Assembly: GCA_002269645.1 (NCBI GenBank)
Contig: NIVC01000084.1
Location: 620,001 to 684,000 of the forward strand
Length of the DNA stretch: 64,000 nt
Direction: 5' to 3'
Source: Macrostomum lignano
Lineage: Eukaryota
Position 1 is the first letter of the stretch, and every line of letters begins with the position of its first letter. A model generated the notes under the pieces. The model did not search any database, was not told the DNA's origin, and worked only from the letters and a program-made list of their open reading frames with translations. Positions 1-64,000 of the stretch are shown here, one piece after another. The translations under genes and the position numbers were made by a program.

Positions 1-135
1 CCCGACTCTCCCTCTGCCTCCCCGACTCTCCCCCTGCCTCCCCCGACTCTCCCTCTGCCTCCCTCGACTCTCCCTGTCTCCCCTGACTCTCCCTCTGCCT
101 CCCTCGACTCTCCCTGTCTCCCCCACGCTCCTCTA
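1..135. repeat. Degenerate ~21-bp pyrimidine-rich minisatellite (ccccgactctccctctgcct-like), truncated by window edge
   Basis: Repeated cgactctcc/ctgcctccc units seen directly. Confidence 0.8.
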
Positions 136-687
136 TCTCCCAATCCTTTTACAGCATGTTGAACTCATCTTTTAACTAAGTGTGGCTATCAACGAGTTTC
201 AATCAGCAATAGACTCAACAGTGCAATATACACTCATATCATGGGTTAAAGGCAGTCATTTGTTACACTTATTCGCTTACAATCCCTCTAGTTTTGTGCT
301 GTCCGGAAATAAAGTAGTTTTCATTTGAAGTACTTGTCCGTATTCATCCGTATTTGTCAAACTGTGTGCTTTGTTTTCTTTCAAATGATTCTTATTTATA
401 TATTTATTAATAACTTGTTAATATCAACTCTGTCTTCCCTGACTTACATTTCATTCTATTTCAAAGTGTAAATTTTCTATTTAGCCTCTATCTGATTGAG
501 TAGCTATTGATCTGATTGCTCTATTTTATTAAACACGTGTGACTTGTGCTTATTGCTAATAAATTATGAAAGTTAAAAGTGATTGGATCCTTCTTAATGT
601 ACTTTCAGTGGAATTTCGGGCCAAAGAGGAGCAACTTCGCTCGTAAATGTACATGATCTGAGTGGCGTGTGTAGGAATTTTAACCCC

Positions 688-1082
688 AAGATCGGACACA
701 CCATCCCAGAGATCGGACACACCATCCCACAGATCGGACACACCATCCCAGAGATCGGACACATCATCCCAGAGATCGGACACACCATCCCAGAGATCAG
801 ACACATCATCCCAGAGATTAGACACACCATCCCAGAGATCGGACACATCATCCCAGAGATCGGACACATCATCCCAGAGATCGGACACATCATCCCAGAG
901 ATTGGACACACCATCCCAGAGATCGGACACATCATCCCAGAGATCGGACACATCATCCCAGAGATCGGACACATCATCCCAGAGATTGGACACACCATCC
1001 CAGAGATCGGACACATCATCCCAGAGATTAGACACACCATCCCAGAGATCGGACACATCATCCCAGAGATCGGACACCCAGA
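688..1082. repeat. 21-bp minisatellite (gagatcggacacatcatccca), ~18-19 copies
   Basis: Direct tandem copies; explains the heptad-repeat ORFs in several frames. Confidence 0.95.
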
Positions 1083-2125
1083 GAACACCGAAATGAAAAA
1101 CTTTCGCATGAAGGTAACAGCATTTATGTCATAGTTGGATACTTGTAACATTATACTATAGAATGGGGGCAGACATGCAGCATCGCAGATCATAGCCAAT
1201 ACACCTAGTCTGCCTCGATACTTCACAGGCATGCTAAAATGCCTTCGCTAGCCCAGCCTCTAAGTCTAAGAGAAGTCAGGCAGGACGCAAAAGAGAGATA
1301 GACAAAATATTTAAAACAATAGGGGAGAACGAGAGGCCGCCCAGCAGTAGTAGACAGAAGCAGCAGAGCTCATTGGGATCGGATTAATGAGGCCCCCATC
1401 TCAGTGGCAGGAGCCGCCGGACAGCGCGGTAAACAGAGGCGCAACGCCAGCCCAAAAATGCCTGACGAACGTGGGGCTGGAGAGACGGCTTGCAACACGC
1501 AACCACTGTAGCCGCGCACCTCGCTAATAACCCCCACCTCCGCTACGTTGGTAACCCGCTATATTTTTTCTGTGGAATTATAGGGATACAAAAACTCCAA
1601 CATCGGCATGGGATGGAAAGCAAGGATGCTCAATGGAACACATCGCACAATAAAATCTGTTGCGGATTATCATGGATATCAAAGTCGTCCCACTTGAAGT
1701 TGCAACTTGCAACCCCCTGCGGGATCAGGTCCCTGAGCTCCTTAACTCAAAATTTACGACTGCAACCCACATCCATTGGGGCTTGGAAGACAGCCTTCAA
1801 TTTTATGCCGTCGAGTTTCTGAACCTGGGTTCGAGTCCCATTCAAGACCACATAAATTTGATGTCATACCCGGAACCCATCTGCAGACCAGTCACTCTAA
1901 TGAGGTTTATAATCTATCCAAAGTCATACCATAGACTGCGTACCTGCCTGAAATTGAGAAAGTCAGAGCCGCTGTTGTCTCCCTCTGTGCATGCTCAGAG
2001 GCCAGTGGAACAATGTCCAAGAGTAGATAGTCAACTGCTCGCCTCCTCGCTGCCTGCGGGTCCAACTAACTGACAAATAATGGTACGAACAGACAGATGC
2101 TTTAAACAAAAAATCTTAGAAAAAT

Positions 2126-2323
2126 TTGTTTCAAGTTAGGCGTACGCTCTCTACCGCTATAAGGGTCTTGTCTTCTATCAAGCCATCAGCCAAGCCAAAT
2201 CAGTTTCAGACTGTGTTGAAAAGCTTGAAAAACTCAGCGATCTTCAATAGGATCAACGTGGTCTGGACACCAGGCCATGGCGACATCCTGGGCAACGAGC
2301 TAGTGGATCAACTCGCCAAATGA
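2126..2323 (+). pseudogene. Decayed retroelement RNase H remnant (probably non-LTR)
   Basis: Translation STAIRVLSS...INVVWTPGHGDILGNELVDQLAK matches the RNase H C-terminal motif W-x-P-G-H-x-x-I-x-G-N-E-x-x-D-x-L-A-K; no intact upstream RT frame. Confidence 0.65.
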
Positions 2324-2433
2324 AAGCAGCACCCCAGAAGTGCGCGCCGCTCGGTCAAGCTGCCTACAAGGAAGTCATTCTCGGTCAGGAGTTCACATTT
2401 TAACAGTTCGACCAGCAGTTGCTGAGCTGCTCC

Positions 2434-2600
2434 TCACGGCAGGGCGGCAAAGAAGTCTCGAATCTCGGTATCGTTCATGCAGCCGCGATGGCCCTGATGG
2501 AGCCTTTGAACCGAGTGGCATGACTGTAGCGCTTGCCGAACCGAAAGCAGAACTTCGACACCGAAATAGAAGCAGTTGAGTGCTCCAGATAAAACGCCAC
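2434..2600 (-). pseudogene. Frameshifted partial duplicate of the last exon of the 3273-6075 gene
   Basis: FCFRFGKRYSHATRFKGSIRAIA / MNDTEIRDFFAALP aligns to NCFRFGKRPSDARMFKGTVRGIAMSNVTMSESEIRDFFAIIG with a ~10-nt deletion that shifts frame. Confidence 0.7.
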
Positions 2601-2619
2601 TATCTAATAAGTGAGGGTC

Positions 2620-2800
2620 CATATGTCTAACAGGTAAAAGGCCACTCTAATTACCAGGCGAGTGTCCCTATCTAACAGGTAAAATGCTACTCTATCCACC
2701 AGGCGAGTGTCCCTACCTAACAGGTAAAATGCTACTTGATTCACTTGGTGGATTGATAAGGAATCTATCTGGTGGATTGAGTAGCATTTTACCTGTTACA
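2620..2800. repeat. Small foldback/MITE-like repeat: ~45-bp unit x2.5 plus an inverted copy
   Basis: taacaggtaaaatgctactc tandem at 2627-2735 and its reverse complement gagtagcattttacctgtta near 2779-2798. Confidence 0.6.
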
Positions 2801-3272
2801 TAGGCACACAGTTTGTGGATAAAGTATCATGGCTATAATGTAATACATAGTCAACGTAGAGTGCTGAAAAGCAGTCTGATGCACCTGAGCCACATTCTAA
2901 CTTGCGCTGAAAACGGATGCTAAAGGCGTCCAAAATAAAAAAGTCATGTGTGAACACTTGTTTTTTATCCCGTTAATAATTTGAAAGTTGTTAAAAAACT
3001 GATTTTTACAAGATCCTATCCCGATCCCAGCTGATTCTGAACCAAAATAACCATTTATCGACTGAATTTAAATAATTTGGCCTGTGGAGTCGGACAGGTA
3101 CATTTACATTCAAATCATATTTCAACTGTAGCTCATTCATCTGATCCAAAACATTTTCCAAAGTCCAGCCTATTACAAGTTAAACTACTTTTTGAAAGCA
3201 GCGGCGTTCGAATATTCATTGAAAAAAGTTCAACTGCTTGTTGATTCGCCAAGAGTCACACAAAACCTTCGT

Positions 3273-6075
3273 TCAGCCGATGATGGCAAAGAAGTCGCGG
3301 ATCTCGCTCTCAGACATGGTGACGTTGCTCATGGCGATGCCCCGCACAGTTCCTTTGAACATTCGAGCATCACTGGGTCGCTTGCCGAACCTGAAGCAGT
3401 TCTGAGGCAGCAGAGTATAGTTAGTAAAAGTACTCAGGTTGAAGGAGGCCGTCGGCAAGAAGGCGTCGTTCACGAACACTCCCCACGAGTCAGCCGCTGG
3501 AGCCGATATGAAGCCGAAGTTCACCCACTCGTTGGCGTTCGAAGTGAGCGCAGTTGTCGAAGTTCGATAACGTGTTGGAGCGGCACCGGTTTCGGTTTTG
3601 AACACAATATAGGGTGTAGAGGGAACTTCGTGCGAGCCCTCCCAGATAAGGTGGTAGAAGGTTCTGAGTATAAAAATTACACGTGAGCTACTATACAGAA
3701 AACCCTATGGCATTATTTTTGTTATTTCTTTAAAAAAAATAAAATCTACGCTGTTGCAGTTTATTTTTTACCAATTGGAAAGTAAGAAAACAGTAATTAC
3801 CCTCTGTGATTGTAAAAAGTAGTTTTTTGGTACAAATATGAGTTAAAATATAGCATAAGTGCCAGTAGAGGTAAAGAAAGCATGCACTTGATTGCGTCTA
3901 AAAGAGATTAATTTTGGTTCACACATCATAAAAATGTTTTTGTCAGCAATTTAAACACTAAGTGTCTTGGTTGGCGCCCCCCTGTCTCTTGGTTGGCGCC
4001 CCTGTCTCTTGGTTGGCGCCCCTGTCATTTGATTGGCGCCCCTGTCTCTTGGTTGGCGCCCCTGTCTCTTGGTTGGCGCCCCTGTCTTTTGATTGGCGCC
4101 CCTGTCTCTTGGTTGGCGCCCCTGTCTCTTGGTTGGCGCCCAGGCAGAAGTAAACTAATGCTTTTATATTTTGGATGAAAGTAAACTGTAAACTGTAAAC
4201 TGTAAACTGCTACTTTATTGTTATCTTAGTTACGACTATTTAACAATATTCACTGAAAGAATAGCATCGATGGTGTTTTAATTCGATATGAATTCTACTA
4301 GTCGCTTGAGCAGTCTGTGGTATTCTATGGAATGGAAGACTTTTGAGTACAGCACAATGAAGAATGCAGGATGCAGAATGAAGAATGAAGAATGACGGAT
4401 GACGAATAAAGAATGCAGAAAGAAGAATGAAGAATGAAGAATGAAGAAAGAAGAAAGAAGAATGAAGAATGAAGAATGAAGAATGAAGAATGAAGAATGA
4501 AGAAAGAAGAAAGAAGAATGAAGAATGCAGAATGAAGAATGAAGAATGAAGAATGAAGAAAGAAGAAAGAAGAATGAAGAATGAAAAATAAAAAATGAAA
4601 AATGAAAAATGAATAATGAATAATGAAGAATGAGGAATGAAGAATGAAGAATGAAGAATGAAGAATGAAGAATGAAGAATGAAAAATGAAGAATGAAAGA
4701 TGAAGAATGAAGAATGAAGAATGAAGAATGAAGAATGAAAGATGAAGAATGAAGAATGAAGAATGAAGAATGAAGAATGAAAAATAAAAAATGAAAAATG
4801 AAGAATGAAGAATGAATAATGAAGAATGAGGAATGAAGAATGAAGAATGAAGAATGAAAAATAAAAAATGAAAAATGAAGAATGAAGAATGAATAATGAA
4901 GAATGAGGAATGAAGAATGAAGAATGAAGAATGAAGAATGAAGAATGAAGAATGAAAAATAAAAAATGAAAAATGAAGAATGAAGAATGAATAATGAATA
5001 ATGAAGAATGAGGAATGAAGAATGAAGAATGAAGAATGAAGAAAGCAGAATGAAGAATGCAGAAAAAAGAATTATTTGTATAGTTTATAATTATCCGACA
5101 GTGTTTCGTGTTGTCGACGCTCTCGTGCGGTGCCGACACTTTATGGCCACGCACTTAAAACGAAAAAACTAAGACATTGAAAACGCATACTTTTGAATGC
5201 CTAGGGAGTTCTTTTTTTCAGCCAGAGTTGTATTATATTGTTTTTCTTTTAGTTTGTTGACTACACAATTTCCTGTATATTGATATTTATGTGGTTGCTT
5301 AAATTTATTCTTAAATTATTTTTCTTGTTTATTGTGCTTCCATGTTGTTAAGCCGTTTGCCTCGGAAACGAGTAATTTCTGGTAGGATAGCTGACTAATT
5401 GGATTGAAAGAGCGCACACAAAAGCACGGAGGGGGAGTAGAGGCGTGGCATAGTGATTGTAGTTTTTGTCAGCTGCTCATAGCAGAGATTGATGCTCCAG
5501 CCGTCTTGATGAGCTCTCACTCCTGGAAGTAGTGACGGCAGAACCTGCGCTGGCGCACCTGCCAGATCTGCAGGCTGGTCAGAGCGGTGCAGAGGTTCTC
5601 AACGCATTCGGCCAGAGGCTTGTACTCGTAGCCCCGGTGCAGCCAGTGGATCACATGACTCACGTCCAGGCGGAGGCAGTGGCTGAGCTCCTTCCTGGGG
5701 GTCTCGGCGTCCTCGGCGGCGCTGCAGTGTGGTGGCAGTTTTTGGTTGGGGAAAATCAGCATCCCGAGTCATCAAGGAGCCACGCCTTGAGCCAAAACCC
5801 CTACTTACCGAACGATCTGGGCTTTGGATGTTGCCGGGCTTGGCCACCGTGATGTAGACGGTGCCGCCAGCCTGCGGGTACAGCAGGATCAAGGATCTGC
5901 AGTAGTGCTTGAACTCGGTGCAGCCGGGCATGGGCTGAGCCAGACCAAGCAGGGTGGCCTGGCCCAGAGAGGCGCTGGCGGTGCTGTTCCCGCTCAGGCA
6001 CTCGTAGCTGGCAGCGGCCGAGGCCGCCATCAGGGCGGTGGCAGCCAGGAGCAGCGCAGCGGATACGGTCGACAT
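3273..6075 (-). CDS. Multi-exon putative secreted protein; last exon resembles the end of a concanavalin-A/LamG/pentraxin-like fold
   Basis: Exon 1 (6075-5813) begins with a hydrophobic signal peptide MSTVSAALLLAATALMAASAAAS and ends at a GTAAGT donor. A Cys-containing open frame lies at ~5530-5730. Last exon 3663-3273 follows a tactcag acceptor and ends FKGTVRGIAMSNVTMSESEIRDFF. Internal exon phases not fully resolved; fold call is inference. Confidence 0.5.
3962..4141. repeat. 20-bp minisatellite (cctgtctcttggttggcgcc), ~9 copies, intronic
   Basis: Direct tandem copies. Confidence 0.9.
4366..5065. repeat. (GAAGAAT)n purine-rich 7-bp microsatellite
   Basis: Direct observation; source of the F/I/L/H/S 304-aa pseudo-ORF. 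Confidence 0.95.
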
Positions 6076-7554
6076 CCTTGGTTGAAGAGCTGAGAGTCTC
6101 GAGTTTGTTCAGCGCTGCGTAAATCCTCCGCTTGTCTGTGAAAGAGTTTCTGAGCACCGAATTTTTGCTTGTATTTATAGAAAATTGTCCTCTGAGGTGG
6201 GTGAACTGGGATGGTTTGCAGCTAAATGGCTAGCTGAGATTTAAACGAATCGTCTGTAAGTACTAATTAAAACTGGAGGGCTTATTGGCAGGTAGACAGA
6301 CAGGTGATTATAAAATATCGAACTCGTCAATATCCACTACGGTTATGGCTCAAATGTACGAGTCGACAAAATTAATTTAGGCGTAAATAAGATACGAGTG
6401 GGGCTCGGTCACCCCGCGTCCCTCGCAGTTTAAGACTTCATGCCATGACGCAACTGTGGATGGGTTTCAGCCCTCTGCAGCCCTATCATTGCTTAGCAAT
6501 AAACTGACAGTAACAACCAAAAAATGAAACCCAGAACAGTAAAGTGATGTGGTCAGAGTGCGCCAGATGGCGCCTTGCCAATGGTGTCGAGCGCCCCTGC
6601 GTCGCACAGCAGGCAGTCCATGTGTCATGTGTCATGTGTCATGCGTCGCCACCGCCGACACACAGTGGTAGATAGACGTCGCTGCTGAGCCCCCTTGTAC
6701 AGGGCTTCAGATCCCACGCTTCTGTCAGCTTTGTACAACTGGACAGTCTTGACCACCACCTACCACAACCGACTCCTGTGGCGATCGGGCAGTGCTTCGT
6801 ACAGAAGGACGGCCCGGATGCGGATCGGTTGGCCGACCAGGCAAGTTATCTGCGCCACCGGATTTCCCTCCGTGGGGCACCAGACCGATGAGGTACATGT
6901 AGGTGAACAGCTGGCAGTGCGCAAGCGTGGTCTCTCTTTTTGGGCCTCAGATGCCCCCCCCCCCAGCCCCACCGGCGGATCCAGCTTTGGGGCAGCGTGG
7001 CTGGGGCCAACTGCTCTGCAGACAATAATTGGTCATTTATACATGTAAAACTCGATGCAGTAGCCGTAAGCCAGAAGCGAAAATGATTTAGGACCCATCA
7101 GTGAAGCAGTGAATTTTATGGGGTTTCCAATTGTCCCTTGCCAAATGGAGTGGTGGAGAGGCTGGTTTTGAATTCACGCCGCGGGCAGAGCAGCGTGGGC
7201 GGAGTTCCGTCCATGAGGGTCAGCAGGCCTCCCCTTGCTTCCTGTTCTCGCAGGCTGAGATCTCCGTGCGGCCGGAGGTTACACTTTCTGAAAGCAAACT
7301 ATACACTTCTTCTGGATAAGGAGGCCGTCGTCTAACAGTTCAAAGGGGGCCAAATGGGACATTCTCACGAAAGACCAATACCGCCCGCATAGAGAGTTTA
7401 TGAAATAATGCTCGAAATTCATTCATTTATCAAGCATAATAGAAAAAAGCTTGGATCTGAGTCAACCCTCCATCTTAAGGATTCTCTGACTCCTTGCTAG
7501 TTCTTGGAAAAAACACAGTGCACTTCTGCGATGCTTTTAAATATAGACAAGACG

Positions 7555-10500
7555 GTGCATGCACTCATTCTAGCGCCGCAGTCACTCATTTTGGCGCCGC
7601 AGGCACTCATTTCAGCGCCGCAGTCACTCATTTCAGCGCTACGGGTATCATTTTGGTGCTGCAGGCACTCAATTTAGCGCCACGGGTACCATTTTGGTGC
7701 TGCAGGCACTCATTTTAGCGCCACGGGTACCATTTTGGTGCTGCAGGCACTCATTTTAGCGCCACGGGTATCATTTTGGTGCTGCAGGCACTCATTTTAG
7801 CGCCACGGGTATCATTTTGGTGCTGCAGGCACTCATTTTAGCGCCACGGGTACCATTTTGGTGCTGCAGGCACTCATTTTAGCGCCACGGGTATCATTTT
7901 GGTGCTGCAGGCACTCATTTTAGCGCCACGGGTATCATTTTGGTGCTGCAGGCACTCATTTTAGCGCCACGGGTACCATTTTGGTGCTGCAGGCACTCAT
8001 TTTAGCGCCACGGGTATCATTTTGGTGCTGCAGGCACTCATTTTAGCGCCACGGGTATCATTTTGGTGCTGCAGGCACTCATTTTAGCGCCACGGGTATC
8101 ATTTTGGTGCTGCAGGCACTCATTTTAGCGCCACGGGTACCATTTTGGTGCTGCAGGCACTCATTTTAGCGCCACGGGTATCATTTTGGTGCTGCAGGCA
8201 CTCATTTTAGCGCCACGGGTATCATTTTGGTGCTGCAGGCACTCATTTTAGCGCCACGGGTATCATTTTGGTGCTGCAGGCACTCATTTTAGCGCCACGG
8301 GTATCATTTTGGTGCTGCAGGCACTCATTTTAGCGCCACGGGTATCATTTTGGTGCTGCAGGCACTCATTTTAGCGCCACGGGTACCATTTTGGTGCTGC
8401 AGGAACTCATTTTAGCGCCACGGGTATCATTTTGGTGCTGCAGGCACTCATTTTAGCGCCACGGGTACCATTTTGGTGCTGCAGGCACTCATTTTAGCAC
8501 AACGGGTATCATTTTGGTGCTGCAGGCACTCATTTTAGCGCCACGGGTATCATTTTGGTGCTGCAGGAACTCATTTTAGCGCCACGGGTATCATTTTGGT
8601 GCTGCAGGCACTCATTTTAGCGCCACGGGTATCATTTTGGTGCTGCAGGCACTCATTTTAGCGCCACGGGTATCATTTTGGTGCTGCAGGCACTCATTTT
8701 AGCGCCACGGGTATCATTTTGGTGCTGCAGGCACTCATTTTAGCGCCACGGGTATCATTTTGGTGCTGCAGGCACTCATTTTAGCGCCACGGGTATCATT
8801 TTGGTGCTGCAGGCACTCATTTTAGCGCCACGGGTACCATTTTGGTGCTGCAGGCACTCATTTTAGCGCCACGGGTATCATTTTGGTGCTGCAGGCACTC
8901 ATTTTAGCACAACGGGTATCATTTTGGTGCTGCAGGCACTCATTTTAGCGCCACGGGTATCGTTTTGGTGCTGCAGGCACTCATTTTAGCGCCACGGGTA
9001 TCATTTTGGTGCTGCAGGCACTCAATTTAGCGCCACGGGTACCATTTTGGTGCTGCAGGCACTCATTTTAGCGCCACGGGTATCATTTTGGTGCTGCAGG
9101 CACTCATTTTAGCGCCACGGGTACCATTTTGGTGCTGCAGGCACTCATTTTAGCGCCACGGGTATCATTTTGGTGCTGCAGGCACTCATTTTAGCGCCAC
9201 GGGTACCATTTTGGTGCTGCAGGCACTCATTTTAGCGCCACGGGTATCATTTTGGTGCTGCAGGCACTCATTTTAGCGCCACGGGTACCATTTTGGTGCT
9301 GCAGGCACTCATTTTAGCGCCACGGGTACCATTTTGGTGCTGCAGGCACTCATTTTAGCGCCACGGGTATCATTTTCGTGCTGCAGGCACTCATTTTAGC
9401 GCCACGGGTATCATTTTGGTGCTGCAGGCACTCATTTTAGCGCCACGGGTACCATTTTGGTGCTGCAGGCACTCATTTTAGCGCCACGGGTATCATTTTG
9501 GTGCTGCAGGCACTCATTTTAGCGCCACGGGTACCATTTTGGTGCTGCAGGCACTCATTTTAGCGCCACGGGTATCATTTTGGTGCTGCAGGCACTCATT
9601 TTAGCGCCACGGGTATCATTTTGGTGCTGCAGGCACTCATTTTAGCGCCACGGGTACCATTTTGGTGCTGCAGGCACTCATTTTAGCGCCACGGGTATCA
9701 TTTTGGTGCTGCAGGCACTCATTTTAGCGCCACGGGTATCATTTTGGTGCTGCAGGCACTCATTTTAGCGCCACGGGTATCATTTTGGTGCTGCAGGCAC
9801 TCATTTTAGCGCCACGGGTACCATTTTGGTGCTGCAGGCACTCATTTTAGCGCCACGGGTATCATTTTGGTGCTGCAGGCACTCATTTTAGCGCCACGGG
9901 TATCATTTTGGTGCTGCAGGCACTCATTTTAGCGCCACGGGTATCATTTTGGTGCTGCAGGCACTCATTTTAGCGCCACGGGTATCATTTTGGTGCTGCA
10001 GGCACTCATTTTAGCGCCACGGGTATCATTTTGGTGCTGCAGGCACTCATTTTAGCGCCACGGGTATCATTTTGGTGCTGCAGGCACTCATTTTAGCGCC
10101 ACGGGTACCATTTTGGTGCTGCAGGCACTCATTTTAGCGCCACGGGTATCATTTTGGTGCTGCAGGCACTCATTTTAGCGCACGGGTATCATTTTGGTGC
10201 TGCAGGCACTCATTTTAGCGCCACGGGTATCATTTTGGTGCTGCAGGCACTCATTTTAGCGCCACGGGTATCATTTTGGTGCTGCAGGCACTCATTTTAG
10301 CGCCACGGGTATCATTTTGGTGCTGCAGGCACTCATTTTAGCGCCACGGGTATCATTTTGGTGCTGCAGGCACTCATTTTAGCGCCACGGGTATCATTTT
10401 GGTGCTGCAGGCACTCATTTTAGCGCCACGGGTATCATTTTGGTGCTGCAGGCACTCATTTTAGCGCCACGGGTACCATTTTGGTGCTGCAGGCACTCAT

Positions 10501-13500
10501 TTTAGCGCCACGGGTATCATTTTGGTGCTGCAGGCACTCATTTTAGCGCCACGGGTATCATTTTGGTGCTGCAGGCACTCATTTTAGCGCCACGGGTACA
10601 TTTTGGTGCTGCAGGCACTCATTTTAGCGCCACGGGTACATTTTGGTGCTGCAGGCACTCATTTTAGCGCCACGGGTATCATTTTGGTGCTGCAGGCACT
10701 CATTTTAGCGCCACGGGTATCATTTTGGTGCTGCAGGCACTCATTTTAGCGCCACGGGTATCATTTTGGTGCTGCAGGCACTCATTTTAGCGCCACGGGT
10801 ACATTTTGGTGCTGCAGGCACTCATTTTAGCGCCACGGGTATCATTTTGGTGCTGCAGGCACTCATTTTAGCGCCACGGGTATCATTTTGGTGCTGCAGG
10901 CACTCATTTTAGCGCCACGGGTATCATTTTGGTGCTGCAGGCACTCATTTTAGCGCCACGGGTATCATTTTGGTGCTGCAGGCACTCATTTTAGCGCCAC
11001 GGGTATCATTTTGGTGCTGCAGGCACTCATTTTAGCGCCACGGGTATCATTTTGGTGCTGCAGGCACTCATTTTAGCGCCACGGGTACATTTTGGTGCTG
11101 CAGGCACTCATTTTAGCGCCACGGGTATCATTTTGGTGCTGCAGGCACTCATTTTAGCGCCACGGGTACATTTTGGTGCTGCAGGCACTCATTTTAGCGC
11201 CACGGGTATCATTTTGGTGCTGCAGGCACTCATTTTAGCGCCACGGGTACATTTTGGTGCTGCAGGCACTCATTTTAGCGCCACGGGTATCATTTTGGTG
11301 CTGCAGGCACTCATTTTAGCGCCACGGGTATCATTTTGGTGCTGCAGGCACTCATTTTAGCGCCACGGGTATCATTTTGGTGCTGCAGGCACTCATTTTA
11401 GCGCCACGGGTATCATTTTGGTGCTGCAGGCACTCATTTTAGCGCCACGGGTATCATTTTGGTGCTGCAGGCACTCATTTTAGCGCCACGGGTATCATTT
11501 TGGTGCTGCAGGCACTCATTTTAGCGCCACGGGTATCATTTTGGTGCTGCAGGCACTCATTTTAGCGCCACGGGTACATTTTGGTGCTGCAGGCACTCAT
11601 TTTAGCGCCACGGGTATCATTTTGGTGCTGCAGGCACTCATTTTAGCGCCACGGGTATCATTTTGGTGCTGCAGGCACTCATTTTAGCGCCACGGGTATC
11701 ATTTTGGTGCTGCAGGCACTCATTTTAGCGCCACGGGTATCATTTTGGTGCTGCAGGCACTCATTTTAGCGCCACGGGTACATTTTGGTGCTGCAGGCAC
11801 TCATTTTAGCGCCACGGGTATCATTTTGGTGCTGCAGGCACTCATTTTAGCGCCACGGGTATCATTTTGGTGCTGCAGGCACTCATTTTAGCGCCACGGG
11901 TATCATTTTGGTGCTGCAGGCACTCATTTTAGCGCCACGGGTATCATTTTGGTGCTGCAGGCACTCATTTTAGCGCCACGGGTACATTTTGGTGCTGCAG
12001 GCACTCATTTTAGCGCCACGGGTATCATTTTGGTGCTGCAGGCACTCATTTTAGCGCCACGGGTATCATTTTGGTGCTGCAGGCACTCATTTTAGCGCCA
12101 CGGGTATCATTTTGGTGCTGCAGGCACTCATTTTAGCGCCACGGGTATCATTTTGGTGCTGCAGGCACTCATTTTAGCGCCACGGGTATCATTTTGGTGC
12201 TGCAGGCACTCATTTTAGCGCCACGGGTATCATTTTGGTGCTGCAGGCACTCATTTTAGCGCCACGGGTATCATTTTGGTGCTGCAGGCACTCATTTTAG
12301 CGCCACGGGTATCATTTTGGTGCTGCAGGCACTCATTTTAGCGCCACGGGTATCATTTTGGTGCTGCAGGCACTCATTTTAGCGCCACGGGTATCATTTT
12401 GGTGCTGCAGGCACTCATTTTAGCGCCACGGGTATCATTTTGGTGCTGCAGGCACTCATTTTAGCGCCACGGGTATCATTTTGGTGCTGCAGGCACTCAT
12501 TTTAGCGCCACGGGTATCATTTTGGTGCTGCAGGCACTCATTTTAGCGCCACGGGTATCATTTTGGTGCTGCAGGCACTCATTTTAGCGCCACGGGTATC
12601 ATTTTGGTGCTGCAGGCACTCATTTTAGCGCCACGGGTATCATTTTGGTGCTGCAGGCACTCATTTTAGCGCCACGGGTATCATTTTGGTGCTGCAGGCA
12701 CTCATTTTAGCGCCACGGGTATCATTTTGGTGCTGCAGGCACTCATTTTAGCGCCACGGGTATCATTTTGGTGCTGCAGGCACTCATTTTAGCGCCACGG
12801 GTATCATTTTGGTGCTGCAGGCACTCATTTTAGCGCCACGGGTATCATTTTGGTGCTGCAGGCACTCATTTTAGCGCCACGGGTATCATTTTGGTGCTGC
12901 AGGCACTCATTTTAGCGCCACGGGTATCATTTTGGTGCTGCAGGCACTCATTTTAGCGCCACGGGTATCATTTTGGTGCTGCAGGCACTCATTTTAGCGC
13001 CACGGGTATCATTTTGGTGCTGCAGGCACTCATTTTAGCGCCACGGGTATCATTTTGGTGCTGCAGGCACTCATTTTAGCGCCACGGGTATCATTTTGGT
13101 GCTGCAGGCACTCATTTTAGCGCCACGGGTATCATTTTGGTGCTGCAGGCACTCATTTTAGCGCCACGGGTATCATTTTGGTGCTGCAGGCACTCATTTT
13201 AGCGCCACGGGTATCATTTTGGTGCTGCAGGCACTCATTTTAGCGCCACGGGTATCATTTTGGTGCTGCAGGCACTCATTTTAGCGCCACGGGTATCATT
13301 TTGGTGCTGCAGGCACTCATTTTAGCGCCACGGGTATCATTTTGGTGCTGCAGGCACTCATTTTAGCGCCACGGGTATCATTTTGGTGCTGCAGGCACTC
13401 ATTTTAGCGCCACGGGTATCATTTTGGTGCTGCAGGCACTCATTTTAGCGCCACGGGTATCATTTTGGTGCTGCAGGCACTCATTTTAGCGCCACGGGTA

Positions 13501-16500
13501 TCATTTTGGTGCTGCAGGCACTCATTTTAGCGCCACGGGTATCATTTTGGTGCTGCAGGCACTCATTTTAGCGCCACGGGTATCATTTTGGTGCTGCAGG
13601 CACTCATTTTAGCGCCACGGGTATCATTTTGGTGCTGCAGGCACTCATTTTAGCGCCACGGGTATCATTTTGGTGCTGCAGGCACTCATTTTAGCGCCAC
13701 GGGTATCATTTTGGTGCTGCAGGCACTCATTTTAGCGCCACGGGTATCATTTTGGTGCTGCAGGCACTCATTTTAGCGCCACGGGTATCATTTTGGTGCT
13801 GCAGGCACTCATTTTAGCGCCACGGGTATCATTTTGGTGCTGCAGGCACTCATTTTAGCGCCACGGGTATCATTTTGGTGCTGCAGGCACTCATTTTAGC
13901 GCCACGGGTATCATTTTGGTGCTGCAGGCACTCATTTTAGCGCCACGGGTATCATTTTGGTGCTGCAGGCACTCATTTTAGCGCCACGGGTATCATTTTG
14001 GTGCTGCAGGCACTCATTTTAGCGCCACGGGTATCATTTTGGTGCTGCAGGCACTCATTTTAGCGCCACGGGTATCATTTTGGTGCTGCAGGCACTCATT
14101 TTAGCGCCACGGGTATCATTTTGGTGCTGCAGGCACTCATTTTAGCGCCACGGGTATCATTTTGGTGCTGCAGGCACTCATTTTAGCGCCACGGGTATCA
14201 TTTTGGTGCTGCAGGCACTCATTTTAGCGCCACGGGTATCATTTTGGTGCTGCAGGCACTCATTTTAGCGCCACGGGTATCATTTTGGTGCTGCAGGCAC
14301 TCATTTTAGCGCCACGGGTATCATTTTGGTGCTGCAGGCACTCATTTTAGCGCCACGGGTATCATTTTGGTGCTGCAGGCACTCATTTTAGCGCCACGGG
14401 TATCATTTTGGTGCTGCAGGCACTCATTTTAGCGCCACGGGTATCATTTTGGTGCTGCAGGCACTCATTTTAGCGCCACGGGTATCATTTTGGTGCTGCA
14501 GGCACTCATTTTAGCGCCACGGGTATCATTTTGGTGCTGCAGGCACTCATTTTAGCGCCACGGGTATCATTTTGGTGCTGCAGGCACTCATTTTAGCGCC
14601 ACGGGTATCATTTTGGTGCTGCAGGCACTCATTTTAGCGCCACGGGTATCATTTTGGTGCTGCAGGCACTCATTTTAGCGCCACGGGTATCATTTTGGTG
14701 CTGCAGGCACTCATTTTAGCGCCACGGGTATCATTTTGGTGCTGCAGGCACTCATTTTAGCGCCACGGGTATCATTTTGGTGCTGCAGGCACTCATTTTA
14801 GCGCCACGGGTATCATTTTGGTGCTGCAGGCACTCATTTTAGCGCCACGGGTATCATTTTGGTGCTGCAGGCACTCATTTTAGCGCCACGGGTATCATTT
14901 TGGTGCTGCAGGCACTCATTTTAGCGCCACGGGTATCATTTTGGTGCTGCAGGCACTCATTTTAGCGCCACGGGTATCATTTTGGTGCTGCAGGCACTCA
15001 TTTTAGCGCCACGGGTATCATTTTGGTGCTGCAGGCACTCATTTTAGCGCCACGGGTATCATTTTGGTGCTGCAGGCACTCATTTTAGCGCCACGGGTAT
15101 CATTTTGGTGCTGCAGGCACTCATTTTAGCGCCACGGGTATCATTTTGGTGCTGCAGGCACTCATTTTAGCGCCACGGGTATCATTTTGGTGCTGCAGGC
15201 ACTCATTTTAGCGCCACGGGTATCATTTTGGTGCTGCAGGCACTCATTTTAGCGCCACGGGTATCATTTTGGTGCTGCAGGCACTCATTTTAGCGCCACG
15301 GGTATCATTTTGGTGCTGCAGGCACTCATTTTAGCGCCACGGGTATCATTTTGGTGCTGCAGGCACTCATTTTAGCGCCACGGGTATCATTTTGGTGCTG
15401 CAGGCACTCATTTTAGCGCCACGGGTATCATTTTGGTGCTGCAGGCACTCATTTTAGCGCCACGGGTATCATTTTGGTGCTGCAGGCACTCATTTTAGCG
15501 CCACGGGTATCATTTTGGTGCTGCAGGCACTCATTTTAGCGCCACGGGTATCATTTTGGTGCTGCAGGCACTCATTTTAGCGCCACGGGTATCATTTTGG
15601 TGCTGCAGGCACTCATTTTAGCGCCACGGGTATCATTTTGGTGCTGCAGGCACTCATTTTAGCGCCACGGGTATCATTTTGGTGCTGCAGGCACTCATTT
15701 TAGCGCCACGGGTATCATTTTGGTGCTGCAGGCACTCATTTTAGCGCCACGGGTATCATTTTGGTGCTGCAGGCACTCATTTTAGCGCCACGGGTATCAT
15801 TTTGGTGCTGCAGGCACTCATTTTAGCGCCACGGGTATCATTTTGGTGCTGCAGGCACTCATTTTAGCGCCACGGGTATCATTTTGGTGCTGCAGGCACT
15901 CATTTTAGCGCCACGGGTATCATTTTGGTGCTGCAGGCACTCATTTTAGCGCCACGGGTATCATTTTGGTGCTGCAGGCACTCATTTTAGCGCCACGGGT
16001 ATCATTTTGGTGCTGCAGGCACTCATTTTAGCGCCACGGGTATCATTTTGGTGCTGCAGGCACTCATTTTAGCGCCACGGGTATCATTTTGGTGCTGCAG
16101 GCACTCATTTTAGCGCCACGGGTATCATTTTGGTGCTGCAGGCACTCATTTTAGCGCCACGGGTATCATTTTGGTGCTGCAGGCACTCATTTTAGCGCCA
16201 CGGGTATCATTTTGGTGCTGCAGGCACTCATTTTAGCGCCACGGGTATCATTTTGGTGCTGCAGGCACTCATTTTAGCGCCACGGGTATCATTTTGGTGC
16301 TGCAGGCACTCATTTTAGCGCCACGGGTATCATTTTGGTGCTGCAGGCACTCATTTTAGCGCCACGGGTATCATTTTGGTGCTGCAGGCACTCATTTTAG
16401 CGCCACGGGTATCATTTTGGTGCTGCAGGCACTCATTTTAGCGCCACGGGTATCATTTTGGTGCTGCAGGCACTCATTTTAGCGCCACGGGTATCATTTT

Positions 16501-19500
16501 GGTGCTGCAGGCACTCATTTTAGCGCCACGGGTATCATTTTGGTGCTGCAGGCACTCATTTTAGCGCCACGGGTATCATTTTGGTGCTGCAGGCACTCAT
16601 TTTAGCGCCACGGGTATCATTTTGGTGCTGCAGGCACTCATTTTAGCGCCACGGGTATCATTTTGGTGCTGCAGGCACTCATTTTAGCGCCACGGGTATC
16701 ATTTTGGTGCTGCAGGCACTCATTTTAGCGCCACGGGTATCATTTTGGTGCTGCAGGCACTCATTTTAGCGCCACGGGTATCATTTTGGTGCTGCAGGCA
16801 CTCATTTTAGCGCCACGGGTACATTTTGGTGCTGCAGGCACTCATTTTAGCGCCACGGGTATCATTTTGGTGCTGCAGGCACTCATTTTAGCGCCACGGG
16901 TATCATTTTGGTGCTGCAGGCACTCATTTTAGCGCCACGGGTATCATTTTGGTGCTGCAGGCACTCATTTTAGCGCCACGGGTATCATTTTGGTGCTGCA
17001 GGCACTCATTTTAGCGCCACGGGTATCATTTTGGTGCTGCAGGCACTCATTTTAGCGCCACGGGTATCATTTTGGTGCTGCAGGCACTCATTTTAGCGCC
17101 ACGGGTATCATTTTGGTGCTGCAGGCACTCATTTTAGCGCCACGGGTATCATTTTGGTGCTGCAGGCACTCATTTTAGCGCCACGGGTATCATTTTGGTG
17201 CTGCAGGCACTCATTTTAGCGCCACGGGTATCATTTTGGTGCTGCAGGCACTCATTTTAGCGCCACGGGTATCATTTTGGTGCTGCAGGCACTCATTTTA
17301 GCGCCACGGGTATCATTTTGGTGCTGCAGGCACTCATTTTAGCGCCACGGGTATCATTTTGGTGCTGCAGGCACTCATTTTAGCGCCACGGGTATCATTT
17401 TGGTGCTGCAGGCACTCATTTTAGCGCCACGGGTATCATTTTGGTGCTGCAGGCACTCATTTTAGCGCCACGGGTATCATTTTGGTGCTGCAGGCACTCA
17501 TTTTAGCGCCACGGGTATCATTTTGGTGCTGCAGGCACTCATTTTAGCGCCACGGGTATCATTTTGGTGCTGCAGGCACTCATTTTAGCGCCACGGGTAT
17601 CATTTTGGTGCTGCAGGCACTCATTTTAGCGCCACGGGTATCATTTTGGTGCTGCAGGCACTCATTTTAGCGCCACGGGTATCATTTTGGTGCTGCAGGC
17701 ACTCATTTTAGCGCCACGGGTATCATTTTGGTGCTGCAGGCACTCATTTTAGCGCCACGGGTATCATTTTGGTGCTGCAGGCACTCATTTTAGCGCCACG
17801 GGTATCATTTTGGTGCTGCAGGCACTCATTTTAGCGCCACGGGTATCATTTTGGTGCTGCAGGCACTCATTTTAGCGCCACGGGTATCATTTTGGTGCTG
17901 CAGGCACTCATTTTAGCGCCACGGGTATCATTTTGGTGCTGCAGGCACTCATTTTAGCGCCACGGGTATCATTTTGGTGCTGCAGGCACTCATTTTAGCG
18001 CCACGGGTATCATTTTGGTGCTGCAGGCACTCATTTTAGCGCCACGGGTATCATTTTGGTGCTGCAGGCACTCATTTTAGCGCCACGGGTATCATTTTGG
18101 TGCTGCAGGCACTCATTTTAGCGCCACGGGTATCATTTTGGTGCTGCAGGCACTCATTTTAGCGCCACGGGTATCATTTTGGTGCTGCAGGCACTCATTT
18201 TAGCGCCACGGGTATCATTTTGGTGCTGCAGGCACTCATTTTAGCGCCACGGGTATCATTTTGGTGCTGCAGGCACTCATTTTAGCGCCACGGGTATCAT
18301 TTTGGTGCTGCAGGCACTCATTTTAGCGCCACGGGTATCATTTTGGTGCTGCAGGCACTCATTTTAGCGCCACGGGTATCATTTTGGTGCTGCAGGCACT
18401 CATTTTAGCGCCACGGGTATCATTTTGGTGCTGCAGGCACTCATTTTAGCGCCACGGGTATCATTTTGGTGCTGCAGGCACTCATTTTAGCGCCACGGGT
18501 ATCATTTTGGTGCTGCAGGCACTCATTTTAGCGCCACGGGTATCATTTTGGTGCTGCAGGCACTCATTTTAGCGCCACGGGTATCATTTTGGTGCTGCAG
18601 GCACTCATTTTAGCGCCACGGGTATCATTTTGGTGCTGCAGGCACTCATTTTAGCGCCACGGGTATCATTTTGGTGCTGCAGGCACTCATTTTAGCGCCA
18701 CGGGTATCATTTTGGTGCTGCAGGCACTCATTTTAGCGCCACGGGTATCATTTTGGTGCTGCAGGCACTCATTTTAGCGCCACGGGTATCATTTTGGTGC
18801 TGCAGGCACTCATTTTAGCGCCACGGGTATCATTTTGGTGCTGCAGGCACTCATTTTAGCGCCACGGGTATCATTTTGGTGCTGCAGGCACTCATTTTAG
18901 CGCCACGGGTATCATTTTGGTGCTGCAGGCACTCATTTTAGCGCCACGGGTATCATTTTGGTGCTGCAGGCACTCATTTTAGCGCCACGGGTATCATTTT
19001 GGTGCTGCAGGCACTCATTTTAGCGCCACGGGTATCATTTTGGTGCTGCAGGCACTCATTTTAGCGCCACGGGTATCATTTTGGTGCTGCAGGCACTCAT
19101 TTTAGCGCCACGGGTATCATTTTGGTGCTGCAGGCACTCATTTTAGCGCCACGGGTATCATTTTGGTGCTGCAGGCACTCATTTTAGCGCCACGGGTATC
19201 ATTTTGGTGCTGCAGGCACTCATTTTAGCGCCACGGGTATCATTTTGGTGCTGCAGGCACTCATTTTAGCGCCACGGGTATCATTTTGGTGCTGCAGGCA
19301 CTCATTTTAGCGCCACGGGTATCATTTTGGTGCTGCAGGCACTCATTTTAGCGCCACGGGTATCATTTTGGTGCTGCAGGCACTCATTTTAGCGCCACGG
19401 GTATCATTTTGGTGCTGCAGGCACTCATTTTAGCGCCACGGGTATCATTTTGGTGCTGCAGGCACTCATTTTAGCGCCACGGGTATCATTTTGGTGCTGC

Positions 19501-20650
19501 AGGCACTCATTTTAGCGCCACGGGTATCATTTTGGTGCTGCAGGCACTCATTTTAGCGCCACGGGTATCATTTTGGTGCTGCAGGCACTCATTTTAGCGC
19601 CACGGGTATCATTTTGGTGCTGCAGGCACTCATTTTAGCGCCACGGGTATCATTTTGGTGCTGCAGGCACTCATTTTAGCGCCACGGGTATCATTTTGGT
19701 GCTGCAGGCACTCATTTTAGCGCCACGGGTATCATTTTGGTGCTGCAGGCACTCATTTTAGCGCCACGGGTATCATTTTGGTGCTGCAGGCACTCATTTT
19801 AGCGCCACGGGTACCATTTTGGTGCTGCAGGCACTCATTTTAGCGCCACGGGTATCATTTTGGTGCTGCAGGCACTCATTTTAGCGCCACGGGTATCATT
19901 TTGGTGCTGCAGGCACTCATTTTAGCGCCACGGGTATCATTTTGGTGCTGCAGGCACTCATTTTAGCGCCACGGGTACCATTTTGGTGCTGCAGGCACTC
20001 ATTTTAGCGCCACGGGTACATTTTGGTGCTGCAGGCACTCATTTTAGCGCCACGGGTATCATTTTGGTGCTGCAGGCACTCATTTTAGCGCCACGGGTAC
20101 ATTTTGGTGCTGCAGGCACTCATTTTAGCGCCACGGGTACATTTTGGTGCTGCAGGCACTCATTTTAGCGCCACGGGTATCATTTTGGTGCTGCAGGCAC
20201 TCATTTTAGCGCCACGGGTACATTTTGGTGCTGCAGGCACTCATTTTAGCGCCACGGGTACATTTTGGTGCTGCAGGCACTCATTTTAGCGCCACGGGTA
20301 TCATTTTGGTGCTGCAGGCACTCATTTTAGCGCCACGGGTACCATTTTGGTGCTGCAGGCACTCATTTTAGCGCCACGGGTATCATTTTGGTGCTGCAGG
20401 CACTCATTTTAGCGCCACGGGTATCATTTTGGTGCTGCAGGCACTCATTTTAGCGCCACGGGTATCATTTTGGTGCTGCAGGCACTCATTTTAGCGCCAC
20501 GGGTATCATTTTGGTGCTGCAGGCACTCATTTTAGCGCCACGGGTATCATTTTGGTGCTGCAGGCACTCATTTTAGCGCCACGGGTATCATTTTGGTGCT
20601 GCAGGCACTCATTTTAGCGCCACGGGTATCATTTTGGTGCTGCAGGCACT
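7555..20650. repeat. 41-bp satellite array (ggtgctgcaggcactcattttagcgccacgggtatcatttt), ~13.1 kb, roughly 320 copies
   Basis: Near-perfect head-to-tail copies without spacers; variants concentrated toward the array edges. Confidence 0.98.
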
Positions 20651-20691
20651 ATGTTTTGTCGCCGTAATACAAAAGTTTTCAAGCTTTTACT

Positions 20692-20735
20692 GGGGGGACA
20701 TGTCCCCCCTGTTTCCCCCAGTGGCGACGCCCCTG
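20692..20735. mobile_element. MITE-like terminus with 18-bp palindrome GGGGGGACATGTCCCCCC, ending ggcgacgcccctg
   Basis: Perfect palindrome at 20692-20709 seen directly; no partner end found in the window. Confidence 0.35.
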
Positions 20736-20837
20736 AACTGTTACCGTACCTTTAAATTGGAAATGCTCTGACGCAAGTCAGGCCAGGAATTCAAAGGATA
20801 TCTAAAAAAGTTTCGTCTGCCCGCGTCCATCTGTTTA

Positions 20838-21127
20838 TGATTCTAGAACAAAGATCAGTGATTCTAGAACAAAGATCAGTGATTCTAGAACAAAGATCAG
20901 TGATTCTAGAACAAAGATCAGTGATTCTAGAACAAAGATCAGTGATTCTAGAACAAAGATCAGTGATTCTAGAACAAAGATCAGTGATTCTAGAACAAAG
21001 ATCAGTGATTCTAGAACAAAGATCAGTGATTCTAGAACAAAGATCAGTGATTCTAGAACAAAGATCAGTGATTCTAGAACAAAGATCAGTGATTCTAGAA
21101 CAAAGATTCTAGAACAAAGATCAGTGA
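20838..21127. repeat. 21-bp minisatellite (tgattctagaacaaagatcag), ~14 copies
   Basis: Direct tandem copies. Confidence 0.95.
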
Positions 21128-21574
21128 TCAGGTGCACCGGAGCTCAGGTGCAAAATATTTTGTGTGCGGCAATCAATTCGTCAATTTAACAAGGCGAACT
21201 GAAATTAGAAACGCCTACTCATGCTGGCGAATAACCTTGCACAAAAAGATAATTGCGCCCCCGCATCAGTTCCATCTGGTGCTCAGCTGCACAAACATAA
21301 AAAGCGTGTCTAAGCTGAAATTATACCGCTCCAGGACTCTCCAGACACATCGTACTGAAACATGCAGTACGAGCGTACTCTGGTTGCTTTGCAGCAAGCG
21401 TTCTGGGTGGTGAGCCAGGCTAAAAAGTCTCACGTGGCTGAAGTATTGCTTACTGCATGTGTGTGCTCCCTGCGACAGGATGGAGATCGATAGACTTCTC
21501 TTATAGAAGGTAACAAAAAATATAAAAAACAGACATGAATACTTAAGGACCAGGGTACCTTTCTAACGGTCTGT

Positions 21575-21868
21575 GGGTGACACAGGAGGCAGTGGGTGAC
21601 ACAAGAGACAGAGGGTGACACAAGAGGCAGAGGGTGACACAGGAGGCAGAGGGTGACACAGGAGGCAGAGGGTGACACAGGAGGCAGAGGGTGACACAGG
21701 AGGCAGAGGGTGACACAGGAGGCAGAGGGTGACACAGGAGGCAGAGGGTGACACAGGAGGCAGAGGGTGACACAGGAGGCAGAGGGTGACACAGGAGGCA
21801 GAGGGTGACACAGGAGGCAGAGGGTGACACAAGAGGCAGAGGGTGACGCAGGAGGCAGAGGGTGACAA
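21575..21868. repeat. 20-bp minisatellite (ggtgacacaggaggcagagg), ~14 copies
   Basis: Direct tandem copies. Confidence 0.95.
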
Positions 21869-23397
21869 ATGATTATTGGGATCCAATACCAGAATATAGC
21901 TAGCCTGACTCTTGGTATTAGAAGCTTCCAATTTTGCTTAAATTCTCGTAGCTATGATTTTTCCGTTTTAAAAATATAGCTTTGCAACAAGTCAATAGAA
22001 AAATATTTTCGTCCTATCGGTCGCAAAATTTATTTTTTCTAACTCAATCAAGCGCAAACAACACACTCTCTTTTTTGCAATGAACGAGGGCGTGTAACGG
22101 GTCAGTTGTAGAAAATAAAGATCTACAATTTTTGCATGCCAGTCTTTTGTTTTCAGGATAAAAAAGATACAAACTCAGACTTTCACAGTACACCATGAAA
22201 ACTGAAAGCATTAAGGGTTAAAGTAGTTTTTTCGTTTGAAAATCGAGCCGGACGGCTGACTTGTTAGCGGAAAAAACTGCCGTATGAAGTTTGCCGCTTA
22301 GAGATGAAGCAACAGTGGAAATATCTGCTGCTAAGTATCAGTCTGCTACTCACCCTAGCAAGGAATTCGTGCCATAGACATGCGTTTTGCAGCTAAATGG
22401 AAAAGGAGCTGATAGCTGCACTGCTATGGTCATGAAACCAAGCATTACCAGCCCCTGAGAACACCCTACTTTGAGCCATAGACAATCGTTTTCAATCTAT
22501 AGAGGCAGTCTCAGTTTTATCAGTAAGTTCGTAGCTGCTAAGGTTCGTCATGAAACCAAACTTCATGTAGCTGCGTCAATATACCAGGTACCAGTTGCTC
22601 ATGAAATCGGTACCAGATGTTTTTAGAACTAAATTCCCAATATCTTACCTTCTGGACTTTAAATCTACTAATCAATTTTAATCAATCTACTTGTTCCATG
22701 CATTGCTACTTGAGAACGACAACCATGCAAGGGTAAATTCATTCAGTACAGATAAAGTGCAGATAAAGTGCTCAGCGTTTTCATGCTGATTGCCCTAAGA
22801 TCCCTGCGGTTGAGCCTGAAGATGAGGGCTCTACGCAGGAGGGTAGAGAGACCGGGGACGGCAGCTCGGGATTGCCTGCAATTCCAAGTGTCGGGCCACC
22901 TGTGGTGATGCTCGGAGTCTGCTTATCGACTGACGAGGAAGTTGATGAACAGGCGGGGATGGGGGCCCCTGGCTCAAGAAAAAATGCAGTAAAACTACTA
23001 CTCGGAAGTTGCTAGTTTTCACACAATTTAGATTAGCAGACCGTAATTTAGCCTGCGAAACAATGAGGACTGCGAGACCAAAGATCCCTTACGAGGATCT
23101 TTTATTTCTACAAGCCATTTGTTATTGTTAATTAGATAACTTTATAATTAGAACGTCTTTGCAGCAGTCTCTTGCACAGTGAAACAAACTATCTATAACT
23201 ACTACTTCTATAATTTTGTTGACTTCGATAACCAGTAGTGTGGATAGCGAACTTTTTTATAAAATTGCTTCAACAACTCAACATTTTTCAAATAATATTT
23301 TGTCTCGCTTTCCATTTCGCATAGATTTCAATATTGCTAAAACATTTGTCGCACCTCAAAAAACAAATTATTACCTTAACATTTTGCCAAAGCGGCT

Positions 23398-23614
23398 TTA
23401 GCACCAGGGCCTTTAGCACCAGGGGCTTTAGCACCAGGGGCGCCAACACGAAAGCACCAGGGCTTTAGCAGCAGGGGCTTTAGCACCAGGGGCTTTAGCA
23501 ACCAGGGCCTTTAGCACCAGGGGCGCCAACAACACCAAAGCACTAGTTGCGCCAACACTAGGGGCTTTAGAACCAGGAGCTTTAGCACAAGGGGCTTTAG
23601 CACCAAGGAGCTTT
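23398..23614. repeat. Degenerate ~14-bp minisatellite (ctttagcaccaggg) interrupted by the Copia element; resumes at 28446-28470
   Basis: Same unit seen on both sides of the LTR element. Confidence 0.85.
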
Positions 23615-26600
23615 TGTTGTTTTAGTATATAGCTCGTACTTTTAGTACTTTATATAGTAATTGTCAGATACACAATATTGATTAATATTGTTAATGCAAA
23701 TAGCTGTGCGTATCCCTTTCTAGAAAGTTCAATAAATATTCAATACAGTATCGTACCGATATGTCTATGGTTGTTAGTTCATATCGCAAATACGCTAATA
23801 CTTTAAGTGCCCCCCCAAAACTCTTCAATTTTTCATCTTGTGTATTTCTTTTTGTTCAAACTGATAAAATATACTTAATTAAAAGAAGCAAACTTCAACA
23901 GGTTATGGGCCCAGCACGCTTCCACTGCGAGTACTTCGATGTACTAGATCATTCTGGTAATCTGGTTGTTCGTGCCATCTGGAAACTTGATCGCTCGGTC
24001 GATCAGTTACGTTGCTATGGCTGCAAGCGAAGAAAAATGGCACATAGAGAAGCTCACGAAGGACAATTGGATGACGTGGAAAATCCAAATGAAACATTGC
24101 TTAATCGCAAGAAGACTCTGGGGCATAGCTACCGGAGAAGATGTTCTTCAGCAAGACGCAAATGAAGCACGACGCAATGAATTCAAGGAACAGCAACAGC
24201 GAGCAGCAGCAATGATAGTTCTGTCTCTCAGCAGTGAGTACATCTACCTTGTGACTACATGCGATGATGATCCGAGGCAGATGTGGCAAATTTTATGTGG
24301 TCATTTCGAACGTGACTCGACTGCCAACAAGTTGTTTTTGAAGAAAAAACTATTTAGACTGCAGATGACTGATGGGACTCCAGTTCAGGAGCACATTCGC
24401 TGTCTGAAGGAGTTAACTGACAAGCTGGCGTCCATTAATGCTGCTGTGTCTGACGAAGACCAGGTTGTGATTCTTCTTAGCAGTCTACCTGACAGCTACA
24501 GTCATCTGGTTACGGCTCTGGAGACCCGAAAGGAAGAGGAGCTGACTTTGCTGACGGTTCAACAAGCACTGCTTAATGAAGAAATGAAACGAAGTGAAAC
24601 TATGAAATACGAATCCCGTGATTCGGAATCTGCTCTTCGTGTTGACAAATTTAAGGGACGCAGACCAATTAAGTGCTACACATGTGGCAAGGAAGGACAC
24701 TTCAGTAGAGAGTGCAGATTCAACGTGAGCAACAGGCAGCAAAACTCAAAATCGACTCTGCATAAAGCTAAAACTGCAGAAAGTACGAGTCATTCGAATC
24801 CGAACCTGGACAACGAGATAGCCGATAGTGCCGCTACATTTCTTACCTCTGAAGAAACTGGTCCTCAGGACACAACCGCACGGTGGATAATTGACTCTGG
24901 TGCGACAAGACATATGACCTGTCAAAGGAATGCTCTAAGAGACTACACTGAATTCGATGAACCGGAAAATGTAGGGCTCGGAGACGGGCGAACAGTTCAA
25001 GCTTACGGAACTGGACGAGTGGACATCGTCACGAGACTCCCTGGTGGTGAGCGTTCTAACGCAGTACTTGGATCTGTACTTTTCGTACCTAGACTAGCCT
25101 GCAATCTGTTCAGTGTACGTGCGGCTACACTTAAGAACAATGTCATTCAGTTTGGTCACACTAGGTGCTGGATTCGAAACCAAACAGGGAAGCTAGTAGG
25201 CTTTGGAACACTAGTTGATCGATTGTATCAACTTGAGTGTGATGTAGATTGCAACTTAGCTACAGCTGCAGTAACGACTACAAAGTCAGAGCTCGAAACT
25301 GCCAATTTGTGGCATCATCGTCTAGGACATCTCCACAGAAATCAACTCGAACAACTATTCAAGAAAAGGTACGTCGAGGGTACTGACACTTCCATTGTGA
25401 GTGATATGAATTTCTGTGAAGCATGCGTTGAAGGAAAGGCGCATCGAAAGAATCACAAATCAGTGGGAGAAATTCGCTCATCAGAAGTACTGCAACTTGT
25501 GCACAGTGACATTTGTGGACCAATGCAGACGCAGTCGTTTGGCGGGAATCGATTTTTTGCGACTTTCATCGATGACTTCTCTCGCATTGTGAAGGTCTAT
25601 TTTCTGAAGACTAAGTCTGAAGTCTTCCAGAAGTTTAAGGAATTCGAAGCGCAGGTGACAAATGAGACTGAAAAAACAATAAAAGTTCTCCGAACTGATG
25701 GTGGAGGAGAGTACATGTCCAAGGAATTTTCTGCGTTTTTACTTGCAAAAGGAATTCGACACGAAATTTCGGTTGCCCACACACCAGAACAGAACGGTGT
25801 TGCTGAAAGAATGAACCGTACTCTCATCGAATCTGCTAGAACAATGATAACTCATGCTGGTCTTAGCAATGCTTATTGGGCAGAAGCCATCAACACAGCC
25901 GCGTATATCCGCAACAGAGTCCCGACGAACTCGGTAGCGCCAATGATGACACCCTACGAAAGATGGTGTGGACGAAAGCCAAACATCTCACATCTTCGAA
26001 CGTTTGGCTGTGTAGCTTATGCTCACATTCCTACAGTAGAGAGACAAAAACTTGATAAGAAGACTACCAAGCTAAGGTTCGTTGGCTACAGTGACAATCA
26101 AAAGGGCTACAGATTGTTTGACGAAAGAACTAGGAAAACAGTTGTTCGTTACGATGTCATCTTCAATGAGGGAGACTTCGGAAAGTTGAATGATTTCCAG
26201 CAGAACAATGAAAAGATAAATTCACATATGGAAGTCAACCTCGACGAGCACAACAGCCGAACAACTCCGAATGAAGAAATTGAAACTGAAATCCAACAAA
26301 TTCTGCCAACGACCACGCGACAAAGGAAAACCCCAGAGCGTTTTCAATACAATGAGAACTTCGAAGTAGCTAGCCTAAGTACAACAGAGCCACAACATCG
26401 TGCTTTTCGAGCCATGGAGATTTTGGAACCCAGATCGATTGACGAGGCTTGGAGTTGTGACAATGCGAAGGAATGGAAAGAAGCAACAGACTCGGAATAC
26501 AACTCTCTGATAGAAAATGATACGTGGGAATTAGTTCCTCTTCCAGAAGGACGAAAGACTGTTGGCTGCAAGTGGGTATTCAAAGTGAAGCATGACAGCT

Positions 26601-28445
26601 GCGGAAACATTGAACGATTCAAAGGACGCCTGGTTGCCAAAGGGTATTCTCAACAACCTGGAGTGGATTATGACGAGACGTTTTCTCCTGTGGTAAGATT
26701 CTCGTCAATCCGTACTATACTGGCATTCGCAACTCAACGAGAAATGCACATTCATCAAATGGATGTGGTCACTGCATTTCTAAACGGACATTTAACAGAA
26801 GAAATATTCATGGATCAAACACCCGGATACGTTAAATGCGACGAAGAGAATTTAGTCTGCAAGCTGAAAAGATCGCTATATGGTCTAAAGCAATCACCCC
26901 GGTGTTGGAACAAGGCCCTCTGTGATTATCTAATCTCGATTGGATTCAAGGAAAGTGGAGCAGACCCATGTGTGTTCACTCGCAAACTTGGAAACATGTC
27001 AATCATTGCGGTTTATGTTGACGACTTGGTGATGGCTACTGATACTATGGATGAAATGCAGAGTATCAAGGAAGAATTCACTCGACGATTCAAGATGAAA
27101 GATATGGGAGAGCTTCATTACTGTTTAGGAGTGACAATAGTGATTGACTCAGAGAGACGATTTCTTCAACTTCATCAGAAGCAATACATTATGCAACTAC
27201 TGAAGAAGTTTAAAATGTTGGAAGCAAACCCAGCCACAACCCCAATGGATTCAAGCGTCAAGCTCGTTGAAAACGATGTCTACAGCAAATTCGTGGATCC
27301 AAAGGCCTATCAATCAATTGTAGGCAGCCTATTGTACGCAGCGATCGCTACACGGCCAGACATTGCTCAAGCAGTGGGAGCAGTATCGAAATTCAATTCC
27401 AAACCAACTGAGGCTCATCTCACCGCTGCCAAGAGAATTCTTCGATACCTGAAAGGCTCATCGGACGTCGCTCTGAAATATGAGAAGTCTGGAAGTAACG
27501 AGATCATTGGCTACTCAGACGCTGATTGGGCGTCGGACTTGGATAGCAGACGCTCAGTCACTGGAAGTGTCTTCATTATGGCCGGTGGAGCAGTAACATG
27601 GTTAAGTCAAAAGCAAACCACGGTGGCGTTGTCAACGACAGAAGCTGAGTACATGGCCCTTGCCTCTGCGACACAGGAGGCAATATGGCTTCGTCGACTT
27701 GTAAGCGATTTGGGTGCCAATGTCACTGGGTCAACTGTAATTAAGGAAGACAATCAAGGAGCCATTGCAATGTCAAAAAATCCGATTCGACACAAGCGGA
27801 CAAAGCATATTGACATCCGCTATCATTTTATTCGAGATGCTATTCAAGCTGGTACTGTGAAACTGGAATACTGTCCGACAAAGGAAATGCTGGCGGACAT
27901 TTTAACAAAGCCAATTCCCAGGCATCAGTTTGAAAATCTGCGATCAATGCTTGGTATTAAGTGTATGGATATGAATTGAAGTAACTGGAGTAACTGAAGT
28001 AACTAATGTCATTGTCATCCATTTTTAATATCAGAGACTACTGAGTAATCTACCGCGATTAACTTAAATCTTCCAATGATAAGTTTCTGACAATTAAGTG
28101 GGAGTGTTGTTTTAGTATATAGCTCGTACTTTTAGTACTTTATTATGGACATTCATTCATTCAAGCATACAAACCTTAGAGATTTAGTATATTTAGATAT
28201 AGTAATTGTCAGATACATAAAATTGATTAATATTGTTAATGCAAATAGCTGTGCGTATCCCTTTCTAGAAAGTTCAATAAATATTCAATACAGTATCGTA
28301 CCGATATATCTATGGTTGTTAGTTCATATCGCAAATACGCTAATACTTTAAGTGCCCCCCCAAAACTCTTCAATTTTTCATCTTGTGTATTTCTTTTTGT
28401 TCAAACTGATAAAATATACTTAATTAAAAGAAGCAAACTTCAACA
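23615..28445 (+). mobile_element. Full-length Ty1/Copia LTR retrotransposon
   Basis: 5' LTR 23615-23900 and 3' LTR 28105-28445 (TG...CA); 5-bp TSD GCTTT at 23610-23614 and 28446-28450; copia-type PBS GGTTATGGGCCCAG at 23901; purine tract aagtgggag at 28096-28104; single intact gag-pol ORF. Confidence 0.98.
24017..27979 (+). CDS. Copia Gag-Pol polyprotein (Gag CCHC, protease, integrase, RT, RNase H)
   Basis: CYTCGKEGHFSREC; WIIDSGATRHM; LWHHRLGH...CEAC; VHSDICGP / RTDGGGEY / NGVAERMNR; YVDD; SDADWA, EAEY, EDNQGAI, KHIDIRYHF, ADILTK. Copia order PR-IN-RT-RH. First ATG at 24017. Confidence 0.97.
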   Translation: MAASEEKWHIEKLTKDNWMTWKIQMKHCLIARRLWGIATGEDVLQQDANEARRNEFKEQQQRAAAMIVLSLSSEYIYLVTTCDDDPRQMWQILCGHFERDSTANKLFLKKKLFRLQMTDGTPVQEHIRCLKELTDKLASINAAVSDEDQVVILLSSLPDSYSHLVTALETRKEEELTLLTVQQALLNEEMKRSETMKYESRDSESALRVDKFKGRRPIKCYTCGKEGHFSRECRFNVSNRQQNSKSTLHKAKTAESTSHSNPNLDNEIADSAATFLTSEETGPQDTTARWIIDSGATRHMTCQRNALRDYTEFDEPENVGLGDGRTVQAYGTGRVDIVTRLPGGERSNAVLGSVLFVPRLACNLFSVRAATLKNNVIQFGHTRCWIRNQTGKLVGFGTLVDRLYQLECDVDCNLATAAVTTTKSELETANLWHHRLGHLHRNQLEQLFKKRYVEGTDTSIVSDMNFCEACVEGKAHRKNHKSVGEIRSSEVLQLVHSDICGPMQTQSFGGNRFFATFIDDFSRIVKVYFLKTKSEVFQKFKEFEAQVTNETEKTIKVLRTDGGGEYMSKEFSAFLLAKGIRHEISVAHTPEQNGVAERMNRTLIESARTMITHAGLSNAYWAEAINTAAYIRNRVPTNSVAPMMTPYERWCGRKPNISHLRTFGCVAYAHIPTVERQKLDKKTTKLRFVGYSDNQKGYRLFDERTRKTVVRYDVIFNEGDFGKLNDFQQNNEKINSHMEVNLDEHNSRTTPNEEIETEIQQILPTTTRQRKTPERFQYNENFEVASLSTTEPQHRAFRAMEILEPRSIDEAWSCDNAKEWKEATDSEYNSLIENDTWELVPLPEGRKTVGCKWVFKVKHDSCGNIERFKGRLVAKGYSQQPGVDYDETFSPVVRFSSIRTILAFATQREMHIHQMDVVTAFLNGHLTEEIFMDQTPGYVKCDEENLVCKLKRSLYGLKQSPRCWNKALCDYLISIGFKESGADPCVFTRKLGNMSIIAVYVDDLVMATDTMDEMQSIKEEFTRRFKMKDMGELHYCLGVTIVIDSERRFLQLHQKQYIMQLLKKFKMLEANPATTPMDSSVKLVENDVYSKFVDPKAYQSIVGSLLYAAIATRPDIAQAVGAVSKFNSKPTEAHLTAAKRILRYLKGSSDVALKYEKSGSNEIIGYSDADWASDLDSRRSVTGSVFIMAGGAVTWLSQKQTTVALSTTEAEYMALASATQEAIWLRRLVSDLGANVTGSTVIKEDNQGAIAMSKNPIRHKRTKHIDIRYHFIRDAIQAGTVKLEYCPTKEMLADILTKPIPRHQFENLRSMLGIKCMDMN

Positions 28446-29556
28446 GCTTTAGCACCAGGGACTTTAGCACGAGGGATGCCAGTCCACCCTAATGGTGTTT
28501 TGACGCATTTTTGCTGCATAAACATTACCTTAGGTTAAAAGCTTATGTGATAAGTTTAAAATCTCTTTACCACAGAAAATTATAAAAATATTTGCATCTT
28601 CTGCAATCTTCTGCAAGCTCGTACTATTTGCATCTTGGATGTAAAGAAACTAATCCCAGACATAGACGGAACACATTTAAGATCTGTTCTAGCTATAATC
28701 TAATGTACACTATTTGAGTGTACAGTTAGTTTCATCAGCTGATGCCGATGCCTCATTTCTAGCATGTACATTGCCAACCCCCTGTCTGCGATCGCTCGGC
28801 TAACGTACGCTGCTGATGCTATTTTTAGATCATGCTACGGAGCGGCAAAATTTCTTGGAAATTCCTAGTAAAAATGAGCCCAGACTGCAGACACAAGACT
28901 TGAAAAGGAAAAATAATCTGCTTAAACCTTGCTATTGGAGAGCTGTTTTATAGTATTTTTCATGCAGAGTTTTTTTAAACAGTTCTCTAAAAATAGAAAA
29001 TTTAACAAGTAAAAATGACTATCATGGGCTTTTTGTTCAACTCTGGTGAGACGCACTATTATTACCCATTGAATACTGTACTTGTATACTTATTACTAAT
29101 TTATATTATATCTTTTTAATAAAGTACTTATTAAAGTAGAGCGCTACGCTTGACTTTTTAATAATAATCTCTGGTCTGGAGGCCTACCTGAAAGGTATAT
29201 TTTTGTATCGCTATAATGCAGTTAGTTTAGTAGCGCTGAATCGGGAATCACCATAGACCAGTTCGGTCGATAACGAGTAAAGACCTCGATTTCTCGAGAA
29301 TAAACTAGTTTATTCTTCAATGCTTTGTCTATGGTCAAAAGCTCCCTATCTCTATGATAGTTCGTTAAATCGCTGACATAGCTTTCATGGCTGGACGATG
29401 TCTATGGTTTAAACCTATATATTATTATATTAATATGCATATAACTGTGATAGATTGTTAACTTTCATATCGACAAGATTGTACAGATTTGCATAATTCT
29501 CTAATATTCGTAATCATAATCATAAATGTATTTTATTTACAATATACATTACACAG

Positions 29557-32500
29557 AATGTCAAGCACTGCGCCAATGGGAATCGGAAGCTCTGTCCAAA
29601 CAGAGTGACGTCATCGCTACAGATCGACTGACGTTTCTAACTGGTGTCGGCTCTGGCCAGCGACTTCGTTATCGAATACTCCCAGCAACTGAGTGGGAAG
29701 ACCTTAGCCTAGTTGAGGCTGTGTTCTGTCTGATGAAGCTCAGGCATAGGAAACTGCTCAAAATGCGAGATACAAACACGATGGATGAGTTTAGGAACAA
29801 GCTGATGGATATTTGCGGCCTGGTATGTCCTCGTTTGGGATTCACGGTTGCTCTGTTTATCCATGTAGCTAGCCTCTCACCGCTGCGCCTCATTTCCTTC
29901 TATCTCTCACCCTGTCTCTCTCCCTGTCTCTCTCCCTGTATCTCCCTGTCTCTCTCTCTCCCTGTCTCTCCATGTCTCTCTCCCTGTATCTCCCTGTCTC
30001 TCTCTCCCTGTCTCTCCCTGTCTCTCACCCTGTCTCTCCCTGTCTCTCCGTCTCTCTCCCTATGTCTCTCCCTGTCTCTCTCTCTCTCTCCCTGTATCTC
30101 CCTGTCTCTCTCTCTCCCTGTCTCTCCCTGTCTCTCTCCCTGTGTCTCCCTGTCTCTCTCTCCCTGTCTCTCCCTGTCTCTCACCCTGTCTCTCCCTGTC
30201 TCTCTCCCTGTATCTCCCTGTCTCTCCCTGTCTCTCTCCCTGTATCTCCCTGTCTCTCCGTCTCTCTCCCTATGTCTCTCCCTGTCTCTCTCTCTCTCCC
30301 TGTCTCTCCCTGTCTCTCTCTCTGTCTCTCCCCGTCTCTCTCTCCGTCTCTCCCTGTCTCTCACCCTGTCTCTCCCTGTCTCTCCCTGTCTCTCTCCCTA
30401 TGTCTCTCCCTGTCTCTCTCTCTCCCTGTCTATCCCTGTCTCTCTCCCTGTATCTCCCTGTCTCTCTCTCCCTGTCTCTCCCCGTCTCTCTCCCTGTCTC
30501 TCTCTCTCCCTGTCTCTCCCTGTCTCTCTCCCTGTATCTTCCTGTCTCTCTCCCTGTCTCTCCCCGTCTCTCTCTCCGTCTCTCCCTGTCTCTCACCCTG
30601 TCTCTCCCTGTCTCTCCCTGTCTCTCTCCCTATGTCTCTCCCTGTCTCTCCGTCTCTCTCCCTATGTCTCTCCCTGTCTCTCCCTGTCTCTCTCCCTGTA
30701 TCTCCCTGTCTCTCCGTCTTTCTCCCTATGTCTCTCCCTGTCTCTCTCTCTCTCTCTCCCTGTCTCTCCCTGTCTCTCTCCCTGTCTCTCCCCGTCTCTC
30801 TCCCTGTATCTCCCTGTCTCTCTCTCCCTGTCTCTCCCTGTCTCTCCCTGTCTCTCTCTCTCCCTGTCTCTCCCTGTCTCTCCCTGTCTCTCCCGTCTCT
30901 CTCCCTGTTTCTCTCTCTCCCTGTTTCTCTCTCTCCCTGTTTCTCTCTCTCCCTGTTTCTCTCTCTCCCTGTCTCTCACCCTGTCTCTCCCTATGTCTCT
31001 CCCTGTCTCTCCCTATGTCTCTCCCTGTCTCTCCGTCTCTCTCCCTATGTCTCTCCCTGTCTCTCCCTGTCTCTCTCCCTGTATCTCCCTGTCTCTCCGT
31101 CTCTCTCCCTATGTCTCTCCCTGTCTCCCTGTCTCTCCCTGTCTCTCCCTGTCTCTCTCTCTCTCCCTGTATCTCCCTGTCTCTCTCTCCCTGTCTCTCC
31201 CTGTCTCTCCCTGTCTCTCCCTGTCTCTCTCCGTCTCTCTCCCTGTCTCTCTCTCTCCCTGTCTCTCCCTGTCTCTCCCTGTCTCTCCCTGTCTCTCTCC
31301 CTGTTTCTCTCTCTCCCTGTTTCTCTCTCTCCCTGTTTCTCTCCCTGTCTCTCCCTGTCTCTCTCCCTGTCTCTCCCTGTCTCTCCCCGTCTCTCTCCGT
31401 CTCTCTCCGTCTCTCTCCCTGTCTCTCCCCGGCTCTCTCCCTGTCTCTCCCTGTCTCTCCCCGTCTCTCTCCGTCTCTCTCCGTCTCTCTCCCTGTCTCT
31501 CCCTGTCTCTCTCCCTATGTCTCTCCCTGTCTCTCTCTCTCCCTGTCTCTCCCTGTCTCTCCCTGTCTCTCCCTGTCTCTCTCCCTGTATCTCCCTGTCT
31601 CTCTCTCCCTGTCTCTCCCTGTCTCTCCCTGTCTCTCCCTGTCTCTCCCCGTCTCTCTCCGTCTCTCTCCGTCTCTCTCCCCGTCTCTCTCCGTCTCTCT
31701 CCGTCTCTCTCCCTGTCTCTCTCCCTGTCTCTCCCTGTCTCTCCCTGTCTCTCTCTCCCTGTCTCTCCCCGTCTCTCTCCGTCTCTCTCCCTGTCTCTCC
31801 CTGTCTCTCTCCCTGTCTCTCTCTCTCTGTCTCTCTCTGTCTCTCTCCCTGTCTCTCCCTGTCTCTCCCTGTCTCTCTCCCTATGTCTCTCCCTGTCTCT
31901 CCCTGTCTCTCTCCCTGTCTCTCCCTGTCTCTCCCTGTCTCTCCCTGTCTCTCTCCCTGTATCTCCCTGTCTCTCCCCGTCTCTCTCCGTCTCTCTCCCT
32001 GTCTCTCTCCCTATGTCTCTCCCTGTCTCTCTCTCTCTCCCTGTCTCTCCCTGTCTCTCCCTGTCTCTCTCCCTGTCTCTCTCTCTGTCTCTCCCTGTCT
32101 CTCTCCCTGTATCTCCCGGTCTCTCTCTCCCTGTCTCTCCCTGTCTCTCTCCCTGTTTCTCTCTCTCCCTGTCTCTCTCTCTGTCTCTCCCTGTCTCTCT
32201 CCCTATCTCTCTCCCTGTCTCTCTCTCTCTGTCTCTCTCTGTCTCTCTCCCTGTCTCTCCCTGTCTCTCTCCCCATGTCTCTCCCTGTCTCTCTCTCTCT
32301 CTCCCTGTCTCTCCCTGTCTCTCCCCGTCTCTCTCCGTCTCTCTCTCTCTCCCTGTCTCTCCCTGTCTCTCTCTCCCTGTATCTCCCTGTCTCTCTCTCC
32401 CTGTCCCTCCCTGTCTCTCCCTGTCTCTCCTCATCTCACTGTCTCTCCCCATCTTTCCCTCTCTCTCCTCTGCTTTTGCAGTCGGACAGAAACGGAAATG

Positions 32501-35500
32501 AAAGTAGCAGCAGCAGCGTATTCAGCAGTGAATGCAGCGGCGAAAGCTGCGGCGAAAGCAGCAATGACGAACAGAAAAGCGATTCAGCCGCAATGGCGTC
32601 AGCATTTCACCGTCTATTCGGTCTGAATATTCGGGTTCACCCCGGTAACGAAATGTACAATTATAAATTGTTAACTTTTGGCGACTGTAACAACGGAAAT
32701 GACAGCGTTGATATCGGTCACGTGTATGGCACATTGTATGTGCCTCTGGACGGTGCACTGGCGCCTGGTTAGTAAGATGTTAATGCTGTTGTGATGAATG
32801 TTATAAACAGTATTTAGGCACACATATGCTGTCTATGGTCATAGCAGCAGCTAGTGGGTCAGCTGGGTTTATCAGAGTCTTCAACAAAATCATAAACATA
32901 GACTAATGTCATATGCATCGAACGCCAGGTCATAAATATAGACACAATTCTATAGACATAGAAGTGACACTATGCTATCGACATAGATTAGACACAATCC
33001 CATAGAAGTTGCACCGATAGAAATATTCTTTATCTTTCCTCCAATATCTTTCCTCCATAACTGCAGCCTCAGAAAACAAGGAATACATCATGGTCATAAA
33101 TAAGCAATGGCAGATGACCATAAAACTAAACGTGTCATAACCAAAGAAGCAAACTAACAAAAAGCTTATGTAGGATCATAACCGCAGTTTATAACCCTGG
33201 TAAATCATACCCAACTCCAAACAGACTCAGTCGAGGCCGAGCTGCTCCGCCCCCCTCTAAACCGACTGGTCGAACGAATCGCAGCGGAAATCCAAACCAA
33301 TCGACAATTAAGCCAGAGTCATCGGAATTCGAATTCAAATTTAGATGAAGTTGACCCAGAGGTGGCGGCCGCGGCTCTGGCTGCGGCTCGAGCTAGCGAA
33401 CTCAATCGCATCCTGAATCTGTTCGAAGGTGTCCAACAGTATGACGAATCGTGCGAACCGCCTGCCGTTTCTGTCAATGCCGATTTCAAGCGTCGTTTAG
33501 ATGACGATCCGACGCGATACCGACTGTGCACGGTTGAGTGCGTCAAGAACCGCTCAGGGCAGAGGTTCGGCGTGCCAGTCAATCGACAGGATGACGGACT
33601 GAATCAGATTCAACTAAAAAACCCGGGCAGTTGGTTTCCCGGTGAACAGGTGTGGTATAATTATTTATCGGTTGAGACTTTTACTCTACACTCAAGGCCA
33701 GTTTTTTTGCTGAAAAACGCATCAACAACACAGGAAGACGTTTTTCGTTTTGGCACGCGTTTTGTTTAAGGTTAATTTTCATGTTTATGAAATCAATTCT
33801 ATCTCCTATAGGGAATCAATACTCGGATAAAATCATTTCCTAGATCCATTTGCAATTTGGAAGTTAAGAACGTTGAGACGACCTTTTTTTAATTAGCAGG
33901 TGCTGGAAATTGATTACAGATTTAGAGATTAGAGATTTTTGTTTTAGATGTCAGGCCTATTTAGCGTTGTACTAACCACAGTCAACTATGCTTAACTTCT
34001 TGCTGGTCTCGCTGACCCTCTAACTAAGTACTGACTAATTAATGTTTCTTTAACTCAGGTGGTGGTGGAGCTCCTGGACCAGGTGCAACCCAACGGTGCA
34101 TCCAAGGGCCGCGTCCTCGGCTACTACAAGCGCCAGTTGCGTTACAACTTCCTCGGCCACCAGCAGCTGCAGGAACTCCTGGCTGAGCAGCCGAATCGCT
34201 TCAAGATTTGCACCCTCGAGCTGAACGGCGTCCAAGGCGGCTCGGCAGTTCCGGTCGACCCCAGCGACTCGATCGCCCGCATCGAGATCAACGGGCGCGA
34301 GAACTGCGGCAGGGCCTGCGCCAATGACCAGGTGGTGGTGGAGATTATGGAGAGAAAAGGCGCCGACCCGGCTGATAAAGAGGTCAAAGGTCGCGTTGTT
34401 GGCATGCATCAGCAGGTGCGAATTTGTTAAGCACTTTTCTCGTTTCTAAACTCTTAGGGCATCGACTTGTTATTGGTTTAAGTCAGGCATGCTGTCAGTC
34501 AGGAAGGTGTTGGAGACTGATCACAATAATCCCTGAAGAACCTGCAACTCCTAAACACTCCTTCTGAATCATTTTTAACAGGCGGAGAAGCTGCGCTACC
34601 AGCTGTTTCTCTGCGAAGTTCTCAGCAACGTTGGTGCACTGATGCGACCGTTGTGCGGCACCTTCCCAAAGATTGCCTACGACAATTCGATTGCTCAGAA
34701 AGCTCTGAAGGAAATGCCTGACAATGGGTTTGATGGACACGAGGAACGCAGCGGTACAGGGCAGCAACAAGTGACACAGAATCGGGACCACGTCCTAAGC
34801 ATCGACCGCGACTTTGTGTCCGTCTTCTCGCCGAGAAAGTGAGTGGCATTTTTCTTACTGTTTAGTACCGAGTATCCGGCATACAATTTCGATTAAATAT
34901 TTTCTGAGTTCGGGTCGCATATCCGATAAAATTGATGCTTTTCTCTTTAGTACTAATAGAAAAGATTATTTCTTTAAAAGCGCTACGCTGGTTTGATTAT
35001 TTCTTCAAATTTTGATCAATGCTTCTTTTAAAATTACGTTGTTGCGTCAAAATTTTCTTTCGAATTTTTCCTATTTTCTTGTTCGATGCCCTCTTTCTAC
35101 GCTGGGCACTCAAAAGGGTCCCTAATGTTCCCAAAAGTTTCTATGTATTCTAAGTATGAGATATTCTATGGGTTTTTCGGTCGGTATTTCACTTAAATCC
35201 CTCGAGCCGATAGAATATCTTATTTAAACTACTTTAATTTTGCGGGATGCATTCAGATAAATCCCGGAGCCATACTTGTATGTCTATGGTTGAAGTTGGG
35301 GATGGGGGTGTGGGGGCGAAGCCCGGTACCATAGACAAATTTTCATTAAGAAATTTCTCGAGTCACGAAGGAAGAGAAGAGAGAAGCTCGCATATTTAGA
35401 TACATAAGCGAAAAAGTGAGACAGATTGTGTTGCGCTTGATTAAAGAAGATAGCATGGAAGAACGAATCTTCGTAAATCCTTTAGTGCGCTTTACAAAGG

Positions 35501-38500
35501 ATTTCTGTGGCGATTATGATCCAAATCGAATCACCGAGCGAGACTTGGAAGAGATTTTGTCTGCCGGTTTAGATCAACGTGATCCGTACTCTGCTCGAGA
35601 AGTGAGAGCTGTTCGAGAACGTGAAGCGTTGGACGCAGTGAAAGCTCTAAATGAGAGTACAAAGGCTGTAAACACCATGAAGCGTAACAAGTGGGCCGTC
35701 GGTGTATTCACTCGTTGGGTTCACACTGCTGATATTCCATGCACCGTGTCTGTCGAGGAGTTGGACGATGTCTCGATCAACCAGTTGGTTCCGCAGTTCA
35801 TCCACGGAGCTGTACGTCTAGATGGTTCTAAATACCCGCCGAGTACGCTGGTATCACTTGTCTGCGGATTGCAACAAACGATCTGTTCCGTTCGACACGT
35901 GGACTTTTTCCGTGGTGAACAGTTTCGTCTTGTTAGAGAGTCTTGACGCTGCAATGAAAATTGGTGCTAGAGAGGGAAGAGGTCTGTCGAGAGTGAGTGC
36001 ATGTGTGCTTTCTGACACCGACGAAGAGAAGCTATGGAACAGTGTGCTGGGCAATGATACTCCGAAGAAGTTACTCAGGACACTTTTCTATCTTAATGGA
36101 CTACATTTTGCCCTTAGAGGAGGAGAGGAGCACAGCGCTTTGAGAATAGACCAACTGTCTATTGAGATTAGAGACAAGAAACGTTGCTTGGTATACCGTA
36201 AAACTGTTTCAAAGACCAACGCTGGTGGATTGAACAGTCACGCCAGAATTAAGCCAAAGGAGGTCGTCCACTTTGAGTCTACAGATCCAGCTAGGTGCCA
36301 TGTGAGCCTATTTGAAGAATATTTACTCAAGCGTCCAGCAGGAGCGACTCGTTTCTATTTGCAACCGTTGGCCAACCTCGGTGTGAAGTGGTTTTCAAAT
36401 CGGCCTATTGGTAAAAACACGCTATGCAAATTCATGCGCGAAATGTGCACCGAGGCAGGAATCAATGGACGAGTAACTAATCACAGCCTGCGTGCTACAT
36501 GTGCCACTCGTTTGTACCATGCAAACGTGGATGAACAGCTCATCATGGAGAGAACAGGACATCGAAGTCTATCAGCACTGCGGTGCTACAAACGAACGTC
36601 TGATGTCCAGATCGAAAAGTGCAGTGCTATTTTAGATGGAAAAAGTATTGCAAGTGCCGTTCAGAGTACGGGCCATGCCCAGACGATTAATTTCAACTTC
36701 ACGGACTGCAGTGTGACCATCAACAATTAATTGAGGTATTACAATTACACTTATTACACTAACGATAACTCTATGAACTAAGTCCGTGTAATATTATCAT
36801 TATTAGTGTTCTTGCTGTTATTGTATTATTATTTCTTACAATAGTTTCAGAGAATTCATATGCCTACTTGTTTGCTTGTTGTCTATGGCTGAAGTTTTTT
36901 GCCGAATAAATTTGCAATAATCCTTGCAATATGTCCGGGAAAGTGATCGATTAAATCCCGCAAAATAAAATCTATGTCAATAACCTCCCTGAAAGTGAGC
37001 TCTAAAGTGGTTCAAATACTAATTCTGTCTTTTTCGACTGTAGGGACTCTAAAGGAAAAATCTACTTTGAGCACGACCGCTGTCAGCGAGTGAACAAAGA
37101 ATTCTGTGAGCAGACTTTTCTGGTGTGCTTTGAGTATTGGCATCTGGACAAGAGCTACCCCATAGGAAAAGTGGTCTACGTTCTCGAAAACACCGACGGC
37201 TCGCTGGCAGAGGCGTTCGGCCTCATCCAGATGCGACACCGGCTGCCTCGTCCGCTGCGAGATTCAAAGGAGCTGCGCAATCAGGTGGCTAATGTGCAGC
37301 AAAATGCGAACAACATGGGTCTAAGGGGCCGGCTAGACATGCGTAAGGTGCTCACAGTTACCATTGACAACCCGGACACGCGGGACATAGACGACGCAAT
37401 CAGCTACGAGCGCTGCTACTCAACAGGCGTAGAAACCGTCGGAGTTCACATCACCGACATCTGCGAGTTCATCGGCAAGAAGGGCTCCCCGCTGGACCGT
37501 GTGGCTCGGGGTCGCCTCCGAACCATCTACCCGCCTAAGGTGGGCAAGTCGCAGCAGCAGGTGACACCCAACCACATGCTGCCCAAAACTCTGGCTGAAG
37601 ACGTGCTCAGCCTCTGCGAAGGATCCGACAGGTTCTGCCTGAGCGTCCTCTTCAAGTTCAACCGTGACAAAAAAGTAAGATTTTTACAAGTAAGATCTAA
37701 GCCTTTTACAAGAATAAAGTAATTTAAGATAAACCAGCCGACACGCCAACTTCAAATTCATTAACTAAGATTTGTGTGACATCGCAAATTCTATGTGGAC
37801 CTGAATCTAAATAGCTTGCAATTTAACCTGCATTACCAACTTTTAGAGCCCTGCGAACCTCCTCTGGGAAAAGCCCGAGTTCCACAAGACCATCATTCGC
37901 AGCGACCTCCGGCTCAACAAGATCGACGTGCAGCCGGTGCTGTTGGAGACCGAGCGCAGTGCCGACAGCTTCGGAGACCGCCTGACTCCCGACTTCGTGT
38001 CAATGCTGCGCTCTCTGTGGGACATCGCCCGACGCCTGCGGCTGAAGCGGCTCGGCGAGGCCGGCTTCCAGCTGCAGGATGACGACTTCTGCGACGACGA
38101 CGCCGAGCAGGGATCCATCGGGCGGACCTTCGAGACCAGCTGCCTCATCGAAGAGCTCATGGTGCTGGCCAACCTGTCGGTAGGTCAGTGGTTGGCAGAG
38201 CAGCAGCGGCCGGTTGTGGCTCGAGTTCAGGACGAGCCCCGACCTGTCGAGGTCCAGAATTGGCTCGGTAAATTCGGTCAGACTCTGGTGCACATGCCGC
38301 GACTGCAGCGCGATCTTCGAGGCCTCAATGTCTCGTTTAGTCTGTGCAACTTTCCGCTGTCTCTGTCTCGAGCTGACTATGATTTCATCATGAAGTACCA
38401 AATCGGTAGGCCTCGAGATTGCGTCCTACGGCTCATGCACGACAGTCGCCATCCGCACATGATGCTGGCCCTCAGTGAATGGTTCTCCGTCACACAGCCC

Positions 38501-41500
38501 GCGCAATACGCACCAACGGGGGACGAGACGGCGTCCGATGAAGCTCGGCGCAAGGTGTACCACTTCAGTTTGCAGCAAGCGAACTATGTGCACTTTACAA
38601 GCCCCATGCGTCGCTATCCGGATATTGTTGTCCACAGGGCGTTCCGAGCGGCGATCAACAATCAGCAGCAAGGCCCGGCGACAGGAGAGACGTCCGAGAG
38701 TCTTAGCGATCTGTGTGACTCGCTTCGAACCCTGGAGCGTAGAGTCAAGATGTTCGAGAAGGACTCCATGAGCTACGCCTACGCCAGCCGTCTGAAGCGA
38801 CACCCACAGCAAGAGCTCGTGGTGTTGCGCTCCATCGACGACGGCGAGATGTCCTTCACGAGTAGCCGTCTTCGCCGCATGCCCAAGACACTCGGAGTCG
38901 TGAAGATGTCCAGCTTCGGACTGGATGCTCGACCTGAGCCTCGAGGACCTGGAAAGTTTCGCTGCAAATGGAGCCGACGCATTTTCGTGCATTCTTCATG
39001 CGAAGACTCATCAAGCTACAACACTCCAGTACTTCATTACATTGGCAGTGAGGTTCGTGTTAAGCGAGACGTTTATGTCCAGCGCGTCAACTGCGATCCT
39101 GTAGTGAAGCTGCGCAGGGATTTCATCAGTTCCGGCGCCAATTACGAGTCAGTTCGGGGCCAGTTTCGCCAGCTGCAAGACGTTGTGCTTGAAGATCAAG
39201 GTGCGTGGATGATCACCTGTGAGAATGACCAGCTCGTTTTCGGAGCGAATGAGCAGCTTCTGGTGTCGGGCAAGCCAGTCCAGTTTTACCGCGAGTTCGC
39301 GGTCGGCGATATCATGCGGCTGCAGTTCCGAGCGCAGTTGCGTCAGGGCCTGCTAACTCCCAGCGTTGCTCTGATCGAAGTGTGCGGCAGCCACACGGTG
39401 TGCGTAACGCACAAGGACGATCCCGTGCGCTGCTTCGCAGAGGTGACGGATGTCAAGTCCAAGCCATCGTACCGCGACATTGACGAATACGCGACCATCT
39501 GGCAGCGCATTGTGGCCATCGAGTCTGCCACCATCGCAGCATCGACTGATGACAGCGTGATTCTGCATGAGGTGGCGCTCAACTGGAGCTACCACCAGCC
39601 CACCGAACGGTGGCTGGGTGCCTTCCATCTGCCGGAAGATTTTCGCATCAAGTATCAGCTCAAGTTTGGAACTGACGCCTCAGCTCACGATCCAATGATT
39701 GATGAGAAATTGAATGACCTTGAAGGGCAGCACGGACGCGGAGGTGGCGACAGCCTCAGCAAAGTTGCTGTAAACGAAGCTTTTGAGCTTGCTGGCGAGC
39801 GGGACAGGTACTTTCTTTTTAACTAAACACTTTACAGTTTTTATTACTATTTTTTAGTTTGTATTCTTATACTTCCTTTCAAATTTCTTTGTCGAAACAG
39901 GTACAGTGAATTTCTTTGCCTACGGTTTCCCGGCGACAGCTCCAAAGCTGCTAGTTCCCAGGACTACTTCACGGCAGTTGCTCACGGTGGCATCCTGCTA
40001 GCTTACCGAACTGTGCACGGTCGTTGCCGTAATTGTAACTTTAAAAGAGACGAAGACTTTTCCTACGACTGCCAGATTGTCGTGTTTTCACTGCAGCAGC
40101 ACGACTTGAGCCAGCGATTCGATTGGTCCAGCGTGTCCACAGCCACCGTGGAGGTGATGCAGAAGTTTCTGCCAATCCGACGCCAGGAGTTGGCGCTGTG
40201 GCGCCTTCCGGCCATGCCCAGCACATCGTTGGCGCACAAGATCGCTCTGTTGGGCTCGAGAGAAGCTCGAATCTCTGGTGCGTTCTTACCAATATTGTAA
40301 ACAGATATTACAGCACTGTCGTGTTTTTAGTTAATTGATGAAATTCAGTTCAGTTGAAGACACTTGGGTCTCGCTCAATATATTTATAGTCAAAGCATGC
40401 ACGATGTGCATTATTCAATCGTTAGCTAACATTAGCAGAATTTAGCACGTTAAACTGAGCACTGATTGTGCAATCAGATGTCAGAGCAAACAATTCAATG
40501 AGTCATGCAAATAAATCACGTTGCATTGTCACAACAAACATACTAATCGCTATGAACTTAACTAAGAATATTTTCTATTGTTCTTATCTTATATCCAATT
40601 TGTTAACCCGAAAACTTATATTTTGAAGTGAGACTTAAAAAGCTGTTTTTATAAATAGCGAGCTTACCACTCATCCCTTTTTTGGTGTAGGCTGGAAGCA
40701 CAATAATTCATTTCAGCATCTGCAACATTTTCATCACAGGCGTGCTGTGTTGTGGTTTAAGTTCTTCTTCGGAACCTGAGACTAATCCGGACAAGAATTT
40801 TAAAAGAGGAATTTTGTTTTATTTTCCTATTTTCAGTGCTACTATAGTTGCCGCGGTAATTATTTATCATCTTTTTACTTCAGACGCAAGCTACGGTGAG
40901 AAGCTGCACCAGAAAGGTGTCAAGAGCTACTCAATTGAGACTGGCTCCGAGGAGCGATTTAACGAGCACACTGGTCGCACTTACATTATGCGAAAGAGAA
41001 TTCCGTGCAATCAGGCGCAGACCGATGCAATCACCGATGCGATGAAGTACGACTTGACGCTCATCTGGGGCCCGCCAGGTAAACGGACTTTCGGCAACTT
41101 TTTAAAGCGGATTTTTCAATTACGAGTGTGTGGCTGATTTAGCTATTTATCGCTGGTGACCTAAACATTTTGAGTAACTAGATATTTAAGTCGCTGTTAA
41201 AGTTGTAAAAAATTAGTGCATCTAACTTTTTTTCAGTAGTTTTTCTGCGCAATGTAACTTAAATTTATTTTGCCAGTTAAAATTTCTTTTTCAGGGTTTA
41301 CGGCCTACGAGCATATGGCTTTAAGAATAAACAGCAATCAGTTAACTCTGCACATAAGTAAACGCAAGACGGACAAAACTCAGCCTAGAGAATTTAGCCC
41401 AGCCAATGAGAAAGTAGTAAGGAGAGAAGCCAGAGTTTAGACGGACGAAACTCCGCCTAGGCGGCAGGCCCAATCCAGCTCAGCCAATGAGAGAGCAGTA

Positions 41501-44500
41501 AGGAGAGAAGCCAGAGTTTAGACGGACGAAACTCCGCCTAGGCGGCAGGCCCAATCCAGCTCAGCCAATGAGAGAGCAGTAAGGAGAGAAGCCAGAGTTT
41601 AGACGGACGAAACTCCGCCTAGGCGGCAGGCCCAATCCAGCTCAGCCAATGAGAGAGTAGTAAGGAGGGAAGCCAGAGTTTAGACGGACGAAACTCAGCC
41701 TAGGGGGCAGGCCTAATCCAGCTCAGCCAATGAGAGAGCAGTAAGGAACGAGATCAAAGTCATTCCTAGTCAGTCGTACTTGGAATGCCCAGATGCGAAC
41801 AAGTATGTATTAACTCGTAATTGTGCCACCCCTTTTCTCTATTGTTCTCTATGCACGCTCACGGGATTCAGGCTTTTCAAGTTTTCTAGTAATCTTCAGT
41901 CTAATTAATTTATGACTGAATAATTTAGAGCCTGAGGCAATCAAAAGTCAGTAAAAGAAGGTAAAGACGCTAGTTTCAAGGATTTGCTTGTAAAATTCCT
42001 GTATTATAAGGAAAGACAAAAACGATAAATCTGTCTTTGAAAAAGAGTGGATAAGCCTCTTGTGTACTCGTATATCAATGAAATCGTTGTGACTTTCGAT
42101 GGAATCGTTGTGTATGCCGAATGTACGAGTTGCGTAAAGCCTATTGAATTTATTAAAAATCAAAACTGTATACATTTTGCCTTTAGTGCGACAACTGAGT
42201 CAGGGAGAATCGACTCGTCGCTTTTAGAGTTCAGGGGTAAGGCGCAACCTAGTTTGAGATTTTTTCCACCCATTTAAACTGCAATTTTCGGCTATAATAA
42301 ATGATTATGCATTGCATTCTTTCCCTCGCATTGCCCCAAGATTTATACTTTGGGTTTGGTCAGTGAAATAATTAATGTCATTACATTTATCAGGTCTAAA
42401 TGGGCCGTTATTTTATCTTCCCTGACCGAATCAGAAAATATATTGTTCTGTTATTAAGTCAAATGTAAATCTACTGGTGTTGCAGTTTTCTGTGTGTCTT
42501 TATGGTCATTGTGTCGAATTTTACAACCAATGAATCGCTCACTAATTTTCCATTATCGGTGGTTATGGGTTCGCTAACAGATATTTCAATCCTTACTTGA
42601 CAATAGTAACAATTAAAATATTTTCTTTCTATTTAATACAGGCACCGGAAAGACATCCACCGGGGTGATGCTCACTTACTGGTACGTCTTTGTCAATCGC
42701 TGCTTCGACGAAGGCCTGCTAGACGCTGACCAATCCGACAACCAGGATGACGATGACGACTTAAACGGCAACGTTATTGAAGACTCCAGCGCCGAGGCCG
42801 TGTCTATCAACTATTCCGAGTTCAGAAAAGAAGGGGATCCGGATGGGTCAAACGGGTCAGCCGAGGGTGGCGATGACGGCGAGTGGGAAGGCCTGGCCGA
42901 AGCTCTGCGGCTCAGCCTCGAAGACGCTGCCGAATGGAACCACGTTGGCACGAGAGGTCGCGTCTCCAGACGCTCGACCCAGAGTAGCGATTCATTCGCA
43001 GCGCTCTTTCAAAAGTCTTCTTCTTCGACGCCACTGCGACCGAAGCGCTACAATAAGCAAATGAAGACCGACGACAAAGAGCTGCAGACCCGTCGTCAGG
43101 TGTTGTACTGCGGCCCGTCGAACCGGTCTGTAGACGTTGTAGCCGAGTATTTGAAGAAAAAGCTTGATACCAAGTCTCCGGCCATTGTGCGCGTGTACAG
43201 CGATCAACTAGAGCAGAAGAAGTACCCTGTGCCTGGAGACGGACTCAACAGGAAGAACAATTCAGAATTCGGTGATGGAGACATCGATCCTATGATGCGG
43301 GTGAGAATGATGCGGGTACATGCAGTTTGGCGGTTAGGGAGACAGTTGAAGGGCACTGAGCTTGGATGGCGGGGTGGAAAGCCGTTATGCACAGTTTAAT
43401 GACCCCTGAGCTCACACCCGCACACAGATACGTACGCAATCACACGCTCACTCGGGGTGTACAGCAGTTCCGATTGTATCGCAGTCAGACATCGGCACAC
43501 AAATTCAAAAACGCAGAAGTACAAAAACTGATCTTTCAACTTAAGCTATTAAGACCTAAGTAGAATAAACCATATTCAACGCGATTCGAAACGTTTTTCC
43601 AGGAAATCGCTCTGCACGAGCTGATCCGGCAACAGCAGCGCAATCCGATCTCGTGGATTATTTTACTAGGCTTTGACGAGCTCTTTAAACGCTTCTTAGC
43701 TGAGAATAAGCACACCCAGAGGGCCTGGGTTCGCTCATTGATCCTAACAGCTAAGTCCAACTCGAGCTTTCACTCCTACTTGGAGCGGCTAGTTTTTGAA
43801 CTGCCGAGCAAGAAGCGCCGCCTAGAACAGAAAGTGATGAACTACACTGACCTACCAATTGGTTCGCTAGTAACAGCGTATAGGAACGTTTTATCTGCGG
43901 CTAAGCAACGCGTGCTGCAGCAGTTCGAAGTGATCCTGTGCACCACATCTGTGAGCTGCAGTTCAGTACTGCAGACAGCCTGCAAGTTCAGCCAAATCAT
44001 CATCGATGAGGCGGGCATGTGCACCGAGCCGGAGACCCTCGTGCCTCTAGTAGACTGCTCGTTCAACAGTACTGCAGCCGGTGCCAGTGGCAGTGCAAAA
44101 CGAGCTTCATACTTTGCCGAACGCCTGGTGCTGATCGGAGATCACAAACAACTTCGACCAATTATTCGGAATAAAACTGCTGAACAGCTCGGCTTAGGTG
44201 TGTCGCTTTTCGAGCGACACAGCCATCGGGCGATTATGCTGAGCTATCAGTACCGAATGGTAAGCGTAAATTTTGTTAAATACATTTTTAAATAGCAGAA
44301 AAATCAGCACAAACACTGCATAATTCATTCTGATGATTTAGTTTATCTGCAGGGATATGTTGATTTCCACTCAGCGTGCGCATGTCTGTGTTCTCATAAA
44401 TAGCTCTTGATACTCGAATATTTATTTATTACTTCAGTTAATGCGTTCATAGTTACTGTCACACAGATAGAATGTATATGTCCGACAGCATATGATGCAT

Positions 44501-46180
44501 TGATTATTCAATAATATCCCGCAGCACCCGAGCCTGTGCGAGTTCTCTGCCGACTACTTCTACCGCACTAGTAGGGCTCATCTGCAAACGCGACAGTCGC
44601 CATCTTGGACTGGACTTCAAGTTGACGACGTTCAGGACCCCGACCGCGAATGGAACGGCATTAACACTCATCACTTAGCCAGGCACTACGTGTTCGATTC
44701 CTACAACTTTCGCACTGAAGGCCGCGTCAGCGGTAAGCTGCGACTAGAGAACTCCAATGTGCTCATTGGCTGCTGGCCCGGAGTGCGCAGGCTGACTGAC
44801 TACCCACCCGACGGCAGCTGCCACGTCTACTCTTCGCACCGAGTTGTAAAGCCGACAGACCTGCACGTGAAAGGCGAAGAGGATCGCATTGTGTTCCTTC
44901 ACGTTGAGGGAGTCGAAGAGAAGACCACCGTGTCCACGGAAGAGGGCTCCGAGGACTCGCGTCGGAACTTGGCAGAAATTGACGAAGTGGTAATGCTCGT
45001 TATATTCCTTGGGCATCTTATAGTTGTTTACCGTTTAATCTAGCTTAACGAACGGTGTCACCACTTTTAGGTGAGGATCTACAAAGAAATTCGAAGGCGA
45101 TGCGAACGTCCTCGTCTGGCTAGCGAATCTGTGGCCGTGCTATCGCAGTACAAGTACCAAGTGATCAGCATTAGCGAGAAGCTTCGCGGTGAGGGCATCA
45201 AATCGCCTGTGGTGAAGACAGTCAACGAAAGTCAGGGTGAGTTCGAATCCAACAGAACCAATCATTGTATAATCCCATCGATGGTCCGAATGAGTTTGGT
45301 CGAGCCTTAAGAAAGCTTGTTAATCGATTAGAACTAAATGTTAGTTTTAAGCAAACCTTGGCGTGTTTGACTAAACTATTGAGTTCTTTTTCGTATGTTC
45401 ATAGGTAAGTTGCGTTAATATTGCGTAGTAAGAGCTATATGGTATTTATACTTGCATAGACTTTGATGTCATTAACGTCTTTCAGCTTCTCCATCTACAT
45501 CTATTGACAAAAGCAAGAGTTCTAAATGACGGCCAATGGTCCTAGATGTTTTTGGACAGTGTTAGTTTTCTGTATACTCGTATACTTGTAAATCTAAGCT
45601 GAAAAACATTTTTAATACATTTTTACAGGTAGCGAATTCGACTACGTCATTCTCTCCCTCGTGCGCTCGCTGCCCAACTTCGAAATTCCGAAGTCCCCGA
45701 TTCCAAGTTGGGAGCACAAGTATCTGGGATTTATTACCGATGCCAACCAGATTAATGTGGCGCTGACTCGAGCTCGCAGAGGCCTCATCATTATCGGTAT
45801 GCGCGACATCACTATTAAAGATCTTCTTAATTTGAACGGACACAGAATCAATTGAAAGTCACTCATGGGAAACGCCAAATCTTCATTACTATTTAGGCAA
45901 TCGGTTCCTGCTGCAAGCAAATCCGATGTGGAGCTCTCTGCTGTCCAGTCTGCAGAGTCGCGGCTGCGTTCCCGACAAGCCGGCCGACTTTCCCGCTAAA
46001 ACTGGCGACAAGCGCTTTTACACGCGCGACGGCAACGACCCGAAACTGTCGGGTCGCGGCAGCGGTTCGGCTAGGGCTTGGAATGGCGGCGGCGGACCGT
46101 GGAATAACAAACCGTACCAGCAGCAAGGCTTTAGGGCCATGGCGATGGATTTTCCGCAGTTGCATGGATCACCAAATTAG
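29557..46180 (+). CDS. HELZ2: HELZ2-like RNB (RNase II/R) exoribonuclease plus UPF1-like SF1 helicase, 15 exons, ~2,390 aa
   Basis: Hand-spliced exons, all GT-AG and phase-consistent: 29557-29822, 32482-32767, 33225-33649, 34059-34415, 34582-34838, 37044-37674, 37847-39807, 39901-40277, 40884-41078, 42642-43300, 43603-44259, 44525-44989, 45071-45236, 45629-45796, 45897-46180. RNB motifs TIDNPDTRDIDDAIS and HFTSPMRRYPDIVVHR. Helicase motifs GPPG|TGKT, IIDEAG, GDHKQLRP, QYRMHP, QGSEFD, NVALTRAR. Start uncertain (in-frame ATG at 29526 or an upstream exon). Symbol means HELZ2-like; orthology not tested. Confidence 0.85.
29880..32465. repeat. ~2.6-kb (CT/CTGT)-type polypyrimidine low-complexity tract, intronic
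   Basis: Direct observation; lies between donor at 29823 and acceptor at 32481. Confidence 0.97.
35234..36970 (+). mobile_element. Crypton-like tyrosine recombinase DNA transposon inside intron 34839-37043
   Basis: YR gene flanked by imperfect inverted repeats (ttttgcgggat...cccgga at ~35234-35279 versus 36929-36970), a 10-bp IR ccatagacaa/ttgtctatgg and a 17-bp direct repeat; exact ends uncertain. Confidence 0.7.
35416..36730 (+). pseudogene. Tyrosine recombinase (CryptonA/DUF3504-like) with one frameshift at ~35940
   Basis: Catalytic set R (ALRGGEEH), K (SKT), HxxR (NHSLRAT), H (TGHRS), Y (RCYKR). Frames 35416-35946 and 35822-36730 join as LVRES-LDAAMK if AG is restored in a gagag run. 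Confidence 0.85.
41365..41748. repeat. 81-bp tandem repeat (~4.5 copies) containing CCAAT motifs and palindrome CCGCCTAGGCGG, intronic
   Basis: agccaatgag recurs at 41401, 41482, 41563, 41644 and 41725. Confidence 0.9.
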
Positions 46181-47177
46181 TGTCAGCTGCCTGTTGACTG
46201 GGCTATAGCAGCCGAACAGCCAGCTTGTGGTTCGTTTTCAGCTTCAATGTTTTTTGTATCGCTCTTATTCCCTAACCCTCAGTAGCTTGTCATGCATCGT
46301 TGTTCTCTTCCTGTTGTTTCTTCTTTAAAATTTTTTATCGTTTTTAAACGTAGAAAGTTCAAACAAAGTGTAATCTTTTTACCGTTTTATCGGTTTCAAT
46401 ATTTATCTTTTTTAATTTGCTTTTAACAACCGATTCATCTGTTTTTTATAGTTACTGTAGTGTTTTGAAGGTTTTTCTAAACATAAATCATTCTTCATTG
46501 TCAGCAATATTTCTTCTGTTAAATATAGTGTTCGTGCTTTTTTCATCTATATAATCAAAGCTGTATCTTGTTCGATTTCTTATAAATATCTTATTCCATC
46601 TTTTTGATAAGATTTATAGCTAACATCAAAGAGTTTCTTGTTCGAGTGCGGAATACTACGAGCAGCTATCTGACGTAGCTCGTAGCTTGATGGAATTATA
46701 TAATTTTGTTTTCTTTCTCATTTTTTCTACAAAAGTTTGTACTTCACCGCTTTTCACCTTAATATCCAGTTTTATTATTTGTTTTATTGTAGTTGCTTCC
46801 GCAAAAAATTCTAATATCTTTCACAGTTTGTTCGAGTAATTATTCCGGTTTTTAATGTTATCGAAACTGTATTATCGAAATACACTACAGCTTCTGATGA
46901 CTTACTCCAGAAAATCATCAAATCAGAAAGAAATTTCGCATATTTCATTCATTTCAAAATTTGATTTGAGAGCCTCATGCTTTGGTCGTGATATTATAAG
47001 GGATCGTACATTGCCACTGTTCTTGCTGATGTGAGATCTAGAGGAGGCTGTAGTGATCCACCGCTGCTGCACTTTTCCTGATCTGTACGTCAGCTTCAAA
47101 AGCGACGATCGACGCACCCAAGGACTACTCAAGTAACATATACATGTATATAGGACGCTACACTCGAAATCTATGGT

Positions 47178-47440
47178 AAATGTTTTGAAGGCAACTTTTC
47201 GCCGAAGAATACACTACAGTGGTTGTCATTATTTTAAACGTTTTTTCAACGTGACAGACCAATTTAACATGAAAAATCAATTAATGCGTCGTTAGAGCAG
47301 CATGTGAGGCACAAAATAGTGTGATTAGAACTTTCTCTGACACTGTTAAGAGACCCAATCGCTGTTTTAGTGTTAAAAATCGTGAAATTTCCAATCTCCG
47401 TAGTGTATTTTTCCGGTGAAACCTGCCTCTAAAACTATTT
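47178..47440. repeat. Imperfect ~40-bp inverted repeat pair (foldback/MITE-like)
   Basis: aaatgttttgaaggc...aatacactac (47178-47217) versus gtagtgtatt...ctaaaactattt (47400-47440). Confidence 0.5.
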
Positions 47441-47693
47441 CGCACATATTTCGCACTATTTCGTACATTATCTACTTCTATGTCTACTTGTATATGTACA
47501 TTAATCCCTATCTATCCCGATTCTATATGTACATTGTCTACTTGTAGATGTACACTGCATACTTCTATACTATATGTACTTGAGCATTAAACCCCCCTAT
47601 CTACTTCTATGACAATTTCTATATGTACAGTTGGGTTCACGGAAAGACACGATTTTTCTATGGAATCGTTCTGGAATTCTATAGAATTCTATA

Positions 47694-47828
47694 AGTAGTA
47701 GGGGAAATGTGGACTCTGCCGCAGGAATTTCCGTGGGAAAACCACGGGCCTATAGTGTGTAAACATAGCGCCTATGTAAATGCATTGGTGGACTCTGCCG
47801 CAGGGAAAGCCACGGAATTTCCATGGGG
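47694..47828 (+). repeat. Maverick left terminal inverted repeat
   Basis: Reverse complement of 59697-59831. Confidence 0.95.
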
Positions 47829-48698
47829 GGGGGGGGTCGGAGAGCGAAATATACGGGCTTTTCATATGACCGATTCCAGGACCAGAATCGGTTCGAAGCT
47901 TTTCATATTGTCTGTTCCGTTTTCATAGTCGGTTCCAAAACCGCGATCCGATTCTGGAATTCGGTTCGAGAAATTTTCTCGATCTTTTATCGTATTTCTA
48001 TAGAAACGAAAGGACGAATTTGAAATAACATTTCAAACATTTGAAAAGAATACTAGTTTCTAGATTTTAAATGAAAATGTTTTTATCCTTTGAGAAGTAA
48101 TTAAGCTAATTAGACAAAAAAAAGAAAAATTTGACGCTTTTCATTTTCCTACTACTCGATCTTCAATGAAAAAAGCCGAATAGAGCTCTATGTAAATGGA
48201 TTGGTGGACTCCGCCGCAGGGGAAAGCAGCACAAGTTCCTGGGAAGCCCAAAACTGACTCTCTAAAAATAGTAAAAAACTTCTCTAGTGTACATTAGCCA
48301 TAGTTAATTGAAAATTGGGCGAACCTGGCTTCCGATCTCCACAATATTTAAACTTTGTTGGCAGTGGGAATACATAGGCCTATGTTCATGAGTTCCTCCG
48401 CACTTTAGTACGAGTCTCGCAAACTGGACTGAATTTGTTGTGAAAGTGAGCTTGCAAAGCGCCGTTTATTGCCTTGTTATTGTTTTTCTTGATACTGCTG
48501 ATTTGGGCGCGGGGAAGTGGGGTGCAGGTCTGGGGTGGAGGTCTTTAAAACTAACTGATGCACGCGACGGGGGGAATGTTATCAGTTTTATTATTATTAT
48601 TGCTCAATAACGGTAAGAAAATAATTAGTGCATACACATATGTAACGTTTAAACATATCTGTATGTGTACATATAGGCGATATTGCCTGGTGATTTGG

Positions 48699-48708
48699 AT
48701 ATAAGGAC
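48699..48708 (+). promoter_or_regulatory. TATA-like box ATATAAGGAC upstream of the left-arm ORF
   Basis: About 100 nt upstream of ATG 48809; identical 10-mer upstream of the first right-arm gene. Confidence 0.5.
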
Positions 48709-48808
48709 TGAAAACTTCTACTGAGCCATTAAAATATATTTTGTTGAGATTTAAACGGACTTCGAAATTTCAAATTTTCACAAAAAACCCTTGATTAAAT
48801 TTTAAACC

Positions 48809-49720
48809 ATGAGCCATTCTCGGTGCCCATCCTACGTTCATGAGGTGTGTGTCACCTGCAATATTAGTATGCTCGGTGGACTAAAGCACCATGTAGCGAA
48901 TGAAGGCTGCAGTGTCACCCGATGGCTACTATGCCATGAATGCCAGTCCGTTGAGCTCTTCACCGTTAGAGGCCAAATCAAAAGGCATAAAAATCATTCG
49001 ACTGTTAATTGGAGCTCTGCTGAAGACCGCGAGCAGGCACGCATTACTGCTCTGGAAGTTGCACGTCAAGAGGAACGCAACAGGGCGGCAGAACGCATTC
49101 GAGACCCGGTGAGCACTTTGAGTCAAGTTATCACGAGCTTATGCGGCCGAGTAACGAACACTGGTGACCAGCCCAACGCCCAGCCTGCTGCTGCTTCTGC
49201 TGCTCTACTTGATGATGATGTCGGAGCTCCCCTGCTTGATGCTGCTGATGGAGGTGGCACCCCTGACTTCGAGCTGAATGAGCTGGACACCGCTTTCTTC
49301 GAGAACCTCGATGGTGAGCCTGAAGCACAGGAGCAGCAAGAAATGCAACAGCAGCAGCAGCGGCGTGCAATCCCTGTTCCCGAAAAAAATATGGAGCGTG
49401 CCAGGATGCTGGCAGAAGTCAGCCTGTCCGACGTGATTCGCGATATGGACTCGGGCCCTGCGCCTCCACCACCGCCGCCACCGACTGAGGTTCAGCCTGC
49501 GGTCGAAGTCAGCCTGTCCGACGTGATTCGCGATATGGACTCAGGCCCTGCGCCTCCACCACCGCCACCACCGACTGAGGTTCAGCCTGCGGCCGCTAAT
49601 GAAGTGCAGCAGCCAGCACCTCTCTGCATCCAGCTGGTTCTGCCCAACAGTGTTACGGGTGAATATTGGATTGACTTGGGAGGGGCTTTCCGTATTCGCC
49701 TGAGCAATTCTCAATTCTAA
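48809..49720 (+). CDS. Maverick accessory protein, 303 aa: N-terminal Cys/His cluster, acidic-hydrophobic middle, duplicated Pro-rich 30-aa repeat
   Basis: CVTC..HH..CHEC..HKNH; PDFELNELDTAFFENLD; EVSLSDVIRDMDSGPAPPPPPPPTEVQPA x2. No family recognised. Confidence 0.7.
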   Translation: MSHSRCPSYVHEVCVTCNISMLGGLKHHVANEGCSVTRWLLCHECQSVELFTVRGQIKRHKNHSTVNWSSAEDREQARITALEVARQEERNRAAERIRDPVSTLSQVITSLCGRVTNTGDQPNAQPAAASAALLDDDVGAPLLDAADGGGTPDFELNELDTAFFENLDGEPEAQEQQEMQQQQQRRAIPVPEKNMERARMLAEVSLSDVIRDMDSGPAPPPPPPPTEVQPAVEVSLSDVIRDMDSGPAPPPPPPPTEVQPAAANEVQQPAPLCIQLVLPNSVTGEYWIDLGGAFRIRLSNSQF

Positions 49721-49980
49721 ACTAATAATTCTAATGTACCAGTCGTTAAATATTAATTTAGCAACATTTTGTGTTGAATTAAATTGCGAGATGCATGATT
49801 ATCCGTATATTGAAAAAGTGAATAATGTTTATTTTTCTTTTCAACATCTCATCGCTATTTTTAAAGTTCATATTTATGCAGGCAGTGCGCGTTGATCAAG
49901 CTGTGCTTGGGTGTGAATGCAGATTGGGTTTGATTCTGGTTGGGTTTGCAATCTCCTTCTTTAACTTGTGCTTCTAATAA

Positions 49981-50904
49981 TGTAGCGAAGAACCTGTCTT
50001 CGCGGACTACATTAAGATGAATAGCGAGAAGCGCTCTATGGCGAAAAATGATTTCGAGAAGGATTTCTATAAACTGAAAAATAACTCCCTGTTTGGCAAA
50101 ACAATGGAGAACGTGCGCAAGCGGCGGGACATCAGAGTGTGCAGTGACAAGAAAAAAGCCAAGACTGTTTCTTCTCAACCAAATGTCGCATCATTCACAA
50201 TCATTACGCCGTCACTCAGCATCTTTGAGCTTCAAAAGCGCGAAGTAACTCTTGATCGGCCAATTTTCATGGGGCAGTGTGTTCTAGATCGCTCCAAGAT
50301 CATCATGTATCGACTTTACTATGACAAAATAAAACCCATGCTAGAATTCCGTGATGGAGCAAGAGTTCGAGTTTGCGGTGGCGATACAGACTCGTTGTTT
50401 TTGAGCTTAGAGAACCTTAGTTTGCAGAGAGAAGTGCTGCCAATCCTGCATGCCGAAGGCCTCTTGGACACCTCCAATTTTCTCACTAATCATCCTCCTT
50501 TCTCGAATCGGCTAAAGGCCAAGCTAGGCTGCATTAAAGATGAAGCTGGTGGACTGCAACAGATTGAGTGGGTGCTGCTAAGGCCCAAGCTCTATTCTTT
50601 CCTCGCTGAAAGCTCGGCGGCATGCAAAGCAAAAGCAAAAGGCATCCAACGAAGCGTGCTGAAGAATGAAGTCTCCCACGACGACTACGTCAAGATTTTC
50701 AAGGGGGCTTCAAAGCTGTCGCTCACTGTTCGTCGAATTGGAAGTGAGAAACATCGCGTTTTCACCATTGAGCAACGTAAGCTCGCTCTCAGTATCTGGG
50801 AGGACAAGCGAGCGTGGACTGGCTCGAATTCAAGTCTTCCGTTCGGCCACTTTCAGCTGTTAATCAGGGGTAGTCCGAAAAGGACAGCGGACTGCTTAGA
50901 GTGA
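49981..50904 (+). pseudogene. C-terminal fragment of protein-primed family B DNA polymerase (pPolB)
   Basis: EEPVFADYIKMN, motif B KLKNNSLFGKT, motif C GGDTDS, LGCIKDE, LRPKLYSF, KAKGI, DKRAW. In-frame stops immediately upstream (49975-49980); no motif A or exonuclease domain found in the element. Confidence 0.9.
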
Positions 50905-51620
50905 TGCTTTGCACATCTGTGTAACCTTGGCGTTGAAATTTATTGACTTTTACTTATGTACTCCATGAATTGTTTCAGTGGTTTAATTAATCTGAATGAT
51001 GATGATGATGATAATGATGGATGATGATGATAATGACAATGCTGGAACGAATAGAGCCAATTCAGTTAGTTACATATTTGTAGTCTCTAAGCAACTAACT
51101 GAGCGTAACATTTTCGAGTTGAGTTGTTCCAGATTTATTTCAATACGAACTTGTGAAAGCCATGTTGGAATAATTTGCGGCATATTGGTCTGGCTTTCCC
51201 TTTTTAATTATCCTTGAATTTTTGCACAATTGAATGAACTGAGTTACTGTCCTTTTTTATCTTTGCTAGCTTTGCTACTCATATTTTTTGTAACCATTAT
51301 CCAATGATTATCTGAAAAATATTGGCTTCCTTTTTCATTTCTGCTAGTTCTTGTTCGTTTTTATTTGTCTTAGCAGTGCATAATCTGAGTGATGGGTGTG
51401 CTTTTTTTCTTGAGTTGGTTGTGGTCTGATTAAATTTTCTATACTCAAACTAATATTGCGATTTCAGTTAATAAAATAAAGAAAAAGTCGATCGAAGTCT
51501 GATTTTCAGGTATATTGATTAAAATGCACGCATCTTAATACGTGGTATATGCATGCAAGATTATTATATTTTTGTTCAGCTGTCGTCTTTTTATTTAATT
51601 GTTGAAACATATGGTTATTA

Positions 51621-52184
51621 TTAGCACAGAAAACGGACAAGCAAGGAAAAGTCGGAAATTAGCATGCTCATTGTTTTTGCACCACTGAGAACGAATGAGC
51701 CATTGTGAAAAAGCAGGCATTTGCAGAAGCTTAGTTTGCAGATCAAAGCAGAAAATGACTCTGGCTCATATTGAGCACTTGGTAAAGTGTTCACAAGATT
51801 AGCGAGGGGAAGTGCTCTGCACAAGTCAATTTTCCCATGCGCAGTAAAAGTTTTAATCCGCACATGCACAGTTTGATGAGGCAGCAGTTGAGCAGGCACT
51901 CTGCGATGCAGCATAGCCACGAAGCGACGAGCGGCCCTGACTGAGGCCGAGTAGCTCCGGGCGCCACAGATACTCAGTTGTCCAGTCGGATAGAGCAATA
52001 GAGTCACTCTGGGACTCCGCATCCTCTTGATAAGCACTCGGGGCCAGACGGGGCGATAGATGACATGAGCCATGCTGAGAGCCAGTTCCCGCAGAGGCAA
52101 CTGGGCACCCCTGTCTCCAGCAAGTCTCAGATCCACGCCGCCGACCAGATTGGTCACTCGCAGGGCTGTCGCAGGTGTACTCAT
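51621..52184 (-). CDS. Divergent TATA-box-binding protein (TBP)-like protein, 187 aa, Maverick-encoded
   Basis: Both TBP repeats align by eye. [10 protein letters not shown]~[45 protein letters not shown]~[45 protein letters not shown]~[24 protein letters not shown]~LIFVSGKVVLTGAK. Confidence 0.88.
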   Translation of the reverse strand: [187 protein letters not shown]

Positions 52185-52698
52185 TTAGAGAGTCCTTTCT
52201 GTCAGTGGTGCTGTCTTTGCGAGCTTTTGAGTGGTGCGGGCACACCTCGCTTCTTAAGTTGATACAGAACTTCGGTTTCAGCCAGTTGTAGTACAGTAAT
52301 ACATTTTTCACTGCACAACCAGTATCAGATGCTTGAATCAAAGGTGATCCCAGATCCTCTAGGTTGTACACCTGTCTGCCAAGCAGCTCAGTCAGAAAGA
52401 TGGACTTTTTCACCCCGCTTGTCCAGGTGGGACCGTAAGCAATGTTTAGAATGTCATTAGCCAAATGCATGTACGGTCGGGATCCATCTGTCCACTTGAA
52501 ATGATGCAAATTCTTTGAGAGCTTTCTGTAATGTACTTGCATCTCAGGTGAGATTCTGTCCCATGAGAACGGAGAGGCGTACACGTGATGAGTGATATGG
52601 TAACTGCCAGCCCGGACTTGGGCAATGGCCAGCTCCTTCACAACGAAATCTCTGCTCGATCTCTCGCGTGGGAAGCCTTGGAAGTCAATATAGTTCAT
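51853..52698 (-). CDS. Maverick-associated DEDD/DnaQ-exonuclease-like protein; C-terminal tail overlaps the TBP-like ORF
   Basis: IDFQGF...FVVKELAI, SPFSW, HHFKWTDG, VYNLEDLG, CAVKNV pattern, recalled from Maverick accessory genes; fold assignment is inference. Confidence 0.55.
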   Translation of the reverse strand: MNYIDFQGFPRERSSRDFVVKELAIAQVRAGSYHITHHVYASPFSWDRISPEMQVHYRKLSKNLHHFKWTDGSRPYMHLANDILNIAYGPTWTSGVKKSIFLTELLGRQVYNLEDLGSPLIQASDTGCAVKNVLLYYNWLKPKFCINLRSEVCPHHSKARKDSTTDRKDSLNEYTCDSPASDQSGRRRGSETCWRQGCPVASAGTGSQHGSCHLSPRLAPSAYQEDAESQSDSIALSDWTTEYLWRPELLGLSQGRSSLRGYAASQSACSTAASSNCACAD

Positions 52699-52710
52699 GA
52701 TCGGATGGTT

Positions 52711-53433
52711 TCAAGACGCAAGATGTCGGGAAGCCGACTCAGTTCCCCTTCTTAAATAGTTTTTTTTCCTGCTCAGGTGTAGCCAGGCTCTCCCACTCCC
52801 GAATCCCTTAACTGTATGATGTGCAGGGGTGGTCTCTGGAGAAACAGCCGGTTTAGAAATTAGCTGCCTTACTGACTTTCCTATAGCCGAAGCTGGGATG
52901 TTAAGCTTTTTGTCTTGAAGCAATGAGACAAACTCACTCCAGCCTACCGGCTCGCTGGCACATTTCGAATCCCTCACCGCACTGTGAAACAAATCCAGGA
53001 TGTTTGAGGAGGGTATTGTCTTCCCAGAAATTTGCGCCTCGCCATTTTCGGACACCTGAATCAGAGAGGGATTGCCAGATAGGATGGCCCATAGACTGCG
53101 GGCTCTCGCTTTAAACTTCTGCGGCACGGATTGGGTGATCTTTTCCCCCCAGCTGCTTGGTGCAATATCTGTTTTCAGCATCTTTGCATCACTCGCAGGT
53201 ACCGCACCATCCTTTCCAGTCCGCTTGCGCTTGACCAGCAAACTCTTCATCGCATCATGGTACATGGCAGCTTTCACATCGTCTGGGCAATCCTCGGCAA
53301 GCAAAATATCATTGCATTTCCTCTGCGCATATCTCACAGCAGTGTCCATTTCAGACTCGACTGGCTTCAAATTCTGTGTGAGCATGTCGTACTCTGACTT
53401 GGGGATCAGAACCATTTCTGAGAACTTATTCAT
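52711..53433 (-). CDS. Conserved Maverick hypothetical protein, 240 aa
   Basis: MVLIP...KAAMY and GEAQISGKTIPSSNILDL...PVGWSEF...NIPASAIG pattern typical of a Maverick gene next to the ATPase; 8-nt overlap with the ATPase stop. Confidence 0.65.
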   Translation of the reverse strand: MNKFSEMVLIPKSEYDMLTQNLKPVESEMDTAVRYAQRKCNDILLAEDCPDDVKAAMYHDAMKSLLVKRKRTGKDGAVPASDAKMLKTDIAPSSWGEKITQSVPQKFKARARSLWAILSGNPSLIQVSENGEAQISGKTIPSSNILDLFHSAVRDSKCASEPVGWSEFVSLLQDKKLNIPASAIGKSVRQLISKPAVSPETTPAHHTVKGFGSGRAWLHLSRKKNYLRRGTESASRHLAS

Positions 53434-54442
53434 TTTGCTTCTTTTTCTTCACTAGCTTTATTAGAATGTAGAGAATTTTGATAAAACCCGTATTTAGCAG
53501 ATCCGCAGCTCTTCTATGTGTAGAAATTTTGCGGATTATTTGCTTTTGCTTCACCAGCGCTGCCTTTTGAGTGAGTGAGAACGACAGAGTGTTTTGCAAT
53601 AGGTTGTAGCAGGCCTCAATGAGAAATTCACGTACGGCTTTTGGACCCGCTCTGATCAACAGACGTTTAAAGCTGATGGAATATTTCGGTGACGCGAGAA
53701 CATCAAACAAACTTTCATGTGAGTCAAAGGTTTCCATTATCATTTGTGTTGCAGAATATAGAACAAATGGCAAATCTCGGCTGTTATTCTTAAGTGTAAA
53801 CAGGTGGGGTCGCTGATTGGGCAGGATTCGAGCCCGGACCCGCAGCTCATCAGGGGTGGAAGGGTGAAAATCCAGGAGCAGGTAGGCTCCCCTGCCGTGC
53901 GATGTCACGTGCTTGAACACTGACAGCAGAAATCCGGGCTTCTCAGCAAAGCACTGCCTGCCCAGCGCTGCAATCTGCAGCTGGTCTCTGGGGTTCTTCA
54001 TGATCACAAAGTACATCGCATTCAGACTCATTGTTCGCAACTCCTTCCCTTTAAAAAATACATTTTGGGTCAGCATAACCAGAAAGCAGGGCAAATGATG
54101 GGCAATTCCAGTGAAAACATTTCGCATTGCAGCAGAATTGGAAGTTTCTTCAATCAGGTCATCAAATACAACCAGGTCATTGGGTCTCAGTGCGGTCTCG
54201 ATACTGCTGGGAAATCCCTGCTGCAGGTGCACGCCGAGACTGCTGAGCTCAGAGTGTGCTGCTTGTGAAATCCCGTAGTACCACAGAACTCTCCCAGGCT
54301 TCACATCAAACAGGACATCCTTGTATTGTATCAGATGTTTCACGAAGGTTGTCTTTCCTGCATTTGTAGGCCCGCTGACAATCATGCAGCTTCCCTGTCG
54401 CAGGCGCACATCATAACAGTTTATCCGCTCACGTGTTTCCAT
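53426..54442 (-). CDS. A32/FtsK-like DNA packaging ATPase with ~110-aa basic C-terminal extension
   Basis: Walker A GPTNAGKT; Walker B LVVFDD; MLTQNVF; SLNAMYFVIMKNPRD; YLLLDFHP. Confidence 0.93.
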   Translation of the reverse strand: METRERINCYDVRLRQGSCMIVSGPTNAGKTTFVKHLIQYKDVLFDVKPGRVLWYYGISQAAHSELSSLGVHLQQGFPSSIETALRPNDLVVFDDLIEETSNSAAMRNVFTGIAHHLPCFLVMLTQNVFFKGKELRTMSLNAMYFVIMKNPRDQLQIAALGRQCFAEKPGFLLSVFKHVTSHGRGAYLLLDFHPSTPDELRVRARILPNQRPHLFTLKNNSRDLPFVLYSATQMIMETFDSHESLFDVLASPKYSISFKRLLIRAGPKAVREFLIEACYNLLQNTLSFSLTQKAALVKQKQIIRKISTHRRAADLLNTGFIKILYILIKLVKKKKQNE

Positions 54443-54475
54443 CGCCTGTTGAGCTAAATCCCTAATTTTGAAAGT

Positions 54476-54994
54476 CTAATTAAATTTCTTTTTTCTTAAG
54501 CAACTCTCAAACCTTTGCAGCATTCTCTCATTCAAGTGGCTCTGCTGATTTGCATGGAGGTGCCGCAGAACCCACTCAAACGAGCGCTTGAAACGAAACT
54601 TTTGATAGGCAAACAAGAGACAGAACAAACCGCATTTAGCAGAGTCACAGCTCTGAATTCGATTCACATTGCTACGTAAGTAGAATGGAGAATACCAAAA
54701 GGATTTCAGTGCTCTGTGAATGATCTCTAAAGTGCTGGAGTCCCAGCCCAGAGAGTTAAAGAGTTCTATGGAATTCTCCTTATCAGCATAACAAACCACC
54801 CAGTGACCGAAGGATGAGCTGTACTGAAGCAGAAAGAAAATAAACTTACATCGAGATAAATTTCTTTTGAGAGTTGCTCGCTGAATAAAGTTTAAAGCAT
54901 AAGATGTTTTATTTATTGAATTCAAGACAATAATTAAACAGTTATTTTGTGGCAAAAAGCTTTTAGCCAGTTTAAGCAGTTGAAAAGCATCCAT
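54476..54994 (-). CDS. Adenain-like cysteine maturation protease
   Basis: GHWVV (His), ELFNSLG, IQS (oxyanion Gln), KCGLFC (Cys); located between MCP and ATPase. Confidence 0.85.
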   Translation of the reverse strand: MDAFQLLKLAKSFLPQNNCLIIVLNSINKTSYALNFIQRATLKRNLSRCKFIFFLLQYSSSFGHWVVCYADKENSIELFNSLGWDSSTLEIIHRALKSFWYSPFYLRSNVNRIQSCDSAKCGLFCLLFAYQKFRFKRSFEWVLRHLHANQQSHLNERMLQRFESCLRKKKFN

Positions 54995-55017
54995 ATTAGC
55001 GTTGCGCCAGCGTACTC

Positions 55018-56301
55018 CTAGGATGGAAAATCTAACAGAATCTCCCTGTGCTTGGTGACCTCAATCAGTGAGTCATACAGGCACATAACAATCAGAGATA
55101 CAGGCTCCTCCAGGGCCTGTCGGAAGCGAATCTCCAGCCGCAAATTGCCCTCCTTCTGTCCGTACCACAGGGCCGCTCCCTCAGGCGTGAGATCGAATGC
55201 GAAAGCTGTGTTGCCGTTGGAGAACAACTGGTAGGGGACCCACGGAACCGAGTTGCTAGGGCTGGCTGACTGACAGCTTTTCAGGTAGTGCAAGTACTCT
55301 CTCACGAATGAATTATTCTCAGGTGCAAATGCAGCGTGGCACATGGCTTCACCACCTTTCTTTAGTGCTAGCTGGCTGAGGTTGAAGCTCTGGAACTCGA
55401 AAGGGCTGGAATGGTGATGGCCATTGAAGGCTCGGTGGTTCACGAAGACCAGCATAACGAACTTCGGCAGTTTGCCATGGGTGAATCCTTCAATGTTTTT
55501 TGACTGAATTCCCTGGGGTAGAATAAAGTTTTGCATTTCGGTTCGCTCGATGGGGTAGAGTGCGTTCTGATTGGTCAGTCCCTGTTCATGCGCCAGGCTG
55601 ATGTGAGGCGCCACTTTGACTCGGCGCAGGTTCAGAATGCAGTGGGAGATTTCCATTCGGTAGGCTGTGTTGTTATCATCTGGGGTTCGAATGGCGAATG
55701 CAGCATCACTGGGCATCAGCTTGATGTGCAGGTGTAAATTGTTCAGCAGCAGAACAGGACACTGGAAGATGTCGCTGAGCAGCGGTCCCGCATACTCCAC
55801 CCAGCGGGACTCCCTGTGTCTCTCGGCATGCCCCTCAGCAGCAGTTTCGGGTTCCAGGAATCCGGCGGGGTAGAACTTTAACTGCTGAGCATCGGATGAG
55901 CCCATGAGAGCTTTTAGGTAGGCATGGTAGGGGTAGAGCTGGTCTCCACCTGATACAATGCGCTGGTTGATGCTCACGATTACATCTGAGAATGCCGTAG
56001 ACAGGACAAAGTTTTCTGGGTGCACCCCACTGTCTCTGCGCTCAGTGACAACTCCATCGGCATTTCGAACCTCCTCCCTCATCAAAGCCCCGCCAAGCCG
56101 GACTAGGCGACAGCGAATATACAGGAATGAGCTCAGCAGATCAGTGTACTCATCAGCCGATGGATGACAGTCGAATTCAATAGGTGAGTTAGTAGCAATA
56201 GAGTTCACGGGGTGAATATCAACATATGTGGATTTTTCAATGGCAGTCTGCAGCATGGGGGACTTGAACAAATCGAGTCTCGGGTTGAATCCGTAAGCCA
56301 T
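55018..56301 (-). CDS. Double jelly-roll major capsid protein, 427 aa
   Basis: LDLFKSPMLQTAIE, SPIEF, LLSSFLYIRCRL, LSTAFSDVIVSINQ, YPYHAYLKALM, GKLPKFVML, SPFEFQSFNL, FAFDLTP, GNLRLEIRF typical of Polinton MCP. Confidence 0.92.
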   Translation of the reverse strand: MAYGFNPRLDLFKSPMLQTAIEKSTYVDIHPVNSIATNSPIEFDCHPSADEYTDLLSSFLYIRCRLVRLGGALMREEVRNADGVVTERRDSGVHPENFVLSTAFSDVIVSINQRIVSGGDQLYPYHAYLKALMGSSDAQQLKFYPAGFLEPETAAEGHAERHRESRWVEYAGPLLSDIFQCPVLLLNNLHLHIKLMPSDAAFAIRTPDDNNTAYRMEISHCILNLRRVKVAPHISLAHEQGLTNQNALYPIERTEMQNFILPQGIQSKNIEGFTHGKLPKFVMLVFVNHRAFNGHHHSSPFEFQSFNLSQLALKKGGEAMCHAAFAPENNSFVREYLHYLKSCQSASPSNSVPWVPYQLFSNGNTAFAFDLTPEGAALWYGQKEGNLRLEIRFRQALEEPVSLIVMCLYDSLIEVTKHREILLDFPS

Positions 56302-56303
56302 TG

Positions 56304-56714
56304 CTATGAGAGCGAGTCCAGAACACGTTTCACAGTCTTTTTGCTCACTTTTTGCTTTCCTTTGCCTGTTTTCTTGCTTTGAGTTTTAGACCTCCCTTTC
56401 TTAGGTTTATTTCGCCCTGACTGGCTTCTTTTCGGTGATTTCTCCGTCTTACTCTTTTTCTTCTTTTTTGTCTGCTTCTTACTGCCCTGTTTGACTAGTC
56501 GCTGCTTTGGTCTGTTTCTATTGCTTCTGCTGTTGCTGCTGCTACCGCTGGCGGTGGTATGGGCTGGCTTTGATAGCGATATTGACTTTGTGGAAGCTTC
56601 TGGAGGAGGCTGGTAAGTCATGATTCCTGGAAAACTCCCACAGCCATAGAGCGCCGGCTTTTGGCTTCCTGCCAGAGTCCCTGAATACTGACGAATCAGC
56701 TGTTGGTAGTTCAT
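56304..56714 (-). CDS. Basic Lys/Arg/Ser-rich putative virion core protein, 136 aa
   Basis: Strongly basic C-terminal half; LYGC-G fits the adenain cleavage consensus; ATGA overlap with the minor capsid stop. Confidence 0.6.
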   Translation of the reverse strand: MNYQQLIRQYSGTLAGSQKPALYGCGSFPGIMTYQPPPEASTKSISLSKPAHTTASGSSSNSRSNRNRPKQRLVKQGSKKQTKKKKKSKTEKSPKRSQSGRNKPKKGRSKTQSKKTGKGKQKVSKKTVKRVLDSLS

Positions 56715-57538
56715 TGTATTAGCCTTTCCCGAATATGAACTGTGAGCAGAACAGGGCTGCTGCTCCGAGCAGTCAGTGAGTAGCCAAAGATGTCACGCAG
56801 TTGAAATCTAATGCCATGTAGAAAATTAGCTTTCTGAATCGGGAAGAAAATTGCTTTCTTAAACACTTTGCTCATGTAGCTGCCCCATTCGACATCGGAT
56901 GACATGCTCACAGTTCGCAGCACGGAGTTCCAGTTACAGTTTGTTCGCTCCACAATGCTGCAGTGCAAGTTGATCAGGTTGGTGGGCGGACAACCGATGC
57001 AGCAGAGTGACACTTGCCGTCCGGGTGGGATCTTCACAGGCTGGTTTCCGAATCCCAGCCACTGCAGAATTTTACTTGATGGAAGGAACAATTCTGCTCG
57101 AGCCGTGTTGTTGAGCACTACTGTTCTCAACTCTTGGATTTCAAACTTTATGCCAATATCTCTAGCGCTGCTCCGCCCCATTAAACCGGACTCATCAGCT
57201 TCCATTTCAGACTCCCTTTCGCTCATTGCATCGAAGAACAGTGACTCAGAGTTGGCCAGCAGCTCATTCAGGCGTTCCACCAGTTCCTCCACTCTAGCAA
57301 AGCGTCCGGGTTGAAGAACCAGGGCCTCATGCTCTCTTCCATCTGAGACAGTGAAGCAGTAAGGCTCGTCAACATTGAACCATGCAGCAGGCAGATGGAT
57401 TTCAGCCAGACCTGCCTCATAGTCCACATTTCGATCCAAGTAAATAGATGAAGGCAGGTGAAAATGAAAGTCACTAGGAGTACCTTCAGCATTTTCGCTA
57501 CAAATGATGATGCTTCTCATAGTTGGGAATGGCTGCAC
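56711..57538 (-). CDS. Single jelly-roll minor capsid (penton) protein
   Basis: N-terminal S..N..TPSDFHFHLP..IYLD...YEAGLAEIHLP; C-terminal INLHCSIVE...VLRTV...IFFPI...IRFQLRDIFG. Likely ATG start at ~57520. Confidence 0.85.
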   Translation of the reverse strand: MQPFPTMRSIIICSENAEGTPSDFHFHLPSSIYLDRNVDYEAGLAEIHLPAAWFNVDEPYCFTVSDGREHEALVLQPGRFARVEELVERLNELLANSESLFFDAMSERESEMEADESGLMGRSSARDIGIKFEIQELRTVVLNNTARAELFLPSSKILQWLGFGNQPVKIPPGRQVSLCCIGCPPTNLINLHCSIVERTNCNWNSVLRTVSMSSDVEWGSYMSKVFKKAIFFPIQKANFLHGIRFQLRDIFGYSLTARSSSPVLLTVHIRERLIQ

Positions 57539-57550
57539 AATGTCGGTATC

Positions 57551-58630
57551 TTACACTTTTCTTAAGTCCTTCTCATCCACCCAGTCAGTGGACTTGTAGC
57601 CGGCCCACTTGACGAGATATCGGATCTTACCCTTCCGCTTCTCAGTCTTCAGAACCTTCTCGATTACATACAGCCGCTGCGAGTCCGGAACAGCTTGCAG
57701 CTCATGCTCGTGGAAGAGGCCTCTTATGTCTTCCCCCTTCATGTCTCGAATCCTGTACATGTAGGGATAATGCTTTGGTGCCCTAGACACTATGGTGTAC
57801 ACCTCTTCGCTCCAGTTCGCCTTGTATCCCTTCCTGAAGAGTCTGGGTGCATTGGAAATCCGCACTGATTGGTTTTCACAGAACTTCGGTTTTCTCAGTT
57901 TCTCAACTGTCTCAATCGCTTTCCCATCATAAAGGTTCATCCACACTTCAGTCTCGTTTGCTTTGCTGACATTCATTGGTGTAGTCTTGATGCTTCTGTG
58001 GAAAGTATTGTTATAGGACTTGACCAGTTTAGGCAGCACATCAAGCCATTGTAGAGTGCTGTTGTGAGTAAAGTAACGCCACATCTTGCTTTTTAAAGTT
58101 CGATTCCATCTTTCAATTATGGCTGCTTTGTGCACACTGCTAGTTGGAAACGCCAGAATCCCCCGGTCTATGCAGAACTGGCGAAAAATTGCGTTGACAA
58201 ACTCCTTTCCCTGATCTGTGCGGACAGTGCGCGGCTGCCGCTTTGAGCTCTTCAGCATGCTCTCAAACGCAGATTTCACTTCTGCCGCGCTCTTAGACTT
58301 CAGTGCTCTGGCCATTGCAAATTTAGACAAAACATCAATGCAGGTGAGAATGTATTTATGCCCGCGATTATACTTTGCAAATGGAATCATTTCCACCAGA
58401 TCCATCTCCCACTGATCATCAATGGCTCTCACTATTATTGGCGCCCTTGGAAATCGTACTCTAGCTGGCTTATGCAGAGTGTGTACTGGCTGCTGACTTA
58501 GCCACTGCTCAATGCTCTTGACTCCAATATGCTCGCCTCTTTTTCGCAGTTCAGGTTGCAGTTTTGAAGAACTGCAATAGCTCGCAGGCTGATTTGGGTT
58601 GAAATAAATTTTTTCCATTTTCGGAAACAA
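57551..58630 (-). CDS. Retroviral-like (RVE, DDE) integrase with C-terminal chromodomain, 359 aa
   Basis: DQWEMDL (D), LTCIDVLSKF, RTDQGKEF (D), IIERWNRTLK (E); chromodomain YVIEKVL...RYLVKWAGY. Confidence 0.96.
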   Translation of the reverse strand: MFPKMEKIYFNPNQPASYCSSSKLQPELRKRGEHIGVKSIEQWLSQQPVHTLHKPARVRFPRAPIIVRAIDDQWEMDLVEMIPFAKYNRGHKYILTCIDVLSKFAMARALKSKSAAEVKSAFESMLKSSKRQPRTVRTDQGKEFVNAIFRQFCIDRGILAFPTSSVHKAAIIERWNRTLKSKMWRYFTHNSTLQWLDVLPKLVKSYNNTFHRSIKTTPMNVSKANETEVWMNLYDGKAIETVEKLRKPKFCENQSVRISNAPRLFRKGYKANWSEEVYTIVSRAPKHYPYMYRIRDMKGEDIRGLFHEHELQAVPDSQRLYVIEKVLKTEKRKGKIRYLVKWAGYKSTDWVDEKDLRKV

Positions 58631-58783
58631 AGAAACATTTTTTTTTAGGTTTTCTTAAGACATTGAAAATGCATAGCGCATGTGAAAGCAAGCATATATT
58701 TTTTTTCAAACAAAGAGATGGAAAGCAGGTCTGGATAAATAGCTCGTAGCACAGAGTTTGTCTCAATGTCAGAGGGTCTGCAA

Positions 58784-59548
58784 TCAGTCGAAGCACGGCC
58801 TGGGCAGCTTCATGGCATCCAATCTGCGCAGAGCGAATGGCGGCTGCTTGCGTTTCCTGGCGTTCTCAGCGGCGGCTGTTTGAGCTCGGAACTGGTACCA
58901 GACTGGGTCCTCTTGCAGATCAGTGTCCTGCCGAGGAATCGCTCCAGCTGCAGGCTTGGTCAGTTGCAGAGGCGTTGAAGTGGCAAACGCTGTGTCGATT
59001 TGCAGATTGGATGGCATGCCAGCCTCGCCAGCAGCAGCAGCAGCATCGTCCTCCGCCTTCACTACCGGCTTGGTCTCTTCCGCGTTTTCGCCAGCATCGT
59101 CTTCATTTTCGATGCTGTCGGAGGAAGATCCCGACTCCAGCTCGTATGCATCGGAAATCTCACGTGGAGCCGATAGCTGCTCGTCGATCCAATCCGCGTA
59201 CTGCCACAGCTTTCGCCACAGCGGCGGTGTCAGCGGCACGGTGTTCCGCTTAAGAAACTCGTCGCAGCAGTCCTCCGGCAATCGCTTTAACCAGATAATG
59301 CCGTTTTTCACTTCGATGAACTTATCGAAGCCGAGTTTGACAACCTTTGGCTGTTTGTCCAAGGCCGCCTTGACAAGCGATCGCTTCAACTCCTTGAGCT
59401 TCTCCCACTGACGGATGTTCAAATTGAAGCCGGGGACTCCAGGTTTCAAACTCGCAGTGCTGCCATGTCGGTAAAATTTTCTGATAGCAATGAACATAAC
59501 TCCTTCATACTCCTGTATTTGGAGTTTATATCCTTCGCCGATGTCCAT
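58784..59548 (-). CDS. Tandem PC4(Sub1)-domain ssDNA-binding/coactivator-like protein, 254 aa
   Basis: IGEGYKLQIQEYEGVMFIAIRKFY...LKPGVPGFNLNIRQWEKLKE~PC4 [24 protein letters not shown]...[20 protein letters not shown]; second degenerate copy LGFDKFIEV...VPLTPPLWRKL...WIDEQL; acidic tail and RKRK. Confidence 0.82.
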   Translation of the reverse strand: MDIGEGYKLQIQEYEGVMFIAIRKFYRHGSTASLKPGVPGFNLNIRQWEKLKELKRSLVKAALDKQPKVVKLGFDKFIEVKNGIIWLKRLPEDCCDEFLKRNTVPLTPPLWRKLWQYADWIDEQLSAPREISDAYELESGSSSDSIENEDDAGENAEETKPVVKAEDDAAAAAGEAGMPSNLQIDTAFATSTPLQLTKPAAGAIPRQDTDLQEDPVWYQFRAQTAAAENARKRKQPPFALRRLDAMKLPRPCFD

Positions 59549-59621
59549 GACTTAAAATCTAACAGAATAAACTATCTCGTCGAAAAAAAATCGTTTTTTC
59601 ATGAATCAAAGAGATTTTTTG

Positions 59622-59631
59622 GTCCTTATAT
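59622..59631 (-). promoter_or_regulatory. TATA-like box ATATAAGGAC upstream of the PC4 gene / right-arm gene cassette
   Basis: About 75 nt upstream of ATG 59548; identical to 48699-48708. Confidence 0.5.
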
Positions 59632-59696
59632 AGACTAAACCACTGCAGCAGACATACAGCAATAGAAAAACATAGGCCTATGTTCTCTCACTAAGG

Positions 59697-59831
59697 CCCC
59701 ATGGAATTTCCATGGCTTTCCCTGCGGCAGAGTCCACCAATGCATTTACATAGGCGCTATGTTTACACACTACAGGCCCGTGGTTTTCCCACGGAAATTC
59801 CTGCGGCAGAGTCCACATTTCCCCTACTACT
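59697..59831 (-). repeat. Maverick right terminal inverted repeat
   Basis: Reverse complement of 47694-47828. Confidence 0.95.
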
Positions 59832-61294
59832 TCTATAGAATATTTGTTCCTATTGGTTGAAGCGCGGCCAATTGGGAGAGAACAGACAGCCTCCCCCACC
59901 AAACCGCAACAGAGAGAGAATGACACGGTGGGGTGACAGTTGACAGTCAAAAGGCTTGTATACATTGCCAAGCTGTATCAGTAGACTCAGCTGTGAGATT
60001 CTACTCACCATTAGAGTGTGCCAGTCGGTATCACCCGCAGAAAGAATCGTGTCTCTAGATTAATCCGCTTTCCAGAGATTCGAAGGGGCGATTTAGGAAA
60101 ATTCAACACAACGCGCGACAACCCTAAACTCAATTTATTTAATAAAACAGTATATACACGTATAGTAGAATAGCAACAATAAATGAAGCAATACAATTCC
60201 TCCCCTTCTATGTATTGATTTGAAACATAAATACAATTACCTTGTAAACATGTTATATACATGTATGTTAAGAGCATCGGCTGCATCTCCAGGCACCAGT
60301 ACCTGCAGGTCAGCACCCAACGCGAACTGTAGTTTCTGCAACTCAGGTGACGAAACTAATTACCACCGTATCACTTTGTCAGCATCTGTCCCGCTTTCAC
60401 TAGAGACAGACTCACTTATACCAGACTGCACAATCAATTATTGAAGCGTGCAAACCCGAAAAATTTCATTTAGCTAGCTACATATTCGGGCCTGGGGGAC
60501 ATGGGGACCACTGGGGACCTCGCTGGGCAGCGCCAACCCTCCATCCATATAGCGACTTAGCGCTGCAGCTATGTCAAGTAAGTCAAAGTCATATCGTTAA
60601 AACATTTTATATTTCATGTCTTCGAGCGTCATGAACGCAAAAGGAAAGTACATGTAAGGATTTGTGTAAAAATCTGGATAAAGAACAAACAAAAACAAAA
60701 ACAAAAAAGGACGTGCAAATTCAAAAGATTTTTTTTCAATACAATCTAAATAATAAACATTTTGATCGCCAATTAAAGATGCACATGAATGTCATTTAAA
60801 ATCAAATGATATGACATGTACGAGCATTTATTACTTTTTAAAGATAATAGAAAAAATGATAATGAGGCTCAAAACAATATCCAAGATTACTCGATTTAAA
60901 AAAACTAACCATAAATAAGGATGGCGAATAAAGCCACTAGATTCAACGCATTTTGTTTGAATATGCAATAAGATGCTTATTACGAACCATTAATATTATC
61001 ATCAATACATCATAAATAATTTTATAAATATTGTCAAAAACTAAAATTAAACAAAAGGTCGAAAAATGACTTACTTTACTATAGTAAGTTTCATACACCA
61101 ATAGCTTGTGTAAGGAAACACCAACAGAGAAATCAACGTTTTTCAACTTTTAAAAACCAGAATAGTGAAAATGTAGGTAACAAGGGCCATAAAACTTTGC
61201 CCTGGAAACGTACGAGAGCGATGGTATGTAATCATATACTCTTCCGGCTTCCGAATATCGGATTCAGTTCAGACGTCTATTTCTTTGGAGGCGG

Positions 61295-61334
61295 TTAAGA
61301 CAACGCAGGAAAATCATCTTTCAACAAGACAAAG

Positions 61335-61379
<45 letters not shown>

Positions 61380-61581
61380 ATCTGCCTCGGATTATGTTGA
61401 CTCCACTGCTGATAGCTGTTTTGATATTGGTGCTGACGTTGCTGTTGGGGTTGCTGCTGCTGTTGTTGCGCCTGATGAGACTGTCGTTGTGGTTGCGTGT
61501 AATTTCTCGGAGGCTGCTGTTTTTGGTGCCAATGCTGAGGGTTCTGCTTCTTCTTCTGCTGCCGCTGCTGCCACTGCTGCC

Positions 61582-61627
<46 letters not shown>

Positions 61628-64000
61628 GCTCCAATTCCAATTTGATATACTTTTCCACGGTCCGCCGCCGCCATTCCAAGCCCTAGCCGAACCGCTGCCG
61701 CGACCCGACAGTTTCGGGTCGTTGCCGTCGTGCGTGTAAAAGCGCTTGTCGCCAGTTTTAGCGGGAAAGTCGGTCGGCTTGTCGGGAACGCAGCCGCGAC
61801 TCTGCAGACTGGACAGCAGAGAGCTCCACATCGGATTTGCTTGCAGCAGGAACCGATTGCCTAAAAACGAGCGTAGTAATGGGAATTAGGTAGGCGTTTC
61901 CCCATGCGTGAGTTTTAGTTGATTCTGTGTCCGTTCAAATTAAGAATCTTTAATAGTGTTGTCGCACATACCGATAATGATGAGGCCTCTGCGAGCTCGA
62001 GTGAGCGCCACATTAATCTGGTTGGCATCGGTAATAAATCCCAGATACTTGTGCTCCCAACTTGGAATTGGGAATTTAGGAATTTCGTAGTTGGGCAGCG
62101 AGCGCACGAGGGAGAGAATGACGTAGTCGAATTCGCTACCTGGATGTCAATCAAATGAGATATAAATGGGGAGGCTTTTCATATAAAAATATCAGAGTAC
62201 CTGATTACAGATAGAAAGCACTTCTATAAAATAGGCTATTTTAGCTACTTGAGCATCTACCAGCTAACAGAATCAAATCTCAGTAATCATCAGCGACGCG
62301 ATCAAAATCTTACCTTGGCTTTCGATGACTGTCTTGACGATGGGCGACTTGACGCCGCATCTGCGTATCTTCTCGGCGATGCTGCTCACCTGGTAACGGT
62401 ACTGCGACAGAACTGCCAGAGATTCGTTGAAAAGCCGAGGACGCTCAGCTCGTTTGCGGATTGCCTCATACACGCGAATCTGAAAGGTAACAATGCCAAT
62501 AAGACCCTCTTAATTGAAACTTTACTGTGCAAAATTCAACTTGGTAGCGGTGGGTGGAATGGTAAGTCAGTGAAGAAGGATATTAAAATTAAGATCTTGA
62601 GTGTTTCTGTGTAGTATCTGGTTTTGCTGCTCCACGAATAATTATACGTAGCAGCTATCTTCGGATCACAAGCAACGAGCATTACCACTTCGTCAATTTC
62701 TGCCAAGTTCCGACGCGAGTCCTCGGAGCCCTCTTCCGTGGACACGGTGGTCTTCTCTTCGACTCCCTCAACGTGAAGGAACACAATGCGATCCTCTTCG
62801 CCTTTCACGTGCAGGTCTGTCGGCTTTACAACTCGGTGCGAAGAGTAGACGTGGCAGCTGCCGTCGGGTGGGTAGTCAGTCAGCCTGCGCACTCCGGGCC
62901 AGCAGCCAATGAGCACATTGGAGTTCTCTAGTCGCAGCTTACCGCTGACGCGGCCTTCAGTGCGAAAGTTGTAGGAGTCGAACACGTAGTGCCTGGCTAA
63001 GTGATGAGTGTTAATGCCGTTCCATTCGCGTTCGGGGTCCTGAACGTCGTCAACTTGAAGTCCAGTCCAAGATGGCGACTGTCGCGTTTGCAGATGAGCC
63101 CTACTAGTGCGGTAGAAGTAGTCGGCAGAGAACTCGCACAGGCTCGGGTGCTGCGGGTAATGTAATCAGCTGGGTATTTAATTTCAAAGGGGCTCAAGCA
63201 GTTAGTTATGAAACGGTTGTCCACTTGACCTGACAAACTGACTTTGACAGAAATACGATCGCGGTTGCTTAGGAAGTCTCAAAGGTTTGTGTGCACATCG
63301 GCCCCAAGCTGTAGACACAAAAGGCTGTACATTTAAACTGATCAGTGCTTTGGTGTCGGGCTTCGCGAAAGCGGCATACATGCACGAATTTCGGATTTTT
63401 AGGACATTTTTATAGCAACTGGCAACACACGCATGTTAGTTGCTATTGAACGAAGCACTTCTCATGGTTCTGTTTGAAGCGATTATTTTGACGCATCAAA
63501 TCACAGCTTACCATTCGGTACTGATAGCTCAGCATAATCGCCCGATGGCTGTGCCGCTCGAAAAGCGACACGCCCAAGCCGAGCTGTTCAGCAGTTCTAT
63601 TCTGGATAATCGGTCGAAGCTGCTTGTGATCTCCGATAAGCACCAGGCGTTCGGTGAAGTGTGATGCCTTCTTTTTCTCCTGCGCATTGATGGTTGACTG
63701 ATTGGCTGGTGAGCAGTCTACTAGAGGCACGAGAGTCTCCGGCTCGGTGCACATGCCTGCCTCATCAATGATGATTTGGCTGAACTTGCAGGCCGTCTGC
63801 AGTACTGAACTGCAGCTCACAGATGTGGTGCACAGGATCACTTCGAACTGCTGCAGCACGCGCTTTTTAGCCGCGGTCACAACCTTTCTGTACATTGTTA
63901 TTAACTGAAGCAGCGACAAGTCTCGATAGCTAAAGCTTCTGATATCCAATTTACCTCGGTCAGAGTTGACCACTTCCTGTGCCAGGCGGCTGAGATAGGA
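61295..64000 (-). CDS. HELZ2: Second HELZ2-like helicase paralog, 3' five exons (gene continues beyond the window)
   Basis: Exons >64000-63512, 63150-62686, 62479-62314, 62139-61972 and 61860-61295. The three complete internal exons match copy 1 in length (465, 166, 168 bp); the same DEAG, GDHKQLRP, QYRM and NVALTRAR motifs are present; poly-Q C-terminus. Confidence 0.88.
61337..61625. repeat. (CTG/CAG)n-rich tract encoding the poly-Q tail of paralog 2
   Basis: Direct observation. Confidence 0.9.

Follow-up and report, generated by a model that had tools for sequence, protein, structure and literature searches.

A TBP-fold protein predicted from a Maverick/Polinton of Macrostomum lignano, and a candidate variant TATA box upstream of the element's genes

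A Maverick/Polinton of Macrostomum lignano was found to carry an intact gene (51621..52184, minus strand) whose product is, as judged from profile matches and a structural model, a two-lobed protein with the fold of the TATA-binding protein (TBP). Most genes of the element's cassette are preceded by a TATA-like box with G at position 6, and sequence comparison leads us to favour, with a probability of roughly 0.6, the reading that a viral-type TBP with altered DNA specificity would recruit host TFIIB and RNA polymerase II (Pol II) to the element's own promoters. Positions refer to the window, that is, the whole stretch of 64,000 nucleotides that was analyzed.

Results

The element spans 12,138 bp (47694..59831, ~12.1 kb; no strand assigned) and was delimited by its AGTAGTAG termini, by terminal inverted repeats (TIRs) of ~135 nt at 47694..47828 (plus strand) and 59697..59831 (minus strand), with ~97% complementarity between arms, and by a target site duplication (TSD), TCTATA, at 47688..47693 and 59832..59837 (both plus strand). 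TIRs with AG(T) termini and a 6-bp TSD are hallmarks of Mavericks/Polintons, and both were present, along with the gene set of such elements. The copy is non-autonomous, with most of the protein-primed DNA polymerase B (pPolB) missing: a C-terminal remnant (49981..50904, plus strand), convergent with the TBP gene, retains a frame of 307 aa, compared with 1,220-1,312 aa in many sister copies, whose pPolB frames matched PF03175. Also on the plus strand, the first gene from the left TIR (48809..49720) encodes a Cys/His- and Pro-rich protein of 303 aa for which no profile match was obtained, with GATATAAGGAC ~110 nt upstream.

On the minus strand, the first gene from the right TIR (58784..59548) encodes a PC4/Sub1-domain protein (PF02229, 26.8 bits, cut-off 25), followed by a retroviral-type integrase with a chromodomain (57551..58618; PF00665, E 2.5e-16; PF00385 below cut-off). 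The PC4/Sub1-domain protein, a second product related to general transcription, was encoded both by the family of the window copy (family A) and by a second family, B (L045:8895-9500). Farther along the same strand lie an ORF without profile match (56711..57520), which we take from its size, its place in the gene order and recall to be the probable minor capsid protein; a basic ORF of 136 aa (56304..56714), possibly a core protein; and an ORF (55018..56301) presumed on the same grounds to encode the probable major capsid protein (MCP), which had no profile match, fits in size and order, and is conserved across families (40% identity to family B, 29% to a third family, C). The Adenain-type cysteine protease (PRO, 54476..54994) passed the PF00770 cut-off (22.6 vs. 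21.3 bits). In the packaging-type ATPase (53426..54442) a P-loop was seen, every profile match being weak and below cut-off; its frame continues in the window copy into a small gene (start 53737) with its own start and box, which forms a separate ORF in sister copies. A conserved element ORF of 240 aa (52711..53433; 31% to family B), presumably PZ-like, gave no profile match. Finally, a 281-aa ORF starting with MNYIDFQGF (51853..52698; IDFQGF ORF) overlaps the N-lobe of the TBP gene with its last 110 codons, in another frame; there was a weak Maelstrom/DEDD lead for its product (Atlas lead 0.88), no Pfam or fold match, and a poor model (pLDDT 49.6).

Two inverted segments of a host RNB/AAA_11 gene, presumably HELZ2-like (43868-46104 and 61653-63903), flank the element, which lies in the spacer between them; they are distinct from its TIRs, and one 484-nt arm is 99.6% identical. 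Elsewhere in the window were found a DUF3504 plus phage-integrase ORF split over two frames (35455-36730), which we take to be a Crypton-like tyrosine recombinase, an open copia-type gag-pol of 1,320 aa (24017-27979) and, at 7485-~20500 and 29500-32700, a satellite with a 41-bp unit in ~311 copies and a pyrimidine-rich repeat of strong skew.

The TBP-like gene encodes 187 aa corresponding to the TBP core only. Two stretches of the protein matched PF00352 (E 3.3e-21; 75.3 bits vs. a cut-off of 22.9), ten NCBIfam TBP models matched below their cut-offs, and all 35 distinct sequence matches in the PDB were TBPs or TBP fusions. An AlphaFold2 model built on a 9-sequence alignment (pLDDT 88.8) superposed on solved human, plant, yeast and archaeal TBPs with TM values of 0.77-0.84 (0.81-0.84 for ranks 1 and 3-6); structural matches in BFVD, including giant-virus TBPs, reached TM ~0.7 at 7-20% identity, and cellular TBPs superposed better. 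The preliminary description of this DNA, which had recognized an intact, intronless ORF with two TBP repeats inside the TIRs, was borne out by the paired PF00352 stretches, the modelled saddle and the bounds of the element, and the profile and fold check that it proposed returned both a match and a saddle fold.

A total of 152 genome matches to the family-A TBP were obtained, of which 150 were listed, and 150 of 235 candidates were scored. After 52 listed family-A matches covering fewer than 170 residues were dropped, 98 near-full-length matches remained among those listed. Within this set 94 were free of stops, so the ORF is intact in other copies of its family, where the earlier account had named its absence or disruption as a ground for refutation, and 89 of the 98 had a convergent pPolB match within 3 kb; such insertion counts are overstated perhaps threefold, because host TBP and TRF2 were each present on three contigs. 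In the 36 pairs formed by nine family-A subtypes, analyzed for each half of the gene apart, dN/dS of the N-half was 0.07-0.22 in 35 pairs and 0.43 in one close pair, and that of the C-half was 0.04-0.29 in the 21 estimable pairs, 15 being saturated. In the C-lobe, where no other frame overlaps, pN was 0.11-0.31 against a pS of 0.59-0.85. Within Mavericks, the TBP has been under purifying selection over the long term. The high divergence of the C-lobe goes together with saturated dS and a sharp breakpoint, and diversifying selection as its cause was therefore discarded.

The TBP of family B is 32% identical to that of family A and had 24 near-full-length matches, of which at least 12 have an integrase or pPolB match nearby; in the one family-B copy examined the cassette order was the same as in family A. 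That of family C, 20-22% identical to A, passed the PF00352 cut-off and gave 83 genome matches, 26 of them full-length and stop-free at 99-100%. The family-C gene (L084:1874-2428, L085:872-2290) has no ATG and is preceded by a polypyrimidine-AG, a sequence context suggesting that it is probably spliced. In L085 it lies in one frame with a deoxynucleoside kinase, and family-C elements also carry dUTPase and PLA2-like genes.

In two phylogenetic trees, both built without NCLDV TBPs, families A and B formed one clade (support 91 and 94) apart from host TBP and TRF2, and family C occupied a very long branch of unsure place. The element TBP shares 27% identity with host TBP, and this divergence, together with purifying dN/dS and the separation in the trees, argues against a recent neutral host retrocopy, an origin that the preliminary description had named as fatal to its proposal. 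Close homologues of the element TBP were found in Logan, ENA and JGI contigs. A group of short core-only TBPs (P0025, P0088, P0093, P0120, P0121, P0175-P0196), placed near the Maverick clade with weak support, carried the N159-to-T change in 13 of 13 aligned sequences, and may represent Maverick TBPs of other animals. No relative was detected in the viral contigs scanned; a metagenome scan yielded 26 loci, whose listed ORFs resemble ordinary TBPs of cells, mostly of archaeal type, none with a match to element genes.

In order to describe the surfaces of the protein, residues were read at the 16 DNA-facing positions of yeast TBP (PMC12529657, Table 1). Yeast numbering is usable here because host TBP has the yeast residue at all 16 positions. 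Nine are changed in the element TBP, namely F99, A101, F116 (Y), V122 (S), T124 (C), N159 (T), V161 (T), P191 (S) and T215 (S), and N69, V71, L114, F190, L205, F207 and V213 are kept. Among the four intercalating Phe of canonical TBP, F190 and F207 are retained in the C-lobe (F144 and F159 of the element protein), as is the YEPE motif, all as described previously. The earlier reading of W/Y at the equivalent N-lobe positions was correct for F116, which is Tyr, but W47 lies off the first Phe position: F99 corresponds to P48 in an ungapped alignment, which fits the strand boundaries of the model, and to L51 in a second alignment, neither register giving W. The symmetric Asn pair N69/N159 is broken, with N12 kept and N159 replaced by T112, invariant in families A and B. 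The KTF reported in place of the second NxV motif does occur in the window copy, yet it is copy-specific, being shared with one identical copy only, and the other 39 of the 41 family-A loci read have KTI; moreover, the counterpart of the Asn is T112 and not the K.

Positions E186/E188 constitute the TFIIB signature, which viral TBPs, often paired with a viral TFIIB, have mostly lost (PMC7221094). Their equivalents in the element TBP, E140/E142, are invariant in 9 of 9 aligned proteins of families A and B and are D/E in family C; Y65, C73, K111-T112, E140-P141-E142 and F144 are invariant in the same nine. The basic helix-H2 patch (TFIIA, Mot1, NC2, Brf1) is partly kept in family A and lost in family B, and the family-C protein lacks N69 and has D at E186. 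No element-coded TFIIB was found, the 15 PF00382 matches in the genome being low-copy and none lying on a multi-copy element. In established structures the C-lobe of TBP reads positions 1-4 of the TATA box and the N-lobe positions 5-8. On that basis, the change V122S/T could make room for G at box position 6, and the change at P191 could relax position 1.

The best 7-mer before family-A gene starts was TTAAGAA; any 7-mer covering at least five genes appeared in 4 of 300 random start sets. Sense copies of [AT]TAAGAA fell in the zone 30-150 nt before a start in 7 of 7 cases in the window cassette (zone 16.5%), in 5 of 5 in subtype L077, and in 7 of 7 in the held-out family B (zone 16%, P 2.7e-6), the last figure being the fair test because the start of the small gene and the 150-nt bound were set after the family-A hits had been seen. 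Antisense copies numbered 1, 1 and 0, respectively. Coding sequence contains six of the in-zone boxes, which fall in different frames, and none of 3,000 synonymous recodings produced more than 3. Counted across the entire window, the 7-mer was barely enriched (17 vs. 10.6 expected), the signal residing in position and strand.

The boxes, all on the minus strand, were located at 52251..52257 for the TBP gene (TTAAGAA, at a distance of 73 nt from the start and lying within the upstream ORF, with the same bases in all family-A subtypes read), at 52749..52755 for the IDFQGF ORF (57 nt), at 53787..53793 for the small gene (56 nt before its start at 53737; kept in L072-L075), at 54493..54499 for the ATPase (57 nt), at 56856..56862 for the basic ORF (148 nt, as in L077; 139 nt in family B), at 57559..57565 for the minor capsid ORF (45 nt) and at 58652..58658 for the integrase (40 nt). 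No box was found upstream of the PRO and PZ-like ORFs, and for the MCP of the window copy there was only a near-match, CCTAAGAA, ~100 nt upstream; with these exceptions, and with the integrase having a box, the set does not amount to a clean late class. A canonical TATA box, TATATAAG, lies 84 nt before the PC4 gene (59625..59632, minus strand); it is the only TATAWAWR on the coding strand of the cassette and is kept in L077. In family B a canonical TATAWAWR precedes the TBP gene. Another candidate, ATAAAC, was discarded as the box of the window element, since it precedes only 1 of 11 starts examined.

No [AT]TAAGAA was found in the zone in family C, where the box TATAAG[CT]A (TATAAGCA) had 5 of 6 and 4 of 6 occurrences in it, the pattern having been found de novo on the same two loci that were scored. 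The boxes of the three families (CTTAAGAA in A, YATAAGAA in B and TATAAGCA in C) can all be described as TATA with G at position 6. In the TBP-less control, a single AT-rich pPolB element of another family (L086, L087), in which no TBP-like ORF was found in 15.9 kb read on either side of a 1.6-kb gap inside pPolB, 1 of 8 hits lay in the zone; several genes of this element have A-rich TATAAAA-type boxes just before their starts. Two further loci tried as TBP-less controls (L080, L081) were discarded, as both carry a TBP and belong to family C, and a pPolB locus with neither TBP nor recognisable capsid module (L088, L089) was uninformative as a control. Contigs from four presumed-RNA runs cover the element and contained no credible splice joint; contigs of this kind cannot show transcription, strand or starts.

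In each of the 12 family-A loci read, the IDFQGF frame was open over the entire TBP N-lobe (51853-52184) and ended at the I-K of the second lobe. At the 13-16 third positions where it would create a stop, T never occurred, compared with 35-39% elsewhere (P ~0.001 per sequence, the sequences not being independent). In family B the overlapping frame was open to codon 129 in L045 and had one stop, at codon 90, in L033 (P 0.05-0.07). A recombination breakpoint was located at the lobe junction (~51860-51890, TBP codons 100-110): L020 and L022 were 91-100% identical to the window copy from 53683 to 51884, and then ~70% in the C-lobe and 65% in pPolB. The same step in identity at the junction was present in 8 of 10 pairs tested, and the lobe chimeras stay intact. 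Subtypes exchange sequence at this junction, so that the N-lobe stays linked to the capsid arm and the C-lobe to the pPolB arm.

Discussion

Under the favoured reading, host TBP would first read the canonical TATA boxes (that of the PC4 gene in family A, that of the TBP gene itself in family B); the element TBP would then bind [CT][AT]TAAGAA, a form of the TATA box that carries G at position 6 and is less strict at positions 1-2; once on the box it would recruit host TFIIB and Pol II; and the recruited Pol II would drive the integrase, capsid, ATPase and related genes. As the family-A TBP gene has the variant box, positive feedback would follow, and by the same token something else must start the cascade, a point that counts against the scheme. 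Host TBP might also read the boxes of families B and C, because wild-type TBP has been crystallised on the single variants G(-26) and T(-30) (titles of PDB entries 1qn5 and 1qna) and these boxes are one or two bases off consensus. DNA binding by the element proteins may in turn be weak or different, because the N-lobe lacks the first intercalating Phe and family C lacks N69 and has D at E186. Altered specificity, if true, predicts that the TBPs would prefer their own G6 boxes (CTTAAGAA, TATAAGAA and TATAAGCA) and host TBP TATAAAAG. Altered specificity and a TFIIB decoy were the two mechanisms offered in the preliminary description; the first gains indirect support from the variant box, and the second gains none beyond the kept glutamates. 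A wider proposition, held tentatively and at somewhat less than even odds, is that a dedicated and old TBP lineage has been overlooked in many animal Mavericks and forms with the G6 box an orthogonal one-protein switch acting on host TFIIB and Pol II, the box co-varying with TBP family and the lobes being swapped.

TAAG is the late start motif of baculoviruses. In one alternative, the box is real but is read as a TAAG-type start motif by a helper-virus polymerase, or by TBP, TRF2 or a germ-line factor of the host, the element TBP doing other work. Binding of wild-type TBP to single-base variants in crystals (PDB titles) and the reactivation of integrated virophages by a giant virus (PMC8547959) are compatible with such a reader. 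We regard it as unlikely, since the box changes with TBP families A, B and C and shows no enrichment in the single TBP-less element; the usual 34-73 nt to the ATG would, in addition, fit a -30 element plus a short leader. Somewhat less probable is that the element TBP does bind the box but represses, keeping integrated copies quiet or timing replication or packaging: autorepression would be consistent with the box before the family-A TBP gene, and family B has lost the basic patch on helix H2 that serves TFIIA and other cofactors (PMC7221094), yet the residues contacting TFIIB, for which a plain repressor has no use, are kept.

Slightly lower again do we place the view of the protein as a decoy, or as a dominant-negative TBP, which would sequester TFIIB or TBP regulators of the host and thereby dampen host transcription or defence. 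The invariance of the TFIIB glutamates on a protein with a changed DNA face, the loss of the first N-lobe Phe and the swapping between subtypes of the C-lobe with its TFIIB stirrup would all suit a decoy. TFIIB, however, binds TBP mainly on DNA, and a decoy has no need for N12, V14, F144 and F159 or for the same DNA-face changes across proteins that are 32% identical; it leaves the box unexplained, and dN/dS is purifying rather than diversifying. As for a captured host gene, whether a neutral passenger or one kept only by the overlapping frame, the stop-free second frame over the N-lobe in all family-A subtypes read would be expected from it, but the identity to host TBP of 27%, the position apart from host TBP and TRF2 in both trees, the constraint on the non-overlapped C-lobe (pN 0.11-0.31 vs. 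pS 0.59-0.85) and the retention of a TBP by three Maverick families speak against it; this origin, very improbable in our estimation, is largely refuted by the selection and copy data.

For Mavericks, the ordering of gene expression and the trigger of the capsid genes in integrated copies are open questions. With a TBP and a named candidate box, Maverick control can be put to the test using a single small protein and an oligonucleotide of 8 bp, and the three families of one genome, with their different TBPs and boxes, amount to a natural experiment on the re-coding of TBP specificity, as well as offering a possible orthogonal TBP-promoter pair. The favoured reading would also place a transcription strategy resembling that of herpesviruses in an element of middle size that lacks its own RNA polymerase and TFIIB. 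Were the wider proposition true, no smaller viral late-gene system would be known than the one-protein switch, which would supply the control step that has been missing between the silence of an integrated Maverick and the production of particles.

Comparison with known systems

Virus-coded TBPs are known from herpesviruses, NCLDVs, poxviruses and mirusviruses (PMC7221094, PMC12529657, PMC10132985), and a TBP is mentioned in a non-Polinton algal element (PMC10675990). Among Polinton-like elements the TBP described here is not wholly new: a TBP label in the legend of Fig. 5 of the work on MELD viruses and adintoviruses (Starrett 2021, PMC8502044; preprint 10.1101/697771), standing in a section on non-animal datasets, precedes it. 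Those elements, which have an adintovirus-like PolB, share the Maverick gene set with the present one; the main text of PMC8502044 contains no TBP analysis, promoter box or Macrostomum, and the terms are absent from the one supplement available. In the available text of a nematode Polinton preprint (10.1101/2023.08.22.554363) TBP and TATA do not occur, and in that of PMC12220804 they occur only as a reference-list artefact. A literature search confined to openly accessible text returned no paper on animal Maverick TBPs or on a matching box.

With cellular TBP (in the host at G000:C70, C713 and C1301) the element protein shares the two-lobed saddle, N69, V71, L114, F190, L205, F207 and V213, and the equivalents of E186/E188, whereas it differs in its identity of 27%, in consisting of the core only, in nine DNA-facing changes and in being multi-copy within a mobile element. 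TRF2/TBPL1 (in the host at G000:C350, C3090 and C3513) is likewise a TBP paralogue with lost Phe (PMC10005294), yet it groups with the cellular TBPs and not with the Maverick clade, and identity is 23-30%. The TBPs of NCLDVs, poxviruses and mirusviruses have in common with the element protein a virally encoded TBP fold (PMC7221094, PMC10132985); in large dsDNA viruses the TFIIB contacts have diverged, often in the presence of a viral TFIIB (PMC7221094), whereas in the element the glutamates are kept and no TFIIB was found.

A further comparison is with ORF24 of KSHV, representative of beta- and gamma-herpesviruses, which is a virus-coded TBP fold acting with host Pol II on a non-canonical box (TATTWAA), much as proposed for the element TBP, and in which A101, V122, T124, V161 and T215, five of the element's nine changed positions, are changed as well (PMC12529657). 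ORF24 differs in its 752 aa, in binding Pol II directly, in requiring five more viral factors and in keeping all four Phe (PMC12529657); the element TBP, by contrast, has 187 aa, comprises only the core and keeps the TFIIB stirrup, and no matches to the partner vTAs of the ORF24 type were found in the element. The element TBP would appear to work like ORF24 without being a member of the ORF24 type.
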